The notes under the pieces: model-generated | The model's input: the letters and a program-made list of their open reading frames with translations, nothing else | The model's database searches: none | Told to the model about the DNA's origin: nothing | Part shown: positions 1-64,000 of the stretch, piece after piece | Layout: the number at the start of each line of letters is the position of its first letter | How positions within the stretch are numbered: position 1 is the first letter of the stretch | IMG/VR virus record: IMGVR_UViG_3300025093_000019 | Coordinates: 15,290-79,289 of that record | Strand: one strand, 5' to 3' | Source of the DNA: a virus | Length of the DNA stretch: 64,000 nucleotides | Translations under genes and position numbers: made by a program

Positions 1-3000
1 TTGGTCTAATTGCATGCTTAGTTACCTGGTTAATTAACTGCTGTTTAATCTTACCCATGTTAGGTAAGTTCAAGCTAATATTACCATCTAGCCTACTCTT
101 AAATAAAAGCTCAGTGTATTGAGTTAACTCTCCAACTTGCTCTGCCTGCTGAATTCCTATATCTTTCAACCAATTAGCAAACGCATCAGGATCTAATCCG
201 CCTTCATCAACAAATTTTTTCATCATGTTGCTGATTGCATCATCAGATATCTTAGCTTTCAAGCTGTTTATTTGACCTACCCTTTCTATGTTTTGAGATC
301 CAACACCCATTTCAGCTAAAAGCTGAGTAGGCTGAGATTGCTTATCTGTCTTTTCAACATCTTGTGCTGCATTTAACTGAATACCAAAGAATCTGTTATC
401 AAGAGTTGTTGATACATTCCAAACATCATCATCGATATTTTGTATTGCTCTTGCACCTGTCTTCACTCCAGATCTAAATACTGCTTGTCCAAGTATTTCT
501 GAAGCTCTTCCTGTTGAAATAACTTCTTCTGTAATTTCATCAAGAGTTCTAGTTCCATTTTCCCAAGATCTATACAGCTGCTGAAGAACTGGTCCAGGCA
601 TCATCTTTCTGAAGTAATCTCTTGCTTTTGCAGAGTTCCTTAAAATACCTTCTGTCAATTCAAGACTTGCATACTTTATATACAAGCTATCATTAGTCGC
701 TAAATCTGTTTTCTTGTAAACAGGTTTACCCATACCTACACCCATGACACCAAGTTCATTACCCCCTAGAGAGTTCTTGAGCAACCTAGTGTATATTGGG
801 TTTTCAAAAGACAAACCATCAGTGTCTTCTGTTGTTGATTTGGCATTGAATATAGTTCTTAACTGATCGTATTCTTGAGTTGAAATATCTTCAAGTATCG
901 CAATGTTCGTATTCATTCCAACACCTCTTGGAGTACTCGTATCAACAACCCATAAAGGTGCCACGGCACCGGAACCTCTCTTAAAGTAATTGTCAACACC
1001 TTTATACTGCATAGTATTTCCGTCAACAATCTGGCTTAAATAGAAATCATTAAAGTGATACATATAGAAGAACGACTCTAATGTAGGGTTTACATCCCAC
1101 CATGTATAACCTTTAGGAGTTTTCTTAGTCATATCAGGATAGGCCCAATCAGTTTCAGTAATTCTATCAGTAGCTGTTCCTCCTCGTTCTCTCCATAGCT
1201 TAACCTCTTTTTTCAAGTGGTTAGCAGCATCCATATGAGTTCTAAAGAATATTGACTTAATCATTTCATCAACATTCTTGTCTTCTGTAATGCCTTTTTC
1301 TTTTAGATCTTTTTGTAACTGAGATTCAAAGAATACATCTTTTGCAGCATTAAAGTCCAAATCTACTCCTGCTTGTGCAGCAGTATTAATTTCTGCATTA
1401 ATCTCTTCATCATAAAAACCACCTTCAATAAGTTCTGCAAGATCTCTTTTGGCTTTTGGAACCTCAGCTGATCTTTTTAACCTACTAAAGTTGTTCCAGT
1501 TATAGACTCTATCAAACTCCATCATAGCACTAGGACCAGCAAAAACATATTCGTTTCCGTCCTCTAGTTTTCTAATTGTATAGTCACTGTCTATTACTAA
1601 ATCAGATCTCTTAAATGCATCTACAATATCCAATCGATTAGCACCTGTTTGCAAATCAGCTAAATACCATTTCATAGTATTAGGATCTGCTATAAACGAC
1701 TCAACAATTTCATTGTATTGCTGAGAAGCATTTTGTGCGTCCAGTGTAGTATCATTTATTACTTGATGTAATTTTGTTCCAGGTATATTTCCAATAACGT
1801 CAACTATTCTTGATGCTGACTTTTTTCTCTGGTTGTTAATGATCCTAAAAATGTTGATTACATTATCCTTAATCCATTGACGATCGACACTTATTGATCC
1901 ATCTTTTAATGTAAATGGATTGTTAGGTAGTTTTATATCAAATACCGGGACACCAGCTTTGTTTGATGTGTTATGATAAGGAAGTCTAAACGTCGGAATT
2001 CTATTTCCTCTAGCTACATCTTCAACAAAAAGACCATTTATTACGAACTCAGCAAAATCAAGCTCAGTCATTTGTCTTCCGTGTCTAGATCCATTTCTTT
2101 CATTTGCTAGACCACCCATTCTAACCATGTCAACAACTTCCCAATCTGATTCAGGATTTAGATATGGATTTAAAACTTCTAAGCCATAAGCTCCAGATTC
2201 ATCTTGTGTTAGTTCAAAGTTTGGATTGTTTGATAGTTCATCAAAAGTGGTTCTTTCAATAATTGTTTTAACCATTTCTTTCAATCCGGATCCACTATTC
2301 TTTCCACTAATTTGTGAGTTAGGAAATAGTCGATCGATAGTACTAGCATTAACATTTCGATAAACTTTTTTACCATCAACAGTGTAATACCACATGGCGT
2401 TATTTCCAAGCTCACTATCTGACTGAACTTTACCAAGGTTCTGAGTAAGTCTCCACATGTCAGTAGGCTTATAGAACTCTTCTCCAATTTCGGCACTATC
2501 TATTGTTGAGTCTTCATTTAGTTCATCTAAAGATTCAGTTTTGTATGCATTCTCTTCATAATACTTCTCAAGAAGACTTCTGATAGAGATGCTAGGATCA
2601 ACAGCTTCTTTTGCTGTAAGCATCCACATTCCTGCTATCTCTGCAATCTTAGCTTGATCAACTTTTAAGTCTGGATTATCTTGGTCCGTGTCTTCAACAG
2701 TGTCCATATATCTATTTATGGCATTGTCGTAAACCAGTTTACCAATATTGAAAAGGTTGAACAATGTTTTTATGTCTGAAGTTCTTACATTTTCACCAAG
2801 TTCAAATGAAACTATTTGAGATTTATTTTTCCCTTTAACAAACTTGATTACTTGCTTATCTGGTGCACCTTTTATTTTAAGTGTAACACCACTTGAAGTT
2901 ACAGATATATCATTGTTCTTACCTACTAACCTCTCTCTTATCCTTTCAGAAACCATAACCTCCCCATCAACAATAGAGAAAAGCGTATTATCTAGTCTCG

Positions 3001-6000
3001 ATTTAATAGATTGAGATATGTGAGATCCAATAGCCATAGAAGATTTCTTAGCATTGTAGAACTTGCTAGAAGTAGTAAATGTCTCTCCTGTAACTTCATC
3101 AAAATCTGTGTATCTTTTTGTATCAGAATACACATCGATAGTACTTCTTGTGGTAACAGATCCAAAGTGAGTAATAATTGCACTTATTAAATTGTCACTT
3201 GCTATACCTTTAGCTTTCACAACATCAGGATCATAACCTAGTATAGCTAAGTTTGATTTACCAGTAGCAACATTAACCATAGATCCCATTCTAAGTTCTT
3301 CATGACTTAAAAGTTTTTTACTTGGATCAGTATATTCACTAACAGCTGTAGGTCCTTGTGCTGCTTCTGTAACCCCAAAGTAATCTTCATAAAAAGATCT
3401 AACAGTGTTGTACGTCGGTGTACCCACTCCTGCATTATTAAATATCTCTCTTAAATGATACTTCAGTTTTTGAAGATCATTAAATCCTTTTGTGTTTTCA
3501 TTTTCAAATCTAGCTTTTTGAGATGCATCCGAAAGAACTTTAAAGATTGTAGGCTCATCAATAGTTCTACCATCTAAATCTACTTCATAAGTGTTTTCAT
3601 CAGTATAATATCTCAAAGGTGTATGCCTAATATGAAGCTTAACCAAATCAGAAAGAGTATCTGTAAAGTTTCTTTCATCAAGGTTGTCCATCATGTTGGT
3701 CTGACTTGTCTCATTTAAAGATTTCAATATTTCATCATCACCCTGAATTTGTTCTGCTAGATATACACCAAGCTTTTTAATCTTTTTATCTGACAAGTTT
3801 AGAGAAGGAACAGCAGAGTTAATAAAAGATATTAATGCTTCAGTGTTCTTACCAAATGTATATACCGTGTAAAGTAATGGTTGCTGACCTTTTAGTTTAC
3901 TTGCATTTGTTCCATTAACATCAGCATATGTTTTTACATCTTTACTACCATCAGAAAGCTCTAAATTAAAATAGTTGTTCTCAATTATCTGTGACTTAGC
4001 CTTATACCAGTTAACAACATTTGCTATTGTATCACTAATACTCATTGCAGGAGTATTGAGATCCCTATTAAAGTTTGAGAACTTAATTATCTGTTGAGCA
4101 ACATGTTTCTTAGCTTCGTCTGCTAATCCATGATCACCATAGATGTTTTTAGCAAACTTCATAAAGCTATCTTTTCTTTCTTCCGGATCTTCTAATACAT
4201 CTGGATTATCTTCGTTTGTATCAGGGTTATATTCACCATCGTTTTCACTTGCTTCTACTTCAGAGAATGATCTCTTATTTGGATCGATATTGAATTTACC
4301 AAGATCTCTCAAGAAGTCAGAATCAGTTTGATCAACTATACCACCTTTAGAATGAGTGATTGAAGAGACATCAATTTGATCAGTGCCCAAATAGAATCCA
4401 TAATTGTTTACATCTTCTGCTCTTGTTAACAATTGTGATTCCTGCTCTGCTTTTACATTTAGCTTCTTGTCCTTACTAGTAAAATCAACAGTCTGAACAA
4501 TCTTTCCTTTCATTATCTTAGAAATCTTCTTGTCCATTATATCTAAGGCAGATTCTAAGGATTTCAATAAAGCGGCAGGAGTGGTTTTTTGATTAACACC
4601 ACGTAATCCTATTTCTGCTTCATTCTTGACATATAAGTGTTCCGCAAGCTCTGGCCATCTTTGATCGAAAGCTTTTGTATCCGGATCTATTAAATATCCT
4701 CTGTTTTGCTGGAACAATTTATATGCTTTAGTTTTTAAAACATCCCTACCAGTGTAAGCAGTTCCCTTTAGATCGTTTAATTCACCCTTAATAAGGTTGT
4801 AGTGATTAGAATCATATTCAGGACTTTGAAGTATAATAGTACTCTTGTCAAATGCAGGACCTACCTTCCAAACATCTACAGCCCATGTGGCTATCTTTGA
4901 AGGTTTACCTTTAGCGTTTGTTATTGTCTTGTAATTAGTAGTCCAATAAGGAGTTCCTATCTGGAATCCTTTGTCTTTTAGTTTTCCTTTAAGTGCAGTC
5001 CAAGATTGCTTGTATTCCCCATACTGAACAGAACCTTGTCTTAAAGATTTCAGTTTTGCACGACCTACAAACCCTTGCTCCTGTCCAGCACCCTTTGCTC
5101 TAAATCCTGCAAGATCTAAATTAAACGATCTTAGATTCATTTGCGATTGTGCATTCTTATCGCCTTTAAATCCTTCTCTAATCTTTTTAAGTAGATCTTC
5201 TACAGCACCTTTGTCTTTATAGTTAATTGGCTCTCCTGTTTTTAGGCCGCCATCAACTCTTTTTCCAAAGTCTATTTCAGGTTGCGGAAGTGTAGCTATT
5301 ACATTGTAATTGTTGTCCTGAATATACTTTAATGCTTGGTCAAAATTCAATTCATTTCCAACGCTCTTACCATAAGAATCAGCATAGAACCTTGCCATCT
5401 CACCAAGAGTTTTTGAGTCTGCCTTGACTAGCAATACATTATTCATTAACTCTGGCTCTCCATCATCATTTAAAAGCTCAATGTTTTCGTGGAATGTTAT
5501 ATTTACAGCAGGAGCAGCCGTCCCATCATTCAGCCTTGACTTAATTGATTTGATAAACTCATTTTTAAAGTTTACATGATCATTCTGAAGATCCCATCCT
5601 CCTCCAATTGTACCTTGTTGGCTTTCTTTTTTCGGGTTCTTATCAAAGAATTCAGCTGCCTTTCTGATCTTGTTCAGGTTTCTGGTTCCGTCAGGATGAT
5701 ACTGATTTTTTGCTGCTAACAATACTTGCTTGGCAGCACCAATAAGACCAGCATGATAATTAGCCGGCTCTGCATCAAAAGGAATTTCTACTGATATCTC
5801 CCAATAAGCCGTTCTTCCTGCTCTGTCTCCAGGTACAACTTCTTGGTATGAAACTCCAGAGATCCTATCATCTTTAATAACTAAAGAGACATATTTAGAG
5901 TTTTCGTTAGATTTGTTTGGCTCTGTTACAAACGTACCTACAATTGTTTTTTGCTCATCTACATATGAATCATAATTTAAGTTAAACGCTGTAATTCTTT

Positions 6001-9000
6001 TGTCTGATAGTTCTGTTCCATACCATTTTTCAAATCCTCTAGATATACCACGGAACGTCAATTCTATTGCGTCGTCAGGAAATACTCCTGTATTTTGAAA
6101 AGTCTTTTGTGGGCTTTGAGATGCATTACCATACGCAAAAGTGTATCCAGCAGCATGCTTCATTGCACCTTCTTTGTAGATTCTTTCAGGGGTTCCGTTT
6201 GCTTCGTTCTGGTTTAAAGTGTCAATACTAGTAACGTCCTGTGTAGAGAACATTTGCTTAAACTCAGTTTCTGTTAATGGACTTTCCTTATCATGATTGA
6301 TTTCATAAAAAGTAGTTCCCTTTACATCTTTGTAAACACCGGTAACTTCAACAAGAGTTGTTGGATCATTATTGTTGACAAACATTTGACTTATGTCAGA
6401 ATGTCCATCGTCATAGTTTCTAACATTCTTGTCTTTAAATTCAGGCAAGATATTGTTATCAACCATTGATTCTCCATATGCTTTATACTCTGCAAACTCT
6501 TGAGAGTCATAAGGCATAACAATAAAGTCAGTGTCTTCTACTTTAGCGATACTGGCATTATCTTTAATCATGGCTTTCACTACGCCTACATTTCGGATCT
6601 TATATTCAGGTCTTCCAGACTTTTCATCACCCTTTGTAAGTATTCTAGCGTAACCACCCAATTGTGCTAGAGCAGCATTTAGTCCATTATTGAATTTTTG
6701 AGATCCATCCGGCATCTTAATAAACCCTTTTTCAAAAGGATCTGCCTCATTGGTGTCTTCAAAGAATTCGTGACTTCCAGGAGTAAGTGTTTTAAGATCA
6801 TAAATATCTAGAACTGGTATTCCATCTTCTATACCAACTACATCTACAATATCAATAGTTCCTGCAACATCATTAATGTAAACAGCAGCAATGGTTTCAG
6901 GAAGAGTTCTGGATCCACCTTTTGTAAGTCTCTGAGCAATTGGTATTGCAACATTTTGAATTACGTCATTAATAAATGGATGATTTTCAAATGTAGAATC
7001 AGCATCATCTCCAATAGGTTCTATTTTAGATAGCTTTGCTTTTTTACTCTTATTGTGCTTATCTACAGCTTCATTATAAGCCTGAATAAGATTTGTAATC
7101 TCTTCTTTATCAGACTTTAAAAACAATTTGTTTCTTCCTGGTGCTTGTCTTGTTAAATAAGCTTCTACTATTTTATGTGCTGCTTGACCTCTTAAAGAGT
7201 AGGATCTATCATTAAAGTCTTTTGTTGGATTTGTTAGATCTTGGTTCTTTCTTTCTGTTACAGAATAAAGACCTTTTCCATCCATTACATATCTAAACTC
7301 AACTCCACCAACTTTAAACTTAGCACCTAAATCAGGTGCCTTTTTAAGTTTGCCTTTTTTGTTAGCATTTTTGATTTGATTTCTTATTCCTTTGAATTGA
7401 TCATCACTAAGTTCTTGAAGTTTAGTGTTTTGCTTTGGACCATCTCCTTCATTGTTTCCAGGTGTACCTGTTTCGCCTACTGGATTTGTTTGTGAACCAG
7501 TTATAGAAGAAAGGAAGTTATCCATTCTTTGAATCTGATCATCTGTTGCTGTTGAAGTCTCTACTATTATTGGAGTACCCTCTTCGCTATATCCGGTAGG
7601 AGAAAGAACTAATGCATATCCAGCTTTAGAATCATCATATTTTTTAGCTCTAGTGGCAGCTGTAAGCATTGCTCTGTTATACAGGTGCTTTGCATCTGCT
7701 TTTTCAATAGCTACAAATATTCTAGGGAACTCTAAACCTTGAACATAGCTTTCACCTTTTTCCATTGTCTTTATAACACTATCCAGATTCAGGTTAGGGT
7801 TATTTATTTTTGACTGAATATATCCTTTTGCTGCATTTTTATCAGCTTCTGTATATACAATCAAGACACTATTTGTTTGCTTAAACTTATCTTGAGAGTT
7901 TAGATCATCTGCAAATCGATCGTACATTTGGCTTTTGCTTCCGGAGAAATATTCTAAACCATTATTTCTTTCAGAATCATAAGTTCCTTTTGGAAGAGTT
8001 ACCTCTTCACCACTAAATATGTTTATTCTAAATGCATTTTGGAAGTTGTTAATGTCAGCGGCACCAGATCTAAATACCTGTGTCGTTGGCATTGTTCTTT
8101 CCATTTTTCTTTCAACAGCTAAAAGCTCTCTTGCCTGCTGATTAATATCTGTCATTTGAGACTGATCACCCAAAAATATAACCTTTGGCTTTGCTACATT
8201 CTGGCCTTTTAACGCAGCCACTAGTGTTTTAAATTCAGGTGTACTAATACTAGAGGCTTCATCAATAACAATAACGTCAGTATTCTTAAATGATTCTATG
8301 TTATTGTTGATTCGATCTATTAGCTGATTAATATTGTATCCTTGGTCCGTTCCATTTTGTCTGATAGACATCATATTGCTTGCAAGAGCAGATTGTAACT
8401 CAGTACTAGGTGCTGAAAGATCGATATTCAAGTTTCTTCCCTTGTAACTAGAGTACATTGATAAAGCTGTTTTTATTATCAATGAAGTTTTACCAGTTCC
8501 TGCAAAACCACGAACAAATAATGACCTACTTAAAAAGTCATTGATCATGTGTCTTGATGTCTTATCAGATTTAGACTGTCCAGTTATAGCCTCCTCTAAA
8601 TCCATCAACATAGCATTGTCAGGATTCACTAATAACCCATACACATGCTTAATAACTTCCATCTGCTCAAAAGAAGGAAGAACTCCAGATTCTTGTCTTA
8701 TCTGATTTACAGCTTCTTGGAAGCTAGAATAAAAACTTTTAGAGTCTAGTCTTGCTATATTCTGAATGTAGTTCTGGAAGTAAACTCTTGCAAATTGTTG
8801 CTTCGCTCTTAAACTATCTGTCATTAAACCTTCCGGTGTTGACATAGAAAAAGACTGATAAGTATATGCATCATCATAATTTGCATCTGTAAACTCATCA
8901 GCATTTAAGTAAGTTAACTTTTTCTTTTTAGCACTCTTATACTTTTCAAAGTATAGAGTTAACTCTTTAGCGACCTTTTTAGAGTCTTGACCTTTTAAGA

Positions 9001-12000
9001 AGTTGTGTAGATCCGACTCAATATCAACAATGATTTTATGAGCCTGGTCTAAAGCTTCTATCGGATAATTTCCATTATCTGCATAAAAAGATTCAGCTTC
9101 ATTTAATAAATCTCTAACTCTTGCTTGATTCGCTTCAATACCTTCGTAAACTTCTTTATCAAGATTAGGAAGAGCAGTAATCATATTTATGATGTCATTC
9201 TTAATCTTGTAGTCATTTAGTCTTAGTCTTGACTCTTTATTCTTTTTGTCATTTACATCTAATCCCTGCTTAATTTTTAAAGACTCCAAAAGAATTGCTT
9301 TGTCCATTAACTCTTCTTGGATTCTTTTTGCCTGAGCATCTGTTATCTCGGCTTCAGCACTTGGCTTTAAGTGTCCAATGTCATGTTGTTTACCAACCTC
9401 TGACATGTATCTACTTGCATTGACAACATATGAGTTATTTCTAATAGAACGCTCTAAAAGCTCAATGTTCTGTAGATCTTCTTCATTAAGTGTTCTTGAT
9501 GCTAAATCTTTCAAAGACTCAGTAATCGATATCTCATTACCTTGTCGATCGACATATGTATCATAATAAAGAGACTTGAAATCATCTTCATTGAATTCAA
9601 CTGGAGATTGAGGAGTTATTCCTTGTGGTTTCCCATAATGACTTAGTTGAGATAAAGGAATTGCTTCTTCCCTACCTTCAACCATTGCAAACTGCTCTCC
9701 GTCAAAATCTTCAATGCTTTGAACTTTTCTTGGTACTCCAAATTGTTCTTTACCATCTATTTTCCACTGAACATTATCACCAACTTTAACCTCAGAAGAG
9801 GCTTCAAAGTTCTTAATAGTATTGTCTATTTCGTTCAAAAGCTTAAACGCACTGTTTCTTGCGGAACCAGCTGGAGCTTGCTCAAGTTTACCCATCCAGT
9901 AATCTTCAGCAGTCATACCCATTATTTCTTCCTGCTCTTTAAATGCAGCAACTTCTTCTTCAGTCGGTTCTAAAGCAGAGCTATCTGGAATGCTTTCGAG
10001 AATTGCCTCTTTTTCTGCTTGAAGTTCTTTAATTAACTTCTCTCTTCCTGCTTCACTTATTCCAAGATCTGTTGCTTTTCTTTGCAAATCTGCAATCTTA
10101 CCTAAAGCAGTGTCGTAATCTCCAATGTCTTCAGCATATTGACCAGAAATATCTGGATCTACCATAAAGTCATCAGCAAGAACTTTTGATTCAAATTCTT
10201 TACGCTGCTTTGATCTTTCTTTTACTTGCTCAATAGTTTCTGCACGTTTTCTATCATATCTTTTATGAACATCATCCATTGCTGTCGCAGGAGGAACATG
10301 ATTAGATCCATCAGGAGCAACCATATATGTATCATTTTCAGCACTGAAATGCTTTAAATGAGTGTTAACCTGATTTTCTTTTACTCTTCGTCCAGAAGTA
10401 ATCTCTTTTAATTGAAGTGATAGATCTTTTTTCTGTCTTTGTAGATCTTTTAATTGTTCTTCTAACTCAGCAGTTTTTTCAGCATTCCCTACATTTTCAG
10501 CCATCTCGTTATTTAAGGCTTCTATCTCTCTTTGTAAGCCTTGTGAAAACTTCTGATACTCAAAGGCTTCTCTAAGCAATGCTTTACCTTCCATGTTAGA
10601 CATCATCTCTTCAATGATTCTAGGATTAGGCCTTCCATTCTTTTCGCCTTGTCTTGCTATTTCTTTTTTGATGGTTTCAAAAAGCTTTACAGACTCATCA
10701 AGCTCTTGCTTAAATATTCTGTAATTCTCTTCATGAATACTGATTGAGTTCGGATCATTCTCATCTACTAGTTTACCATCACTAGTAACATCTGTAGGAC
10801 CAAATGTACCCATTGTTCCTTGAACCTTCCCAAATGCCTCATCAGCTTTTTTGTAAAGAATATCTTGATTTCCTGAAACAATAAAGTCAGCAATCATACC
10901 ATCTCTTGTAGGTCTTGTGCTTGTGTTTCCATTCATGGCATTTGTGATACCTTGAATACTACCCATAAATCCACCACCTATAGCACCAAGCCAAAACTCT
11001 TGTGCTATCTCTCCTTTAGTGTTATTCCAGTAGTTACTAAAGAAACCATCGTTATGATTGTAATAATTAAACATACCGCCTTCTGGTATATTCTCAATCA
11101 TGTTTACATTTTTCTCGTAAGTCTCTTTAGATATTTCTCTTCTTTGCTGATGTTTTTTATCCCACTCGTAATACTTACCGTCTTTAGCTTCGTATTTATA
11201 TCGATCGGCTTTAATTCTAGCCTCTCTATTTTGAGAGCTAACTATGTAATCATTAATAGTAGTGTAAGCACCTTCAAGTCTTCCTTCTATAACTTCTTCA
11301 GTACCTTCTTCTAAAGCTGCCTTCATAAAGGTTGGCATCTTTTCATAAGCGTATGAACCACCTCTTTTAGTAAGCTCCCATGTTTTCTTTCCTAAGTTTT
11401 TACTGTGTCCTAAAAGCCTATTAACTAACATCTTAGATGCAGCTTTAGTTTCTTCTTCTGTCAACTCCTTAGCTGTTTTTCCAAACGAACCAGCTGCAAT
11501 ATCAATAATTTCTCTTTTGATAAGTTCGTCAGCATCAGATTTAACTAAAAATCTTTGTAACCCATCATCCAAGATGTTTGGGCCAAACCTTTCAACAGCA
11601 AATGCTGTAGCAAGCATAGGACCATAAAGAAGTGTTTGCTGATCTTCAGTAAGACCTATTTCGTAACCGGTTCTTTTTAAACCGTCAGCAGCTTGAATTG
11701 CCATTAATCCTGCACCAAGTCTTGTTCCAAGTTTTTGAAGCTTATGTAACTTTTCTATATCAGTAACACCCCTAGCTGCTGCCAACTTTGTAGGTAATTT
11801 TCTTGTTATAACCATTTCTAGAATTTGGCCAATAACAGCACCTGAATGCCATGCCAATGCAGTTCCATTATCATTCCAAGAAACATCTAAAACATCTTGA
11901 GGAGTACTTACGGAAGCCCAAGAAGCTAAATTCTTAAAATACTTATCGCCTTGATCTAAAAAATCATCATCTCTTCCCGGAACATGATCTATTCCACTAA

Positions 12001-12979
12001 AAGTGTATATTCCATATTGTGAATTCGTTCTCTGTAAAACATCATTAATCCAGTCAGTTAAACCAACAATACCAGAAGGTATTTGAGCTAAAGTATTAAC
12101 TACCACCTGGTCCCAAAGGTTTTCATACCATGTAGAATACATTGCTTTAGGACCATTTGAAGCAAATATAGCATCAGAATTATACACATCATCATGAGCA
12201 GAAACTTCTCTAGCAACAGGAACACCTTCTCCATCGTAATCGACAATAAGAACTGTATTTGATTCTGGACCTGGAAAAAGACCTGCACCCCAAGGGCCAA
12301 ACCACTCATCACCATCTTTGTCTAAGTCACCAACTCTTATTTCCTGTCCATCTTCTGTGACTATAGTTTTGTAGTTTCGCTTATTAGGATCATAGCCACT
12401 ATCTTCATCACCTTCATTTACAATAGGTAGATAGTAACCCATATCATAGGCTAACTGCTGATCTGTTTTTTGTCTAATAACTTTACCAGTCTGATCAAAC
12501 CTCCATCTGGTATCACGACCAAAAATATTATAAACTCTTGGCTGATGATATCCTCCTGGATCTTTTAATTCAGCCCAAGGTGAAGTCCATGTTCTTAAAT
12601 GGTCAGTTATACCAAGACCATTGTCATAAACACCTTGTTTATAGTTTTTGTATTGATTAGAGTATGTTTCATATCTTTGTTCAAAATCTGCATCACTAGG
12701 TTTAATTCCTATTTTTTTTGCAGTCTCATTGTAGCTTTTTCTAGCAAATTCTTTATCTCCTAGAGTTACGTTTATTGTTGGATCGTTCATTACCTTTCGG
12801 TATATTCTTTCATCATCCAACCCATACATTTTGTATGTAAAATAATCACGATCTGAAGATCCAACTAATGCTTCTTGATTTCCTCCGTTTCCACCAGTAT
12901 TGTTTCCTGCTGGCGTTGGATTTGTATCACCGCCTCCTTGATAGTTTTTTCTAACTACAATTTCGTTTTTCTTTTTCAT
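1..12979 (-). CDS. Giant virion (ejected) polyprotein, >4,300 aa, 3' end outside window: hydrophobic N-terminal region, coiled coil, SF1 helicase, RecB-like PD-(D/E)xK nuclease and crAss-type two-barrel virion RNA polymerase
   Basis: ATG at 12979 (MKKKNEIVVRKNYQGGG). The same frame was checked at 8500, 6862, 1018 and 4, and the track reports no closed ORF from this start. Helicase motifs: GFAGTGKT (~8490-8510), IDEAS, GDQSQ, QGLEF, TAATRAK (~7645-7665). Nuclease motifs: RGQAAH, AGTIDIV, DIYDLKT, QLGGY (6640-7200). RNAP-like motifs at <1020: YKGVDNYFKR, EDTDG, GKPVY..K, FRSGVKTG, GIQL..TQLL. The catalytic DxDxD would lie beyond position 1. Confidence 0.88.
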   Translation of the reverse strand, partial: MKKKNEIVVRKNYQGGGDTNPTPAGNNTGGNGGNQEALVGSSDRDYFTYKMYGLDDERIYRKVMNDPTINVTLGDKEFARKSYNETAKKIGIKPSDADFEQRYETYSNQYKNYKQGVYDNGLGITDHLRTWTSPWAELKDPGGYHQPRVYNIFGRDTRWRFDQTGKVIRQKTDQQLAYDMGYYLPIVNEGDEDSGYDPNKRNYKTIVTEDGQEIRVGDLDKDGDEWFGPWGAGLFPGPESNTVLIVDYDGEGVPVAREVSAHDDVYNSDAIFASNGPKAMYSTWYENLWDQVVVNTLAQIPSGIVGLTDWINDVLQRTNSQYGIYTFSGIDHVPGRDDDFLDQGDKYFKNLASWASVSTPQDVLDVSWNDNGTALAWHSGAVIGQILEMVITRKLPTKLAAARGVTDIEKLHKLQKLGTRLGAGLMAIQAADGLKRTGYEIGLTEDQQTLLYGPMLATAFAVERFGPNILDDGLQRFLVKSDADELIKREIIDIAAGSFGKTAKELTEEETKAASKMLVNRLLGHSKNLGKKTWELTKRGGSYAYEKMPTFMKAALEEGTEEVIEGRLEGAYTTINDYIVSSQNREARIKADRYKYEAKDGKYYEWDKKHQQRREISKETYEKNVNMIENIPEGGMFNYYNHNDGFFSNYWNNTKGEIAQEFWLGAIGGGFMGSIQGITNAMNGNTSTRPTRDGMIADFIVSGNQDILYKKADEAFGKVQGTMGTFGPTDVTSDGKLVDENDPNSISIHEENYRIFKQELDESVKLFETIKKEIARQGEKNGRPNPRIIEEMMSNMEGKALLREAFEYQKFSQGLQREIEALNNEMAENVGNAEKTAELEEQLKDLQRQKKDLSLQLKEITSGRRVKENQVNTHLKHFSAENDTYMVAPDGSNHVPPATAMDDVHKRYDRKRAETIEQVKERSKQRKEFESKVLADDFMVDPDISGQYAEDIGDYDTALGKIADLQRKATDLGISEAGREKLIKELQAEKEAILESIPDSSALEPTEEEVAAFKEQEEIMGMTAEDYWMGKLEQAPAGSARNSAFKLLNEIDNTIKNFEASSEVKVGDNVQWKIDGKEQFGVPRKVQSIEDFDGEQFAMVEGREEAIPLSQLSHYGKPQGITPQSPVEFNEDDFKSLYYDTYVDRQGNEISITESLKDLASRTLNEEDLQNIELLERSIRNNSYVVNASRYMSEVGKQHDIGHLKPSAEAEITDAQAKRIQEELMDKAILLESLKIKQGLDVNDKKNKESRLRLNDYKIKNDIINMITALPNLDKEVYEGIEANQARVRDLLNEAESFYADNGNYPIEALDQAHKIIVDIESDLHNFLKGQDSKKVAKELTLYFEKYKSAKKKKLTYLNADEFTDANYDDAYTYQSFSMSTPEGLMTDSLRAKQQFARVYFQNYIQNIARLDSKSFYSSFQEAVNQIRQESGVLPSFEQMEVIKHVYGLLVNPDNAMLMDLEEAITGQSKSDKTSRHMINDFLSRSLFVRGFAGTGKTSLIIKTALSMYSSYKGRNLNIDLSAPSTELQSALASNMMSIRQNGTDQGYNINQLIDRINNNIESFKNTDVIVIDEASSISTPEFKTLVAALKGQNVAKPKVIFLGDQSQMTDINQQARELLAVERKMERTMPTTQVFRSGAADINNFQNAFRINIFSGEEVTLPKGTYDSERNNGLEYFSGSKSQMYDRFADDLNSQDKFKQTNSVLIVYTEADKNAAKGYIQSKINNPNLNLDSVIKTMEKGESYVQGLEFPRIFVAIEKADAKHLYNRAMLTAATRAKKYDDSKAGYALVLSPTGYSEEGTPIIVETSTATDDQIQRMDNFLSSITGSQTNPVGETGTPGNNEGDGPKQNTKLQELSDDQFKGIRNQIKNANKKGKLKKAPDLGAKFKVGGVEFRYVMDGKGLYSVTERKNQDLTNPTKDFNDRSYSLRGQAAHKIVEAYLTRQAPGRNKLFLKSDKEEITNLIQAYNEAVDKHNKSKKAKLSKIEPIGDDADSTFENHPFINDVIQNVAIPIAQRLTKGGSRTLPETIAAVYINDVAGTIDIVDVVGIEDGIPVLDIYDLKTLTPGSHEFFEDTNEADPFEKGFIKMPDGSQKFNNGLNAALAQLGGYARILTKGDEKSGRPEYKIRNVGVVKAMIKDNASIAKVEDTDFIVMPYDSQEFAEYKAYGESMVDNNILPEFKDKNVRNYDDGHSDISQMFVNNNDPTTLVEVTGVYKDVKGTTFYEINHDKESPLTETEFKQMFSTQDVTSIDTLNQNEANGTPERIYKEGAMKHAAGYTFAYGNASQSPQKTFQNTGVFPDDAIELTFRGISRGFEKWYGTELSDKRITAFNLNYDSYVDEQKTIVGTFVTEPNKSNENSKYVSLVIKDDRISGVSYQEVVPGDRAGRTAYWEISVEIPFDAEPANYHAGLIGAAKQVLLAAKNQYHPDGTRNLNKIRKAAEFFDKNPKKESQQGTIGGGWDLQNDHVNFKNEFIKSIKSRLNDGTAAPAVNITFHENIELLNDDGEPELMNNVLLVKADSKTLGEMARFYADSYGKSVGNELNFDQALKYIQDNNYNVIATLPQPEIDFGKRVDGGLKTGEPINYKDKGAVEDLLKKIREGFKGDKNAQSQMNLRSFNLDLAGFRAKGAGQEQGFVGRAKLKSLRQGSVQYGEYKQSWTALKGKLKDKGFQIGTPYWTTNYKTITNAKGKPSKIATWAVDVWKVGPAFDKSTIILQSPEYDSNHYNLIKGELNDLKGTAYTGRDVLKTKAYKLFQQNRGYLIDPDTKAFDQRWPELAEHLYVKNEAEIGLRGVNQKTTPAALLKSLESALDIMDKKISKIMKGKIVQTVDFTSKDKKLNVKAEQESQLLTRAEDVNNYGFYLGTDQIDVSSITHSKGGIVDQTDSDFLRDLGKFNIDPNKRSFSEVEASENDGEYNPDTNEDNPDVLEDPEERKDSFMKFAKNIYGDHGLADEAKKHVAQQIIKFSNFNRDLNTPAMSISDTIANVVNWYKAKSQIIENNYFNLELSDGSKDVKTYADVNGTNASKLKGQQPLLYTVYTFGKNTEALISFINSAVPSLNLSDKKIKKLGVYLAEQIQGDDEILKSLNETSQTNMMDNLDERNFTDTLSDLVKLHIRHTPLRYYTDENTYEVDLDGRTIDEPTIFKVLSDASQKARFENENTKGFNDLQKLKYHLREIFNNAGVGTPTYNTVRSFYEDYFGVTEAAQGPTAVSEYTDPSKKLLSHEELRMGSMVNVATGKSNLAILGYDPDVVKAKGIASDNLISAIITHFGSVTTRSTIDVYSDTKRYTDFDEVTGETFTTSSKFYNAKKSSMAIGSHISQSIKSRLDNTLFSIVDGEVMVSERIRERLVGKNNDISVTSSGVTLKIKGAPDKQVIKFVKGKNKSQIVSFELGENVRTSDIKTLFNLFNIGKLVYDNAINRYMDTVEDTDQDNPDLKVDQAKIAEIAGMWMLTAKEAVDPSISIRSLLEKYYEENAYKTESLDELNEDSTIDSAEIGEEFYKPTDMWRLTQNLGKVQSDSELGNNAMWYYTVDGKKVYRNVNASTIDRLFPNSQISGKNSGSGLKEMVKTIIERTTFDELSNNPNFELTQDESGAYGLEVLNPYLNPESDWEVVDMVRMGGLANERNGSRHGRQMTELDFAEFVINGLFVEDVARGNRIPTFRLPYHNTSNKAGVPVFDIKLPNNPFTLKDGSISVDRQWIKDNVINIFRIINNQRKKSASRIVDVIGNIPGTKLHQVINDTTLDAQNASQQYNEIVESFIADPNTMKWYLADLQTGANRLDIVDAFKRSDLVIDSDYTIRKLEDGNEYVFAGPSAMMEFDRVYNWNNFSRLKRSAEVPKAKRDLAELIEGGFYDEEINAEINTAAQAGVDLDFNAAKDVFFESQLQKDLKEKGITEDKNVDEMIKSIFFRTHMDAANHLKKEVKLWRERGGTATDRITETDWAYPDMTKKTPKGYTWWDVNPTLESFFYMYHFNDFYLSQIVDGNTMQYKGVDNYFKRGSGAVAPLWVVDTSTPRGVGMNTNIAILEDISTQEYDQLRTIFNAKSTTEDTDGLSFENPIYTRLLKNSLGGNELGVMGVGMGKPVYKKTDLATNDSLYIKYASLELTEGILRNSAKARDYFRKMMPGPVLQQLYRSWENGTRTLDEITEEVISTGRASEILGQAVFRSGVKTGARAIQNIDDDVWNVSTTLDNRFFGIQLNAAQDVEKTDKQSQPTQLLAEMGVGSQNIERVGQINSLKAKISDDAISNMMKKFVDEGGLDPDAFANWLKDIGIQQAEQVGELTQYTELLFKSRLDGNISLNLPNMGKIKQQLINQVTKHAIRP

Positions 12980-12988
12980 TCTTAAAGA

Positions 12989-14902
12989 TTATGGCATTGT
13001 TGCTTGTTGATCTATTCCTTCATCGCTACCCAACATGTCCTTAACCGTTCTCATTTGTCTAGCGTAATCTCCTGTTGATGTAACTATGTTTATATCAGCA
13101 CCTTTAGCTCTACTAGCATTTGGATTTGCTAAATCAGCATAATGCATTGAATTTGTCATATTAGAACCTAGATTGATTTCTAGCCACTCACGCTTCCATT
13201 CTTGACCTTCTTTTGGAAGAGTTATACCATAAGATCCTTCAAGCTCATCTTGTAATCTCCAGTTAATTAAATGAGCTGCAAAATCTTCACCATGAGATGT
13301 TTGCCCACTAACTATAGGTCTTATTTCTCCAACACCTTCAGTACCATCAAAAGCCATGAGCTTTCCACCCTCTACTAGATCATCGTCTTCATTGATTAAG
13401 ACTTTCCAGTTTGCCACCCACTCTTGTTTTTTCACACGATTACCAAGATCATTTGTAGTCCATTCATCGCCATTCATCAAGGTAAGGTTATTAACACCGA
13501 CAACTCTCATTCGCTTTAACTCGTCTGCTGTATATTCTGTCCACAATCCATCTAAATTTAACTGACCATTTTGTGCTAAATCGTACATTGTTGTAGTTCC
13601 ATCCTCCTTAACAAAAGCGTCTTGAAATTGCTGTAAATACGGTCCAAAGTTTTGCCAATTATACTGATCAGTTTTATAAGCATCTTTAAGTACTATCTCT
13701 TTTCCATTTACATATTCACCACTCTCAGTATAGTTATTTACACCAACTTGATCTGTCTCTGGTCCTGCCCCTTCCGAAATATTAGCATACATAAATTGAC
13801 TTTGATCTTGAAGAACTTGACCAGTTTTAGGATCATAATTTTGATAAGCCCACTCATCTCTCTTTTTTGATTCTGTCTTCTTTTGTTTTAGTTTTTCTGC
13901 ATAGTCACCAACTCTAGAAGCAAAATAAAACTCTTCAGCAACTTGAATTTTATCAGGATCATTTAGTTCATCAAATGTAAACTTTCTATTTTCTAAAACT
14001 AGTTGTCCATTTTCATCTCTATAATAACTACCATCATCATTTAGTTTAGGCATTGAAAATGAACGATTTCTATGATACGCATCAAACATTTCTTGACGCA
14101 GAAAGTATTCATGATTTTCATCTAGTCCATATTTTCTTATATAGTCAACAGCCGCTTTAACTTGTTCATAGTTGTTTGCTGTAAGTCCTCCTGATTGATG
14201 AAGCTCACCTAATCCAAAGCCAAAACTTGATGTATTGTCTTGGGTTACCTTTGTTATATTGTCCCAAGCACTACTATTAATACCACGATCGCTAAAGTAA
14301 GCATTCATCATGGCGTTAAACTTATCCATATCCCCAGTTCCTTCATCATAATCAATAGGCATTAAACCTACTGTTCCATCATCATGATATCCTAGATTAG
14401 GGTTATTTACTCTTTGCTCTAAGTATTCCTTTTTTGTAGTACCAGTAATTTTTCCTTTATCGTCCTGATTCCACTGCTTCATCATATAGTTACCACCACC
14501 AACATCCCTCAGTTCATACTGGCCTTGTTGCTGCCCGGAACCATAAGTTCTTAAAGCAATATCTCTAGCTTTTGTTAACTCTAAATTTCTAGTTAAGGCT
14601 TGTTTATTGTAAGCATAATAGTTTTGAGTTCCTGCCAATTGCCTATATTTAGGATCTGCTTGAACCCAATCCATTTCACCTCCATACTGACTATAAAGAG
14701 ACTTTAGTCCTGTTTGATAGTTTAGTTGATTTTGATACATCCATTGACCATCTCCCGGAAGACCTTCAACTTCCAGGTCGGGCATACCAGGCATAGCGTC
14801 TTGTGGCTTTTTATATCTTGTAAAACCTAAAGGCTGTCTAGCCCTAGCTCTTTGATAAGCCATTGTCCCAGGTGCATCACCCATGTAATTTACTAACGCC
14901 AT
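12989..14902 (-). CDS. Putative internal virion/cargo protein (637 aa)
   Basis: Long ORF immediately upstream of the vRNAP polyprotein, the position of ejected proteins in crAss-like phages; no recognised motif. Confidence 0.55.
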   Translation of the reverse strand: MALVNYMGDAPGTMAYQRARARQPLGFTRYKKPQDAMPGMPDLEVEGLPGDGQWMYQNQLNYQTGLKSLYSQYGGEMDWVQADPKYRQLAGTQNYYAYNKQALTRNLELTKARDIALRTYGSGQQQGQYELRDVGGGNYMMKQWNQDDKGKITGTTKKEYLEQRVNNPNLGYHDDGTVGLMPIDYDEGTGDMDKFNAMMNAYFSDRGINSSAWDNITKVTQDNTSSFGFGLGELHQSGGLTANNYEQVKAAVDYIRKYGLDENHEYFLRQEMFDAYHRNRSFSMPKLNDDGSYYRDENGQLVLENRKFTFDELNDPDKIQVAEEFYFASRVGDYAEKLKQKKTESKKRDEWAYQNYDPKTGQVLQDQSQFMYANISEGAGPETDQVGVNNYTESGEYVNGKEIVLKDAYKTDQYNWQNFGPYLQQFQDAFVKEDGTTTMYDLAQNGQLNLDGLWTEYTADELKRMRVVGVNNLTLMNGDEWTTNDLGNRVKKQEWVANWKVLINEDDDLVEGGKLMAFDGTEGVGEIRPIVSGQTSHGEDFAAHLINWRLQDELEGSYGITLPKEGQEWKREWLEINLGSNMTNSMHYADLANPNASRAKGADINIVTSTGDYARQMRTVKDMLGSDEGIDQQATMP

Positions 14903-14920
14903 AACCTCAAAGTTAAAAAA

Positions 14921-16777
14921 TTAAGATGAATATAATTCGCCTAGCTGTCTTCTTTCGTCTTCAGTCATTTTCATGTAGTCTGAAAAAGATAAATACCCAC
15001 TTTTTGGATTGTTAGGATCTTTTCCTGCCATCATTTTAGCTTTGTCTAAAGATTTATAATCCATGTATGCAATATCCATATCCATAGAAGACTTTTCATT
15101 AATCAATCCTTGATCTCTGTATAGTCCAGCTTCTTCTGCGTCAAATATCTCACGAACATTTCCTGCAATCTTCTCACCTTTGTCTGCTGCAAACGCAGAT
15201 CTAGCAGCTTCATTTTGCATATCTCTTTGCATCTTCTGACCAAGCCAAGTAGAATTGTATTGATCTTCTCTTACTCTGTCTTGATTTAATTGCTGGTTTT
15301 GCATTGTCCATAAAGAAGACGCTATCTTGTTTTGAGAGTCCATCTGATTTGCACTAATGCCTGTAGTACCAACTGGAGATCCCCCCATTTGCTTATTGAT
15401 ATAGTGAGCCAATCTAGCTTGCTTACTTACGTCTGCTTCAGCATCTTGTTTCATTGTCTCATAGTCCATCCTTGTAGATGAAGGACGAACTCGAATTGGA
15501 TCAGGAAGATCTTTGTATTGACGACTAAGATTCCAAAGCCCCATCCCTGCATTTGCCAATTGCTCTCTTTGAGTCAAAGCTTCACTTCTCTCCATTAACC
15601 CAGCCAAAGCTTTTTCTTCTGGACTTTGTTCTTCAAATTTAGATGTATCTCTAGGATCTGTTGGATCTTTAAATTCGGCATCTAATTCCGGATCGTATAG
15701 TTCATGACCCTCTGGAAACTTTCCACCTGGATAATTATTACGATTAGTGAATGCATCGTCAGAAAGGCGTAATGGCTGTCCTGTTTTTTCCTCCCATGTT
15801 GGAAGAGATGCAGGCATCTGCATGTGATATGGATCCAAATCTTTACCAACGATATAGTTGATTGGATTATCAGGATCTCTCAAATCGAAACCACGCTTAC
15901 CAGCTCGTATCTGTTCCTTTTGACGCTCAATCTCTTCAGGAGATAATCCAGACCATCCGCCTCCAATAGTAGACCAATCAAGATCATCGATATTGTCAGC
16001 GTTGTAAACTCCTGGAATCATGTTTCCTGCAATACTTGGATCTCCAGTTCCCATGGTAGGAGTATTGGCATTTACTCCAGCTGCACCCACTCCTTCTCCT
16101 TCAGCTACTTCTTCTGATGTTGGTGATATTGGTGATGTTGGTGATGTTGAAGTATTTTGATATTGAGCCATTATTGATGGATCCATTTCTAAAAACTGGT
16201 ATTGACTATTTCCTTGTAGATATTTAGGCCATTCTCTTCCAGCTAATTTATGAGCACCTTCAACTGCACCATCAGTAAGATCGTTGTCTCCATACATATT
16301 TTGTATTAATGCAGCTACAAACTCTAATGGAACGTCTGTTCCACCACCATTTTGATACGAAGGATACTGATTATTGTTATTCATCATCAGCCCATATAAT
16401 TTACTATCTACCATATCCTTTACTTGTTTAGTGGTTCCACCTTTTACTCTTTTGTTGTATGGAGAATTTGGAGAAAGAGCTTCTGGATCTATTCCCAATT
16501 CATTTTGCATTCTATCAACTTGTTCTTGATTCAGGAAATACTCTTTAGATGAAATATTAATATCCATTCCGGATCCTCCGCCTTGGTTCATGCTAACTTT
16601 TTGATTTGGATCATAACCTAATGCAGCAACAATCTTTTTAACTGATTCAACATTCTCGTGAGGCACAACATGCCCCGGACCAGCATTCATTTGTTTATCG
16701 TCTGCTTTAGGATTTCCATTCCCCGGAACAATTCCGTAAGAACCACGTTTAGTCATATTTCCAAATAGAGATCCCAT
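14921..16777 (-). CDS. Putative internal virion/cargo protein
   Basis: Start probably the ATG overlapping the previous stop (TAATG). Has MNQGG and YQNGG motifs, an N-terminal G-x-V-x-G-x-G...D...I-S-x-x-E-Y segment and a Gln-rich coiled C-terminus. Confidence 0.55.
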   Translation of the reverse strand: MGSLFGNMTKRGSYGIVPGNGNPKADDKQMNAGPGHVVPHENVESVKKIVAALGYDPNQKVSMNQGGGSGMDINISSKEYFLNQEQVDRMQNELGIDPEALSPNSPYNKRVKGGTTKQVKDMVDSKLYGLMMNNNNQYPSYQNGGGTDVPLEFVAALIQNMYGDNDLTDGAVEGAHKLAGREWPKYLQGNSQYQFLEMDPSIMAQYQNTSTSPTSPISPTSEEVAEGEGVGAAGVNANTPTMGTGDPSIAGNMIPGVYNADNIDDLDWSTIGGGWSGLSPEEIERQKEQIRAGKRGFDLRDPDNPINYIVGKDLDPYHMQMPASLPTWEEKTGQPLRLSDDAFTNRNNYPGGKFPEGHELYDPELDAEFKDPTDPRDTSKFEEQSPEEKALAGLMERSEALTQREQLANAGMGLWNLSRQYKDLPDPIRVRPSSTRMDYETMKQDAEADVSKQARLAHYINKQMGGSPVGTTGISANQMDSQNKIASSLWTMQNQQLNQDRVREDQYNSTWLGQKMQRDMQNEAARSAFAADKGEKIAGNVREIFDAEEAGLYRDQGLINEKSSMDMDIAYMDYKSLDKAKMMAGKDPNNPKSGYLSFSDYMKMTEDERRQLGELYSS

Positions 16778-18276
16778 TAGCACCAACCTTTTTTAGTCAT
16801 TCCACCTTTCTTATACGGCATCTTTCCACCAGACATCATTCCAAGCATATTCTGTTCTTCAAAATTAGGGCTAGAGTTTAGAGAAGGTCTAAACATATTC
16901 CCATCAGGCAACGGAACTGTAACAGTTGGAATATTACTTCCCGGAGTCTTTTCTTTTGTAAGTCCACCATCTTCAAAAGAAGGAACATTGGCCTCTGCCA
17001 TAAAATCTTTTGTTTTTACTCTTTTGAATTGGCCATAGTCAACGCCTTGAGAATCAACATAACCTTGTCTGATTCTTTGATTAACCATTCTTTTAATCTC
17101 TCTTGCACCTTTTCTGTCTCTAGACATTGCCGGCTGGTAGTTTCCTTCAGGACGAGTATCTTTACTATCCCAATATTCACCCCATTCAACTCTTTCAGAT
17201 CTTGGAACTCTATCAGCTGGAGTCATTCCCCCTGCTCGATAGTTCATCATATTAGTTAAGTTATTGTTTTGTTTCATTTTTCCTGGAATTGCTGCACCAT
17301 CTTTTGCTGAATATACACTTCCTTGGTTTGCGTAAACAGAACCTCTTTGTTGTTGTTGATCATGTAAACCTTCAGCTATTTGCTCTTGTCTTACCATTTC
17401 TCTTCTTGCAGAGCGTTTACCTATAAAATGATCTGCAAGCATAAGTCCTGCACCTATAACATCTCCTGATTTAACTTTATCAAAAGCACCTTTAGCTGCA
17501 TCACCTGTACTATTTGCATCTTGTTCTGCTTGCATTTGCTCCAACTGCTGAGTTTCAGTGTTTACAACTTGCTCCATTTGACTCTCTTGACCAGGCATAG
17601 GCTCTCCTAAGTTTTGAGATTGTGCTCCCATTGCAGCAGGAGATCCTAAAACTTTAGGCCCTTGATTTGCACCCAACTCAGGAACAACATTACCTGTTGC
17701 TTCAGGAGCTTGGCCAAAGTTTTCTGGTAATTGTATTTCTGATTGCTCTGCACCCTGAACTGCATTTTGTATGCCTTGAGTGTCAGCATAATTCATTGTC
17801 TGTCCAGCATTTTGAAGTCCTTGACCTGTAAGTTTTCCTAGATAATCAAAAAACTCCGGACTTATTCCGCCCATCTGATAAGAAGGTTTTTTAATCTTTC
17901 CTCCTCTAGCAACATTCATTGTTTCGGTTGCTGTTTGATTTCCTAAGTACTGATTAGCCGGTGTAGATCTCTGTGCTGTATGGCCTTGGTTTTTGTTTTT
18001 TTGCATCATTCCCATGACACTTTTACCAATTTGAGGAATCATTTTTGACATACCTCCTCCACCACCAGAGCCACCTCCGCCCATCATTCCACCCATCTTG
18101 GACATAAGGCCTCCGCCTCCGCCTCCACCCATGAGTCCACTTAACATTCCACCACCACCGGCTGCTCCACCGGCTGCTCCTGCGGCTCCTGCTCCTGCGG
18201 CTCCACCGGCAGCCCCTGCTGCGGCTCCGCCTGCTAATACTTTTCCTGCTATTGCTGCTATTGCTGGCCAAGGCAT
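16777..18276 (-). CDS. Gly/Ala/Met/Gln-rich putative DNA-ejection (pilot-like) protein
   Basis: N-terminal hydrophobic Gly/Ala low-complexity tract, several xxxGG motifs, located in the cargo cluster. Confidence 0.55.
   Translation of the reverse strand: MPWPAIAAIAGKVLAGGAAAGAAGGAAGAGAAGAAGGAAGGGGMLSGLMGGGGGGGLMSKMGGMMGGGGSGGGGGMSKMIPQIGKSVMGMMQKNKNQGHTAQRSTPANQYLGNQTATETMNVARGGKIKKPSYQMGGISPEFFDYLGKLTGQGLQNAGQTMNYADTQGIQNAVQGAEQSEIQLPENFGQAPEATGNVVPELGANQGPKVLGSPAAMGAQSQNLGEPMPGQESQMEQVVNTETQQLEQMQAEQDANSTGDAAKGAFDKVKSGDVIGAGLMLADHFIGKRSARREMVRQEQIAEGLHDQQQQRGSVYANQGSVYSAKDGAAIPGKMKQNNNLTNMMNYRAGGMTPADRVPRSERVEWGEYWDSKDTRPEGNYQPAMSRDRKGAREIKRMVNQRIRQGYVDSQGVDYGQFKRVKTKDFMAEANVPSFEDGGLTKEKTPGSNIPTVTVPLPDGNMFRPSLNSSPNFEEQNMLGMMSGGKMPYKKGGMTKKGWC
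18040..18235 (-). repeat. GC-rich low-complexity coding repeat (GCN/GGN codons encoding AAGGAAG/GGGG)
   Basis: Runs of ccaccggctgct/cctccgcct in an otherwise AT-rich genome; explains spurious overlapping Pro- and Arg-rich ORFs. Confidence 0.8.
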
Positions 18277-18288
18277 AATTTCTAATTT

Positions 18289-21200
18289 TTAGTTGTGCGA
18301 CTGTCTAAAATGAGTCAACACTGATTTGATAAAGATACGACTTTTTGTTTTCCATTCTATTCGAATTTTGATCCACCTACCACGGAATCTACTGTCAACG
18401 TCGTATATATTATTTGTAGGATTTTGTAAGTCTTGAGTTCTTATTATTGGAAGCTTCCATAAATTTTCAGTATATGCAGGATCTCTCCAATAACTAGCTT
18501 CTGTTCCTTCTATCCAAGGAAAGTGTTCTGATATCTGATGTTGTGTTTCGTAAACAACACGATAAATGTTATCTGAGCTTGTACTTAGTTCTAGATTGTC
18601 AAACACCTTTGTAATATCTGCTGCTTCATTAACTACGAATTCCACAAAACATAAATCCGGATCATCATTGTCAAAGAATGTAGTTGCATTTTCGTTTCCT
18701 GCAATTTCATAGATGTCTTTCAAATAACCAACTGATGTTATAATTGGATCCGGATTCATACTAGGAAATGACAATTTACCAAACGCAAAGAAGTCTTCAT
18801 TGATTGTAAACCTCATTGCTGAATCAGCTGTTCTTTCACCATGGAAAGCTCCTTGAAGTTCATTAAATACTATTGTTCTTCCAACATCTTTTATAGAGCA
18901 ATCATCTAGTCTTTCAGGGCTTCCATATATCCAAGTGAAATATATGTCTTGATGTTTTCTATCGTACACACTAGTAATACCAGTTCTACAAACTGGGTTA
19001 TCTAAAAAGAATTCAACACGATCACTTTCGTCATTATTAAACTCACAAAGCTCGTGGAGTGTCGATCGATAACCTTGCATGTCGGACAATACCTCCATTT
19101 GCATATTACCTTTCATTCTCCAAATCTTTCTCTTATTAAAGTCAACACCATATATTGCAATCTCTGTTGAAACAATTGACCACTGATGCTGAGATCCAAC
19201 ATAGTCTGTTAAGTTCTGATGTTTAGAATCCAGTATATCCCCAGTACCAAGTAATAACTCACCTGTAGATGATCCTTGATTAAGTACAGCTTTTTCGTTT
19301 ACAAAATGCCTGTTAACCCCTTCTTCTTGAATAGAAAACAATGCATTATTTAAAACCTGTAGAGATTTTATTTCACCCATTCTATAATCATACTCTTTCA
19401 GTGCAGATAAATCGATAACACGATATGCATCTAAGAATGATCCTGGTCTATGCTTATTGCTAAACATAATACCAACAGGTTTGTTTTCCGGGAAGAAAGG
19501 TACCTCTAAATCTATACCATTATAAAACTTGCTTGACAGAACTTTATTATAACCCGGATTAAGCAACTCAGACTCTCTTTCAATGTCTTTTACAGCTTGC
19601 TCGTAAACATCTGCATATGAACCTGGATAAAACTTATTGATGAAATCATCCAATCTCATCTCAGTATTTATTTTGTTTTCAGATATAAAAGAGTAGCAAA
19701 CACCAAAAGAATATAGTCTTTCTCCAATTAAGCCATCAAACAATCCAATGTCTATACCACCAGCAGCTATATTTCCTCCGTCGTCTTTTACTCCTGGTCC
19801 ATACTTAGGATTGTACATTTGCTTGTGCCATGTTCTTTGCAAAAAGCAATCTCCTTTGTAGAATATTTGATCATTAATCAGTCCATTATTAGCTTGAACG
19901 TCAGCTATACGATAATACTTTGATATCTTAAAGTAAGTTGTTGCTTTTACATCATACAAGTCTGTTATATCAAAACTAGCAGGATCTACACTTGTGTTAT
20001 ACAAGTTAATCATTCTATAGTCGTATTGAATGTCTGCATCTATGCCTATATAGCTCATATATGCCGATTCAAGATTAATCAACTCAATAAACTTGGTATC
20101 AGCTAAATTTTCTGCTAAAAAGTAATACATTGAATCGAAATCATTTCTTGATCCTTGATTAAAATAAGATGTATAGCTATTGTTGTTGGCTTGTTCCCAT
20201 GGTGCTATATTATGAACATCATGAAGATATTTTATCCCAGTACTAAAATTATATGTTTGATCTTGATAAAAATAATCCTCTTTACTGGGATCTATATCAG
20301 TAAATCTTTGAAAATCAATTGTTCCAAATGGATAAACTAGTGCTTTTGGTATCCCAAGTGTTTTTACAAAGAAATGATCAGATGAATGAAAGCCCCATTT
20401 GCCTTCTACCTGTTGAGTGTGTCTTTTAATGTGGTTGACAAAAGTGAACACCTGAGTAAACAGGTCACTAAAGTCATACTTTGTTTGATAAGGAAAAGAA
20501 GCTATTCTATTAGGTTGATTTAATATTCCTTTTTCTTCTTCAAACATTGGAACTACATCCTCATTTCTTTTTTCTATTTGTGGATATTCACCAATCAAAA
20601 AGTAAAGACCTCTTGATGAGGCACCATCAGCTGCATTATAGCATGGTAATGTAAATCCTTGATAAAGAAGTGTTTCTTGACGCTCTGCTCTTACAATATA
20701 GAATCCGGTTACATTATCTAAAATGTATTGTGGTATAGATGCAAAAGCATTTGTAACGTCAAACTGAACACCCATTACATTAATTAAGTTTCCAGAAACT
20801 GTTGGAGACACGTTGATGTTCGGAAATCTATAAACACCACTTGTGTTTGGCGTACCACCTAGATTCCAATCATCACGACCAGCAATTGGGAATGCCTGTG
20901 TCTCTCTTCCGTTCTTTAAAACATAGACAATGCCATAAGCATACGCTTCACCTCTAAAATATCCAGTTCTATTATAGACATTTATTTCGTTGTTATAGAT
21001 TCCTACATCTCCATTTCCATTTCTATGCTGTAACTGCAAAGTAGCATTGTGACTTGGAACAATCAGTTGAGCAAAATTAAATAGATCTGTTATTGCTTCG
21101 TCACCATAGTCTGTAGTATCAAAAAGATTTCCTGCAAAGTATCTGTTCTCTAATTGAGTGTGCGTTAAAGCACCATCATACTGAGGTTTGGTTTTTATTA

Positions 21201-22212
21201 TTTCATCTAATCCAGTTTCAAAAGTTCCTTCGTATCCTGTAATCTCTATATCAAGAGTAGATAAATTTGGATCTATTGAATAAAGCTTATCTATGATTCC
21301 ATATTCAACTGTGTCACTAAAGTAGTACATGTAGCCTATCTCTAGATAAGAATATGTTGTATCAATATTTGAATACCTAAGCTTTATACTTTTGTTGGTT
21401 TCTTTGCCGCCTTCATCACCATGATGTCTAATACCTTCAGACAAATAAGTTCCTTGAGTTATTTGTATTGCATTTGTCTCAGTGAAAAAAGAAGTCTTGT
21501 CAAAGTTTTCTGTTGAGTATCTAGCAAAAAATATCCAGTTTCCTGCACGAGTTTTTCCAGCCTGTCCAAGGCCTTGAAAAGAAACATCAGCATGTATATC
21601 AGATTCATGCAAAAGGTTTACTGCATTTGGAAATGAGTTGTCCCAATACCTTCTTTTGAATGATGTACAATTTCCATCTTGATCAAAACCAGTATTGTAA
21701 ACTCTAACCGGCAATCCTTTCTGAGCCATATATAAGCTTACAGATCCATCGTAATCCTCTCTTGCAAATATCTCAACTTGATTTTCACAATCAAAACCTA
21801 GCAAATCTGTTCTAAAGTATTGAGATAGTGAGTTCTCATCTCTAGGTGTATTTGGTCCTGTAAAATTAAAGAGTGGGGAATATTGTTTTGCAGTTCCCCA
21901 TCCCGAGAAAGAACAATCTTGATTTACCAATGCTAATGGTGCAGGATAGCATCCTATTTCACTTTGACCAGTACTAGGGTTTGTTGATGCTATATAGGCA
22001 ACACCGTTATACTCACAAACTCCAACAGGAACAAAACCATCTTCTAAACTAAATTTTGCTTCGGATCCACCGACATTAGTAAGAACGGCAGTTTTTCCAT
22101 CAACCTCAATATAACGCATGTTTTGGATTCTCCTAGAAGTATCCTTTGGTATGATCAATAAATCAAGATCTCTATTATCTCCTTTATGAAACTCGTTTAT
22201 ACTAGTTGGCAT
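18289..22212 (-). CDS. Tail stabilisation/muzzle protein (P22 gp10-like, crAss Tstab)
   Basis: 1307 aa. N-terminal F-x-K-G...D-x-D...N-M-R, YFRGEAYAYGIVY, C-terminal KVFDNL...RFRGRWIKI typical of this family; follows the tail tubular gene. Confidence 0.75.
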   Translation of the reverse strand: MPTSINEFHKGDNRDLDLLIIPKDTSRRIQNMRYIEVDGKTAVLTNVGGSEAKFSLEDGFVPVGVCEYNGVAYIASTNPSTGQSEIGCYPAPLALVNQDCSFSGWGTAKQYSPLFNFTGPNTPRDENSLSQYFRTDLLGFDCENQVEIFAREDYDGSVSLYMAQKGLPVRVYNTGFDQDGNCTSFKRRYWDNSFPNAVNLLHESDIHADVSFQGLGQAGKTRAGNWIFFARYSTENFDKTSFFTETNAIQITQGTYLSEGIRHHGDEGGKETNKSIKLRYSNIDTTYSYLEIGYMYYFSDTVEYGIIDKLYSIDPNLSTLDIEITGYEGTFETGLDEIIKTKPQYDGALTHTQLENRYFAGNLFDTTDYGDEAITDLFNFAQLIVPSHNATLQLQHRNGNGDVGIYNNEINVYNRTGYFRGEAYAYGIVYVLKNGRETQAFPIAGRDDWNLGGTPNTSGVYRFPNINVSPTVSGNLINVMGVQFDVTNAFASIPQYILDNVTGFYIVRAERQETLLYQGFTLPCYNAADGASSRGLYFLIGEYPQIEKRNEDVVPMFEEEKGILNQPNRIASFPYQTKYDFSDLFTQVFTFVNHIKRHTQQVEGKWGFHSSDHFFVKTLGIPKALVYPFGTIDFQRFTDIDPSKEDYFYQDQTYNFSTGIKYLHDVHNIAPWEQANNNSYTSYFNQGSRNDFDSMYYFLAENLADTKFIELINLESAYMSYIGIDADIQYDYRMINLYNTSVDPASFDITDLYDVKATTYFKISKYYRIADVQANNGLINDQIFYKGDCFLQRTWHKQMYNPKYGPGVKDDGGNIAAGGIDIGLFDGLIGERLYSFGVCYSFISENKINTEMRLDDFINKFYPGSYADVYEQAVKDIERESELLNPGYNKVLSSKFYNGIDLEVPFFPENKPVGIMFSNKHRPGSFLDAYRVIDLSALKEYDYRMGEIKSLQVLNNALFSIQEEGVNRHFVNEKAVLNQGSSTGELLLGTGDILDSKHQNLTDYVGSQHQWSIVSTEIAIYGVDFNKRKIWRMKGNMQMEVLSDMQGYRSTLHELCEFNNDESDRVEFFLDNPVCRTGITSVYDRKHQDIYFTWIYGSPERLDDCSIKDVGRTIVFNELQGAFHGERTADSAMRFTINEDFFAFGKLSFPSMNPDPIITSVGYLKDIYEIAGNENATTFFDNDDPDLCFVEFVVNEAADITKVFDNLELSTSSDNIYRVVYETQHQISEHFPWIEGTEASYWRDPAYTENLWKLPIIRTQDLQNPTNNIYDVDSRFRGRWIKIRIEWKTKSRIFIKSVLTHFRQSHN

Positions 22213-22223
22213 TTTTTAATAGT

Positions 22224-25200
22224 TTATTTAAATCCAGCACCTCCAAACATTTTTTGCATCTGCATATAGTTTATCAATCCACGTTCACCAGGACTTTGAA
22301 CTGCATCAGTATTTACACTTGCAGACTGTACTTTTTGTTGTTCTGCTGGTTGTTCTTCAACAGGAACTTCTTCTCCCTTGCTTTCTGCAATTGTTTGAGA
22401 TCCAGCCCTTGTTGCCGTTTTTTGTGCGGCAACTTTTTCAGCCTGAATAAGAGTAGGAGTGATTAAGCTTCCTGCTGAAATATCATCAATTGATCGACTA
22501 CCTATTGCAGTAAATTCGTCAAGTTTTCTTGGTAACAAATACTCTCCAGTATTAAACATGTTTCTTCCTAAAGCGTCTTTAAGACCAGGATTTACAATTT
22601 TATTGTCTATTTGGAGTAATGAGTTTTGCCAATAATTTTGAGGTTGAGAAACCATTTGATTTACATTTATTCTCTGGTTTAAAGGCAAACTTAAATAGTG
22701 TTTTCTAAATTCAGGATTACTCATCATTTCTGCTCTTGACGGAATAGATTTTGTTGCAGCGTCTTCTACAGCTTCTCTTGTAATTCCTGTCGGAAGACTT
22801 TTTCCTTTATTTGCACGAGTCATTAAATTTCCTAAGCTGTACTGAGATGCTGCGGCCTCTGTTAAAGGAGTTGCTTGATACATTAAATTATCTCCATATT
22901 GAGATGCGTATTTAGCAAGTTCATCATTATTTTTTAATGCTTGTTGCCACATTGCATCAGAAGGATTAAATTGTCCACTAGCTATTCTATCTTTTAATTC
23001 TTGTAATGATTCTTTTCCTGTAAGTCTAACAAGATCTTTTCTTTTAAATAATTGACTAGGTTTAGCAACTCCTCTTAAAACTTGATTTACTCCAAGCTCT
23101 TTAGCTGTTGCATAACCAAGCATTTTTGACGCTCCTGTAAGTTCACTAGCACCAGTAATACCACCAATAAGGTTAGCACCGGCATATCCTAAATCTTTTA
23201 ATCCTTCAGCGTATTCACCTTTGTCAAAATCATCAGCAGCATCACTCATACTAACGCCTGCTTGAGTTGCATAATGTAATGGATTAAATACTTTAAAAGC
23301 GTCATTTATCCATGACTCTGAATCTCCAGAAATATCATATAGATCTTGAGTAGTTACTCCATATCTGTCTGCAACCTGTTGTGCTTTCTCTGGATCACTA
23401 AGCCAAGCTTCTTGACCAACCATTGCACCTTCTCCTTGCATCCATTGAGATCCTGTTAATATAGGATCATCCATAAATGCTACAACTTGCTGTCCAGCTT
23501 TTTTGTACCATGGCATATCATCCCATATCTTTTGCTCTTGTGCCTGGAAGTTTTGTATTTTTTTCTGTTGCATTTCTGGTGCGTACATAGCTTGAACCAA
23601 TGCAACATCGTCATAATCTCCTGTTTCCGGATTAATAAAATCATCTCTACTCAGCCCTAATTCATCTTCCCACAAAACTCTATTTGTGTAATACTCATTC
23701 ATTGCACTTCGAACAAATGCCTGTTGTTCAGCTCTAACTTGTTGGGGTGTTTTAATTTGAAAATCAAATGTATTATCAAAACTGCTATCAACAATGTTTG
23801 TCACGTCTGTTGATTCTGCAACTACAGGCATTGAATCATAACCTAATTCTATATTAGGCTGCTGATCACGTTGCTGCTCTCTTTCAATCCTGTCTGCCTC
23901 TTCCAAGAGTTTAGCACCTTCAATAGTTGGACCTCCAGCATAAGCTTCATCCCTTAGTTGTTGAGCAGTTTTTGAATCGGTTCTAGTAAGTAATGGCGGG
24001 GCTGGAGCAGTGTAGGTTTCTTCACCTGTTTCTTGTTCTTTTTGACGTTGCATAAGATCTCTAGCTGCTCTTTCTGCTGCTAGTTTTCTACTGGCTATTC
24101 CTTCAGCACGTTCACCAAATATTCTTTCAAGACCTTCTTCTGTTCCAAAATTAGATTTTATGAGTTCATTGAATGCACCTGATTTAGTAAAGCCCATATC
24201 CATGTACTCTTGAATCTTTCTCATGCCTCTCTCATCATATTTTGCTTGATGATAGTCATATACAGGCTGGAACATTTCATCTATTCTAGCACGATCTGCA
24301 CCGGTTATTTCAGCAAGTTTGTTACCTCTATATCCATGTTGCATTATTCCTTCAGATATGTCAGCAACTTCATAGGCACTCAAGGATCCGTCTTCATTCA
24401 TTACAGGGAAATAATTCATATCCCTATACTCATTGAATATCTGATCCATAAAAGGAACTTCACCAGTATATCCTGATTCGTATTCTGCTAGTTGATCTTT
24501 TGTAAATGTAATCTTAGGCTTAATTTTACCGCCATCTTGAAAGTTGAACCGAGCTCTTATCCCTGGCTTTATTTTGTTTATTCCTTTTTGATTTTTGCCA
24601 TCAGCTATATTGTAAGTTCCAGTTAACCCTACAGAAAATTTAGGGAAGTTTTTTGATATACCTCCGAAAGCTTCTCCTTTCCAATATTTATTTGGCTGAT
24701 AAGGAATAATAGCTCCAATATTTCCTTCTAAACCAGATGGAATATGTCCTGCACCCATTAAACCAAAGATTCCTTCTGGATTTGGATTAGCAAACATGTA
24801 TTTGTACATATTACTTTCTTTACCTCCTCCAAACTGGTGATTTAACCCAATGTCTATTGGAGTCCTTTCTTCAGGTAAGTTGGCCTTAGTATTTAAAAGT
24901 ACATTCTTTATATTCTGTTTTGGAGGATCTGTTGGTCCACCATCTTCCATATAAACTTTACCACCAAACTTCCATCCTTCTTGAGGTTGTTCAAGTTCTG
25001 GCTGTTTGCGATAATCAACTGTAATTTCTTCTCCTGCTCCAATCTTATCAATTGGCATAATAAAATGCTTGTTACCAATTTTTGTAACCCTAGCATTTGG
25101 TGTCTCGGAATGATTATAGTTTTGTCCTAAATCTGTTGTTGGCCAATTGTCCTCATGGGTAGTTCCGAAAAATCCATCATTTACTGATAGATCTTCACCA

Positions 25201-25262
25201 GCAAACAATCCATTTCCATGAATTTGAGAAGGTCCTACATATGTCTTTGTTCCCTTTTTCAT
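22224..25262 (-). CDS. Putative virion cargo protein with N-terminal SET (lysine methyltransferase) domain
   Basis: aa ~8-88 contain SQIHGNGLFA, NYNHSETPN and IGAGEEITVDY, the canonical SET motifs. The rest is unassigned, with FGG, MEDGG and FQDGG motifs. Confidence 0.75.
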   Translation of the reverse strand: MKKGTKTYVGPSQIHGNGLFAGEDLSVNDGFFGTTHEDNWPTTDLGQNYNHSETPNARVTKIGNKHFIMPIDKIGAGEEITVDYRKQPELEQPQEGWKFGGKVYMEDGGPTDPPKQNIKNVLLNTKANLPEERTPIDIGLNHQFGGGKESNMYKYMFANPNPEGIFGLMGAGHIPSGLEGNIGAIIPYQPNKYWKGEAFGGISKNFPKFSVGLTGTYNIADGKNQKGINKIKPGIRARFNFQDGGKIKPKITFTKDQLAEYESGYTGEVPFMDQIFNEYRDMNYFPVMNEDGSLSAYEVADISEGIMQHGYRGNKLAEITGADRARIDEMFQPVYDYHQAKYDERGMRKIQEYMDMGFTKSGAFNELIKSNFGTEEGLERIFGERAEGIASRKLAAERAARDLMQRQKEQETGEETYTAPAPPLLTRTDSKTAQQLRDEAYAGGPTIEGAKLLEEADRIEREQQRDQQPNIELGYDSMPVVAESTDVTNIVDSSFDNTFDFQIKTPQQVRAEQQAFVRSAMNEYYTNRVLWEDELGLSRDDFINPETGDYDDVALVQAMYAPEMQQKKIQNFQAQEQKIWDDMPWYKKAGQQVVAFMDDPILTGSQWMQGEGAMVGQEAWLSDPEKAQQVADRYGVTTQDLYDISGDSESWINDAFKVFNPLHYATQAGVSMSDAADDFDKGEYAEGLKDLGYAGANLIGGITGASELTGASKMLGYATAKELGVNQVLRGVAKPSQLFKRKDLVRLTGKESLQELKDRIASGQFNPSDAMWQQALKNNDELAKYASQYGDNLMYQATPLTEAAASQYSLGNLMTRANKGKSLPTGITREAVEDAATKSIPSRAEMMSNPEFRKHYLSLPLNQRINVNQMVSQPQNYWQNSLLQIDNKIVNPGLKDALGRNMFNTGEYLLPRKLDEFTAIGSRSIDDISAGSLITPTLIQAEKVAAQKTATRAGSQTIAESKGEEVPVEEQPAEQQKVQSASVNTDAVQSPGERGLINYMQMQKMFGGAGFK

Positions 25263-26014
25263 TATGCAACATTTCTAGACATTTTTACTTTAGGAACAAT
25301 GTTATGTAGGAGCATGCTTATTTCGTTCATGTCGTCACGAGAAACATCTCTAAAGTTTCCTTTTGCTTTTGCAACATAGTGACCTAATCGATCGTTCAAG
25401 TACATATATCTTCCATCTGGAATCAATCCATTCATATAGTCCTCAAAATAAAGTTTAGTCATGCAATACCAAAAGCAAGCTTCTTGATGTCCATCTCTAA
25501 TCATTGGAAGACCTTCGTGATCTACAGCTACTCCTATGTAGTCTATATCAACAGTGTATTCTTGACTGAATGTTCCAGGATCATCAAGGTTAAATCGAAG
25601 ATAAGCTCCATCCCAATCATATTTTGGAACAGAACACTTATTTCTATAAACACTCAAGATCCTATAAATGTTACAAGGTAGATATGCTTTATTATGCTTC
25701 ACAGTAACTTTTACATTTCTGTACTTCACAAAAGCATCATACATTGCTATCTCATCTGTCTCACATTCACCACACCATTCCGCAATATCATATATGTCAA
25801 ACTCTTTACCTTTGACGTTTCTAGATATTCTTGCGGCTACATTTCTTACAGAGACATATTTACCTGAGTTAATATGCTCTACAGCTTCAGCAGAAAAACT
25901 CTTTTGAGAGCAATCTCCTGTACCGGGAACATTAATATCACAACTGCTTGCAGATTGTCCAGTGACATTTAAGTTTACCGTGTTGGCTGGATTATTGAAA
26001 CTACTATGACTCAT
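25262..26014 (-). CDS. Tail tubular/ring protein (P22 gp4-like, crAss Ttub)
   Basis: YVSV...KAYLPC...IDYIGVAVDHEGLPMI...EACFWY pattern and position next to the IHF-like gene and Tstab; start at MSHSS assumed. Confidence 0.65.
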   Translation of the reverse strand: MSHSSFNNPANTVNLNVTGQSASSCDINVPGTGDCSQKSFSAEAVEHINSGKYVSVRNVAARISRNVKGKEFDIYDIAEWCGECETDEIAMYDAFVKYRNVKVTVKHNKAYLPCNIYRILSVYRNKCSVPKYDWDGAYLRFNLDDPGTFSQEYTVDIDYIGVAVDHEGLPMIRDGHQEACFWYCMTKLYFEDYMNGLIPDGRYMYLNDRLGHYVAKAKGNFRDVSRDDMNEISMLLHNIVPKVKMSRNVA

Positions 26015-26015
26015 A

Positions 26016-26468
26016 CTATTCGTATTTATGACCACTCTTTATTAAATGGTACATTTTTGTTCTTAACCTAGTATTAAATCTTAGACGATAATGCTTCTTG
26101 TTTCTTTTTGTTATTTCTTGGTTTATCTTTAATCTTGGAGTAAAGACTCTACCATCAGATTCAATATCATAAATATAATCAGAACGATTTTCATTTGCTG
26201 TATTCGATACTTTTAAATAACCAAATCCAGGAGATGGAAAAACAAATATTTCATTGTTCTCAATCAGATCTGTAGATAGTTTACTTAAAAAAGAATTGAA
26301 CACATGTGTTGCAATACTCTTTGCTTCTGATTCTGTTTTTGTTCCTAATAGATCTTTATATGAACTGAAGGATCTCTTTTTAAAGTTGTCTAAACTTAAA
26401 ACATCAGACAAGCTATTTATCTTGTATGCATAAGTAGCATCATCATTGACAAATTGCTCATATCTCAT
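26016..26468 (-). CDS. IHF/HU-like protein of the crAss structural module
   Basis: Helical N-terminus followed by F-x-F-P-x-x-G-F-G-Y-L-K-V and a basic arm; crAss-like phages carry IHF-like genes at this position. Confidence 0.55.
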   Translation of the reverse strand: MRYEQFVNDDATYAYKINSLSDVLSLDNFKKRSFSSYKDLLGTKTESEAKSIATHVFNSFLSKLSTDLIENNEIFVFPSPGFGYLKVSNTANENRSDYIYDIESDGRVFTPRLKINQEITKRNKKHYRLRFNTRLRTKMYHLIKSGHKYE

Positions 26469-26469
26469 A

Positions 26470-26862
26470 TTAATGTTTAAATCGATCGGTAGGCTGAATT
26501 TCACTTGCTGTCTTCCAGATTTGATTTGGATCCGGATGTGCAACTATCTCTGAAAAGTCAGTACCTGGGTTTAAATGTTGATCTCTTCTTGCTACATCAA
26601 AGTCTTGGCTTTCTTTTGGAATCGCTACGTTTGTCTCTACTACATACTTTTGATCTACATAAAATATGTTTCCAGAAACACAAACACCATAGTGTTTAAC
26701 TATAGCTTTTTTTGTTCCTCCACATCCACAACCAATTTCTAACCAAACAATCCTATCAAATTCATATTGATGATTTATCTTAAACAGATGACCACCCATG
26801 TACAATCTATTTTGAAAAGTAACATGGCCACATACATCTTCTTGTCTAACGATATTCGGCAT
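26470..26862 (-). CDS. Hypothetical protein (GCGCGG motif)
   Basis: ORF in a tightly packed operon. Confidence 0.6.
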   Translation of the reverse strand: MPNIVRQEDVCGHVTFQNRLYMGGHLFKINHQYEFDRIVWLEIGCGCGGTKKAIVKHYGVCVSGNIFYVDQKYVVETNVAIPKESQDFDVARRDQHLNPGTDFSEIVAHPDPNQIWKTASEIQPTDRFKH

Positions 26863-27539
26863 TATTCAATTCTACTTGGTTTATTTAATTGATCCGGACT
26901 TTCATCTCTAGCATTATTGCCTTCGTCTGGACCTATCTGGATTGTGCTCATAAACTGCTGTATAGCCAATAACTCTAACTTGTGTATTAAATGTCTAGCA
27001 ATAGGGAATGGATCATCTTCATTACAAATGTCTCTAGGATCTTCAAGAACACCAATCAAACAAACAAATTTCAAACCATGAGTAGGAAGGTTTTTTAATA
27101 TCGCTTTATCATCAACCAGTGTAAATGATGGAGCTTTACCTGTATATTTCTCATGATCAGAATATAAAAACCCTTGGAAGCTTGTTCTTCTAAATGGATT
27201 TCTTTTGTCAACTGTTCCTAAATACTTAATAGCATCATAGCCAACCGACGATTCTACTTTAGGTATTTTTATGTAATATTCTTTTACTCCAGAGTTATAT
27301 CCATTACAATGAATAACATCACACTCTACTTCTAAGCAACACTCAGTTGTATAGTCTTGATCATTTAATTTTCTGAACTTTCTGTATTCTTCTTTCAAAA
27401 GCAGAGATCTAATATCCCAACACTTATCATAAACAAGTTGAATATCAATGCGTTCATCATCAGTAGGATAATATCCTTTAATTTGATTCCTGATGCTGTA
27501 ACCTATTTCTGCTAATGTTTTTGACATCTTAAAGCCCAA
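26862..27539 (-). CDS. Putative head-tail ring/connector protein
   Basis: Conserved-looking crAss structural ORF (LEDP...FPI) between capsid and tail genes. Confidence 0.55.
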   Translation of the reverse strand: MGFKMSKTLAEIGYSIRNQIKGYYPTDDERIDIQLVYDKCWDIRSLLLKEEYRKFRKLNDQDYTTECCLEVECDVIHCNGYNSGVKEYYIKIPKVESSVGYDAIKYLGTVDKRNPFRRTSFQGFLYSDHEKYTGKAPSFTLVDDKAILKNLPTHGLKFVCLIGVLEDPRDICNEDDPFPIARHLIHKLELLAIQQFMSTIQIGPDEGNNARDESPDQLNKPSRIE

Positions 27540-27858
27540 TTAATTTATTCCTCAAAACCCACATTACAGTATTAATGTACGAAGAACTGACACATGAAAA
27601 AACCCATAGAAGATATGTTCTTGCGTCTTTAAAATCTACATTACAATAATATGCTACTAAAAAGTAGATTATCGTACCCCAAAAACTTGACATGCATGCA
27701 CAACAAACAATTACTGGTTTCATCACCCATACAGGTGTGTTGTTTACAAACCAAGATCTAATAGGATATCCGATTCTGCCCCCATCTACGTCGTCAGTAA
27801 TCTCACGCAGACCGAGGCAGAAAATAGATATCATTGTTATTGTCCAAACAATACTCAT
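27529..27858 (-). CDS. Small membrane protein with C-x-x-C-x-S-x-x-W motif (DUF1360-like)
   Basis: Three hydrophobic segments, CCACMSSFWG. Confidence 0.5.
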   Translation of the reverse strand: MSIVWTITMISIFCLGLREITDDVDGGRIGYPIRSWFVNNTPVWVMKPVIVCCACMSSFWGTIIYFLVAYYCNVDFKDARTYLLWVFSCVSSSYINTVMWVLRNKLIGL

Positions 27859-28628
27859 TATAGAGTACCACCATTTGCAACTGGAATCAATCCTGCAATA
27901 GGAGTATCAAACGCTGCAAAGTTTGGATCATTTGCACGAACATAGAAGTAAACTTCTTTTTCGTACTCATTGTAATGGTTTGCTCCATCCACATCCTGAA
28001 CGTCTTCTAGTCCACGGATCGTAAAGTGATACTCACAATAGTCATCTCCTAGAACTGGGATGTTAGGTTGTGCACCTTGCATACCCCAACGGATTGGGAA
28101 CAATCTACTCATGTACTCAGAATCAAGAACCGCTTTCACGTAAGCAACTGTTTCAGTCACTGTTCCTGATGCAGTGTAAGCATTGAAGTTTACACCTGGT
28201 TTCCCAGTAAGTGTAATCACAGTACCTACAACTGATGCAGTAACACATGCAAACGGATCTGCGTTGATTGAAGCTGCGATTGCAGCAGCTGTATCGGCAG
28301 CAGTTGGTGTTCCACCAGCAGGATCCTCATAGCAGTAAGTGCGGATTGCAGGGAATGTTGTTTGAACTTCATAGTTCTGAAGGTTCGGCAAACATTCAAC
28401 TGTCATGCACCACTCGTAAGGACACTCGCATGATGTTGGAATAGCTACATCTACTTCAACCTCTTTTGGAGTTTCAGCAGAAGTACAAGTCTTGTGAGAC
28501 TCGATTTGGTTTGCAGCAGTTAGAATGCCATAGCCTTCCACTGTTGCTGTAACATTAGGTGTTACATTCGTAATAATTGCCGGATCAATGTTGTTGATTA
28601 AGATCCTATCGGCTGCTCTTCTTAACAT
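27858..28628 (-). CDS. Putative auxiliary capsid/structural protein
   Basis: Thr/Ala/Val-rich beta protein (TAAAIAASINADP) downstream of the capsid gene. Confidence 0.5.
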   Translation of the reverse strand: MLRRAADRILINNIDPAIITNVTPNVTATVEGYGILTAANQIESHKTCTSAETPKEVEVDVAIPTSCECPYEWCMTVECLPNLQNYEVQTTFPAIRTYCYEDPAGGTPTAADTAAAIAASINADPFACVTASVVGTVITLTGKPGVNFNAYTASGTVTETVAYVKAVLDSEYMSRLFPIRWGMQGAQPNIPVLGDDYCEYHFTIRGLEDVQDVDGANHYNEYEKEVYFYVRANDPNFAAFDTPIAGLIPVANGGTL

Positions 28629-28656
28629 TTTCTTTCTTTTTTAGAATGTTTAAAAC

Positions 28657-29379
28657 TTATGTAATTGACTGAGAATCTTCTGCGATCTTTTGCTGGTATC
28701 TTGGTGACTCATATATGCCTAACTTTTTACGGATAGCTACATCTACAATCTCCTCTCTAATATGTAGCGGAAGTTCACAAGGAATATCCACATTAGACTG
28801 AGGAGTTGGAACTTGGATTCTTCTCGGATACCTAAGATAATCTATCAAGGCATATACCGCATAAGAATCCGTTCCTGTTTTGCATCTTATAGTATTTCCA
28901 AGCATCTTGTAATACAACCTATCATTTGTTGGCTTGTTGTAAGGATCTTTTGCAATAGCATATTCCTTATCAGCCCTTAATGGTTTAGCTGCAATAGGAT
29001 CAGAAATACCAGTTCTTCCGCATTTATCGTTTATGTACTCAATCTTAAAAGCAACATTCAACAAGAACATATACCCATTGTTGTCGCCATTAGGATTTCC
29101 AGGAGTAGTAACGAAACTATTTGGACTATAAGGCAGTTCAAATATTTCTCCTCCCGGCTCAGTAACGCCTACATTTACAAGTTCATCACGGCACTCAATG
29201 ATTCTAAGATCATCAATTCTCTTCTGAGTTTTCTCGACTTCTGTGTATTTGTTTTTAACTAACTCGTCTTGCGACCAATTAATTAATCGATTAAACTCAT
29301 CTGGAGTAACTGTGCCAGTGTGTTCCTTGTTAATTCCATCAAGGAATTCTGTAAACATATTTTGAGCAGTTACAAACAT
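28657..29379 (-). CDS. Putative head-tail ring protein (crAss conserved structural gene)
   Basis: IDDLR...IDYLRYP...CELP..IREEIVDVA pattern, in capsid operon. Confidence 0.6.
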   Translation of the reverse strand: MFVTAQNMFTEFLDGINKEHTGTVTPDEFNRLINWSQDELVKNKYTEVEKTQKRIDDLRIIECRDELVNVGVTEPGGEIFELPYSPNSFVTTPGNPNGDNNGYMFLLNVAFKIEYINDKCGRTGISDPIAAKPLRADKEYAIAKDPYNKPTNDRLYYKMLGNTIRCKTGTDSYAVYALIDYLRYPRRIQVPTPQSNVDIPCELPLHIREEIVDVAIRKKLGIYESPRYQQKIAEDSQSIT

Positions 29380-29382
29380 CTA

Positions 29383-30261
29383 TTAGTCTTTTTTCGCACC
29401 AGCTTTAGCTCTAGGCTTTCTAGCAGGCTTTGATTCTTTGTCGTTTTCTTCTTTTTTAGAAGCTGTTTCTGAAGCAGGCTTAACTTGTTCCATCTCTTGG
29501 ATTCTTGGTTCTGCCGGACCAGACTTCATCATTTTATGCCACTGGGTAACAATTGATGAGTTTAGAGGATCCTTCAACCACTGAATAGCATAATCTTCAT
29601 TGATACCAATCAAGTCTTTACCATTCATGTATCTACCATTATCCAAATAGATAACATGATTCTCAAGAAGCTTTTTCAAGAAGATCTTATGTTTTAGATC
29701 CTTATCATTGCTTACATCAAGAATTTGCTGAGGTTTTTCTTCTGCAATTTCATAAAGAACACTTTCAATTTGAGTCCCTGACAAGTTCGTAGTGTACTTA
29801 CCAAGTATTCTTGAGTAGTTCATCATTTCCTCCATTGACAATGAAGCAATGGTAGCAAACGCTTTACCTTTCAATTTACTCTTACTGATAGTAGCAGTTG
29901 CCTCTTTCTCTTTGTCTTCAATGTAAAATCTATGACGATCCGGGTTGATCCCGTTTTTGTCGTGAGCAACCATTGGATCATCTTTAATAACCTCAAACAG
30001 AAGTGCATCATTTGGATTGTCCAAGTCAAAAACTTGCAAATGATAGGCACGTACAGTTAGTTCATCAATTACATTATCGTCACGATCTCTTTTTGGTTCC
30101 AGTGTGATTGTTACTCTTTCCTGTAACTCTGGAGTCAATCTTGACTTGTAATCAATAACCTGTCGTGTTGAGGGATCTTCTTTAGGTGCTATAAACACCG
30201 GAGCCTCGTGATATCTTTTATCTATGGCTACCAACCTTTTTTTATTTGAAACAGTTTCCAT
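29383..30261 (-). CDS. Conserved crAss-like protein downstream of MCP
   Basis: FDLDNPND...FYIEDKEKE; position directly after MCP. Confidence 0.55.
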   Translation of the reverse strand: METVSNKKRLVAIDKRYHEAPVFIAPKEDPSTRQVIDYKSRLTPELQERVTITLEPKRDRDDNVIDELTVRAYHLQVFDLDNPNDALLFEVIKDDPMVAHDKNGINPDRHRFYIEDKEKEATATISKSKLKGKAFATIASLSMEEMMNYSRILGKYTTNLSGTQIESVLYEIAEEKPQQILDVSNDKDLKHKIFLKKLLENHVIYLDNGRYMNGKDLIGINEDYAIQWLKDPLNSSIVTQWHKMMKSGPAEPRIQEMEQVKPASETASKKEENDKESKPARKPRAKAGAKKD

Positions 30262-30305
30262 TTTTTTCTAGTTTCTTAGTTCTTAATTCTTATTCTATGA
30301 TCTTA

Positions 30306-31772
30306 TTAAACTCCTGGCTTATAGAGTTCAGCAAATCCAAATGGATTTTTCAAGCAAAGACCTGTCTCAGACAGAACTTGTACTTGGTATCCATCAACTG
30401 AATTTGAAGCAAATTCTCTACGTCCAGTTCCTCCTGGAGAAGCCATACCATCGATCACTTTCTTCACATATCGACGATCATCTGATCCGTTTCCAAGTGC
30501 GATTAGATCTACGTTTGCATCTCCACCAATTGTGTTTCCAAGTGAAACAAAGAATCCACGGTAAGACTCAAGGTTTGTTCCATAGATGTCTTTTTGTTGT
30601 GGTCGCCATGCAGCGTCCATTGCTTTGTTCCAAGCTACAACAATACGAACACCAGCCATTTCATAGCTGTTAAACGCAACTTTCACACCTTTTTCTTGAT
30701 CACCTTTTGACACAAACAATGGCTCAGGATTGTACTTGAACACATCACGCATCAATCTCTGGAAGTTCCAGATAAATGCTTGACCTCCCATTACAAACAC
30801 CTCAGTCATTCCGTCATTGTTTGCAAGAAGCTGCATATTCTGCATAATGTTCTCAATTGTCTTGATGTTCAAGTTGTTATACTGGAACTTCAATGAAGCA
30901 TCCCCTTGAGCAACAAGTCCATCACCTTGAACGATCTCACGGCCTTTAAGGTCACGAAGATATACGTTCTCATTTGCATCGATGGAAGCACGTCCAAAGA
31001 TCAATTGGTTCTCACGAGCATAAGCCCAACGACGCAACATTTCCATTTCTTGTTGCTTGAACCATAATTTCTGACCATTGTGCTCAACCCACAATACTGT
31101 GTTTTGTGCAGATCCAGAAATTGAGAATTGCATACGCTGAATTGTCATGTAGTTCGTATGCCACTCAGGATAAGTATTTTTCTCATATCCTGTTTCAGAA
31201 AGCTCAGGAAACGCTGTATAGCTGAAACCAACTTCTTTACCAACATCTAGTAAAGATGGATCAACAAAAGCTCCAACAACATTGCTAACAAGCTTACACT
31301 TGTACACCCATTGTCCGCTTGTGTTTTCAACTGGATACTCATCCATGATTTGGATGATTGTTCTTCTATCTCCAAGCTCTAACGTATCGTTAGGAGAGAA
31401 GAAGTTTGTATCCAAAGTCAACAAGAAAACAGATCCTCCTGTTGCAGTGATGATTCCTGGTGTTGACGTTGCAGCACCGGAAGCGTCAGTTACAGCAGCA
31501 GTGATTGTTCCTTTACGGAAAGGATAACCTTTCAATGCCCATTGGAATTTCCTGTTACCAATTACCTTGAAGTCTGATGTTTCCATTCCAGGCTTCAATC
31601 CTTTTTTCTGATACCCTCTACGGGCAAGATAAGACGAAAACGCTGTGAAGTTATCCTCGAAAAGATTCACGACGTTTGTTGCAATCTCGGGGCGAGTCAA
31701 TAAAGCTGCCGCAAGAGAGTTCGTCATTGTAGTCCTATTAGCATCATATGTGCCAGTACCAATAATTTTCAT
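30306..31772 (-). CDS. Major capsid protein (HK97 fold, crAss-type)
   Basis: 488 aa; ELSETG...N.MTIQR, GDGLVAQ, SNSVDGY..LSE.GL.LKNP; order portal-scaffold-MCP; strongly biased codons. Confidence 0.85.
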   Translation of the reverse strand: MKIIGTGTYDANRTTMTNSLAAALLTRPEIATNVVNLFEDNFTAFSSYLARRGYQKKGLKPGMETSDFKVIGNRKFQWALKGYPFRKGTITAAVTDASGAATSTPGIITATGGSVFLLTLDTNFFSPNDTLELGDRRTIIQIMDEYPVENTSGQWVYKCKLVSNVVGAFVDPSLLDVGKEVGFSYTAFPELSETGYEKNTYPEWHTNYMTIQRMQFSISGSAQNTVLWVEHNGQKLWFKQQEMEMLRRWAYARENQLIFGRASIDANENVYLRDLKGREIVQGDGLVAQGDASLKFQYNNLNIKTIENIMQNMQLLANNDGMTEVFVMGGQAFIWNFQRLMRDVFKYNPEPLFVSKGDQEKGVKVAFNSYEMAGVRIVVAWNKAMDAAWRPQQKDIYGTNLESYRGFFVSLGNTIGGDANVDLIALGNGSDDRRYVKKVIDGMASPGGTGRREFASNSVDGYQVQVLSETGLCLKNPFGFAELYKPGV

Positions 31773-31799
31773 TTTCTCTTTTTTTTAAATAAAGTTTAA

Positions 31800-32906
31800 C
31801 TAGAAGCCACCAAATCTTTCTGGAGCCGCTAGTGCGTCAAAATCTATTTGAGAAGGATCATTTTCAGCACCACCCTTTCTTGGTCCGTTAGGCTTTTTGT
31901 CAAGCTTATTTAGAATTGCATCTTTTCCGGATTCTTTTGCATCAGTTAACGCTGCTCTAATTTTTTCATCACCTTTCCACAGCATCATTGCTACTTTTAC
32001 TAGCGTTTCGTTGCTTTGCAACATTTGCATCATTGGAGCTGATCCTGTTTCATCTGGCGTAACAAGCTTTGAAAAATAATTTCCGAACTCCTGTTTTTCG
32101 CTTGGCGTTATTGGAAGTCCGTACACATCTTCTGCTTGATTAATTAGGCTAAGAGACTCTTTAATTTGTTTGTCTCTTTCTAAGTTAATTGATTTCGTTT
32201 GCTCTTCATAATTAGCTTGATCTTGTTCAGCTTGTTGTCTCAATTGAGTTTGCTGCTGTTCATTGATCTGATTTCTCAATTTGCCTGCTTCTATTTCTAG
32301 CATGCCGGCATTGTCTAATTTGTCAAGAACTTGGTTGACTTTTTTATCATCCCAATCCTTATAATGATGCTGATAGTTTGCAGCAAGCAATTCTCTGTCA
32401 CTCATCGCAGAAACATTGTCTCTTTGTTGCATTGACTTCATTACTTGTTCAAAACTAGCACCAGTATTTAAAGCCTCTTGCATAGCTACTAATTCAGGAT
32501 GAAACTCCTGCTGTTCACTTTGTTGAGGTGTTAGTACCTTCTGAAGAACATCTATATAGTTTTCTTCATTGATACCTTCCGGGATCTCCCACTCAGGATT
32601 AGCCTCTTTGAGTTGTTCAAATGGCTTCATCCAGTAGTGATCTTGTACATCGGATTGAGTTGATGTATTATCAACTGTTTGATCTTGACTGTTGTTTTGA
32701 TCTAATTCTTGGTTCTGATTTGAAACATCCTCGTCTAGGTTAGGAAGATTCTCAGGAATGCCATCACCACCTGGAGGATTATCCGGATCAGCATTTTCAG
32801 CTGGAAATAGTACCGGATCATAATTTCCTTCAGGTGCAGATAATGCATCCAAGTTTACTTCTAAACCTTCTGAATTATTTTCAGTATTTTGATTATTCTC
32901 TGTCAT
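31800..32906 (-). CDS. Acidic scaffold-like protein upstream of MCP
   Basis: Acidic, Asn/Gln-rich N-terminus and coiled-coil centre, between portal and MCP. Confidence 0.6.
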   Translation of the reverse strand: MTENNQNTENNSEGLEVNLDALSAPEGNYDPVLFPAENADPDNPPGGDGIPENLPNLDEDVSNQNQELDQNNSQDQTVDNTSTQSDVQDHYWMKPFEQLKEANPEWEIPEGINEENYIDVLQKVLTPQQSEQQEFHPELVAMQEALNTGASFEQVMKSMQQRDNVSAMSDRELLAANYQHHYKDWDDKKVNQVLDKLDNAGMLEIEAGKLRNQINEQQQTQLRQQAEQDQANYEEQTKSINLERDKQIKESLSLINQAEDVYGLPITPSEKQEFGNYFSKLVTPDETGSAPMMQMLQSNETLVKVAMMLWKGDEKIRAALTDAKESGKDAILNKLDKKPNGPRKGGAENDPSQIDFDALAAPERFGGF

Positions 32907-32949
32907 AACATTGTTTTTATTTCTGTGATCTTTTTTTCTCTTTCTCTAG

Positions 32950-32957
32950 CAAATATA
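32950..32957 (-). promoter_or_regulatory. Bacteroidota sigma70 -7 box TATATTTG upstream of scaffold/MCP
   Basis: Exact TAnnTTTG in the intergenic gap; no clear -33 box. Confidence 0.55.
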
Positions 32958-32974
32958 AGAAATTCAACTTTTAA

Positions 32975-35500
32975 TTAAGTATCCTTTACTTTCTCTTTCT
33001 TTTGTCCAGCTTTAACTAACTGATCCTGTGTAGCTTCAGCACCCTGTATAGCAAGGTCTGCTTTAGCCATTACAAAGTCCATATTTGTTGCACGTTTCTG
33101 CTCGTCAAGATAAGCCATCTCAACATCTCTTTCAGTATCGATTTGCTTATTGTCAGTCGTGTTTTCAATATTAAGTTTTTGCTGTTCAAATTGTTGTTGC
33201 ATTCCAAACTTCTGCATTTCCCAATTAAGTTTAGCTTGCTCAATTTGAGCCATCATATTTTTAGCATCATCAGCTTGTTTGTCAAGAGCCATTTTTAACT
33301 CAGCATCCATCTGCTTCATCTGTGTTTCATGATCCCTTGTTGCTTGATTATTCTGCTCTACTCTTTGCATTGCAAGTTCTTCATACTGCTCTACTTTTGC
33401 TTCTAACTCTCTCAAGTTATCTACGTTGTAAAGCTTAACAAGGTTTCCAAAAGTTAACATTCCTTCTTGATGTTTTGCAAAAGCCATTTGCTTTATATCT
33501 TGAAGTGCTCTTTCTTCTTTACCACTATCTGTAGTAAAGATCATGTAATCTGCTCTGTCTAAAGTTTCTTGCGGAACATCTAATAACTCTTGTGCAAAGT
33601 CACCTAAAATGTAGGATCCCTTTTTACCTTTTTTCCATGCTTTTCTACACAGGTTAATCACTCTGTTCAAAACTTTTCTTTTTACTTGTTCGTGATCATA
33701 GAATATAATTTCAGTAACAAGTGCTGAGTTTTTAATCGATTGTTCTGTTGTTCCTACTTGATCTGTTGGTGCAATATCCCCCATACGCTGAGGTGATACA
33801 CCAGTAATACTTGAAGCCAACTGTTCAAGGTGTTGAAGCATTTGAAGCAAGTATTGAATACCTGGCCCCATTGAATCATCAAAGTTTTGGAATTGATTAA
33901 AAGATGGCTGACGATTCATTCCTGACCTCACCGACTGAATCCAACCAACTCCCATCTTGCGTTGATACATCCACTCTTTCAAGGACATTCCTTCTGGAAC
34001 TTGAGACTTATCCATAATAAATCCTTTTACTCCTGACAAAGCAAGCCATAATTCTTTATGATAGTGAATAAGGTTGTATAGTATTTGAACATCTTTAGCC
34101 GCCCAAACAAGTGAGTATGGTTTTCTCGTGTACATGTTGTGTGCACGCCCAACATATGGAAGCTCAACTCTTCCGTAATTGTCTTGAGATCTTACTACAC
34201 TTTTCTTTCTGCAATCGACATAAATATCTTGATCAATAAGAACACCTTGGTATATGTCATTCTTGTATCCGACAACTTCTTTTTCTCCTTTGTCTGTTCT
34301 TGCAGATTCAGACTCAGACATCATATGAGTAAAATAACTTCCTTCTCTGTGTGGGTTTGGAGATTTTTTAGCTCTTAGTTTTGTAGGTGATTGCCAATAG
34401 CAGCGAGCAACACGGATAACATTAGCGTAGTCTTCAGAACCAGCATAAAGAGTATCGGGTCCGCAACCATCAACATTATTATTTCCATACTCACCTCCGT
34501 TAACTGAATAGTTATATCCATAATATCCATAGCCATATCCAGTTTGAGTGTTTATATAAGAAGATCTACTTTTTAGCTTCTCGATATCTTGAAAGCTCAT
34601 CTTATCACCAAACTCATCGATGATTTGATTTATACTCATAAATCTTTCTTCCATACACCACTCAGAATCACCAACCCAATCAACTTGGCTATCACCAGCA
34701 TAATAGAATCCCATTGGATTTACTTTTCTGATAACAGGATCTTCTGACTGATCACTCTCTTCCCAATCAGCAAAATAGTATTCTTTATCAACTATCAGTT
34801 TATCTTCAAATCCAAGATTAAAGAGATCTCTTAGATTTTGAGTGGCTATTAGATATTTCAATCCTTTCTCAGCCATAATCTCTAAGAAGTCCTTGAACTT
34901 ATATTTGAAGTAAAGCTCAATATCTTTTAGCTCATCTTCATTAATCAAATTTTCATGGGATATAACATATCTACCCATTGTCAATTGATTCTCAGCAGCT
35001 TTTAATTGCATTTCCAATTCTGGTGGAACTTGCCCTCCCTCTTCTGCGGCTTGTTGTCTTGCTTGGTTTATTTGTTGCTGAATCATATCCAAGTTTTCTA
35101 AAGCTTGCTTGTAAGCTAAAGAAACTTGCATTTTCTTTTGAGACATTATTGAAACAATCTTCTCAAATTTCTTTTGATTCTTGTCGTTAACAGAATTACT
35201 ATCGATACTAAAGACTCTCCAGTTGAAAGGTCTTTTAGTTTCTTCTGCTCTTAACCTGTCAAATTTTGGGCGAAGTAATGGAACGAATCTAATCTTTGCA
35301 GGGTATTCATAGTCGCCAACTTTTCTTAGATAATCAAAGTCTTGGTCATTTTGAATACCATTATACATGTCATAGCAGAACTTATCTTTTGCCTTACTGA
35401 TCTTGCTGGTAAATGACATTTTTACAATTGCACTTACGCATCGTTTCATCCATTCTTTGTTCTTGGAACTTTCAGGTATATTTTGATTCGGTAACGGCAT
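32975..35500 (-). CDS. Portal protein
   Basis: 841 aa; LPNQ...K.KEW, YPAKIRFVP, Q.LYN...KG.I.D, SITGVSPQRMG; directly follows TerL. Confidence 0.88.
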   Translation of the reverse strand: MPLPNQNIPESSKNKEWMKRCVSAIVKMSFTSKISKAKDKFCYDMYNGIQNDQDFDYLRKVGDYEYPAKIRFVPLLRPKFDRLRAEETKRPFNWRVFSIDSNSVNDKNQKKFEKIVSIMSQKKMQVSLAYKQALENLDMIQQQINQARQQAAEEGGQVPPELEMQLKAAENQLTMGRYVISHENLINEDELKDIELYFKYKFKDFLEIMAEKGLKYLIATQNLRDLFNLGFEDKLIVDKEYYFADWEESDQSEDPVIRKVNPMGFYYAGDSQVDWVGDSEWCMEERFMSINQIIDEFGDKMSFQDIEKLKSRSSYINTQTGYGYGYYGYNYSVNGGEYGNNNVDGCGPDTLYAGSEDYANVIRVARCYWQSPTKLRAKKSPNPHREGSYFTHMMSESESARTDKGEKEVVGYKNDIYQGVLIDQDIYVDCRKKSVVRSQDNYGRVELPYVGRAHNMYTRKPYSLVWAAKDVQILYNLIHYHKELWLALSGVKGFIMDKSQVPEGMSLKEWMYQRKMGVGWIQSVRSGMNRQPSFNQFQNFDDSMGPGIQYLLQMLQHLEQLASSITGVSPQRMGDIAPTDQVGTTEQSIKNSALVTEIIFYDHEQVKRKVLNRVINLCRKAWKKGKKGSYILGDFAQELLDVPQETLDRADYMIFTTDSGKEERALQDIKQMAFAKHQEGMLTFGNLVKLYNVDNLRELEAKVEQYEELAMQRVEQNNQATRDHETQMKQMDAELKMALDKQADDAKNMMAQIEQAKLNWEMQKFGMQQQFEQQKLNIENTTDNKQIDTERDVEMAYLDEQKRATNMDFVMAKADLAIQGAEATQDQLVKAGQKKEKVKDT

Positions 35501-35504
35501 TTTT

Positions 35505-37394
35505 TTAAAAATTTTGCATTAGTTTTCCTCCACTACTTTTAAAATGAAAAAACTCTTCTTTTTGCGTTTTATATTGATCTTTATTGATCTTAATATTGAC
35601 GTTATCTTTTGCATGGCAAATAGCTAAAGAAGAAGATATTGTGATGTCACAGTTGTATCCTTTTTCATTTCTAAATTTAATTGCTCTTTCAACTTGGTAT
35701 GAATCATACATAACTTCAGAATAATCTTCAATGTAATCTCTATACATTACAAGCCATTCATTCTTTGTTCCTGGATCCACACCATACTTGTTGTTTACTT
35801 TACTATCTTTTACGTTTGCATAAGCAATGGCCGGTCTTAATTTTAAGTATCCTTCAAATCCATTATTCTTATACCAGTTAAAGATAGCGATATTTGACCA
35901 CTCGATTAGATTTGGTGCTCGATAGTACATACATAGTTTTGCAGTTTCTTCGTAAAACTTTTCAGCTGTGGCTGGTCTGTCTGTGTATCTAGCAACAAAC
36001 ATATTTGAAGTTGAATCTACATCTTTAAACATCTTATACATAGAACAAGATCCTTTTGAGTCTGATGTCTGTGCTTCATCTTTGTCGTAAGAATCTGTTC
36101 CTGCGACATATAAGTTTAAGAACACTTCATCGTTCTGATCTTTTTCCGGATGCTCCATTATTAGCAAGCTTCCATTTTCATCATGAACAAATCTGACATC
36201 AATGATTTTACCAAGTTCATTTTTAATCCATTCAAGTCTTCCTCTGTCTGGTAAGTTTAAAAGTGCTTTATTGTTTCTTAGTCTAGCAAACTGCTGATTA
36301 AGTAAAGCTTGATTAAACATATTACCACCGGTCCTCATAAATGCTTCACTCGGAACAATCGGATCCTGTGTAATCGTGTTTACAAAGTCATCTACCTTTT
36401 TAGACTTTCTTGCTGCTTCTCTTTTTTCATTGATAAAATCAAGGCTCTCTTGTTTTAATGAGTTCCCTTCCTTGTCAACCATCTTGAATTTCCAAGCAGG
36501 ACAGAAGTATCCGACCTTATCTTCTCCTCCATCCTCTTCGTATTCATTCTCAAAGGCCATCATATCATAGGCCTCTGGAAAATAGAACATTTGCTCAAGT
36601 TCGGCAGCACCCTTTTCCATGTCTCCACCAGTACCAACAATAATTGCAAATCCTGTCTTTTCACCACCCTCTGCTTCGAGTGCTGGTTGAATATACTTGA
36701 ATGAATCAATTAGTCCTGGGAACTTACCGGCCTCTTCAAAGATTATCAATGAAGGAGACTTACCGATAGTTGCTTGCGGATTGTTTTTAGATGTAATGTT
36801 ATAGATTTCACTATGTATCCCTTTCCAATATGGAACACCTCCTTCAATAACTTTATATCTAGCTTGGATATACTCAAGAGTGTCTGGCTGTCTTCTTTTG
36901 TAAAACTCAGTTTCTTTTAAAGAGTTTAGACCACGGACACACATCCTCATAGTTGCATTAGAATACTTTTCTTCTCCAGCAGTAATAATTGTTTGAGAGT
37001 GAGGAAAGAATGTGAATTCTTTACCCATTAGTGCAGCATGCTTTTCAGAAAATCCTTTCTGACGAGCTTTTACAACACACAAATGTTTTCCTGCACTTCT
37101 TGCTTTTTCTACAGCTAAGAAATACTCAAGATCCATGTCGATAAATCTAGGAGGTATTAATGTTTTCCTTCCTGTAGTTTTATCCTTACCACGAATCTTC
37201 CAAAAGTTTAAGTACCAGTAATAATCGCCAGGGATATAAATTCCTCCGACTTCATAACCCTCTATGCATCTTCTTTTTTGCTCCATCCACCACTCACGAT
37301 ATTCATAAGAAAGTGGATTAGCATTAGTAATGCCATCCATTATTACTGGTGAAAAGTATTCTGTATTCACCAACATAATAACGCCAATAAGCAA
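35505..37394 (-). CDS. terL: Terminase large subunit
   Basis: Walker A KARQKGFS, Walker B IIFEEAG, GTGG coupling motif, nuclease GTDSYD; no intein seen. Confidence 0.93.
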   Translation of the reverse strand: MLIGVIMLVNTEYFSPVIMDGITNANPLSYEYREWWMEQKRRCIEGYEVGGIYIPGDYYWYLNFWKIRGKDKTTGRKTLIPPRFIDMDLEYFLAVEKARSAGKHLCVVKARQKGFSEKHAALMGKEFTFFPHSQTIITAGEEKYSNATMRMCVRGLNSLKETEFYKRRQPDTLEYIQARYKVIEGGVPYWKGIHSEIYNITSKNNPQATIGKSPSLIIFEEAGKFPGLIDSFKYIQPALEAEGGEKTGFAIIVGTGGDMEKGAAELEQMFYFPEAYDMMAFENEYEEDGGEDKVGYFCPAWKFKMVDKEGNSLKQESLDFINEKREAARKSKKVDDFVNTITQDPIVPSEAFMRTGGNMFNQALLNQQFARLRNNKALLNLPDRGRLEWIKNELGKIIDVRFVHDENGSLLIMEHPEKDQNDEVFLNLYVAGTDSYDKDEAQTSDSKGSCSMYKMFKDVDSTSNMFVARYTDRPATAEKFYEETAKLCMYYRAPNLIEWSNIAIFNWYKNNGFEGYLKLRPAIAYANVKDSKVNNKYGVDPGTKNEWLVMYRDYIEDYSEVMYDSYQVERAIKFRNEKGYNCDITISSSLAICHAKDNVNIKINKDQYKTQKEEFFHFKSSGGKLMQNF

Positions 37395-37424
37395 AGAACG
37401 ATCAATAGATCTTTCTTCTTGTTT

Positions 37425-38111
37425 CTAAAACTCTCTCAATAAACAGTAAGTAACAAATTTTTGCTTACCACTGTTTAATGCATCTTCATACCATTCCATT
37501 TGATCAAGATATTCTTCTCTTTCATTTGTGACCTGGCATCCAGCACTCCAACCTCCAATTGTCCAAATTGTTTTGTCTAGATTTGCATCAGAAAAATCAT
37601 AAGTGTTCATATGATAGTTGATTCCATACCAACCAGATATTGGTTCTCCTAATTCTTCTGATTTACCATCCATGTCGCCATCACGATAAACAATAACCTC
37701 TGCACCTCTCTGACGAAGAGCAGGCATTCTTCCTCTGTGCATTCCATACTTCCAAACATTGTAATACCACATATTTGACTTTAATACAGCTGCTCCTTTT
37801 GGATTGAAAGACTTAAAACCTCCTTTAAGGATTTTTATTCCTGGATTTGTCGTACCGGTTAATACCCGAATGAAAAGCATTTTACTAGTATCCATAGTAA
37901 ATTCTTCTCCAATGTTTTCATATTCATAAAACTTATCATCATATACATTTGAAGTATCCTCTTGGGATCTTACTCCAATGATGAATCGACCTTTAGGAAA
38001 TCCTTTAAATCCTTCTACAAGCATAGATCCTTCAAGAAGATCTCTGTCTGTATATTTTCTAACTGCTGTGTGTTCTGACATTTTATCTCTGTTTTCTAAA
38101 TTGTAATACAA
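37425..38111 (-). CDS. Putative endolysin (YkuD/L,D-transpeptidase-like)
   Basis: GTTNPG, YRDGDMD, GINYH...WSAGCQV His/Cys motif; adjacent to membrane and lipoprotein genes. Confidence 0.6.
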   Translation of the reverse strand: MYYNLENRDKMSEHTAVRKYTDRDLLEGSMLVEGFKGFPKGRFIIGVRSQEDTSNVYDDKFYEYENIGEEFTMDTSKMLFIRVLTGTTNPGIKILKGGFKSFNPKGAAVLKSNMWYYNVWKYGMHRGRMPALRQRGAEVIVYRDGDMDGKSEELGEPISGWYGINYHMNTYDFSDANLDKTIWTIGGWSAGCQVTNEREEYLDQMEWYEDALNSGKQKFVTYCLLREF

Positions 38112-38508
38112 AGTAAAGCACTGCTAAAATAAACAATGCAATTAATATCCATTTTACTGACGACATCCATTCTGGTGTCTTTTCAAAATATCGTACAGGA
38201 ACTACTCTTTCTTCAACCATAACCGTATCTCTACATTGACCTTCAATGTAAACAGAATCTCTAACTCTATATACTTTTACTTCTAATCTGTCGTGGTTTA
38301 CATGTATTGTATCAAGAAGTTCTCTGATGTGAGTAACAGTATCATGCTCTACCTTTGGAACATAAACTGAATCAGTAATGTAGAGTGTGTCTTGCTCATG
38401 GACATAGGGAAACCTGTCAACTAATCGTTGATGTCTTTTAATTGGATCACAAGAAGTAGATCCAAAGAAAACAATAAGCAAAATCGATATGCTAATTGCT
38501 ACCCTCAT
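38083..38508 (-). CDS. Spanin-like lipoprotein
   Basis: Signal peptide with lipobox (STSC), beta-rich DT-repeat core and C-terminal TM helix, resembling a unimolecular spanin layout. Confidence 0.55.
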   Translation of the reverse strand: MRVAISISILLIVFFGSTSCDPIKRHQRLVDRFPYVHEQDTLYITDSVYVPKVEHDTVTHIRELLDTIHVNHDRLEVKVYRVRDSVYIEGQCRDTVMVEERVVPVRYFEKTPEWMSSVKWILIALFILAVLYFVLQFRKQR

Positions 38509-38740
38509 TTTTCTCTTTGTCTATTCTAGTTTTTCTTATGTCTTGCCAAACGGCAACACCAAGCATAACACAAACAAACCCCAAAAGTATTTCAAGCACT
38601 GTTACATAATTTTTAGAACCAGTAAATCTAATAACCACATATATAACTAAAGCAAAAGTCAAAAGAGCTAAAAATCTTTTAGATGAGTCTGGAGAATCAG
38701 ACTTAACTATACTACCAAGATATTTCCAGATCTTATTCAT
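38492..38740 (-). CDS. Holin-like two-TM protein
   Basis: SSKR followed by two TM helices and a charged tail, in the lysis cluster. Confidence 0.55.
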   Translation of the reverse strand: MNKIWKYLGSIVKSDSPDSSKRFLALLTFALVIYVVIRFTGSKNYVTVLEILLGFVCVMLGVAVWQDIRKTRIDKEKNEGSN

Positions 38741-39078
38741 TTTAACTTATCTATTGCGGCTGTAATTTTTTCAACTATCCTAAGTTCCATTTGAGCAATA
38801 GCTGTTTCTAGTTTGCTATGTCCAGTGCTCATTTCTTTTTGAATGTCTTGAATAACATTGTTTTGATCGTCAATACGTTTGTGTAATGCGGTATTCATTT
38901 CTTTTTTACGTTCTCGAACATCTTGAAGCTCTTTTTCCTGTTCCTCATTTTTAGCTTCTTGTAAATCAAGACGTGCTTTTAATTTATAGTATGCTCCCAT
39001 AGCACCAAGGATTCCTGATCCGGCCCCAATTAAAACATCCAATCCTATTTGCATTTCGTTCAAAGCGGCAAGTATCAT
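38737..39078 (-). CDS. Single-TM coiled-coil protein (holin/antiholin-like)
   Basis: N-terminal TM plus coiled coil. Confidence 0.45.
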   Translation of the reverse strand: MILAALNEMQIGLDVLIGAGSGILGAMGAYYKLKARLDLQEAKNEEQEKELQDVRERKKEMNTALHKRIDDQNNVIQDIQKEMSTGHSKLETAIAQMELRIVEKITAAIDKLK

Positions 39079-39602
39079 TTTTGGTTTTTCTTAAATATAT
39101 ACAACTCGTAAGCTGCAATACAATGATCTTCATGTTTAAAGTCCAACCTACTTAAAACATTAGATATTAGTATCCCAGTTTTATTTAGTTTTCCCCTCTT
39201 TTTAAGATCACCTAAAGCAGCACTTATTGTAATATCGCCCTCTCCAAAATATGTACATTCTTCTGATGTAACTAGATCTTCTATTAATTCGCCAATCAAA
39301 ACATTTCCTAGCAAATCAATCAAAAATCCAACAAATAAGAAACCTCTTCTTATTACTACCCAACATTGATATAACACATTAAGACACCATCTACCGATTC
39401 TTTTCAATCTTTCTGGCCAACTTCTTTTTCTATAATCATAAAAAGGTTTTGAGAAAGTATAGACTATTCCTAATGGAAATAGTCCTACCGGGATAATGTC
39501 CCATATCCAGAACCATGGTAACGCTAAAGCAACAGCCAAAAATGCCACTAGTAGCGTACCAAATTCTTTAAGAATGAAATTTATTGTTTTCATCTTATTC
39601 AC
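39075..39602 (-). CDS. Hypothetical membrane protein
   Basis: Hydrophobic N-terminus; D.LGNV...FG..D.TISAALG...DHC. Confidence 0.5.
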   Translation of the reverse strand: MNKMKTINFILKEFGTLLVAFLAVALALPWFWIWDIIPVGLFPLGIVYTFSKPFYDYRKRSWPERLKRIGRWCLNVLYQCWVVIRRGFLFVGFLIDLLGNVLIGELIEDLVTSEECTYFGEGDITISAALGDLKKRGKLNKTGILISNVLSRLDFKHEDHCIAAYELYIFKKNQK

Positions 39603-39903
39603 TTTTCATACCTTCAACATCATCTTGGAAAACCAAGATGTCTTCATGAATCACTCCCCATCTACTTGCTTTAACATACCCTTTTAAGTTGTCTGCGTCA
39701 TTATCTTCAAACTTAATTAGGTCATTAGTATTTGGAGCAGCTTCTACTGCTTTCATGATTCTCAATCTTTTCCTCATTTCAGATGGAGATATACCTCCTT
39801 GAGGAACAGCATTTAATGCTACCGCAATAAGATCTGCATAAACTGCATTTGTTTCTCCGTCTGGATTCTTTAGCGTTGTTTCTTTGTTCTGTAAAACTTT
39901 CAT
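39595..39903 (-). CDS. Small protein following tail fibre (possible chaperone)
   Basis: Position and size only. Confidence 0.35.
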   Translation of the reverse strand: MKVLQNKETTLKNPDGETNAVYADLIAVALNAVPQGGISPSEMRKRLRIMKAVEAAPNTNDLIKFEDNDADNLKGYVKASRWGVIHEDILVFQDDVEGMKSE

Positions 39904-39932
39904 CTTATTATTATTTATTGGTTACACTATTT

Positions 39933-41462
39933 TTAAAAACTAATTTCTTTTTCAAAAACATTTTGCACCAAAATACCTACTGCACCTTCAATCGTCCAAT
40001 CTGCGTTTGATACATTTTCTAATGCAAAATAAAAACCGCCTAAAACAAAAGGATCATTAGCAGATGCTGTATAGGTTACAAAAACGTGCTGTTGCCCTGT
40101 TATACCACTTGTACTATCATATCTTTGAACAGGTATAGCAGAACCAATTACACTGTCATCTTCATATCTACGAAGTTGTAAGTTTGCATATTTAACTGCT
40201 CCCGTATTTACATTAAAGTTTACTCTGATATAATGTTGTATTCTTGTATTAAAATAAGGTTTACCTGTATACGGTATTAATAAGTGGTCAGGCACAGGTG
40301 TACTTCCACCCGTAAACTCTTGTACTATATTACCACTTAAATCTCCCGTCAAATTAGTAATAGTCATATTTATTAAATTAGCTCTTGAAGAACAAAATCT
40401 TAATCTACCATCAGCACCACTTCCTAAAGCAAAAAGCCTAATATTTAATGCGTTTAATGCCGCTTCGTGTGTTGCAACAAAATCACTAGCAGTTGTAAAC
40501 TCATCAGTGTTAAAAGTCACTAAATAATTAGTAACCCCTCCGTCAAAAGAAACATTAGCAGTACCCCCAACAGTTTGAGTTAACTGTATTGAAAGTCCGT
40601 AAGCAATATTGTACTCATCATAAGGTGTAGTACCAGCAGAATACATTGTTAAAGTTGCTGTCTCATTATCTGAAGCACCTCCTCCTTGAACTATTGTAAC
40701 TACATCTCCTTCTGTATAATTATTACCTTTATCGTTTATTGTAATTGAAGTGATATCCCCACCTACTGCAACTATGTCAAATGTCAAACCTACTCCTGTA
40801 CCACCTGTTGTAGGAACATTGTTTGCAGTAACATAACCTGTACCAACAACTCCATCTAAAGTTGCAGATTCTACAACAGGGTTTACCTTATCACTTGCTA
40901 AATCTGTTACAGTTGCAGTTTCATCATCAGATGCTCCACCACCTTGTACAATAGTAATAACATCATTTAAAGTATATCCAAAACCTGGATTATTTATTGT
41001 TACTGAAGTAACATCTCCACCACCATCTGCTACAATATCGACCGTCATTCCTGTACCACTACCTGTTGTTGTAGTTGCAACTCCATTAGCTGTTACATAA
41101 CCTGTTCCTGTTACACCTCCTAAAGTTAATTCAGAAGCGTATAAGTCATCTCTAAAAAACGTAAGTCCATTTGCAGTTGCTCCTGTTAATAAAACAGTTG
41201 CAGGTGAAGTTTTTTCCCATTGTGTAGATGAAATATTGTATGCATTTGTGCTTGCTCCACCAGAAGAAACTTCTTTCCATACAGCTGCACCTGTTCCGGA
41301 GTCAGCACAAAGAAATACTTTGTTTAGTGTTGTATTAACCCAAACTGATCCTTCTTCGTATCCTGATGTATTGTCATCTCCAACAGCTGGATTTACAGTT
41401 GCTGACAGATTGTTTTTTGTCGGAAACTCCGCATTGCTATCTATATTACCAAATCTTCCCAT
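39933..41462 (-). CDS. Tail fibre/spike-like protein with internal tandem repeat
   Basis: N-terminal P...DD..GY..GS.WVN...F.C.D...A.W module; two ~70-aa GTGY...TIVQGGGASD.ETAT repeats. Confidence 0.6.
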   Translation of the reverse strand: MGRFGNIDSNAEFPTKNNLSATVNPAVGDDNTSGYEEGSVWVNTTLNKVFLCADSGTGAAVWKEVSSGGASTNAYNISSTQWEKTSPATVLLTGATANGLTFFRDDLYASELTLGGVTGTGYVTANGVATTTTGSGTGMTVDIVADGGGDVTSVTINNPGFGYTLNDVITIVQGGGASDDETATVTDLASDKVNPVVESATLDGVVGTGYVTANNVPTTGGTGVGLTFDIVAVGGDITSITINDKGNNYTEGDVVTIVQGGGASDNETATLTMYSAGTTPYDEYNIAYGLSIQLTQTVGGTANVSFDGGVTNYLVTFNTDEFTTASDFVATHEAALNALNIRLFALGSGADGRLRFCSSRANLINMTITNLTGDLSGNIVQEFTGGSTPVPDHLLIPYTGKPYFNTRIQHYIRVNFNVNTGAVKYANLQLRRYEDDSVIGSAIPVQRYDSTSGITGQQHVFVTYTASANDPFVLGGFYFALENVSNADWTIEGAVGILVQNVFEKEISF

Positions 41463-41486
41463 TTTAATAAATTTTATGTAAGTTCA

Positions 41487-43010
41487 TTATAAAATAATAT
41501 TAACAGATCTTAGGTCTGAAAGCAAAGTACCAACAACGTCTGCAAGCTCATCTAGTGATGTAGAGTTTGCATCATATGCACGATCAGTTGTTACGTTTGT
41601 TTCAGTGTATGTTTGACCTGTTTCGTAAGTCGATATATCAGAAAGAAAAGCAATTGTTCCAGACGCATCTTGCAATGTTGCTGTATGAACTGCGGTTTGA
41701 GTTGCTGGAACAATATCAATTCTTCCAGCCCACGTATCATTTCCAAATCTTAATAATGGAACATCTCCTCCGCTAGGAGTTAGGTAAACCCCTCCGTTTG
41801 GAAGAAGCTTAACACCAAATTCATTTACTCCGTCATCTGCGAATTTACCGATGATCAAGCCATCTGTATTTCTAAATGCAGTTGCATCTGATATTACATT
41901 TGCTTGTTTAAAGTATCCTTTTACAGTTGAAAAATTATCCAGGAAAGATAAATTTTGACCTCCAGAAATATGAATTGGATTTGGTCCAGTTACATATCCA
42001 ACAGCTAGAACATCTTGTAATGATGATGCTACAATATCAGAAAGTAGTGCAAATGTTCCTGTCTGATCAGGAAGGGTCCAGAATTGATTTCCTGTTAGGC
42101 TTGTTGGATCCAGGGTTCCAAAGAATCCATCTTGCTCAAATCTTAATTGAACAGAACTATCTATGTCGATATAAGATGTTCCACCATTTGATTCAAACTT
42201 AAACCTTTTATATCCAACGTCATCTAAAGTTATGAAGTGACTATCAGGACCTTCTCCTGGTTGAGTGTATCCAATTGATGCCAGGCCTTCTTGGAAGAAT
42301 GCATATCCTCCACTATTTACAATTCCAGCACCTAATCTAAGAATAGCTATTCCATCGGAACCAGCACCCCCATCTTCAAAATCTATGAAGAATCTATTGT
42401 TTGATGTTGCATTGTTTGTCCAGATCTTTCTGTTTCCTGACACTTCTGTACTCATTATAATATCATGAGCACCAGTAAAGTTTCCTTCGTTTAAAGTAAC
42501 TTCAAGATTCTCTACTGCAAAGAAAGCAGATGCAAGAACATTATATTTATCATAAGAAGATCCATTCCATCTACAAAAAACAAGAGTATCTGTTAGTTGA
42601 ATGTCTGATATAGGAAGTCCACAAATATCCCATAGATATGCAAAGTCATTCATATCGACAGCTGAATCTGGAATTGGAACACCTCCACTACTACCTCCTG
42701 ATAAAACAAGGTTGTCTCCTACTCTTGTTAAAAGTTGATCATTAGTATCAATTCCTGCACCTCCAAATAACTCCCAATTAGCTATATCAGCATTAAAGTC
42801 TTCTGAAGCTGTATGATCTACAAGACATCTGTAGTAATTTCCGTCTGGTGCAAGAACCTCTCTTCCTGCGTCGTATTCAAATCTTTGTGACCACGGTGGA
42901 ATATCTCCAGGTCTTAGTCCGTGATAATTGTCTCCGGCACCTTGGCCGCCTCCTTCGGCTTTCGATTGTTTGCCAAATAATTTTGATTCAGGTCCAAATA
43001 AATTTGCCAT
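41487..43010 (-). CDS. Tail fibre-like protein with N-terminal CBM5/12-like carbohydrate-binding module
   Basis: W...Y.AG..V...GNYYRCLVDHTAS...W; repeated L..VL..G and TL.D.SGT.A.LSDI fibre motifs. Confidence 0.6.
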   Translation of the reverse strand: MANLFGPESKLFGKQSKAEGGGQGAGDNYHGLRPGDIPPWSQRFEYDAGREVLAPDGNYYRCLVDHTASEDFNADIANWELFGGAGIDTNDQLLTRVGDNLVLSGGSSGGVPIPDSAVDMNDFAYLWDICGLPISDIQLTDTLVFCRWNGSSYDKYNVLASAFFAVENLEVTLNEGNFTGAHDIIMSTEVSGNRKIWTNNATSNNRFFIDFEDGGAGSDGIAILRLGAGIVNSGGYAFFQEGLASIGYTQPGEGPDSHFITLDDVGYKRFKFESNGGTSYIDIDSSVQLRFEQDGFFGTLDPTSLTGNQFWTLPDQTGTFALLSDIVASSLQDVLAVGYVTGPNPIHISGGQNLSFLDNFSTVKGYFKQANVISDATAFRNTDGLIIGKFADDGVNEFGVKLLPNGGVYLTPSGGDVPLLRFGNDTWAGRIDIVPATQTAVHTATLQDASGTIAFLSDISTYETGQTYTETNVTTDRAYDANSTSLDELADVVGTLLSDLRSVNIIL

Positions 43011-43015
43011 AGCTC

Positions 43016-43312
43016 TTAATCATTGCAGCATTGCTCACCGAATGCCATATTACTAATTAGAATGTTTCTTAGGTTTCTACCCCAAATAGTAGAATAAAAA
43101 GCATTCATTTTGAATCCGCCTGCCGGAAGCTGTCCAGCTGCTTCAGTCACACAACATGCTGAAGATTTTGGATCAGGCTTTGCTTTTGCTACTTGCGGAA
43201 TATCATTTCCAAAAATAGTTCTTTTTTCTTTTCCGTTTTTTAAATCGGAAAACATGGATCCAGAACTGAACCCTTTAAACATATCGTTACTTGCTGAATA
43301 ATCTGGTATCAT
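43016..43312 (-). CDS. Hypothetical protein
   Basis: ORF in operon. Confidence 0.5.
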   Translation of the reverse strand: MIPDYSASNDMFKGFSSGSMFSDLKNGKEKRTIFGNDIPQVAKAKPDPKSSACCVTEAAGQLPAGGFKMNAFYSTIWGRNLRNILISNMAFGEQCCND

Positions 43313-43323
43313 AATTTTTTAAT

Positions 43324-43803
43324 TTAATTTGGACAAGGCCCTAAAAATTCAAAACTTAAACCTGGGAAGGTTATACACGCTAGTGCTTGGCATCCTACAG
43401 GATTAATTAAAATATTGCTGTTTCCGTCAACATCTATTGACCACTCCTCCGCACAGAAATCTATTATATAACCTCCTTTAACATCTGGAACAATATATGA
43501 TTGTGGATTTCCGGCTTCATCTATCCATGTTACATTATATGCTGCCGTAACACCGCTACCTACATTCATTCTGTATTGAACAATATTAGGCACTTCAAAG
43601 TCTTCTAATTCTACTGGATCGTAAACAGGTTCTGCTGGTTCACATGAAGTTGGGCTAGTTGGGCTTTGAGGATTGTCTTCTATTGCACATGGACAATCAA
43701 GACCTTTTTCATCATCATTCGTAAAAAGCGATTTCTCTTCCTCTATTGAAGAATCAGGGAAGAACCCCCTGCTGTTACCACTCTTTGCGAAAAAACTTCC
43801 CAT
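43324..43803 (-). CDS. Hypothetical acidic Cys-containing protein
   Basis: ORF in operon. Confidence 0.5.
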   Translation of the reverse strand: MGSFFAKSGNSRGFFPDSSIEEEKSLFTNDDEKGLDCPCAIEDNPQSPTSPTSCEPAEPVYDPVELEDFEVPNIVQYRMNVGSGVTAAYNVTWIDEAGNPQSYIVPDVKGGYIIDFCAEEWSIDVDGNSNILINPVGCQALACITFPGLSFEFLGPCPN

Positions 43804-44324
43804 TATCCGTCTTCAAACATTTTAGACTCACCACCACCAACTTGCCTGGCCAGTGCTTCTTTGTTTACTTTTTGTTCAAGCTTGTCGTAATAGTCAAATA
43901 GTTCTTCACATCCTTTAACCATTGATCGATAAACTTTTTCGTTCTTTTCGCTGATTTCCATTGTGTCGAAATAATCAATGTATTCATCGATTTTTTTCTT
44001 ACACCCATGAAGCAACCTCTCTGTGTGAGAGTATTGTATTTCATTTAGTTTCTCAACAATTAATTGAAATTGGTCGCTTTGTTCTGCTTTCTTCCAATAG
44101 TCTTTCTCTCCAACAACATCAGCTGATACTAGCTTCTGCCTGTCATGGATTTCCATTGCTTGATAGATTGATCTTTTATCATAGACACTAAAAACATACG
44201 ATGCCAACTTGTGAAATCTTGCTTTGTTTTTAGAGTGATCTTGATCATATAAATCTTTTATCGCCTTGTTCAGAAGACCTTGGTCTGTGACAACAACCTT
44301 CCCATTTTTCAATTCAAAGAACAT
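43803..44324 (-). CDS. Conserved crAss-like helical protein (possible terminase small subunit)
   Basis: Helical protein ending RQVGGG...FED; function inferred from family resemblance and position only. Confidence 0.4.
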   Translation of the reverse strand: MFFELKNGKVVVTDQGLLNKAIKDLYDQDHSKNKARFHKLASYVFSVYDKRSIYQAMEIHDRQKLVSADVVGEKDYWKKAEQSDQFQLIVEKLNEIQYSHTERLLHGCKKKIDEYIDYFDTMEISEKNEKVYRSMVKGCEELFDYYDKLEQKVNKEALARQVGGGESKMFEDG

Positions 44325-44326
44325 AA

Positions 44327-44653
44327 CTAGGAAACTTCTTGTGATGGTATCTCTTTTGGGAATGAGTCTTTTTGCGGATTCAACTTTTGTTTCTTTCCAA
44401 ATGGTATTAATTCCATCGTAAGAAATCTTCCACGATCATATCTACCATCTTTGTCGAACCAGTGGCATTCAATTCCAACTGTAAAAGTCTTTGGAACCTT
44501 ATTGCCTTTTTCATCTATTAGAACCTCAGTCTTTTTGAGAATATCATCAACAATCATTTTCCTTTCCGGAAACTCCCTATGTGCCACAGGCACACCAGGC
44601 TTAATCCAGTACTTGCTGTCTCTCTGTTCTATTTGGCTCTGTTTGTCTGACAT
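44327..44653 (-). CDS. YodC/DUF2158-like SH3-fold protein
   Basis: PG..V......KMIV...IECHWFD....F...EL. Confidence 0.45.
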   Translation of the reverse strand: MSDKQSQIEQRDSKYWIKPGVPVAHREFPERKMIVDDILKKTEVLIDEKGNKVPKTFTVGIECHWFDKDGRYDRGRFLTMELIPFGKKQKLNPQKDSFPKEIPSQEVS

Positions 44654-44661
44654 CTTCGACG

Positions 44662-44669
44662 CTAAGTTA
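44662..44669 (-). promoter_or_regulatory. -7-like box TAACTTAG
   Basis: Same octamer as at 46099, located 8 nt upstream of the ATG at 44653. Confidence 0.4.
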
Positions 44670-44681
44670 CAAATTTATTTC

Positions 44682-45140
44682 TTAAAAAATAGATATTAAA
44701 ACACCAGGGTTATTTTTATCTACTTCGTACTCTAAAAAGTATGGTCTGACATTTACACAATCGTCATCTTCAATCCATCCATGCTTTACCATCATGTCTT
44801 GAACTATCTGTGCTGCGTTTATGTAATCAAACTTTCTTTTTGTCTTTCGGAAAAACTTAAAACAGATTCTGTAGGGCGGCTCGAAATTTTTCACGAGTTC
44901 TTTGAACTCCTTTTTGTTTGCTGCATACTCCCACTCCCTTTCCTTGATATATCTCTTGGTTGCCTTAGAGCTATTAAGATTTAGTCTCACCGGCATGTAT
45001 GCACCATTCTTCAAATGATATATACTAGACTTAGATCCCTTCTTCATGTAAAGAAACCCTATTTCTTTTGAGTTCTTCGATGAGGGTACTTCTCCCGGCA
45101 TAAAAATGCCTCTCTCTATGATCTGCTGTTCTGTACTCAT
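44682..45140 (-). CDS. rusA: RusA-like Holliday junction resolvase
   Basis: VPSSKN; RKFDYIN...QD.M...WIEDDD acidic triad; NPGV.I. Confidence 0.8.
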   Translation of the reverse strand: MSTEQQIIERGIFMPGEVPSSKNSKEIGFLYMKKGSKSSIYHLKNGAYMPVRLNLNSSKATKRYIKEREWEYAANKKEFKELVKNFEPPYRICFKFFRKTKRKFDYINAAQIVQDMMVKHGWIEDDDCVNVRPYFLEYEVDKNNPGVLISIF

Positions 45141-45297
45141 TGTTCAAAATATTTATCTTCCCCCATGACAAGCAAAGAGGACAATCGTCAATGTAATCTT
45201 CTTTCTTAAAAACTTTGTTTCTAAAAACAATGCGTTCAAATTTAACAAATCCTTTTCCGATGCAACACGGACATTCTTCTTTTTTAATCACCATCAT
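45031..45297 (-). CDS. Small zinc-finger protein (DnaJ-type CxxCxGxG repeats)
   Basis: CPCCIGKG...CPLCLSWG. Confidence 0.5.
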   Translation of the reverse strand: MMVIKKEECPCCIGKGFVKFERIVFRNKVFKKEDYIDDCPLCLSWGKINILNNEYRTADHRERHFYAGRSTLIEELKRNRVSLHEEGI

Positions 45298-45874
45298 TAT
45301 TATCTTTTGATCTTTCTTCCATTATTTTATCTGTAGTGAGATTGCTCTCTGGTATATCTCTATAATCAGGATCCATCTTAACCATGTCCTCTTTTGTTTC
45401 CGGATACTTTCCAGGATTCTCTACAGAGATCCTTCTAAGTTGTGCTCCCAAATAACAGATCGATGTTTCCATGTGGTCAATTGCTCTATCGATCGACCTC
45501 ATACCAAGCAACTGGAACTTAGGTGTAGGTATTGGAGATCTCTGCATTCTTATCGATACAATTTTTGCCATGATCATATCCAAGCTTCTTATTAAAAACT
45601 TGATATGTTTCACGTCTGAAAAATCGTCGTTCACTTCCACCAGGGAAGTGTCCACCTTATCAACATCCAATTCTATGATCTCATTTCTTTCATCATACAT
45701 ATTCGGATACGGATTATTACTTCCAGAATAAAACGCATACCTACCCATTGCCATCCTAGCTTCAACTAAATTCTGAAAGGCATTCCTTAAATTAATTTCT
45801 TCCAATGATAAGCTTTTGGACATGTACTCTAAACCATAATCGATTTCGATTCTTATTTCACTTCCTCCATACAT
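45284..45874 (-). CDS. Hypothetical protein with an internally duplicated helical unit
   Basis: A..NL.EA.M.MG...NPYP and AIDHMETS..YLG...KYP halves. Confidence 0.5.
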   Translation of the reverse strand: MYGGSEIRIEIDYGLEYMSKSLSLEEINLRNAFQNLVEARMAMGRYAFYSGSNNPYPNMYDERNEIIELDVDKVDTSLVEVNDDFSDVKHIKFLIRSLDMIMAKIVSIRMQRSPIPTPKFQLLGMRSIDRAIDHMETSICYLGAQLRRISVENPGKYPETKEDMVKMDPDYRDIPESNLTTDKIMEERSKDNNDGD

Positions 45875-45877
45875 AAT

Positions 45878-46081
45878 TCACAATTGATTGTTAATAAATA
45901 TACTATTCTTTACTTCCTCACTTAAACCATCAATAACTAGTTCCTTGATTGAATTAGGCAATACGTTAAGCTCAGAGATAAGTCCGTCTATAGAAAGGGT
46001 GCGAAGAGGAGCCTCGGCATACCCCCCTTCAGAGAGTGCACCCCAGTTAACATCAAAGTCTAATGTGATTTCTTCAAACAT
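45878..46081 (-). CDS. Hypothetical protein, first gene of the leftward operon
   Basis: ATG just downstream of the promoter at 46099-46129. Confidence 0.45.
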   Translation of the reverse strand: MFEEITLDFDVNWGALSEGGYAEAPLRTLSIDGLISELNVLPNSIKELVIDGLSEEVKNSIFINNQL

Positions 46082-46098
46082 CTGCCGAGATATTTATA

Positions 46099-46129
46099 CT
46101 AAGTTACAAAAAAAGCCGGAGGAGAACAA
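46099..46129 (-). promoter_or_regulatory. Bacteroidota-type promoter TTG-N20-TAACTTAG for the leftward operon
   Basis: CTAAGTTA at 46099-46106 and CAA at 46127-46129, 20-nt spacer. Confidence 0.55.
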
Positions 46130-46177
46130 GCGTTCACTTAACCAAACACAAAGCAGATCCCCCCGGCCTTTTGATGG
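46108..46177 (-). ncRNA. Putative ~70-nt hairpin sRNA with intrinsic terminator
   Basis: Lies downstream of a consensus promoter. GCCGGGGGGA/UCCUCCGGC stem, ~34-nt loop, then U7. Confidence 0.5.
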
Positions 46178-46183
46178 TGACTC

Positions 46184-46215
46184 CAAATATATATAACACC
46201 CCCCATACTTCCAAA
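46184..46215 (-). promoter_or_regulatory. Consensus Bacteroidota sigma70 promoter TTTG-N20-TATATTTG
   Basis: CAAATATA at 46184-46191 and CAAA at 46212-46215, exact 20-nt spacer. Confidence 0.7.
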
Positions 46216-46293
46216 TAGTTTGCGACTATATACTCCTGAAGTACCACCACTGTATCCCCCCTACCTTTCAACATATCAAAATAGTTAAATGTT

Positions 46294-46632
46294 ATGAAAC
46301 AAAACATCTTAAAACTTAAAGATGTCGTTGCACAAGCAAAGCGTTTGTTAGCGGGCGACATTGAGGCGGAACCACAGGATGTGGTTATCACTCGAACTAT
46401 TGACTACAAGAACGGGAAGACTAAGCGTGATTCTCAGTGGCAGGGCTACATGATGCAGTTCAGCGAAACTGATAAGGGCAAGGTCGAAGTTCCTGTGTCT
46501 GCTGGTCTTCTACTCACTATCGCTGAGGAGAACGACAAGGTGAACGAAGTGTTCACTCAGCACAAAGACGGTAGCATGACACTCAAGCATTTGAAGTGGG
46601 GTGTGAAGGATGGTCAGTTTATCTTAGGATAG
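46294..46632 (+). CDS. Hypothetical early protein (first rightward gene)
   Basis: ATG after an A-rich leader; codon usage suggests high expression. Confidence 0.7.
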   Translation: MKQNILKLKDVVAQAKRLLAGDIEAEPQDVVITRTIDYKNGKTKRDSQWQGYMMQFSETDKGKVEVPVSAGLLLTIAEENDKVNEVFTQHKDGSMTLKHLKWGVKDGQFILG

Positions 46633-46638
46633 ACTGAT

Positions 46639-46655
46639 CGGCCTTCGGCCGTTTT
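46639..46655 (+). terminator. Hairpin CGGCC-TTC-GGCCG followed by TTTT
   Basis: Perfect 5-bp GC stem 7 nt after the stop codon. Confidence 0.5.
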
Positions 46656-46774
46656 GATTCTATCTCCCAATACAGGGAGTATTGTTTAACCAAAGATTGT
46701 CCGTTTGTGTACGGGGCTGAGAAGATCTGCAAGCCAATACACTTCTCTTTTTATTTACTTAAAACCAATACATC

Positions 46775-46975
46775 GTGAAGAAGATACTTATACTTTTCGC
46801 AGCAGGATTATTAATCACATCATGTGCTCCAGTACAGAAGGATGTGAAACCAGGTACATTAGAAATCTGGACTGATGATCAAGGAGATATTCATCGTGAA
46901 TTTAAAGGTGACGATGGATCTTATTCTCATTTGGTGAATGGCGTGCTTGTTGAACTCAAAGTGGTTCGCAAGTAG
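46775..46975 (+). CDS. Small lipoprotein
   Basis: MKK-hydrophobic-LITSC lipobox. Confidence 0.7.
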   Translation: MKKILILFAAGLLITSCAPVQKDVKPGTLEIWTDDQGDIHREFKGDDGSYSHLVNGVLVELKVVRK

Positions 46976-46984
46976 GCCACGCCT

Positions 46985-47226
46985 ATTTATTTACAACTGT
47001 ATTCTAAATACTAGTTAATCCAACAAATAAAGAGTAATAAATATGTGTTTATCTAAATACATTACTTAATATACTCTACTATGTTGTATTACTTAATTAT
47101 GATACAGAGTAAATTGGTTTAAGTAATTTGTATTAAGTAACTTGTTTTCTACAACTGTATTAAGACGAAGTTATATACAATAAAAGAGAAATTCAACTTA
47201 TCTTTTAAACAATAAAATGTTAACAA
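46985..47226. repeat. AT-rich noncoding region with direct and inverted repeats (candidate replication origin)
   Basis: TACAACTGTATT x2 (46992, 47150), TCTAAATAC x2 (47003, 47052), ATTACTTAAT x2 (47061, 47088), inverted TTAAGTAA x2 (47119, 47133). Confidence 0.55.
47166..47196 (-). promoter_or_regulatory. Leftward promoter TTG-N20-TAACTTCG pointing into the AT-rich repeat region
   Basis: CGAAGTTA at 47166-47173 and CAA at 47194-47196. Confidence 0.45.
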
Positions 47227-47427
47227 GTGAAAAATCGTGGGAATTTTGGAGCTTTAGAACCATATTATGGGTATAAAGTGACCGTAAAGGATATATTTGG
47301 GGACATCAAATCATTTAAGATTTTGGCTCGATCAGAATACGAAGCTCGTGAAAGAGTATATGCTAAATTCATGCAGTTTCAACCTGATTTACAAGAATAC
47401 TCATTTGGTGTAAGAACTTTAATTTAA
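47227..47427 (+). CDS. Hypothetical protein
   Basis: Y.V......F.I.A.SE.EA small phage fold pattern. Confidence 0.55.
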   Translation: MKNRGNFGALEPYYGYKVTVKDIFGDIKSFKILARSEYEARERVYAKFMQFQPDLQEYSFGVRTLI

Positions 47428-47442
47428 TTGGCACTGTAGATC

Positions 47443-48015
47443 GTGTCACCGGGGAAGGGAGCATCCGGTAATCACACTCTCATTTTTTTACGCTTAAATT
47501 CAACAAAAGTGAAAAATCAAACTCAATTAAAAGCTGGCTTAATAGCCTTTATCTTGTCTTTATTTGCAATACAATATTTGCATGGACAAGGTGACATGTT
47601 TACTGCACATAATCTTAATTCATCTCCTGAGATTGAAAAAGAAATGATGCAACCGTACATTACTATTTATGGTGATGTAATTAACTCTGATGTTCGTAGA
47701 GACAAAGTGGACATACAAGTATTTATGCTTGATGACTCTACATGTACTTGGCAAAAGATCGAACATTACACTGACAATGAATTCTATTTATTACTTGAAC
47801 GTGGTAAAGAATATCAAGTCTGGTTTGACAATGGATCTAAATACAAAATACTATACGTGGATCCTGGTTACATTGGAAACTATGCTTATCGCATCAATGC
47901 TAATTTTACCAAAGATGGATGTGCTAGAATGACACCAACTGAATCAGGTAAGAAATATTTTGTTGATTACATTAGTCACAGTGAGCTTAAATCACTTGCC
48001 TATAATAGTAATTAG
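47443..48015 (+). CDS. Secreted/periplasmic beta-rich protein
   Basis: Signal-like segment AGLIAFILSLFAIQYLHGQ; true start probably the GTG near 47509. Confidence 0.55.
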   Translation: MSPGKGASGNHTLIFLRLNSTKVKNQTQLKAGLIAFILSLFAIQYLHGQGDMFTAHNLNSSPEIEKEMMQPYITIYGDVINSDVRRDKVDIQVFMLDDSTCTWQKIEHYTDNEFYLLLERGKEYQVWFDNGSKYKILYVDPGYIGNYAYRINANFTKDGCARMTPTESGKKYFVDYISHSELKSLAYNSN

Positions 48016-48450
48016 ATGAAAAGGAGAAAGGTAGATGTATCGCTTACTCACAATACGGGTAAGCGGTACACTGGTAAACGGAAACCAGTTAGTCCACTTC
48101 CTCTTCCATTGCGTAACATGCTTAGACAATTTTGTAGTGACAATGGTATCTTTATGGATCCACAAGGTCAATACATTATGTTGTTTGATAATGTTAATGG
48201 TAAAGGTAAAATGAAAGAGATCAAATTTTATCTTAATTACCATAAGACTCAAGATAAACATTATGAAAACTCATCTGGTATTGAATTAAACATACCAGGA
48301 CGTGAGTACATCATTGCATCTAATCATCGAATGCAAAAGCAAGTAAATGTCACTCGTTTGATGGCACATACATTTGCTTTTGATAAAGCCGTGTCAAACA
48401 CTAACTTTGATGATAAAATGAAACAGTTCATCTTAAACTTGACACAATGA
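48016..48450 (+). CDS. Hypothetical basic protein
   Basis: ORF track. Confidence 0.55.
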   Translation: MKRRKVDVSLTHNTGKRYTGKRKPVSPLPLPLRNMLRQFCSDNGIFMDPQGQYIMLFDNVNGKGKMKEIKFYLNYHKTQDKHYENSSGIELNIPGREYIIASNHRMQKQVNVTRLMAHTFAFDKAVSNTNFDDKMKQFILNLTQ

Positions 48451-48474
48451 TCAGATTTTTTAGAATACATAAGT

Positions 48475-48585
48475 TCAGGCCAACAGCAGGAATAATCACT
48501 AATGATTTTGTGTTATTAGGATTTGGTTACAGCGGTGGTTATAATGCACTCCTATTTTGTGTGTTTAACCTGTATGTTGGCCTGA
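48475..48585 (+). ncRNA. Candidate end-paired structured RNA (overlaps a 55-aa ORF at 48447-48614)
   Basis: TCAGGCCAACA-GCAGG pairs with CCTGT-A-TGTTGGCCTGA (11 bp, bulged A, 5 bp); strand assumed. Confidence 0.4.
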
Positions 48586-48610
48586 GCATAACTCGTAAAT
48601 TCAATAAGAA

Positions 48611-49324
48611 GTGAAAATATCAGAACAACCTTTGGAGAAGTTATTTGAAACATTTCAGCGTGATATGGTTAAAATGACTCAAGACACTTTTAATAGTATG
48701 TATCCTAATAGTCCTGAGCCAATAGTATTTATTGCAACGACTAATAAGGGAACAAAAAAAATGATGGATCAACATCCTGATTTAGCCAAAGACATTTTAA
48801 TGGCTAGTCCAGGTGTAATACCTTATGATCCAAATGATGAGAAGCTATCAGTTCTCGGACTACCACTTGGACCATTCTTTCAGGATACTGAAAGTGCAGA
48901 ATTAAATCGAGTTGGTAAATTATATGCAAGACTTTCTATTTGGAAGGCAATTCAAGCTTTTGAATCTATAGAGCCTGGATGTGTTCTTTTCGTTGCATTC
49001 ATATCAGAATGTGTGATGAGAGCATTAAAAGGTGATATTACTGATGAAGAAGTTGAATACATCAAGAAGCATGGTATATCACACATTGATGATCATGAAT
49101 TTGCTCAAGAAGATGCATTTGTTTTACTCATGGAATCAAAAGACGGCATGCAAAGAACATCTTACCTTGGCATTGAGAGAAATGATGAAGATGGTCATCA
49201 ATTCTTGTACAAAAGAAATCCAACAGACATTTTTGGAAAGAAAGATCCTAAAGCTGATGAAGCTACTCCAGTTGAGTCAGCTGGTGGATTATTTAGTAAT
49301 TTCTTTAAAGAATTTAAACCATGA
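48611..49324 (+). CDS. Hypothetical protein
   Basis: ORF track, 237 aa. Confidence 0.6.
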   Translation: MKISEQPLEKLFETFQRDMVKMTQDTFNSMYPNSPEPIVFIATTNKGTKKMMDQHPDLAKDILMASPGVIPYDPNDEKLSVLGLPLGPFFQDTESAELNRVGKLYARLSIWKAIQAFESIEPGCVLFVAFISECVMRALKGDITDEEVEYIKKHGISHIDDHEFAQEDAFVLLMESKDGMQRTSYLGIERNDEDGHQFLYKRNPTDIFGKKDPKADEATPVESAGGLFSNFFKEFKP

Positions 49325-49548
49325 ATAGATATTCAAAATATAGATTTAAACCTGATCTTGACTACAAAGCTAGATACACGATCAATAAGTTTAACGCTGC
49401 CGGTGATGTAGTAACATCACATACTTTAACAATAGAGATACCAGGCAAGTGGTTAATAAGATATGGTGTCAACAATACTATCAGCTATTATGCTAAAAAG
49501 CATGAGATAAATCCGGATAGCTATGTGTGTGACATTTTAGAAGACTGA
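49321..49548 (+). CDS. Hypothetical protein
   Basis: ATGA overlap with previous gene. Confidence 0.55.
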   Translation: MNRYSKYRFKPDLDYKARYTINKFNAAGDVVTSHTLTIEIPGKWLIRYGVNNTISYYAKKHEINPDSYVCDILED

Positions 49549-49580
49549 TTTTCACAGTAGTAAGTTGAATAAAAAGAGAG

Positions 49581-49612
49581 AATGGGCTGCTTTTATAGTA
49601 GCCCATTTTTTT
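49581..49612 (+). terminator. Rho-independent terminator
   Basis: AATGGGCTGCT/AGTAGCCCATT stem followed by a T-run. Confidence 0.75.
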
Positions 49613-49619
49613 ACTAGAC

Positions 49620-50051
49620 ATGGAAAAAGAAAAGGAAATCAAGTATCATTATTATATGAAGCTACCTGAAGACAAAATCAAACAAGTTCATTTAGCAATG
49701 AATAATATGTATGGTTACATTCAAGGTAAATTAGAACAGCATTGTGATCCAGAACACGGTCCAACTGATCAGACAGGTGAGTGGGCTGATGAAATGGAAT
49801 GTTTAGTTCGACCATTAAAGAGAGCTTTGGATGAAGATTTAGTTCCAATCCAAGACCTCAACAAATATGTACAATCAGCTAAATCACAATTAGTTAAAGA
49901 CATTGTACAGAGTATCAAAGATTCAGATCCTAATGACGAACTGGATCTATTACTCAAACTCAAGAAAGCAATTAATAACTACCAAATTATTGGTATAAAT
50001 AAAGATTTCAATGGAAGTAGTTTCGACACAAGCGACGAAATCCCCTTCTAA
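49620..50051 (+). CDS. Hypothetical protein ending in an SSB-like tail (DTSDEIPF)
   Basis: C-terminus resembles the bacterial SSB tip DDDIPF. Confidence 0.6.
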   Translation: MEKEKEIKYHYYMKLPEDKIKQVHLAMNNMYGYIQGKLEQHCDPEHGPTDQTGEWADEMECLVRPLKRALDEDLVPIQDLNKYVQSAKSQLVKDIVQSIKDSDPNDELDLLLKLKKAINNYQIIGINKDFNGSSFDTSDEIPF

Positions 50052-50829
50052 GGCACCAGCTAAAGTAAAGCTGAACCCTTACAAATATAAGAAGGAGGAT
50101 TTAGACAAATTCTTATTACAATATGATGCAGTTGATCCTAAGCAGGACATCAAAGCTGCAAAGAAAGCTAGAACAGCTATCAAGAAAAAGATCACTGAAA
50201 TTAAAAAGGTTCACACCGGTAATAAAAAAGTGATCTTGCAATACAAAAGAGATTTAGAAGCATATAGTGCATCACAACTCGAAGAGCTTATTGCTAATCT
50301 TGATCAAAGATTTCAATCACTGGATACTGCAATATATAAAATTGAGAATGCTTCAATTGTCCGTGATCAGGAAATTACTGATAACATCAACAAATTAAAT
50401 AATGATTTGGCTGGTGCTATATTCGCTGCAACAACAGCAGAAGAGATACAAAATGTTCAATCAACAATCAATGGACTACATTTAGATCCGAATGATTTTG
50501 ATGGAAGACTTGGTGAAGCTGAGGCTGTTAGAACATCAATGACACTTAAGGCTGCTGCTCGTGCAAACGAAATACAAAATGCAGGAGGACAACTATCACA
50601 AGTTGAGCCAGTGCAATTGGAGAATAAAACTGAACAGAATACATCATGTAAATATGGTGATACTGAGATGATTAATTTCTTGCAGAAGAATTCACATCCA
50701 GGTAAGGGATGGGTTGTTAGTATCAATCCTTCAACAGGTGTTCAGGTTTATCAGGTTGATGATCCGAAAGCTCCTAAAGATTTAAGAGCCGCATTAGTTC
50801 ATGCATTAGATAATCACTCATCTATATGA
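50011..50829 (+). CDS. Coiled-coil protein (DUF1351-like)
   Basis: AKKARTAIKK...I..V pattern, long helices. Confidence 0.45.
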   Translation: MEVVSTQATKSPSKAPAKVKLNPYKYKKEDLDKFLLQYDAVDPKQDIKAAKKARTAIKKKITEIKKVHTGNKKVILQYKRDLEAYSASQLEELIANLDQRFQSLDTAIYKIENASIVRDQEITDNINKLNNDLAGAIFAATTAEEIQNVQSTINGLHLDPNDFDGRLGEAEAVRTSMTLKAAARANEIQNAGGQLSQVEPVQLENKTEQNTSCKYGDTEMINFLQKNSHPGKGWVVSINPSTGVQVYQVDDPKAPKDLRAALVHALDNHSSI

Positions 50830-51236
50830 GACAGCTAAACAAAGTTCAGCCAATGCATATAACCTCTAATAAAGGTAAAGTAGTATCTAAAATGCCAATA
50901 TTAAAATCCAAAGATGTTGATCAGTCATATGAACATAAGCTTTGGTGGGTTGATATTGAAGAAAGAACTGATGGTAGATTTTGTGTTGTAACATATGCAC
51001 AATTGTTTTCAGTTCAAGACAGAAAGATTACTGGTGAACAAGTGCGTCGTTATGAAACAGATGTGCAGGTCACATTAGATCGTGCTGAAGATTGTGCTCG
51101 TACAAGATATAAGCAAAAACAAACTAGTGCAAAAGGCTATGAACATTTCAAAGACAGAGATGAAACATCAGATCTTGACTTTGATATAGGTATAATAAAT
51201 ACATTCTTGAAAAAGTATGGAGGTACTATATCGTAG
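50826..51236 (+). CDS. Hypothetical protein (WGR-like)
   Basis: W.V.I...F.V.....A......K...KGY. Confidence 0.45.
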   Translation: MRQLNKVQPMHITSNKGKVVSKMPILKSKDVDQSYEHKLWWVDIEERTDGRFCVVTYAQLFSVQDRKITGEQVRRYETDVQVTLDRAEDCARTRYKQKQTSAKGYEHFKDRDETSDLDFDIGIINTFLKKYGGTIS

Positions 51237-51609
51237 CAATGTTGTAGGATATCCTAACCTTACCAAGGGTGTCACATGGGTAAAATCCAAGTGGACCTTG
51301 GTATGGGTTGAGATATTCCAAAAAGGAAATAAGTTTGTTGTAATGTGGAGGCATACTGAGCATGACGGTAAGCCTAATCTAAGATGTATAGATTTACTAA
51401 TGAAAATTAGAAATCAAGAAGGAGGAGGAAATACAACCAAGCACCTTTGTGATACATTTGAAGATGCAAAATCTAAAGTAGGTGACGTGCTCGCAGATAG
51501 AAATATGCGAGTAGTTAGAAGCAAGCCTGGATATCAAGTTTTGTTCTTTGCGTTTGACATTGAGAATATCCATGAAAGAATCAAAGAATTTGCAGACAAA
51601 TACAAATAG
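51217..51609 (+). CDS. Hypothetical protein, probable paralog of 50826-51236
   Basis: LVWVEIF..G.KFVVMW...A...GY...FDI. Confidence 0.5.
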   Translation: MEVLYRSNVVGYPNLTKGVTWVKSKWTLVWVEIFQKGNKFVVMWRHTEHDGKPNLRCIDLLMKIRNQEGGGNTTKHLCDTFEDAKSKVGDVLADRNMRVVRSKPGYQVLFFAFDIENIHERIKEFADKYK

Positions 51610-51958
51610 GTACACTTATCGATCGTCTTTATACACTCGTGTTGATGATGAAAATCGTACAACTAAGTTCTTTACAATTCATTTAATTGATGATGTTTGG
51701 AGGATTCAATCAAACATTGTATCACATCCTGATAAGGACATAATGAATGTTCATTCCAGTACATACTGGGCTTGGTTCATAAATAACCTTAGATCATGGA
51801 TACATCCACCTCATTATACTGATTACAACACAGCTTTCGATATGCTAGTTGTCAGAATAAAAGAATTTAAATTGGAAGGGACAGTGATTGAACTTGTAAC
51901 AACTAAAGAGTTTGAAGAAAAGATATCTAAACTAAAAGATTTCTATGCCGATAAATAA
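51548..51958 (+). CDS. Hypothetical protein
   Basis: ORF track; start uncertain. Confidence 0.45.
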   Translation: MRLTLRISMKESKNLQTNTNRYTYRSSLYTRVDDENRTTKFFTIHLIDDVWRIQSNIVSHPDKDIMNVHSSTYWAWFINNLRSWIHPPHYTDYNTAFDMLVVRIKEFKLEGTVIELVTTKEFEEKISKLKDFYADK

Positions 51959-52283
51959 AAACCAAATACGAAGGATGTGTGCAATCTTTAGTATTGTAAA
52001 GAACAGCAGACATCCTATATCTAAATCAGAACTACTTGAAAAAGTAAATGATCTAACAACATCTAATATTAAGATGTCATCGTTAGAAAAAGATATGTTC
52101 AATCTTCAAATTTGTTTTGATGTTGAACTATTATATCTACACCAGTACAGTGGGTATGTGCTGAAGGATACAAGTGAATATGAATTCATTAGATCCTTGT
52201 TTGAATACCTAAGAATCGAAGAATTAAAAATCGTAGAACTATGCCTTACATTGCTGAAGAAAGCAGAATCATTACAAAAGTAA
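51945..52283 (+). CDS. Winged-helix DNA-binding protein (resembles N-terminus of WYL regulators)
   Basis: R...I...ISKSELLE.V...SSLEKDM..L....I.Y...GY. Confidence 0.55.
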   Translation: MPINKNQIRRMCAIFSIVKNSRHPISKSELLEKVNDLTTSNIKMSSLEKDMFNLQICFDVELLYLHQYSGYVLKDTSEYEFIRSLFEYLRIEELKIVELCLTLLKKAESLQK

Positions 52284-52621
52284 TGGGCGTTGCAACTAAG
52301 ATTAATCCAGACGACAATGTTAATGTCCGGCAAGTAATACTTGAAGACATTGCTGAAGAGCCATTGATTGTGGATCTGATCTATTTAAAGAAAGAAGAAG
52401 TGTGGGTTAAGCTAAGTGATGGAAAAGAATATCACTTGGGTTATCTCAAGAAAAAGTATCTAGACATCATAATGAAAAATGCATGTCAGATTAAGTCATT
52501 CCAAATTACAGGTGGACAGGAGATTCCTCGTGGAACATTGAACTTGGGAGGTTATGATGGGAATATAGGGAAGCCTATTAGAGCTAAAAGAGGTATGAAT
52601 CTTACTATTAATTTGCTCTAA
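52241..52621 (+). CDS. HIRAN-like domain protein
   Basis: TKVMGV...HLGYL...ITGG...G..L.I. Confidence 0.55.
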   Translation: MPYIAEESRIITKVMGVATKINPDDNVNVRQVILEDIAEEPLIVDLIYLKKEEVWVKLSDGKEYHLGYLKKKYLDIIMKNACQIKSFQITGGQEIPRGTLNLGGYDGNIGKPIRAKRGMNLTINLL

Positions 52622-52639
52622 AATTACTATATTTACTAT

Positions 52640-52873
52640 GTGAATGAACCCATAACACATATCGAATATCTACCAGCTTTTGTAAAGTTGAAAAAAGATT
52701 TTGGATACGAAGCAATGCTTCTATATCAAATCAGCAACTACTTTATGTACACTGTTACAAGAAAAGGTTGGGATATGAATTGTGATGGTGAAGAAGTTTA
52801 TTACATTAATGAACTCGGCAGATGGGTACCTTTACGCTTTTTAGATGTAGTAAACGAATTTATTCCTAATTAA
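52640..52873 (+). CDS. Hypothetical protein
   Basis: ORF track. Confidence 0.5.
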   Translation: MNEPITHIEYLPAFVKLKKDFGYEAMLLYQISNYFMYTVTRKGWDMNCDGEEVYYINELGRWVPLRFLDVVNEFIPN

Positions 52874-52878
52874 TAACT

Positions 52879-53247
52879 ATGGCAGATAAAGTGACTTATC
52901 CTTCTAAGGAGGAGTTTCTTCGCGTCTTTGATCTTTTCCCTAAAGGTAATCCGGAAAGCATATTCCTAGAGGTCAAATACACTATCTCAAGTGTGGTTGA
53001 TTTTAGAGGTAATCGTGTTACTTGGGACTTAATATCAAGTAAGTATGAGTCTTACATTAAGAAAAGAAGAGAAGATGGTTACGATGATAAGTACATCAAA
53101 TCATTAGACAATTTTCTTAAAGCTAAAGACTTTAATATTGACTTTGATAACGAGCCAAGCCTGAAGACTAAAAACACATTTGAGAAAGGATTAGATTCAT
53201 CCATCTCAGATTTAGAAAACAGACTTAACGGTTATAAAGAAGAATGA
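52879..53247 (+). CDS. Putative replication initiator/helicase loader
   Basis: F...F.LFPK...Y..Y...KYIK.L..FL resembles phage replisome-organiser C-terminal domains; overlaps dnaB start. Confidence 0.45.
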   Translation: MADKVTYPSKEEFLRVFDLFPKGNPESIFLEVKYTISSVVDFRGNRVTWDLISSKYESYIKKRREDGYDDKYIKSLDNFLKAKDFNIDFDNEPSLKTKNTFEKGLDSSISDLENRLNGYKEE

Positions 53248-54575
53248 TCGGAGAAAGAGAAGAGTACGAGAAAAACCTTATCAAACAATGTTTCAATAGT
53301 GCAGATGTATTCTTGAAATGTATAGAAAAGGTTCCAAGTGAGAGAATGTTTAAGAATAGTATGAGCAGGCTGTTCTGGCAGATATTTATGATGATCTACC
53401 AGGAAGGAGAGCAAATTCATATGTCGGTTGTGCAGGATGTATTCAAGCACACATCAAACGACAAGCTCATACCATTATTTGAACAATACGTTAATGGATC
53501 CTATGATGATGAAGATCAGTGGGAATACCATTTAAGTTATCTTATTGAGCAGTATAAGAAAGAAATACTACTTGAGTTAAGTGACGACATTAGAAAGAAC
53601 ATTGGTCTTAAAAGCTCCGAAGAGCTATTGACTGATGCAAACACACAGCTTGTAGATCTAAACAGTAGTGAGGTTTCTGCAAAAAGTTTTAAGTCATCCT
53701 ATATGGAGGCAGTTAATAGGATTCGTAACATTGCTAGTGGCAATGTAACAGCATTATTACAGACCGGGCATACAAGGCTTGACAATATTTTGGCATTAGG
53801 TCCAAAGCAAATCATAATGATGGCTGCACAAAAGAAGCAGGGTAAAACTAGGTTTCTTGTTCATTTGATTGACAGGTTAGTTCAATTCAATAAGCAGGAA
53901 ATAGAAGTGCAATGGTATTCTTTTGAGATGCAATCAGATGAGATGATGAGGTTATATATGTCAAAGAAGTTAGGTTTAACAGACCACCAATTACAATCGA
54001 TCAACTACAACCTTACACAGGATGAGTTGAATAAAATTGAAGCTGGCTATTCTTATTTTCAGGACTATCCAATTGATTTTGTAGATGAGACTACAGACAT
54101 CTTTAAGATCTGTTCTAAGTTTGAAAGATTTGCAGGCAACAAAAAAGGTAAAGTACCGGTTCTTGTAATTGACAATCTAGGTCTAATAAAACCTCACCTC
54201 AAAAATGAAGTGCAAAATGACGATGATATTGCCAGGATGCTAAAAGATTTGAGAGACAAAACAGGTGCTTTAATTATTGTATTGCATCACCTCAGCAAAG
54301 AGAGTGAAGGTAAATTCAATATCACAGAACAATATGCACCAAAAGTTACTCATATTCGTGGCTCCAGCAGACTCGTAGATTTTGCAAACAAAGTTATGTT
54401 GCTTCACCGGCCAGAGATGTATCGAGATGTTGTAAAGCATTTTGAGAAAGAAGGCAAAGGTCATTTAATTCATGGCCGCATGGAAGTAAACATAGCACTT
54501 AACAGGAATGGTGACATAGGTATAATAGATCTAAGACATGATCTAGCATACTGTAATTTTGACGATTGGAAATGA
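53244..54575 (+). CDS. dnaB: Replicative DNA helicase (DnaB family)
   Basis: TG...LD, AAQKKQGKT, SFEM, VIDNLGL, IRGS, LLHRP, LNRNG. Confidence 0.9.
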   Translation: MIGEREEYEKNLIKQCFNSADVFLKCIEKVPSERMFKNSMSRLFWQIFMMIYQEGEQIHMSVVQDVFKHTSNDKLIPLFEQYVNGSYDDEDQWEYHLSYLIEQYKKEILLELSDDIRKNIGLKSSEELLTDANTQLVDLNSSEVSAKSFKSSYMEAVNRIRNIASGNVTALLQTGHTRLDNILALGPKQIIMMAAQKKQGKTRFLVHLIDRLVQFNKQEIEVQWYSFEMQSDEMMRLYMSKKLGLTDHQLQSINYNLTQDELNKIEAGYSYFQDYPIDFVDETTDIFKICSKFERFAGNKKGKVPVLVIDNLGLIKPHLKNEVQNDDDIARMLKDLRDKTGALIIVLHHLSKESEGKFNITEQYAPKVTHIRGSSRLVDFANKVMLLHRPEMYRDVVKHFEKEGKGHLIHGRMEVNIALNRNGDIGIIDLRHDLAYCNFDDWK

Positions 54576-54886
54576 AAGAACCAGAAGGAAACATTGAGTA
54601 TATCTGTTCAGGATGTACTGATGAGATTAGACGTGAGTTTCACTCTACCGAACACATTATTGAAGTTGGTGATTTTGTCAAGGCAACATTTGTTGATCAT
54701 GATGAAGAAGCCATTGAGCACATGTGGATTAAAGTATCAAAGTTAATTAACAAAGAAGGATCCCAAATCATCCGTGGTGTTTTATACAATCAACCAGCTT
54801 TGGTTAAGAATGTGAAATACACAGACGTTGTGGAGGTTAATTATAATGATCTATTAGGTCACATTAAAGACAATGACAATGAGTAG
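54566..54886 (+). CDS. DUF2314/YegJ-like protein
   Basis: VKA.F...EHMWIKV...GVLYNQP. Confidence 0.55.
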   Translation: MEMKEPEGNIEYICSGCTDEIRREFHSTEHIIEVGDFVKATFVDHDEEAIEHMWIKVSKLINKEGSQIIRGVLYNQPALVKNVKYTDVVEVNYNDLLGHIKDNDNE

Positions 54887-55088
54887 AGGTCTTTACGACA
54901 AATACGAAGTCATTAAGCTTGATGGTGATATAGATCCGCAGGCAGATTATTTTGTTTTGAGAATGGACACAGATCCACATGCTCGAAAAGCAGCTATTGC
55001 ATATGCTGAATCAATTCAGGATGAGAATCCTAATTTAGCATTTGATATCAGGAAACGTGTAGCTAAATACGAAGGTGGTTTAATATGA
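54873..55088 (+). CDS. Small conserved phage protein
   Basis: GLY.KY.V...DG...YFVLR.D.DP.A..A..AYA...P.LA.D. Confidence 0.65.
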   Translation: MTMSRGLYDKYEVIKLDGDIDPQADYFVLRMDTDPHARKAAIAYAESIQDENPNLAFDIRKRVAKYEGGLI

Positions 55089-55477
55089 GAACACTTAATG
55101 ATATAGACTGGAGAGAGAACACAGAAGGCGTTCTTGTATCTAAAAATGATAACCAAATATTTGATTATTTGGCAGACAAGCATGGTAAAGAAATGATGAG
55201 AGAACTTGAAGTCCGTGAAGAAAACACAGGAGTAGCAATGTTCTTTGATGACTCTACCTATAAAGACCTGGTTGTTGTTCTTAGACTAAAATTCTTTGAA
55301 GAAGAACTAGATAATGGATTCATTATGTTCTTGATAAAAGATTTGCATCTAAATCCAGATAAACTGAAGTCTTTAAAATTAATGCTGGCCGCTTCATTTG
55401 CAGATACTAAACTAGAAAAGTTTGTTCTTGAAACAGCTGATAAGTTTGCAATGAAGTCTATAGAAAGCAATGCTTAA
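55085..55477 (+). CDS. Hypothetical protein
   Basis: ORF track. Confidence 0.55.
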   Translation: MRTLNDIDWRENTEGVLVSKNDNQIFDYLADKHGKEMMRELEVREENTGVAMFFDDSTYKDLVVVLRLKFFEEELDNGFIMFLIKDLHLNPDKLKSLKLMLAASFADTKLEKFVLETADKFAMKSIESNA

Positions 55478-55685
55478 AAAGAAGAAAATATCATCCTATG
55501 CCAAGGAGATCTCTAAAGAGACAGGCCTTGAAGAAAAAGCAATTAGACAAATATTGTTATTTGGAACCAGGAATATGTCCAGGATGATTGCTAAAGGTGA
55601 GGATATCGAAATTAGAAATTTTGGTTTGTTCTATTTCGATAAGAAAGCTTACGCAAAATACATTAAATCAAAAACAAATAAATAG
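55470..55685 (+). CDS. HU/IHF-family DNA-binding protein (short)
   Basis: ISKETGL...I..GEDIEIRNFGLF. Confidence 0.7.
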   Translation: MLKKKKISSYAKEISKETGLEEKAIRQILLFGTRNMSRMIAKGEDIEIRNFGLFYFDKKAYAKYIKSKTNK

Positions 55686-55689
55686 AGTT

Positions 55690-56340
55690 ATGGCTAGAAC
55701 CATTATGATTGAAGGGCCGTCAGGCCGTGGTAAGAGTTTCTCTCTGAGAAATCTACCGGAAAAGTGGACACTAATACTGAACACTGAACGTAAAAGCCTT
55801 CCATTTAAGGGGGCAGGAAAATTCAATGAGATCAGACCTTTAAGTGTAAAGGAAACATTTGACTCAATGGATAAAGCGATTACAGACAAGAATGTAAAAA
55901 TTGTTGTTCTGGAATCATTAAGTGCATTCCTAGATACTTTGCTTGCAGAAGCACGTATTCTGAAGAAGGGTTGGGATGTATTCACTTACTACAATGAGAA
56001 AGTTTATCAACTCTTTGAGAGAGTTAGAAAACTTAATGACGCTGACAAGCACATTATTGTGATCTCACATGATGACATCACTACTAATGATCTTACAGGC
56101 GAAACACAGGTAACTGCAAAGGTAAAAGGTAACGAGTGGAAAGGTGTTATCGAGAAAGAATTCGATATTGTGTTTCATGCTGAAATGCATGTTGATGAAA
56201 ACAAAGTTCCACATTACCAATTTAGAACACAGACGGATGGCGTTGTTCCTGCTAAGTCACCATTTGAAATGTTTGATAACATTTTGATTGATAATGACAT
56301 GGCCGAGATCCTTAAAAAGATCAAAGAGTACGATGGATAA
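55690..56340 (+). CDS. AAA_24/Sak4-like P-loop ATPase (recombination)
   Basis: MARTIMIEGPSGRGKS, N.E.K.LPF, IE..FD.V, AKSP..MF. Confidence 0.8.
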   Translation: MARTIMIEGPSGRGKSFSLRNLPEKWTLILNTERKSLPFKGAGKFNEIRPLSVKETFDSMDKAITDKNVKIVVLESLSAFLDTLLAEARILKKGWDVFTYYNEKVYQLFERVRKLNDADKHIIVISHDDITTNDLTGETQVTAKVKGNEWKGVIEKEFDIVFHAEMHVDENKVPHYQFRTQTDGVVPAKSPFEMFDNILIDNDMAEILKKIKEYDG

Positions 56341-56414
56341 ATTCATCTACAAAGGAATAACATACTTTATTGAAGAAGGTAAATATTACCGGATAAGATA
56401 TGGTAAAAAGCTAA

Positions 56415-57455
56415 ATGTCAATAAGAAGGAATTTGAAAAGCTTAGGAAAAAAGCCAATGGAAATATTCAAAGAGATTGACATTGCAACTCCCATTTGGAA
56501 AACGAGATCTGTTGGCCTTAATGTATCTGATGTTCCCATGTCTCAGTGCGTTAAGGTTACGATCTCATATCGTAAGAAAGATGGTGAGCTTGCATACCCT
56601 GGAGAGTATATTATCAATGCCGATGACATAAGAAAATATCCGGCAATGAAAGTTAGAGGTGGTATCTTCGTACACGATGTTCCCATCAAAGAATTAGCAA
56701 ATTTAAATCAAAACGTAAAAAAGAGTAAGATGTTATTTGGATCTAATGAATTAAGTAAAATTATCAAGGAGTCTGCTGAAGCAGCATCTGGAAACTTTGA
56801 AAACAAAAAGTTAATTGAACCAGGTAAGTATATCATGACGATGACTGATGTCTCGTTAGAATATGCAAAGAGTGACAAGAAACCAATGGTTGTCGCAACA
56901 TTTGAATTAGATGATGATCATAGACCTATTAAAGAGTTTATGAAATTGGAAGGCCCAAACACTGACATTCCTAGAGAAAAGTTGGTAAGACTATTTCACC
57001 GTGGTTTCAATTATGAGATCCAGGCTTGTAATACAGAGGCAGATCTTCTAAATCAATTGACAAAGTTCAAAGGTAAAAAGCTGACTATTGCAGTCAAAGG
57101 AGTTAAGAAAGCATATTCATTCCAAGACAAAGAAGGGAAGGATGTTGTTATGGAGCAAACATATCCTGAATACTGGTATTGTGGTAGTCAAGGTGAGTTT
57201 GAAGATTTCTATATTGACATGTCAAAGTCAGTCAAAGAGTTGTCAACAGAAGACAAAGAAAAGTTAGTTCGTTTTGCTGAAATAAACGGAGGGCCTTATG
57301 TGCCTAAATCTAAAAAGGAAACAAAACAGGAAGAGCCTCAACCTGAGCCTACACCTGAACCGGATCCTGAACCAGTAAAAGAAGAACCAAAACAAGAAGA
57401 AAGTCCAGCACCAGAAGCAAACAATTCTGATGACGGTGATGACTTTCCATTTTAA
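56415..57455 (+). CDS. Single-stranded DNA-binding protein (DUF669-like) with N-terminal extension
   Basis: IEPGKY...SDK.M...F OB-like core, Pro/Glu linker, acidic tail DDGDDFPF; follows the Sak4-like gene. Confidence 0.65.
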   Translation: MSIRRNLKSLGKKPMEIFKEIDIATPIWKTRSVGLNVSDVPMSQCVKVTISYRKKDGELAYPGEYIINADDIRKYPAMKVRGGIFVHDVPIKELANLNQNVKKSKMLFGSNELSKIIKESAEAASGNFENKKLIEPGKYIMTMTDVSLEYAKSDKKPMVVATFELDDDHRPIKEFMKLEGPNTDIPREKLVRLFHRGFNYEIQACNTEADLLNQLTKFKGKKLTIAVKGVKKAYSFQDKEGKDVVMEQTYPEYWYCGSQGEFEDFYIDMSKSVKELSTEDKEKLVRFAEINGGPYVPKSKKETKQEEPQPEPTPEPDPEPVKEEPKQEESPAPEANNSDDGDDFPF

Positions 57456-57465
57456 TTAGTCAAGC

Positions 57466-57610
57466 AAGAAACAAGTACTAGGATCAGAAAGCTTACCGAA
57501 TAACCGAAGCTGTTATGCAACTTAGTCATGAGAACCCACGAGGAGCATGACTCTTTTCTAGCACTAGTAGGCGAAAGGAGAACACATTTTTTCCTAGTAA
57601 CTTGTTTCTT
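57466..57610 (+). ncRNA. Structured RNA candidate, unit 1
   Basis: AAGAAACAAGTACTAGGA pairs with TCCTAGT-A-ACTTGTTTCTT (18 bp, one bulge), enclosing AGCTT/AAGCT, AGTCATG/CATGACT and CTCTTTTC/GAAAGGAG hairpins. Confidence 0.6.
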
Positions 57611-57618
57611 AATAATAC

Positions 57619-57850
57619 TCAGAGAGTTCCCGGATAAAGACTAAGGATAAAACCGCTTAGGCTGTTCAAGCACGAAATAGTGTGGAGTCCCTGTCGACTA
57701 TAAACACCGGTTTCCTATGGGAACCCCTCGCATTCAGAGAGTTTTCGCCTTTGTGCCGATCAGCCGTGTCCAAGATGCATCTATTAAATGGTAAAGAGAA
57801 TATAAAGGCCCCAGGTTTCTCAGAGCACAATATAGAAAATGCCTCGACAT
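57619..57850 (+). ncRNA. Structured RNA candidates, units 2 and 3 (tandem, shared ends)
   Basis: Both start TCAGAGAGTTYYC and end TATRGRAAxxxCTCG(A)CAT, with compensatory TTCCC/GGGAA versus TTTTC/GAAAA pairing. Confidence 0.55.
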
Positions 57851-57852
57851 CT

Positions 57853-57880
57853 AGGGGAGGGAAAATCTCTCCCCTTTTTT
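57853..57880 (+). terminator. Rho-independent terminator
   Basis: AGGGGAGGGA-AAA-TCTCTCCCCT followed by a T-run. Confidence 0.8.
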
Positions 57881-57902
57881 AATTTTGAAAAAACATTAAA
57901 CA

Positions 57903-58949
57903 GTGATTACAAGAAAAGTCAAAACATCATTAGTTGGAAAAGACGAGCTATTCAAAGTGATAGCTTTAGGTGAATCTACTAGAATGCCAATATTATTTGT
58001 TGGTGTTCCGGGTGTTGCAAAAACACAAACGCTTATTGATTATGCCGCAGCAATGTCAGGATACGACAAAGAAGCTGCAAGAAGAGATACATTTGTATTA
58101 GAACTTGACGAGGGTACTAAATCCTCAGAAATTAAAGGTCGAGTTAACATGGAAAGCTTGTTGGTTGACAAGAAATACAAAATCGATGCACCCATTGCGG
58201 AAGCAAAATATGTTTTGATTAACGAGGTTGACAAAGGTTCGTCAGCCGTAAGAAATACTATGCTCTCAGTGATGAGAGAGAAAGCTCTGTTCTTAGGTTC
58301 AGAAATACGCCAGTGTAAATGGCAGCTATTTGCAGGATCATGTAATGTCATTCCTGATGATGAATTGGAGAACCCGTTTTGGGACCGATTCCTTATAACA
58401 TTTACTGTTGACCGCATTAAATGTTCCGACATTTATGGTAAAGCTTGGTTAGGCCAAAGAAAAGAACTAGACATCAATGTACCTGATAAATCAGATATTG
58501 ATAGCACTGCTCTTGATGCAAACATGATGAAGATCTTTGCAAAAGAGATCTATAAGCATGTATCTGACCGTACAATGATGGCTGTTCCTACGATTGTAAA
58601 AGCTATTAAGATTATATGGCAATTTGCTGATGCAGAAGCTATCATGAAAGCGTGTGAGTTTGTAGCACCGGCACAGGTACAATCTCTTTCTGCTAAACTA
58701 GAAGATCCAGCAATTGTGTCTATCAAGACCAAGATAAGAGAGATAACATCTTTGGATGATCAAGATCTGTTAATGACAACAATCCAAAAGATAGAGAATG
58801 AGATTTCTCAATTGAAAGCAAACCCAGTTTACACTGCAAAAGCTGAAGAGCTTGATATCGTTCTTAAAGATACAATCAGCAAGTCTGACAAGTGTCAAGA
58901 ATTGATTCAGTCTCTACAAGAGAAAGCTGCTGCATTTAATAAGGCGTAA
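57903..58949 (+). CDS. MoxR/RavA-like AAA+ ATPase
   Basis: GVPGVAKT, INEVDK, N.MLS.M.E, DRF. Confidence 0.85.
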   Translation: MITRKVKTSLVGKDELFKVIALGESTRMPILFVGVPGVAKTQTLIDYAAAMSGYDKEAARRDTFVLELDEGTKSSEIKGRVNMESLLVDKKYKIDAPIAEAKYVLINEVDKGSSAVRNTMLSVMREKALFLGSEIRQCKWQLFAGSCNVIPDDELENPFWDRFLITFTVDRIKCSDIYGKAWLGQRKELDINVPDKSDIDSTALDANMMKIFAKEIYKHVSDRTMMAVPTIVKAIKIIWQFADAEAIMKACEFVAPAQVQSLSAKLEDPAIVSIKTKIREITSLDDQDLLMTTIQKIENEISQLKANPVYTAKAEELDIVLKDTISKSDKCQELIQSLQEKAAAFNKA

Positions 58950-58950
58950 T

Positions 58951-60168
58951 ATGTTTACAGAAGAAATAAGTACTAGTTTTGACATAGTAAAACCAGAGAT
59001 TGATAACTGGACGGCACAAAACTTGGTAAATTATTTCAAGGACAAGGCAGGATACGAGAACGTCCCGGATTTCATGATTCGGGATGTTTTTAAATCCTAT
59101 TTTAGCCAATCCGAAGAAATGAAATATCAATGTCCAGAGTACATGCACTGGTGGCACGAAATGCTTCAAAACGTAAACAACTATCTATTAAAGACAGTTA
59201 CACAGGAAAAAGAAGGACATAGCTTTATTGCTATGAAGCACATTATTAAGATGTTAAGAGATGAGATTGAGAATGACGAAGACTTTAAAAATCATTGCAA
59301 TAATCCTGATGGTGGGGATGGCGATGATCAAGGCGATGGCAATGCTCCTTCTCCTAATCTTGATTCTATTAATGACAATCTCAAGAATAATATTAACCAA
59401 GCAATACAAGATGCTACAGAAGAGATTGAACAGAAAGAAAACGAATCAGACATGACCGGATCTGGACCTCTTTCAGGCATGTCTCCTGAAGATATTCAGG
59501 AAATGGAAGAAAAAGCACAGTTTATTGACCAGGTTATTATAAGTAAAAAACAAGTAGCTAAATTCATTAACAAATCCATTAAAGGATTCAAGAAAGGATT
59601 TGGTACAAAAAGTATCATGACTGAAGATTCTTTATTTGAAGCTGATGTTATTGAAGATCTACTTGATGAGCACTATTTATTCGACAATGCATTGGCATTG
59701 GATGTATGTGTTCGTGATACTAGACAACAAATGGTTGCTTTTGATCTATATATAGACGTATCCGGATCTATGAGTAACAGTATGCCTATTTATGGAAAAA
59801 ATGTACGCAGAATTCAAATGGCAATCGCTTTGGCTGTTAGAATGCAGCTTATGGGATGTTTAGGAAATGTTTATGCATTTAACAATAACATTAAGTCCGT
59901 TAAAGAAGATCGTATTTGGCATCTTAACACAAGTGGAGGTACTAGTATCGAGAAATGCATGCAGCAAATCAAGAAACTTGGAAGACCTTCTGTTGTTCTT
60001 ACTGATGGAGATGATGGCTTTGCTACCTATACGGAAAATGCATTCATTATGAGCATAAGCCCTAGCACAGGTTCATATTACATGAACCAGCCAGCTGTAA
60101 AGAAAATGGTACAAAACAGAAAGTACATCCAGTATGATGGAAAGAATCTGATAACACCAAGAAAATAA
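58951..60168 (+). CDS. vWA (MIDAS) domain protein, partner of the MoxR ATPase
   Basis: IDVSGSMS, GGT, VLTDG. Confidence 0.85.
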   Translation: MFTEEISTSFDIVKPEIDNWTAQNLVNYFKDKAGYENVPDFMIRDVFKSYFSQSEEMKYQCPEYMHWWHEMLQNVNNYLLKTVTQEKEGHSFIAMKHIIKMLRDEIENDEDFKNHCNNPDGGDGDDQGDGNAPSPNLDSINDNLKNNINQAIQDATEEIEQKENESDMTGSGPLSGMSPEDIQEMEEKAQFIDQVIISKKQVAKFINKSIKGFKKGFGTKSIMTEDSLFEADVIEDLLDEHYLFDNALALDVCVRDTRQQMVAFDLYIDVSGSMSNSMPIYGKNVRRIQMAIALAVRMQLMGCLGNVYAFNNNIKSVKEDRIWHLNTSGGTSIEKCMQQIKKLGRPSVVLTDGDDGFATYTENAFIMSISPSTGSYYMNQPAVKKMVQNRKYIQYDGKNLITPRK

Positions 60169-60173
60169 GAAAA

Positions 60174-61205
60174 ATGAAACTCAAAGAACTTATTCTATCA
60201 CAAATCTCTGAATTAGAGATATTTGAAAAGTATCTTGGAGTTAAAGTAAAGCTTGGAAAGGCGATGAAGTCTCCGTTACGTGACGAGAAGCATCCTTCTT
60301 TTAACATCTATCAAAATGAACATGGACATGTTTATTACAAAGATTTTGGTGATGAGAGAGGTGATTGTTTTAAGTTCGTAATGGAGATACATGGCTGTTC
60401 ATTCAAAGAGTCATTGGAACTAATAGCACAGGACTTTGGTATAAACAATAGCGATCAAGATCTTAGCAGGATCCGAAGGATAGCATCTAGAATTCGGATC
60501 CCTAAGATTTACATCAATCCTAGAAAAGAGTTTCCATATGCAAGAACTGAATGGGACGAGCTACAGCTTGATCTTTGGAGTAAAGCCAATATTACTACTG
60601 ATGTTCTTCAGGAGTATAATACTTGGCCAGTTAGTAAAGTAAAAATTCCAAAGAGAGATGGAGGAAGCTTTACTTTATATTCTAAGAATCAAGATCCTAT
60701 TTATTGCTTTGACTACGAAAATGGAGTCAAAAAATTCTACAGACCAAATGCTCCGGACAAGAAGTATAAATTCATTTCTAATCTAAGAAAAGGAGACATA
60801 TTTGGCCTTAAACAATTGCGTGATCATGTACAAAAAACAGGCACTAAAGAAGAGCTTGTAATTATTTGTGCAGGACAGAAAGATTGCTTATCTTTATATA
60901 GTAACACAGGCATTAGAGTCATAGCGTTAAACTCGGAATCGGCAGCACTCACAAAAGAACTTTACATCGAATTGATGGGGTACACAGAGCAGTTAGCCGT
61001 GTGCTATGACAACGATGAAACTGGTTATAAAAACGCAACAAAAATTAGAGAAGAATACAGCATCCCCTGGATTAATCTAGGTAAGATTGTTCATCCTGAT
61101 GAGGTAAACGATCTCTATGATTTCTTTGCGAAAAAGAAGAGCACAGAACAATTACTAAGATTAATAGATTCAAATGTTAATAGAAACAGAAATAATCTTC
61201 ACTGA
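60174..61205 (+). CDS. dnaG: DNA primase (crAss-type DnaG)
   Basis: SPLRDEKHPSF...YKDFG..GDCF N-domain; Toprim GQKD and YDNDETG; NDLYD. Confidence 0.85.
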   Translation: MKLKELILSQISELEIFEKYLGVKVKLGKAMKSPLRDEKHPSFNIYQNEHGHVYYKDFGDERGDCFKFVMEIHGCSFKESLELIAQDFGINNSDQDLSRIRRIASRIRIPKIYINPRKEFPYARTEWDELQLDLWSKANITTDVLQEYNTWPVSKVKIPKRDGGSFTLYSKNQDPIYCFDYENGVKKFYRPNAPDKKYKFISNLRKGDIFGLKQLRDHVQKTGTKEELVIICAGQKDCLSLYSNTGIRVIALNSESAALTKELYIELMGYTEQLAVCYDNDETGYKNATKIREEYSIPWINLGKIVHPDEVNDLYDFFAKKKSTEQLLRLIDSNVNRNRNNLH

Positions 61206-61428
61206 CATGTCTCAGAGTGACATCATGGGACATGAAGTGAACAAAACAGATCAGTTTATATTTGATCTGTCCAGTGTCTCCGGAATAATGCCAGGAGATG
61301 AGTCACAAAAAACATCAATTTTATTTTTAGAAGGAAAGGATGTTTTAGTCAATCTACCTTTTAAACCACTAATAAAGAAGTACATGAAAGTCAAAGACTG
61401 TTCATTTACTACATCTGATGAGGGGTAG
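61174..61428 (+). CDS. Hypothetical protein
   Basis: ORF track. Confidence 0.5.
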   Translation: MLIETEIIFTDMSQSDIMGHEVNKTDQFIFDLSSVSGIMPGDESQKTSILFLEGKDVLVNLPFKPLIKKYMKVKDCSFTTSDEG

Positions 61429-61681
61429 AATTAAAATGGCAATGGTTTCTCTCAAGTACAAAATGAAAGGAAGAGGGAGAAAGATGGAGTTGCATAAAAC
61501 TCCTAAAATCGAGTGTTTAGTTGTTGTTAAAGAGTGGGAAGGAAAAAGAGTACTAAAATTTAAAAGTAGAGTAATAAGTAGAGTTACTAGACAGATTAAT
61601 ATCAGCAAAAAAGCTATAGATCTAGATATTAATTCTATTGACATCATAAAAGATGTTGGTAAAACAAATTATGATGTATAA
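61418..61681 (+). CDS. Hypothetical basic protein
   Basis: ORF track. Confidence 0.5.
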   Translation: MRGRIKMAMVSLKYKMKGRGRKMELHKTPKIECLVVVKEWEGKRVLKFKSRVISRVTRQINISKKAIDLDINSIDIIKDVGKTNYDV

Positions 61682-62282
61682 AAAAGGCACAATGAGAAAA
61701 CCATATGAAGATGTATCTGATGACATAAAAGTAATGGCTACAGATATAATTACTATCGTATCACAAATCTTCGGTGTAGATAAAGAAGTAATCTTATCTA
61801 AGAGAAGACATGAGCACATAATAACAGCAAGAGCAGCATGCTTTGCTTTATTGTGTAAAGTTGAAAGAGTAGGGCCGGTAGATGCCGCTGCAATATTTAA
61901 GAAAGACCATTCTAGTGCAATACACGCAATCAAAGTTCATCATAACTCGTATGATACAAACCATTTTGGTTATTGCAACAAGTATGAAAAGTGTTTAGCT
62001 CTGTATTATATGAGCAAAGACAAAAAAGCACTAGAAGAAAACGATGCTGTTTATGGAGGAATATCTGCAATTGAAAAGAAAATCAATCGATTACTTGAAA
62101 TCAAAAGAAAACTGATCGAGTGCAGACTTCAGAACAAAAAGATAGATAGTCAGTTATTGAATGCAATCTCTCAAGAGATGCCTCCAGAGGTGACTCTTAA
62201 CTTGTATGAATCAAACATATCAAAAGGTATTAATATCAAAAACACAAAGCATGAGCCTGAAAATCAGCCAATCAATGATTAA
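61653..62282 (+). CDS. Protein with DnaA C-terminal (domain IV) HTH
   Basis: IVSQIFGV....ILSKRR...I..AR...IFKKDHSSAIHA. Confidence 0.75.
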   Translation: MLVKQIMMYKKGTMRKPYEDVSDDIKVMATDIITIVSQIFGVDKEVILSKRRHEHIITARAACFALLCKVERVGPVDAAAIFKKDHSSAIHAIKVHHNSYDTNHFGYCNKYEKCLALYYMSKDKKALEENDAVYGGISAIEKKINRLLEIKRKLIECRLQNKKIDSQLLNAISQEMPPEVTLNLYESNISKGINIKNTKHEPENQPIND

Positions 62283-63033
62283 AGCTTTCGACAAGGATGG
62301 TTATTGTCCGATGAAGCTAAAAGTAATCTACTTAGACAAGACACACAGTTTAATTCCAAGTCAAGCAATGGATAGAGGAGTCTATTTCGAGACTCTTTGT
62401 TTAGGATCCGGAGTAAATGGAAAACAGCTGCTTGATCTACCAAGAAAAAGAAATGGTGATAAAACAGTTGCTCAGGAGAGAATTGAAATGCAGGCTAAAG
62501 AGTTTGTACAAGTGCTTTCATCTCATAAAATGACTATTATTGATAGAGATGTGTACCTAGAAGCAGAGATCCCTGAACATCCGGGGATACTCTGTTGCGG
62601 TACCATTGACTTCACCTCATCAATATGGGATGATGTAGATGGACCAATACCAAAAGGTATATTCGATTTAAAATTAACCCAAACTATATATTCTCAGTTT
62701 GGGCCATACTGCTGGCATTTTCCACATAACATGGATCACACACAAGCATTCATGTACACACATTTATGGAAACAAATTCATGGTGAAGATCTTCCGTTTT
62801 ACTACTTAGTATTTGACTACAAGCCAACACCGGAGTACAAAATAGTAAAGAAGATTGTTGGAAAACTGGAAAGATATGAACTAGCAGAGTCAGTGAGAAA
62901 AACTATTGAAAAAATCAACCATCATGAACACCGTGGCTATTTTACAAATCCTATGCATGAAAACTGTAGGAATTGTCCATTAGCTGATCAGTGTCCAGAT
63001 GTAACAAGAGCAAAAAAAATACAGTCTATATGA
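62206..63033 (+). CDS. Cas4/RecB-like PD-(D/E)xK exonuclease with Fe-S cysteines
   Basis: CP near N-terminus, GTID, FDLK, QAFMY, C-terminal CRNCPLADQC. Confidence 0.8.
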   Translation: MNQTYQKVLISKTQSMSLKISQSMIKAFDKDGYCPMKLKVIYLDKTHSLIPSQAMDRGVYFETLCLGSGVNGKQLLDLPRKRNGDKTVAQERIEMQAKEFVQVLSSHKMTIIDRDVYLEAEIPEHPGILCCGTIDFTSSIWDDVDGPIPKGIFDLKLTQTIYSQFGPYCWHFPHNMDHTQAFMYTHLWKQIHGEDLPFYYLVFDYKPTPEYKIVKKIVGKLERYELAESVRKTIEKINHHEHRGYFTNPMHENCRNCPLADQCPDVTRAKKIQSI

Positions 63034-63293
63034 ACGAATGGATTTGTGAAGAATGCGGAACATGCTATATGTCTAGAGGATCTTTAGAAGATTTAATTCC
63101 AGTTAGATGGAAGGATGGACATACATGTGAGCTTGTTGTATTAAAGAGTAAAGAGCACAAAGAGTTAGTGCAAGCACAAGCAGAGTATAAAGAACTACTT
63201 AATACTATGCTACCGGATGACTGCAATACACAAGTAGGAGTGTTGCAACGTAAAATTGACAGACTTAAAAAACTTGTCCAAACAAACCTTTAA
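62991..63293 (+). CDS. Hypothetical protein with Cys/His motif and coiled tail
   Basis: WICEECG...HTC. Confidence 0.45.
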   Translation: MSRCNKSKKNTVYMNEWICEECGTCYMSRGSLEDLIPVRWKDGHTCELVVLKSKEHKELVQAQAEYKELLNTMLPDDCNTQVGVLQRKIDRLKKLVQTNL

Positions 63294-63717
63294 TGTCCTA
63301 GATCTGGCAAGTAAGCCAAAGGACCAAAGATTTACAGAAGAAGAAAAAGCCTTTCTAAGAAAGAAATATCCAAGAAAAAGAAGTCGGATCCGATACGGGA
63401 TCTGGAAGAATGAACAGCGTAATGGAATGCAAATAGTAATAATGATTGAGGATCATATACATATGGGCCGTCGTCCAGGTGTAGATAACTCAATTGAATT
63501 TATTGCAGAGCAACCATTATCTGAAAAAGAATATGAGGAGTGCATTGAAAACTTTGGATGTAACTCTCGTACATACACTATGTATCGATATGAAAATGTC
63601 GAACAGGTGATGCGTGAAGATGCTAAGTGTGGATACGAAACTCCTCAGAAATTTATTAACGAGTGTAGGTACAGGGGACTTACTGAAGCTCCTAATTTAT
63701 TTAGCAATGTCAAATGA
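63256..63717 (+). CDS. Hypothetical protein
   Basis: ORF track. Confidence 0.5.
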   Translation: MTDLKNLSKQTFNVLDLASKPKDQRFTEEEKAFLRKKYPRKRSRIRYGIWKNEQRNGMQIVIMIEDHIHMGRRPGVDNSIEFIAEQPLSEKEYEECIENFGCNSRTYTMYRYENVEQVMREDAKCGYETPQKFINECRYRGLTEAPNLFSNVK

Positions 63718-64000
63718 TAGAAAAGGTAACTCGCAAGACTTTTGTAATCAGGTCATCCGGAAGAAGTAGTGATTTTATATCACCTTCTTTCGGTCATGGC
63801 TGTTTGCTTAACTGTTCTTACTGCTACATGAAGAGACACAAGCCAGAAGGACTTAGTGTTGCTAAAAACATAGGATCTATACTTACTGAGATATCAAATC
63901 ATGCTTGGTTTGCAGAAATAGAAAAGCCAAATCAAACAGATCCTGAATTTATTACATATGATATAAGCTGCAATGAAGATTTCGCACTTCATGCAAAGTA
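63714..64000 (+). CDS. Spore-photoproduct-lyase-like radical SAM enzyme (partial, runs off window)
   Basis: ATGA overlap; MIEKVTRKTF...SPSFGHGCLLNCSYCYM (CxxxCxxC)...ISCNEDF. Confidence 0.75.
   Translation, partial: MIEKVTRKTFVIRSSGRSSDFISPSFGHGCLLNCSYCYMKRHKPEGLSVAKNIGSILTEISNHAWFAEIEKPNQTDPEFITYDISCNEDFALHAK

Follow-up and report, generated by a model that had tools for sequence, protein, structure and literature searches.

The 64,000-nt window analysed here, bases 15290-79289 of a single 79,289-bp IMG/VR record, opens inside a gene for a 6,829-aa protein which, judged from sequence and predicted structure, joins an SF1B helicase, a RecB-family nuclease, a gp66-type RNA polymerase (RNAP) and a gp65-type zincin in one chain. 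We have very little doubt about this identification. It is a single real gene of 6,829 codons, and it lies in the virion-gene block of a distant crAss-like phage whose genome, 79 kb long, is complete and whose host is probably a Bacteroidota bacterium. Fused RNAP polyproteins and a PDDEXK domain in large transcription proteins are already published; the finding here is that a Dda/RecD-type helicase is fused to the virion RNAP in a whole lineage of distant crAss-like phages, with a RecB-type nuclease added in one clade.

The giant gene and its genome

On the minus strand an open reading frame occupies window positions 2-12979 (4,326 aa) and is open at its 3' end, with no stop within the window, as the original prediction had stated in describing an uninterrupted frame of more than 4,300 aa. 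The same prediction had proposed to extend the contig, and in the full record the frame does extend beyond the edge of the window (base 1) and ends with a stop, genome 7779-7781. The start codon is the ATG at window 12979-12977, and the first 4,326 of the 6,829 codons lie inside the window.

A frame of this length could be an assembly chimera or could give separate products from internal starts, and the fusion would then be biologically meaningless. We find this hardly credible, since none of the 6,829 codons is a stop, where the other two frames of that strand contain 541 and 965 stops over the same stretch, and since the same collinear frame is uninterrupted in at least nine independent assemblies (ENA, JGI, Logan). 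The collinear homologues, from independent metagenomes, measure 6,181-6,502 aa, and the family alignment shows conservation over the whole length of the protein, which also argues against a chimera. An assembly artefact was rejected on the independent collinear assemblies and the stop-free frame. The point in favour of separate products is the internal zincin, which likely cuts the chain into separate proteins, so that the mature products may be separate.

The genome is complete by a 127-bp end overlap and a CheckV value of 100%, and the record is listed in IMG/VR with direct terminal repeats, although the 127 bp may be an assembly overlap rather than a true repeat. Small plus-strand genes lie next to the end. 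TerL, portal and MCP were identified by PHROGs, the TerL being approximately 30% identical to that of Crassvirales, and tail-collar and BNR genes lie downstream of the giant gene. Separate replication genes, namely DnaB, primase and a PDDEXK_1-like ORF, are held in a block on the plus strand, from which we conclude that the fused helicase and nuclease are not the replication set of the phage.

The helicase

The helicase covers residues 1483-1780 (window 7640-8533, minus strand) and was recognised by Pfam, by a PDB profile search and by its motifs. Pfam AAA_30 matches it at 3.6e-12 and 46.9 bits (cut-off 27), with further matches to AAA_19, Viral_helicase1 and UvrD_C_2, which bears out the full set of SF1 motifs predicted at 7,630-8,520. 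The set (I, II, III, V and VI) is complete, with Walker A K1497, Walker B D1573-E1574, motif III GDQSQ, motif V QGLE and motif VI TAxTRA, and it is kept in 22-23 giant proteins of the family. When PDB chains were searched with a profile that includes stand-alone relatives (20-34% identical), the matches were T4 Dda (2e-37), RecD2 (3e-24), RecD (4e-24) and Pif1 (1e-19), whereas UvrD/Rep-type chains were marginal, Rep reaching 1.7e-6 on a C-terminal piece only. By these profile matches the motor belongs with the SF1B enzymes of the Dda/RecD/Pif1 group and stands further from SF1A, and homology of the motor to RecB/AddA was rejected on the same matches.

No AAA_30 match was obtained anywhere in the genomes of phi14:2, crAss001, cr130_1 and cr52_1, four classified Crassvirales, so that virion polymerases of the crAss type do not, as a rule, require a helicase. 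In the papers covered here no helicase is mentioned.

The nuclease

The nuclease was assigned to residues ~1925-2176 (window 6452-7207, minus strand) from its predicted fold and its invariant motifs. Nine homologues share R1930-G-x3-H1935, E2028, D2043, D2061-x-K2063 (D2061-L-K2063 in the present protein) and Q2106-x3-Y2110, so that the PD-(D/E)xK nuclease with a QxxxY motif anticipated at 6,640-7,200 is found where it was expected. The AF2 model of the domain (pLDDT 73.9, pTM 0.76) was compared with 48,161 chains, and ranks 1-15 were all RecB-family nucleases with Z values of 6.2-8.8, which are middling scores (MGME1 8.8, RecE 8.0, AddA 7.6, Dna2 7.5, RecB 6.6). The best ~30 Foldseek matches were also nearly all of the RecB family, making the family assignment consistent in two aligners. 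The Pfam scan of the giant protein returned no nuclease family, and a search of the genome with PF12705 (PDDEXK_1) at E<=1 matched only another ORF, which is explained if the domain is too divergent for that model. Collectively, the motifs and the model support the prediction of a RecB-family PD-(D/E)xK nuclease.

Yutin et al. 2021 (PMC7886860) reported a PDDEXK domain in large proteins of the transcription block in some crAss-like phages. The sole tblastn match to our nuclease among 50,697 phage records, at E 0.09, is cr108_1 gp052 (NC_055878, Steigviridae), a 1,714-aa transcription-block protein with the motifs RG..H, E, GT.D and D-I-Y-D-x-K, as here; the nuclease profile of the clade matches it at 7e-6, a weak similarity with 26% identity. 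In cr108_1 the domain sits in the protein after the RNAP and has no adjoining helicase, whereas in the giant protein it lies ~1,800 residues before the RNAP core and directly behind the helicase.

RecBCD, AddAB, AdnAB and Dna2 likewise combine a superfamily 1 motor with a RecB-family nuclease, and the fold of the nuclease matches AddA, AdnA, Dna2 and RecB (Z 6.6-7.6). The original prediction had taken the helicase-then-nuclease order for a copy of RecB/AddA. The order of the domains does resemble theirs, but the motors of RecB, AddA and AdnB are SF1A and the present one is SF1B, and its helicase and nuclease, unlike those of RecB/AddA, were not inherited together (see below). In Dna2 the order is the opposite, with the nuclease first. 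AddB, Dna2, Cas4 and Exo5 carry an Fe-S cluster; the four cysteines of this subgroup are missing here, and with no cysteine anywhere in the protein its nuclease has no such cluster.

The RNA polymerase and the zincin

When the protein was searched directly against PDB, PHROGs and Pfam, its RNAP, nuclease, N-terminal and middle parts had no match, and with tblastn neither the RNAP part nor the helicase-plus-nuclease part found a counterpart at 1e-5 among the 50,697 phage records. A profile of the wide family matched gp66 of Cellulophaga phage phi14:2 (PDB 6VR4) with 97.1 bits in hmmsearch, in three collinear stretches mapping to gp66 789-1040, 1145-1250 and 1315-1790. The first half of the RNAP core, consisting of the predicted first double-psi beta-barrel and the connector (residues 3903-4326, window 2-1273, minus strand), aligns to gp66 795-1230, in accordance with the crAss RNAP motifs that had been proposed below position 1,020, and LNAxxDNAK is conserved between the two proteins. 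The DxDxD motif expected beyond the window is DYDID at residues 4542-4546 (genome 14631-14645), in the predicted second barrel. It aligns to DFDID at gp66 1361-1365, has the isoleucine at the fourth position where crAss-type polymerases have Ile or Val, and its three aspartates are invariant in 15 giants. The trigger-loop region, residues 4677-4715, was located outside the window by the gp66 alignment.

Structure prediction of an 851-aa RNAP slice was poor (pLDDT 48.7), with the first barrel alone usable and the second below pLDDT 50, for which reason the second-barrel assignment stands on the sequence alignment. Residues 60-254 of the model, in the region of the first barrel, superpose on gp66 902-1102 in the same register as the sequence alignment (VIA-align against 6vr4_A: Z 9.8, rmsd 3.9, 140 residues), and 6vr4_A is Foldseek rank 1 for the RNAP model. 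The comparison of domain slices with known folds, which the original prediction had recommended, thus gave matches to SF1, PD-(D/E)xK and gp66.

The zincin motif HEMLH is found at residues 5486-5490 (genome 11799-11813, outside the window) and has a downstream Glu. Pfam gave only a weak Peptidase_M91 match (0.014), while the family profile matched phi14:2 g065 at 1e-15 and the wide profile matched it at 8.8e-28 with a second collinear stretch at 1.5e-9, covering both the zincin and the gp65 C-terminus. On these alignments the C-terminal part of the chain is a gp66-type two-barrel RNAP followed by a gp65-type zincin and C-terminal domain.

Distribution and history of the domains

Helicase, RNAP and zincin occur together, in an unchanged order, in at least 22 giants from metagenomes, the helicase being at a fixed position with intact motifs and always accompanied by the RNAP. 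Thirteen related giants of 4,919-6,598 aa have these three domains in order and no detectable nuclease, which is confined to the closest clade among the giants found. Because the helicase is kept without the nuclease in these thirteen, the two were not inherited as a unit; the nuclease was gained within one clade, and since it is missing from most of the helicase-bearing giants, resection cannot be the ancestral role. The original prediction had asked whether the architecture is spread across Crassvirales: helicase, RNAP and zincin do recur in these metagenomic giants, but AAA_30 is absent from the four classified genomes. IMG/VR yielded one relative of the giant protein only, a scan of GTDB genomes yielded none, and the wider alignment of giants contained no stretch conserved enough to serve as a query.

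Huge fused RNAP polyproteins with a zincin are described by Drobysheva et al. (bioRxiv 10.1101/2020.03.07.982082), with citation of Yutin et al. 2018. Among the closest known systems is that of phi14:2, where g065-g071 encode virion proteins confirmed by proteomics in a gene order that matches the present genome. The block g067-g066-g065 has the same place among the virion genes and the same order as the giant gene, the RNAP being followed by the zincin-like RNAP-associated protein gp65; the RNAP core is homologous, with a shared D-aromatic-D-I-D, and the zincin and C-terminus match gp65. The differences are that phi14:2 has separate proteins instead of one chain of 6,829 aa, that ~3,100 residues before the RNAP have no detectable similarity to g067, and that the SF1B helicase and the nuclease of the chain have no counterpart in phi14:2.

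Proposed role of the giant protein

The giant protein contains 0 Cys in 6,829 residues, against 1.22% in the other ORFs (P about 5e-37), all its homologues have 0-6, and cysteine is nearly absent in the corresponding phi14:2 proteins as well. The lack of cysteine is in keeping with a protein that has to be unfolded on its way across the envelope, and it could serve as a cheap sequence mark for proteins ejected through the tail. Partial unfolding of cargo has been described (PMC10172136). By analogy with the cargo proteins of crAss001 and with phi14:2 gp65-gp67 we infer that the giant protein would be made late and packed in the capsid, and would be extruded partly unfolded through the tail together with the DNA. 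Its own zincin may cleave it. The location of the gene among the virion genes, the synteny with phi14:2 and the lack of cysteine support the packaging of the RNAP indirectly.

In vitro, gp66 transcribes single-stranded or denatured DNA and not duplex DNA (bioRxiv 10.1101/2020.03.07.982082). Our proposal is that the helicase and nuclease act on the incoming phage DNA on behalf of the polymerase, which we consider plausible, if with somewhat less than an even chance. SF1B motors move 5' to 3' on one DNA strand. From an end or a nick, the predicted motor and the RecB-type nuclease would unwind or resect the 5' strand, much as RecBCD handles its 5' strand, where a RecD-type motor feeds a RecB-type nuclease, and this would leave a single-stranded template for an RNAP dependent on ssDNA; in the wider family, where the nuclease is missing, opening of the template would fall to the helicase by itself. 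The more far-reaching form of the proposal, that the injected polyprotein is a self-contained machine for opening and transcribing DNA, with the helicase (and in this clade the nuclease) making the single-stranded template and with phages lacking the fusion obtaining the activity otherwise, is possible but rather doubtful. If true, it would explain how a polymerase that depends on ssDNA can begin transcription of a duplex genome in vivo, in phages that are among the most abundant viruses known. The fused domains are a concrete candidate for the template-opening activity, with K1497, D2061/K2063 and D4542-4546 as the predicted catalytic residues.

Instead of serving the polymerase, the helicase and nuclease might be injected as a weapon that attacks the host chromosome or plasmids or blunts defences. 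Giant multidomain proteins with zincin, helicases and nucleases that are delivered with invading DNA are a described class, the polyvalent proteins of phages and conjugative elements, which include N4-type virion RNAPs fused to zincin peptidases (Iyer et al. 2017, PMC5512222). The present protein resembles them as a giant multidomain chain with a zincin peptidase and nucleic-acid enzymes, of the kind thought to be delivered with DNA to jump-start transcription; it combines helicase, nuclease, RNAP and zincin in one phage chain, with an LPD domain only as an Atlas lead (one of several from the N-terminus to viral clusters, in this case with LPD14). The N4-type RNAPs of that class are T7-like, however, and the one here is of the two-barrel crAss type, while polyvalent-protein helicases are mainly SNF2-type (with methylases) or UvrD-like (PMC5512222) and ours is Dda/RecD-like. 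The recent, clade-specific gain of the nuclease is as expected of arms-race modules, and for replication the phage possesses a helicase of its own, with another ORF as a nuclease candidate. On the other hand, the constancy of the helicase in the polymerase-bearing giants looks like a core and not a variable feature, and a RecB-type nuclease coupled to an SF1B motor can start only from a DNA end or a nick, while an intact circular chromosome has neither. We judge an injected weapon unlikely. Blunting of defences could take the form of stripping proteins off DNA or of competition with RecBCD or restriction.

A further alternative, which we regard as slightly less likely still, is a machine for genome entry or end processing, in which the motor pulls the DNA in, or the helicase and nuclease resect terminal repeats for circularisation or recombination-dependent replication straight after entry. 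In phage N4 the virion polymerase drives DNA entry by transcription, the recombination exonuclease RecE and MGME1 are among the best structural matches of the nuclease, and direct terminal repeats are assigned to the record. Against this, the repeat may be the mere assembly overlap discussed above, no annealing protein was identified beside the giant gene, a translocase on ssDNA is not an obvious importer of duplex DNA, and the nuclease is missing from most relatives.

The N-terminal and middle regions

The N-terminal ~1,450 residues (window 8630-12979, minus strand) gave no Pfam, PHROG or PDB match and hold no recognised domain; the ESM Atlas gave leads only for residues 1-1450, all to unnamed viral clusters. 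The hydrophobic Gly-rich helices predicted at ~10,950-12,100 correspond to moderately hydrophobic Gly/Ala-rich segments at residues ~293-470 and ~660-680 (window ~10,950-12,103), but Kyte-Doolittle 19-aa peaks of 1.0-1.2 at residues 293-311 and 373-391 do not amount to clear transmembrane helices. Of the coiled coil that had been proposed as well, there is a weak coiled-coil-type Pfam match at residues 808-950 (E 0.022), but a crude heptad test did not single it out. A charged helical stretch lies at ~800-860. Profiles built on the wide family, for the N-terminal as well as the middle region, had no match in phi14:2 g065-g071. The middle region, residues ~2180-3900 (window 1280-6442, minus strand), is without a Pfam match, and the ESM Atlas had no usable match for residues 2200-3100; the region is conserved in the family, and some of it is probably the counterpart of the first ~790 residues of gp66-type polymerases.

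The giant gene and its genomic context

It had been noted that an uninterrupted minus-strand frame of more than 4,300 codons fills the start of the window, and this was indeed the case. In an ORF listing with open ends the only long frame in the first 13 kb was 2..12979 (-), with 4,326 codons from its ATG, and it reached the window edge without a stop codon. The window corresponds to bases 15290-79289 of one record 79,289 bp long. The stop was found at genome 7779-7781 in this full record, resulting in a single ORF of 6,829 codons (genome 7779-28268, minus strand), while over the same span the two remaining frames on that strand contained 541 and 965 stops. Nine homologues of 4,050-6,502 aa were retrieved from ENA, JGI and Logan assemblies, with 44-48% identity in the helicase-nuclease part, and the seven full-length ones among them (6,181-6,502 aa) were collinear from end to end. 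Since the ORF is uninterrupted and collinear homologues are present in all three sources, the giant gene is real. An assembly artefact was ruled out as the source of the ORF by these homologues together with the stop counts elsewhere.

TerL, portal and major capsid protein (MCP) were recognized by PHROG family matches, and TerL shares approximately 30% identity with Crassvirales terminases. TerL is followed in order by portal, MCP, tail genes, several large proteins and the giant gene. The virion block of Cellulophaga phage phi14:2 has the same order, and its g071 to g065 products have been confirmed as virion proteins by proteomics. A replication block on the opposite strand encodes DnaB, a DnaG-type primase, an AAA_24 ATPase and a weakly PDDEXK_1-like ORF of 275 aa (window 62206-63033, plus strand; E 6e-5, below the cut-off), the latter a candidate for a second, stand-alone nuclease judged from its sequence. 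The phage is thereby equipped with its own replication helicase apart from the giant gene. From the gene order and the separate replication block we conclude that the giant gene is a virion-block gene and that the phage is a distant crAss-like one. Just downstream of it lie a BNR/sortilin-like 803-aa protein (genome 4976-7387, minus strand), probably a receptor-binding tail protein, and a tail-collar protein. The record ends are identical over 127 bp (genome 1-127 and window 63874-64000), and the record is classified as having direct terminal repeats (IMG/VR) and as 100% complete (CheckV); an identity of this length is typical of assembler k-mer overlaps, and it indicates a circular or terminally redundant genome, not physical ends.

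An SF1B helicase followed by a RecB-family nuclease

The expected SF1 helicase was located at residues 1483-1780, where the Pfam family AAA_30 scored above threshold (46.9 bits) and AAA_19, Viral_helicase1 and UvrD_C_2 also matched. Using a helicase profile built with stand-alone relatives included, the best PDB matches were T4 Dda (2e-37), RecD2, RecD and Pif1, while UvrD/Rep-type chains were marginal, which identifies it as an SF1B motor. The motor is thus unlike that of RecB/AddA, which is SF1A, and the likeness noted originally is confined to the domain order. Walker A, Walker B and motifs III, V and VI are conserved in 22-23 giants.

The nuclease region gave no match in a Pfam scan or in a PDDEXK_1 search of the genome. 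Invariant residues of the close clade, i.e. the giants carrying both helicase and nuclease, are R1930/H1935, E2028, D2043, D2061-x-K2063 and Q2106-x3-Y2110. Residues 1880-2200 were modelled with AF2 (pLDDT 73.9, pTM 0.76) and compared with 48,161 representative chains, and the top 15 were all RecB-family nucleases, with Z scores of 8.8 for MGME1, 8.0 for RecE, 7.6 for AddA, 7.5 for Dna2, 7.2 for AdnA and 6.6 for RecB; Cas4 was also found, and Foldseek likewise ranked this family first. These Z scores are middling, and the predicted RecB-family assignment is based on the consistency of the family and the invariant motifs, in agreement with the PD-(D/E)xK nuclease with QxxxY proposed originally. 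Because the giant protein has no cysteine, the domain cannot hold the Fe-S cluster of Cas4/AddB/Dna2-type nucleases and differs from those enzymes in this respect.

Distribution among phages

Among 1.84 billion representative proteins, 31 matched the helicase-nuclease slice. Matches in the close clade span both domains, whereas 13 further giants (4,919-6,598 aa) match the helicase alone, at the same relative position. According to local profiles these 13 are collinear with the giant protein for helicase and RNAP, most of them also for zincin and C-terminus, and neither the nuclease profile nor the motif pattern detected a nuclease after their helicase. The helicase is therefore old in the lineage, and the nuclease was gained later, in the close clade only.

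The sole nuclease match among 50,697 GenBank phage records, a weak one, was in cr108_1 (Steigviridae); it falls within a protein of the transcription block (1,714 aa) and shows the same set of motifs. This fits published reports that a large transcription protein includes a PDDEXK domain in some crAss-like phages (PMC7886860; PMC10136315). AAA_30 had no match anywhere in the phi14:2, crAss001, cr130_1 and cr52_1 genomes, nor in the three cr108_1 proteins examined. One relative with helicase and RNAP (WP_216726103.1, 5,628 aa) is a Hymenobacter siberiensis RefSeq protein on a 4.77-Mb bacterial contig; the locus may represent a crAss-like element that is integrated or was co-assembled, and it points to Bacteroidota hosts.

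RNA polymerase, zincin and remaining regions

Single-sequence searches with the RNAP part (PDB, PHROGs, Pfam and the 50,697 phage records) were without match. A profile of 21 giants aligned collinearly with gp66, the phi14:2 virion RNA polymerase, over three stretches (97 bits), placing the anticipated DxDxD motif, DYDID (4542-4546), on gp66 DFDID (1361-1365) and LNAxxDNAK on the trigger-loop region. Drobysheva et al. (bioRxiv 10.1101/2020.03.07.982082) describe Ile in fourth place of this motif as the crAss signature. Residues 3950-4800 gave a poor AF2 model; even so, its confident part could be superposed on 6vr4_A (gp66) with Z 9.8, next best 4.4, in the same register as the profile alignment. 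The original assignment to a crAss RNAP holds.

A zincin motif, HEMLH, is present at residues 5486-5490, and together with the C-terminal ~1,300 residues it matches the zincin-like phi14:2 gp65 at 1e-15 (family profile) and 8.8e-28 (wide profile). This is the only HExxH in the giant protein; in more distant giants a second zincin-like motif, R-H-E-A-x-H, precedes the polymerase (middle region of the wide-family alignment). In cr108_1 (NC_055878, 1145-17882) the end of a 2,967-aa protein matches the first barrel and connector, and the next protein, of 798 aa, contains the trigger-loop region, so that its polymerase seems to be split over two proteins.

Residues 1 to ~1,450 and ~2180-3900 showed no recognizable relatives and no match to phi14:2 g067. 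The hydrophobic N-terminal segments described earlier are present with moderate hydropathy only, and the coiled coil could not be confirmed in a crude heptad test.

Possible roles of the helicase and nuclease

The domain content, conservation and virion-block context of the giant gene are established; by analogy with phi14:2 and crAss001 its product would be synthesized late, packed in the head and ejected partly unfolded with the DNA, and it might be cleaved by its own zincin. In vitro gp66 uses only single-stranded template (bioRxiv 10.1101/2020.03.07.982082). The helicase could open the incoming phage DNA for such a polymerase and, in the close clade, the nuclease could degrade the 5' strand tracked by the SF1B motor, like RecD with the RecB nuclease. 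We prefer this mechanism as a whole only tentatively, at somewhat below an even chance, since this helicase is lacking in several crAss phages, most helicase-bearing giants have no nuclease, and the 127-bp identity does not fix the physical genome ends. That the helicase and nuclease are injected as a weapon against the host or its defences, as envisaged for polyvalent proteins (PMC5512222), is in our view unlikely, and a role in genome entry or in end processing for circularization is rather improbable.

Giant polyproteins in which the RNAP is fused to a zincin (cited in bioRxiv 10.1101/2020.03.07.982082) and PDDEXK domains in giant RNAP/transcription proteins (PMC7886860) have already been published. 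In the literature examined we found no mention of an SF1B helicase fixed before the polymerase and kept in at least 22 giants, which does not prove that none exists.

Cysteine depletion

None of the 6,829 residues of the giant protein is a cysteine, compared with 186 of 15,305 (1.22%) across the remaining ORFs of 150 aa or more, and the probability of this by chance is ~5e-37. The four large upstream ORFs (window 12989-14902, 14921-16786, 16777-18276 and 22224-25262), probably cargo proteins, contain 0, 0, 1 and 0, the lone cysteine being the last residue of a 499-aa ORF, and homologous giants have 0-6 each. In phi14:2 (genome 10997-27200) the only cysteines are residue 1797 (the last) of g067, 3 and 2179 of g066 and 3 of g065, at the ends facing the next protein, and the fused giant protein has none; the pattern is less clean in cr108_1. 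Cysteine depletion may be a mark of ejected cargo. The BNR/sortilin-like protein, with 37 cysteines (4.6%), is sharply unlike the cysteine-free cargo genes.

Follow-up and report, generated by a model that had tools for sequence, protein, structure and literature searches.

A cut-down SET domain at the N-terminus of a putative virion-delivered protein of a crAss-like phage

We analyzed a 64,000-nucleotide stretch of DNA (the window) from an uncultured crAss-like phage of 79 kb, focusing on a gene, here P0001, that lies between two structural tail genes:

25262..26035, minus strand: crassvirus tail ring protein 1 (R1), the upstream neighbour (Pfam CrAss_Ring_1, 1.2e-22)
22224..25262, minus strand: P0001, whole gene, 1,012 aa, with an N-terminal mini-SET module, a Gly/Asn-rich cassette and a long helical acidic body (ORF list and translation)
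18289..22212, minus strand: crassvirus muzzle protein (MUZ), the downstream neighbour (Pfam crAss_MUZ, 4e-48)

The original prediction had described a SET domain fused to a 1,012-residue protein in a gene between tail tubular and tail stabilisation genes. The fusion is borne out by a single open reading frame at 22224-25262, and the placement in a tail gene block also stands, but the two flanking genes encode crassvirus ring protein 1 and the muzzle protein. The junction sequences show that the R1 stop codon overlaps the ATG of the SET gene (TAATG) and that the muzzle gene starts 11 nt past the SET-gene stop. The order is R1, SET gene, MUZ, with junctions that either overlap or span 11 nt; translation of the SET gene is coupled to that of ring protein 1, and the gene is a tightly linked part of the tail operon. 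We considered a misplaced start codon and rejected it, as homologues conserve the N-terminus MKKGTKTYVGPS and the R1 stop and the ATG overlap. Apart from SET, no domain of P0001 was matched in Pfam or PHROG searches.

Identity and constraint of the SET module

The module and its motifs occupy the start of the gene, where conservation is given as hmmalign column counts over 154 cluster representatives, which have diverged by more than 50%:

24978..25262, minus strand: mini-SET module, aa 1-95 (family profile against the PDB, AF2, Foldseek, VIA-align, dN/dS)
25209..25217, minus strand: SET motif I, AdoMet-binding GxG, G16-N-G18 (G16 98%, G18 100% of the 154 representatives)
25095..25115, minus strand: SET motif III, NHSxxPN, N50-H51-S52-E-T-P55-N56 (N50 100%, H51 100%, P55 97%)
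25011..25034, minus strand: SET motif IV with the catalytic Tyr, G77-E-E-I-T-V-D-Y84 (E79 100%, T81 97%, Y84 100%)
24984..25010, minus strand: family-specific tail, R85-K-Q-P-E-L-E-Q-P93 (R85 92%, Q87 97%, P88 96%, L90 99%, Q92 100%, P93 99%)

The three signatures that had first suggested a SET domain at 24980-25262 on the minus strand (residues 1-94) are all present, namely IHGNGLFA (aa 14-21), NHSETPN (aa 50-56) and GEEITVDY (aa 77-84), and the strings said to bound the domain, WKFGG (aa 97-101) and MEDGG (aa 105-109), are found in the translation. A Pfam check, proposed at the time, gave 22.0 bits for SET (PF00856) with the whole of P0001, just below the cut-off of 22.4, and 24.2 bits, above the cut-off, in a six-frame search of the phage's own genome. 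A family profile built from 38 sequences matched the PDB more strongly, with the MLL1 SET domain at 7e-16 and the chlorovirus vSET at 6e-14, and these matches were confined to the SET part. A SET fold, the absence of which on prediction would have spoken against the original reading, is likewise recovered: the AF2 model of the module has a pLDDT of 81.8 and a pTM of 0.71, and Foldseek ranked vSET first among its matches (E 2e-5, TM 0.62/0.64). At E<=1e-3, Foldseek returned 62 matches, and each of the 45 of these that were listed is a SET-domain methyltransferase. VIA-align of the model gave Z scores of 11.8 against MLL1 and 11.7 against vSET. Because of this profile and fold evidence, a chance match to the motifs was ruled out, and residues 1-95 of P0001 form a genuine, cut-down SET domain. 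By analogy, the module is probably a lysine methyltransferase.

The description of a minimal domain of ~85 aa also proved accurate. In canonical SET domains, the SET-I insert contributes to the substrate groove, and the profile alignment places a gap of ~33 residues relative to MLL1 exactly there. Since, in addition, just 80 of the 105 modelled vSET residues have counterparts in the phage module, the models and alignments point to a trimmed SET variant. With SET-I absent or reduced, the predicted activity of the module is therefore not guaranteed. The cofactor and catalytic motif residues are 97-100% conserved across the 154 relatives; the NHS motif aligns with the NHS of vSET and MLL1, and motif IV aligns with EEITISY of vSET. 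The RxQPELEQP tail, which is missing from the cellular SET proteins recovered in our genome-contig scan, appears from the alignments to replace the post-SET region, and His36 is an unusual residue that is invariant in the mini-SET clade. Compared with the sister strain L083, the SET part has a dN/dS of 0.107 at a dS of 0.61, and the module is under purifying selection.

The remainder of the protein and its relatives

Beyond the module, P0001 consists of a cassette enclosed by two copies of a boundary motif, and of a long body:

24936..24953, minus strand: boundary motif, first copy, Y-M-E-D-G-G (aa 104-109)
24543..24935, minus strand: Gly/Asn/Pro-rich cassette, aa 110-240 (alignment A1 and composition)
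24528..24542, minus strand: boundary motif, second copy, F-Q-D-G-G (aa 241-245; Q242, G244 and G245 invariant in alignment A1)
22227..24527, minus strand: body, aa 246-1012, mostly alpha-helical, acidic, Q/A/E-rich, no Cys
23703..24017, minus strand: hypervariable patch, aa 416-520 (50.6% aa identity and 24 gapped codons against strain L083)

DGG is enriched in the large proteins of the family (122 observed against 48.8 expected). In the most speculative reading, the recurring [YF]QDGG boundary motif might mark a processing site at which the SET module is freed. The cassette is found in P0001 and in its homologues P0002 and P0005, is missing from P0003, P0004 and P0006, and matched no family when one was sought. 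For the body, we found no PDB match, no hit above chance level in a protein atlas search with residues 246-1012 (top score 0.84) and no TM-grade segment by hydropathy (best KD19 0.87). The AF2 model of full-length P0001 is poor, with a pLDDT of 41, and is fit for coarse secondary structure only. Outside the hypervariable patch, P0001 shares 77-94% aa identity with L083, and within the patch nucleotide identity falls to 52-70%. Taken from its sequence and modelled secondary structure, the body is probably a fast-evolving helical carrier protein.

The module itself occurs in 591 protein clusters (representatives at 50% identity, E<=0.001), and Pfam SET matches 33 out of 33 large relatives (best E 2.8e-17). 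In 105 of 154 relatives it is N-terminal, and elsewhere it is internal (as in P0007), C-terminal or free, while P0005 is a homologue that lacks it; the proteins that carry it reach 3,301 aa. Partner domains in the 33 large relatives include YkuD (5), phage tail lysozyme (4), SLT (2) and ART-PolyVal (1), all of them domains typically found in phage proteins of the ejected or polyvalent kind. Related phages, whose inspection had been suggested with the original prediction, retain the arrangement: three syntenic phages (MCP 87%, R1 67% and MUZ 59% identical to those of the source phage) keep an N-terminal SET in the R1-MUZ slot, with Pfam SET scores of 24.5-29.9 bits and bodies that are unalignable. 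In P22-like contigs, SET stands at the end of a tail-fibre-like protein whose gene immediately precedes those for 'DNA ejection' and 'DNA transfer'. A stand-alone 98-aa SET protein is encoded in a neighbourhood of replication genes and, by implication, acts inside the cell.

Full-length P0001 gave no match by tblastn in 50,697 phage records and none in a full-length profile scan of IMG/VR, and the mini-SET module is absent from the cultured phages in INPHARED. A metagenome scan recovered only two short contigs, from the same or a sister strain. In cellular genome contigs, all matches were distant: ordinary SET proteins with a longer insert, at most 38% identical where the match was full-length. 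No clue to the host emerged from them.

Delivery, activity and alternative roles

Because of the coupling to R1, the distance of 11 nt to the muzzle gene and the ejection-type partners of its relatives, virion delivery of P0001 is plausible on genomic grounds. We propose that the mini-SET module (aa ~1-95), predicted to be catalytically competent, is fused to a helical carrier that would be made together with the tail. The fusion would be loaded into the crAss-like virion, as cargo or as an ejection protein, and would leave through the tail when infection begins; once inside the host, the SET module would transfer methyl groups from S-adenosylmethionine of the host to a conserved intracellular protein. 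Among the targets named with the original prediction (nucleoid, ribosomal, defence or HU/IHF-like proteins), the data single out none. In phages with a ~100-aa stand-alone gene, the module would get to the same compartment via ordinary expression. Conserved motifs, purifying selection, the swapping of the module between proteins and its link to genes for the virion and for ejection speak for such an injected enzyme, and the lack of similarity to the ΦcrAss001 proteins gp45 and gp46, the lack of a TM-like helix, the position of the gene before MUZ, the missing SET-I and the pLDDT of 41 speak against it. On balance, we infer a SET methyltransferase with its carrier that is packaged, ejected and active on a host protein; we lean towards this as the best explanation, with packaging, ejection, activity and target all belonging to what is inferred.

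The same translational coupling to late tail genes would have the enzyme present at assembly anyway, and it could thus act late in the producer cell, where it would methylate proteins of the phage virion or its cargo, or itself, as particles are assembled, with the fusion serving co-expression or local targeting. The conservation of the RxQPELEQP tail and of the active-site surface across very different phages would fit such a phage-side substrate. We nevertheless consider this unlikely, as stand-alone copies lie among replication and auxiliary rather than structural genes, the virions of crAss-like and P22-like phages are unrelated and offer no obvious shared structural substrate, and the lysozyme, SLT and ART-PolyVal partners act after ejection. 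It could also be that the 1,012-aa protein is a fixed part of the tail (such as a hub, a fibre or a plug located between ring and muzzle), SET being a knob for structure or binding that performs no enzymatic task in the host. The two structural tail genes that flank P0001, the fusion of the module to a tail-fibre-like N-terminal domain in P22-like contigs and the missing SET-I region would agree with this, but the complete conservation of N50, H51, E79, Y84 and G18 is hard to explain without cofactor binding and catalysis. Moreover, we know of no extracellular SAM; the body, which is acidic, hypervariable and made of helices, has neither a fibre-like nor a beta-rich receptor-binding fold; and the module also exists in a free ~100-aa form, so that a purely structural role seems to us highly improbable.

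A further alternative retains the SET-fold enzyme and changes its substrate to histidine, as for SETD3, or to a non-protein nucleophile. SETD3 shows that a SET domain is able to methylate histidine (PMC8446795, PMC11462206), and the invariant His36, the unique C-terminal tail and the absence of SET-I suggest a pocket that differs from those of canonical SET domains. However, among the nearest relatives in sequence and structure (vSET, MLL, SETD8 and EZH2) every one is a lysine methyltransferase, and the lysine channel's catalytic Tyr never varies in the clade; we regard a non-lysine substrate as a long shot.

Returning to the injected methyltransferase, its broadest form would be a virus-restricted clade of ultra-minimal SET domains (~85-95 aa, and so below vSET, itself the 'smallest' known) that serves as a widespread warhead, mounted by many unrelated crAss-like and P22-like podophages on proteins shot into the cell, to methylate one conserved bacterial protein within seconds of infection; we put this forward tentatively and think it somewhat doubtful. 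Protein lysine methylation by SET domains is considered mainly a eukaryotic chromatin mechanism. To our knowledge, the only well-studied viral SET example is vSET, which comes from an algal virus. The module described in this work is smaller still, has strongly constrained catalytic residues and is repeatedly attached to virion and ejection proteins, and we found no description of it as a phage module in the searchable literature. If active and injected, it would be a previously unrecognised post-translational weapon that phages use on bacterial proteins at the onset of infection. Its ~90 residues would then define the minimal SET catalytic core. In the broadest form of the reading, no earlier counterpart of chlorovirus vSET would be known from a virus of prokaryotes, and the module would found a new class of host-takeover or anti-defence enzyme.

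Comparison with known systems

The closest known system is vSET (A612L) of Paramecium bursaria chlorella virus 1 (PDB 1N3J/3KMA). Both proteins are viral and consist of a minimal SET domain only, without the pre-SET and post-SET zinc clusters, and vSET is the best single-sequence PDB match of the phage module (E 0.004), at an identity of only ~25-29%. The two superpose with an rmsd of 2.0 Å over 80 residues, so that ~80 of 105 modelled vSET residues align, and the phage core is ~20 residues shorter because SET-I is reduced. Whereas vSET, from a eukaryotic virus, occurs as a free protein of 119 aa with histone H3K27 as its target, the phage module is mostly fused to large proteins, has its own invariant RxQPELEQP tail and His36, and belongs to viruses of prokaryotes, which are without H3. 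In PBCV-1, vSET is packaged in the virion and acts on a host protein early in infection (PMC7019647).

For delivery, the relevant comparison is with ΦcrAss001, which carries ~5.5 MDa of cargo proteins in its capsid and tail, with ejection proposed to proceed from N to C (Bayfield et al., 2023; PMC10172136). Like its cargo proteins C1 (gp45) and C2 (gp46), P0001 is large, non-conserved, largely alpha-helical and encoded beside the muzzle gene in the tail block, but on the upstream side, while the genes of gp45 and gp46 follow the muzzle gene. In addition, gp45 has a TM-like helix where none is predicted in P0001, and neither cargo protein has an enzymatic domain of the SET kind. We detected no homology between the P0001 family and gp45 or gp46 (hhalign probability 0.1% and 0.8%, respectively), and when the tail and cargo proteins of the window were compared with ΦcrAss001 by tblastn, the muzzle protein was the only match. 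Crassvirus cargo proteins are poorly conserved even within Crassvirales (PMC10172136).

A second comparison is with polyvalent and ejected phage proteins, such as those with ART-PolyVal and the SLT fusions of the T7 gp16 type. Relatives of the SET protein also join such domains, in proteins of up to 3,301 aa, although P0001 differs in having one recognisable enzymatic module, SET, together with unannotated ones. Our search of the accessible literature found no account of SET forming part of such proteins.

Finally, SET proteins outside eukaryotes are known from cellular organisms. Methanosarcina mazei has Gö1-SET, whose substrate is the chromatin protein MC1-alpha, and bacteria have secreted effectors (NUE, LegAS4/RomA and BaSET) that are delivered into another cell and methylate its proteins (PMC3980110). 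The phage module shares with these its occurrence outside eukaryotes, but they carry full-size SET domains, in contrast to the trimmed domain of the phage.

A minimal SET domain at the N-terminus of P0001

The protein under study, P0001, is encoded by a single open reading frame of 1,012 aa (window 22224-25262, minus strand), and the stretch in which the original prediction had placed a SET domain (24980-25262) corresponds to its residues 1-94 on the minus strand. All of the sequence strings quoted in that prediction were found in the translation:

P0001 aa 14-21, IHGNGLFA
P0001 aa 50-56, NHSETPN
P0001 aa 77-84, GEEITVDY
P0001 aa 97-101, WKFGG
P0001 aa 105-109, MEDGG

Pfam, which the prediction had proposed as a check, gave a divided answer: P0001 alone was borderline (22.0 bits, E 2.2e-4; gathering score 22.4 bits), whereas SET reached 24.2 bits when the phage genome itself was searched in all six frames. 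With P0001 as query, the top phmmer match in PDB was vSET, the minimal SET enzyme of chlorovirus PBCV-1 (E 0.004). When residues 1-110 were searched exhaustively with HMMER, 591 cluster representatives scored at E<=1e-3, 194 of them at E<=1e-10. A profile of 38 stand-alone and fused copies of the module (alignment A2) matched the PDB SET domains of MLL1 (7e-16) and vSET (6e-14), and AlphaFold2 produced a model from the same alignment with pLDDT 81.8 and pTM 0.71. Foldseek placed vSET first for this model (3KMA, E 2e-5, TM 0.62/0.64), the remaining matches among those listed all being SET-domain methyltransferase chains (MLL, SETD8, EZH2, NSD, SET7/9 etc.), and VIA-align scored MLL1 at Z 11.8 and vSET at Z 11.7 (rmsd 2.0 Å, 80 residues). 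Because of these results, the SET fold and homology of the N-terminal module are secure, and the profile, the model, Foldseek and VIA-align agree in bearing out the predicted domain. The description of this domain as minimal was also apt, as it has a gap of ~33 residues at the SET-I position of MLL1 (an insert of canonical SETs) in the profile alignment and is ~20 residues shorter than vSET, known in the chlorovirus literature as the "smallest histone methyltransferase" (PMC7019647). The PHROGs entry for the family, phrog_34170, is labelled 'unknown function'.

Column conservation was measured across 154 representatives (one per 50%-identity cluster) aligned to the family HMM. G18, N50, H51, E79 and Y84 are present in 100% of these, S12 and I14 in 99%, G16 in 98%, and P55 and T81 in 97%. 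Family-specific features are as follows: His36 (97%) is as constrained as the key SET columns, and where other SETs carry post-SET elements after the catalytic Tyr, the phage module instead has a tail, R85-x-Q87-P88-E-L90-E-Q92-P93, that is 92-100% conserved. Between P0001 and its counterpart in sister strain L083, the SET part shows a dN/dS of 0.107 (dS 0.61). Together, this conservation and dN/dS are what a working enzyme would show.

A variable slot between ring and muzzle genes

The viral record is complete (79,289 bp, direct terminal repeats), and the window is part of it. Pfam and PHROGs named the following neighbours:

35505-37394, minus, terminase large subunit
32975-35500, minus, portal
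30306-31772, minus, crassvirus major capsid protein (MCP)
26862-27539, minus, ring protein 2
25262-26035, minus, ring protein 1 (R1)
18289-22212, minus, muzzle protein (MUZ)

As predicted, the SET gene sits among tail genes, in the slot that R1 and MUZ flank. It is translationally coupled to R1, whose stop overlaps the SET-gene ATG (TAATG), and the MUZ ATG lies 11 nt past the SET-gene stop. In the crassvirus ΦcrAss001, MUZ (gp44) comes directly after R1 (gp43), and the genes for cargo C1 (gp45) and C2 (gp46) and for the virion RNA-polymerase proteins lie beyond it (PMC10172136). The SET gene thus differs in position from canonical cargo genes, since it precedes MUZ and they come after it.

Three post-muzzle genes (12989-18276, minus; 499, 621 and 637 aa) stand in the position of C1/C2. 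They matched nothing in Pfam or PHROGs, and BLAST showed no similarity between them and gp45 or gp46. Next comes a giant ORF of ~6,829 aa (20.5 kb; window 2-12979, minus, continuing to genome position 7779; L165:7779-18998) that accounts for about one quarter of the 79-kb genome. Its sole Pfam/PHROG signal is an SF1 helicase/AAA_30 domain (~aa 1483-1780); presumably the ORF encodes a giant fusion protein of the virion RNA-polymerase or cargo type. A 130-aa ORF (26470-26862, minus) lying between the genes for ring proteins 2 and 1 has a sub-threshold Pfam match to the CMAS family of class I SAM methyltransferases (17 bits, cut-off 27; E 0.004), which is probably due to chance.

Three IMG/VR contigs (L002-L004) are syntenic with this phage (MCP 87%, R1 67% and MUZ 59% identical), and the slot gene of each begins with a SET module that is 50-52% identical (24.5-29.9 bits against Pfam SET). 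Their bodies (621, 568 and 909 aa) do not align to P0001 past ~residue 130. In this variable slot it is the SET that is conserved. The lineage stands out in three respects: a slot that precedes MUZ, translational coupling of the SET gene to R1, and retention of SET among syntenic phages as the body is replaced. P0005 is a full-length P0001 homologue (44% identity) without SET, and in another protein, P0007, the SET is internal (residues 786-897).

Carrier proteins and distribution of the module

Beyond the SET module, P0001 is organized as follows:

aa 104-109, window 24936-24953, minus, YMEDGG boundary
aa 110-240, Gly/Asn/Pro-rich cassette, found in some homologues and missing in others
aa 241-245, window 24528-24542, minus, invariant FQDGG
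aa 246-1012, acidic, Q/A/E-rich body

The body contains no Cys and no TM-grade segment, is predicted with low confidence to be mostly helical, and matches neither the ΦcrAss001 cargo proteins nor any entry of Pfam, PHROGs or the PDB sequences. P0001 evolves faster than the products of neighbouring genes: in L083, amino-acid identity is 100% for R1 and 97.7% for MUZ, but only 82% for the P0001 counterpart. A hypervariable patch (aa 416-520, window 23703-24017, minus) has 50.6% aa identity to L083 with indels, and nucleotide identity down to 52-70%. In large phage proteins with a SET module, including those of the L002-L004 slot genes, boundaries between modules are marked by the motif [YFM]-[QE]-[DN]-G-G; DGG occurs 122 times in such proteins against 48.8 expected from shuffling, with Q at -1 in 63/122 and Y or F at -2 in 64/122. 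The motif may serve for processing or docking, or it may be a linker prone to recombination.

Distribution in relatives, another check proposed in the prediction, showed the module to be N-terminal in 105 of the 154 representatives (median 855 aa, maximum 3,301 aa), C-terminal in 16, internal in 9 and stand-alone in 24. Other recognisable domains in 33 large carriers were confined to YkuD (5), phage tail lysozyme (4), SLT (2), ART-PolyVal (1) and a few DUFs; YkuD, lysozyme, SLT and ART-PolyVal are typical of phage proteins that are ejected or polyvalent. The most frequent IMG/VR form is a protein of ~295 aa with SET at the C-terminus (~60 loci). The one such contig examined is P22-like podovirus contig L058:

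L058:7401-8288, plus, 295-aa protein with an N-terminal part matching tail-fibre and adhesin PHROGs and a C-terminal mini-SET

This gene lies immediately upstream of 'DNA ejection', 'DNA transfer' and tailspike genes in a P22-like module. A stand-alone copy of 98 aa is located among clamp-loader, exonuclease and glycosyltransferase genes. Matches in cellular genomes were distant, ordinary SETs only, and INPHARED held only two weak matches, both to unannotated or uncultured phage records. In the searchable literature, nothing relevant turned up on SET domains of Crassvirales or of phage proteins of the virion, ejection or polyvalent kind, and phages go unmentioned in a review of bacterial SET proteins (PMC3980110).

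Proposed site of action and delivery

The most economical reading, which we consider somewhat probable, is that the module works in the host cytoplasm, the sole location with SAM. Stand-alone genes would supply it by ordinary expression, and virion-borne proteins would carry it pre-made and be ejected ahead of the DNA. None of the results favours one target over another. We regard it as unlikely that the module instead acts on phage proteins in the producer cell, and a fixed structural or binding role seems more doubtful still. A substrate other than lysine has a parallel in SETD3, a histidine methyltransferase, and we give it similarly little weight; it concerns the modified residue only and is compatible with action in the host cytoplasm.

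For such cytoplasmic action by way of the virion, there are two known systems to compare: in ΦcrAss001, transport of the cargo in the virion and its ejection ahead of the DNA have been proposed (PMC10172136), and vSET is packaged in the PBCV-1 virion (PMC7019647). Both are precedents for the proposed virion-borne delivery of the phage module.
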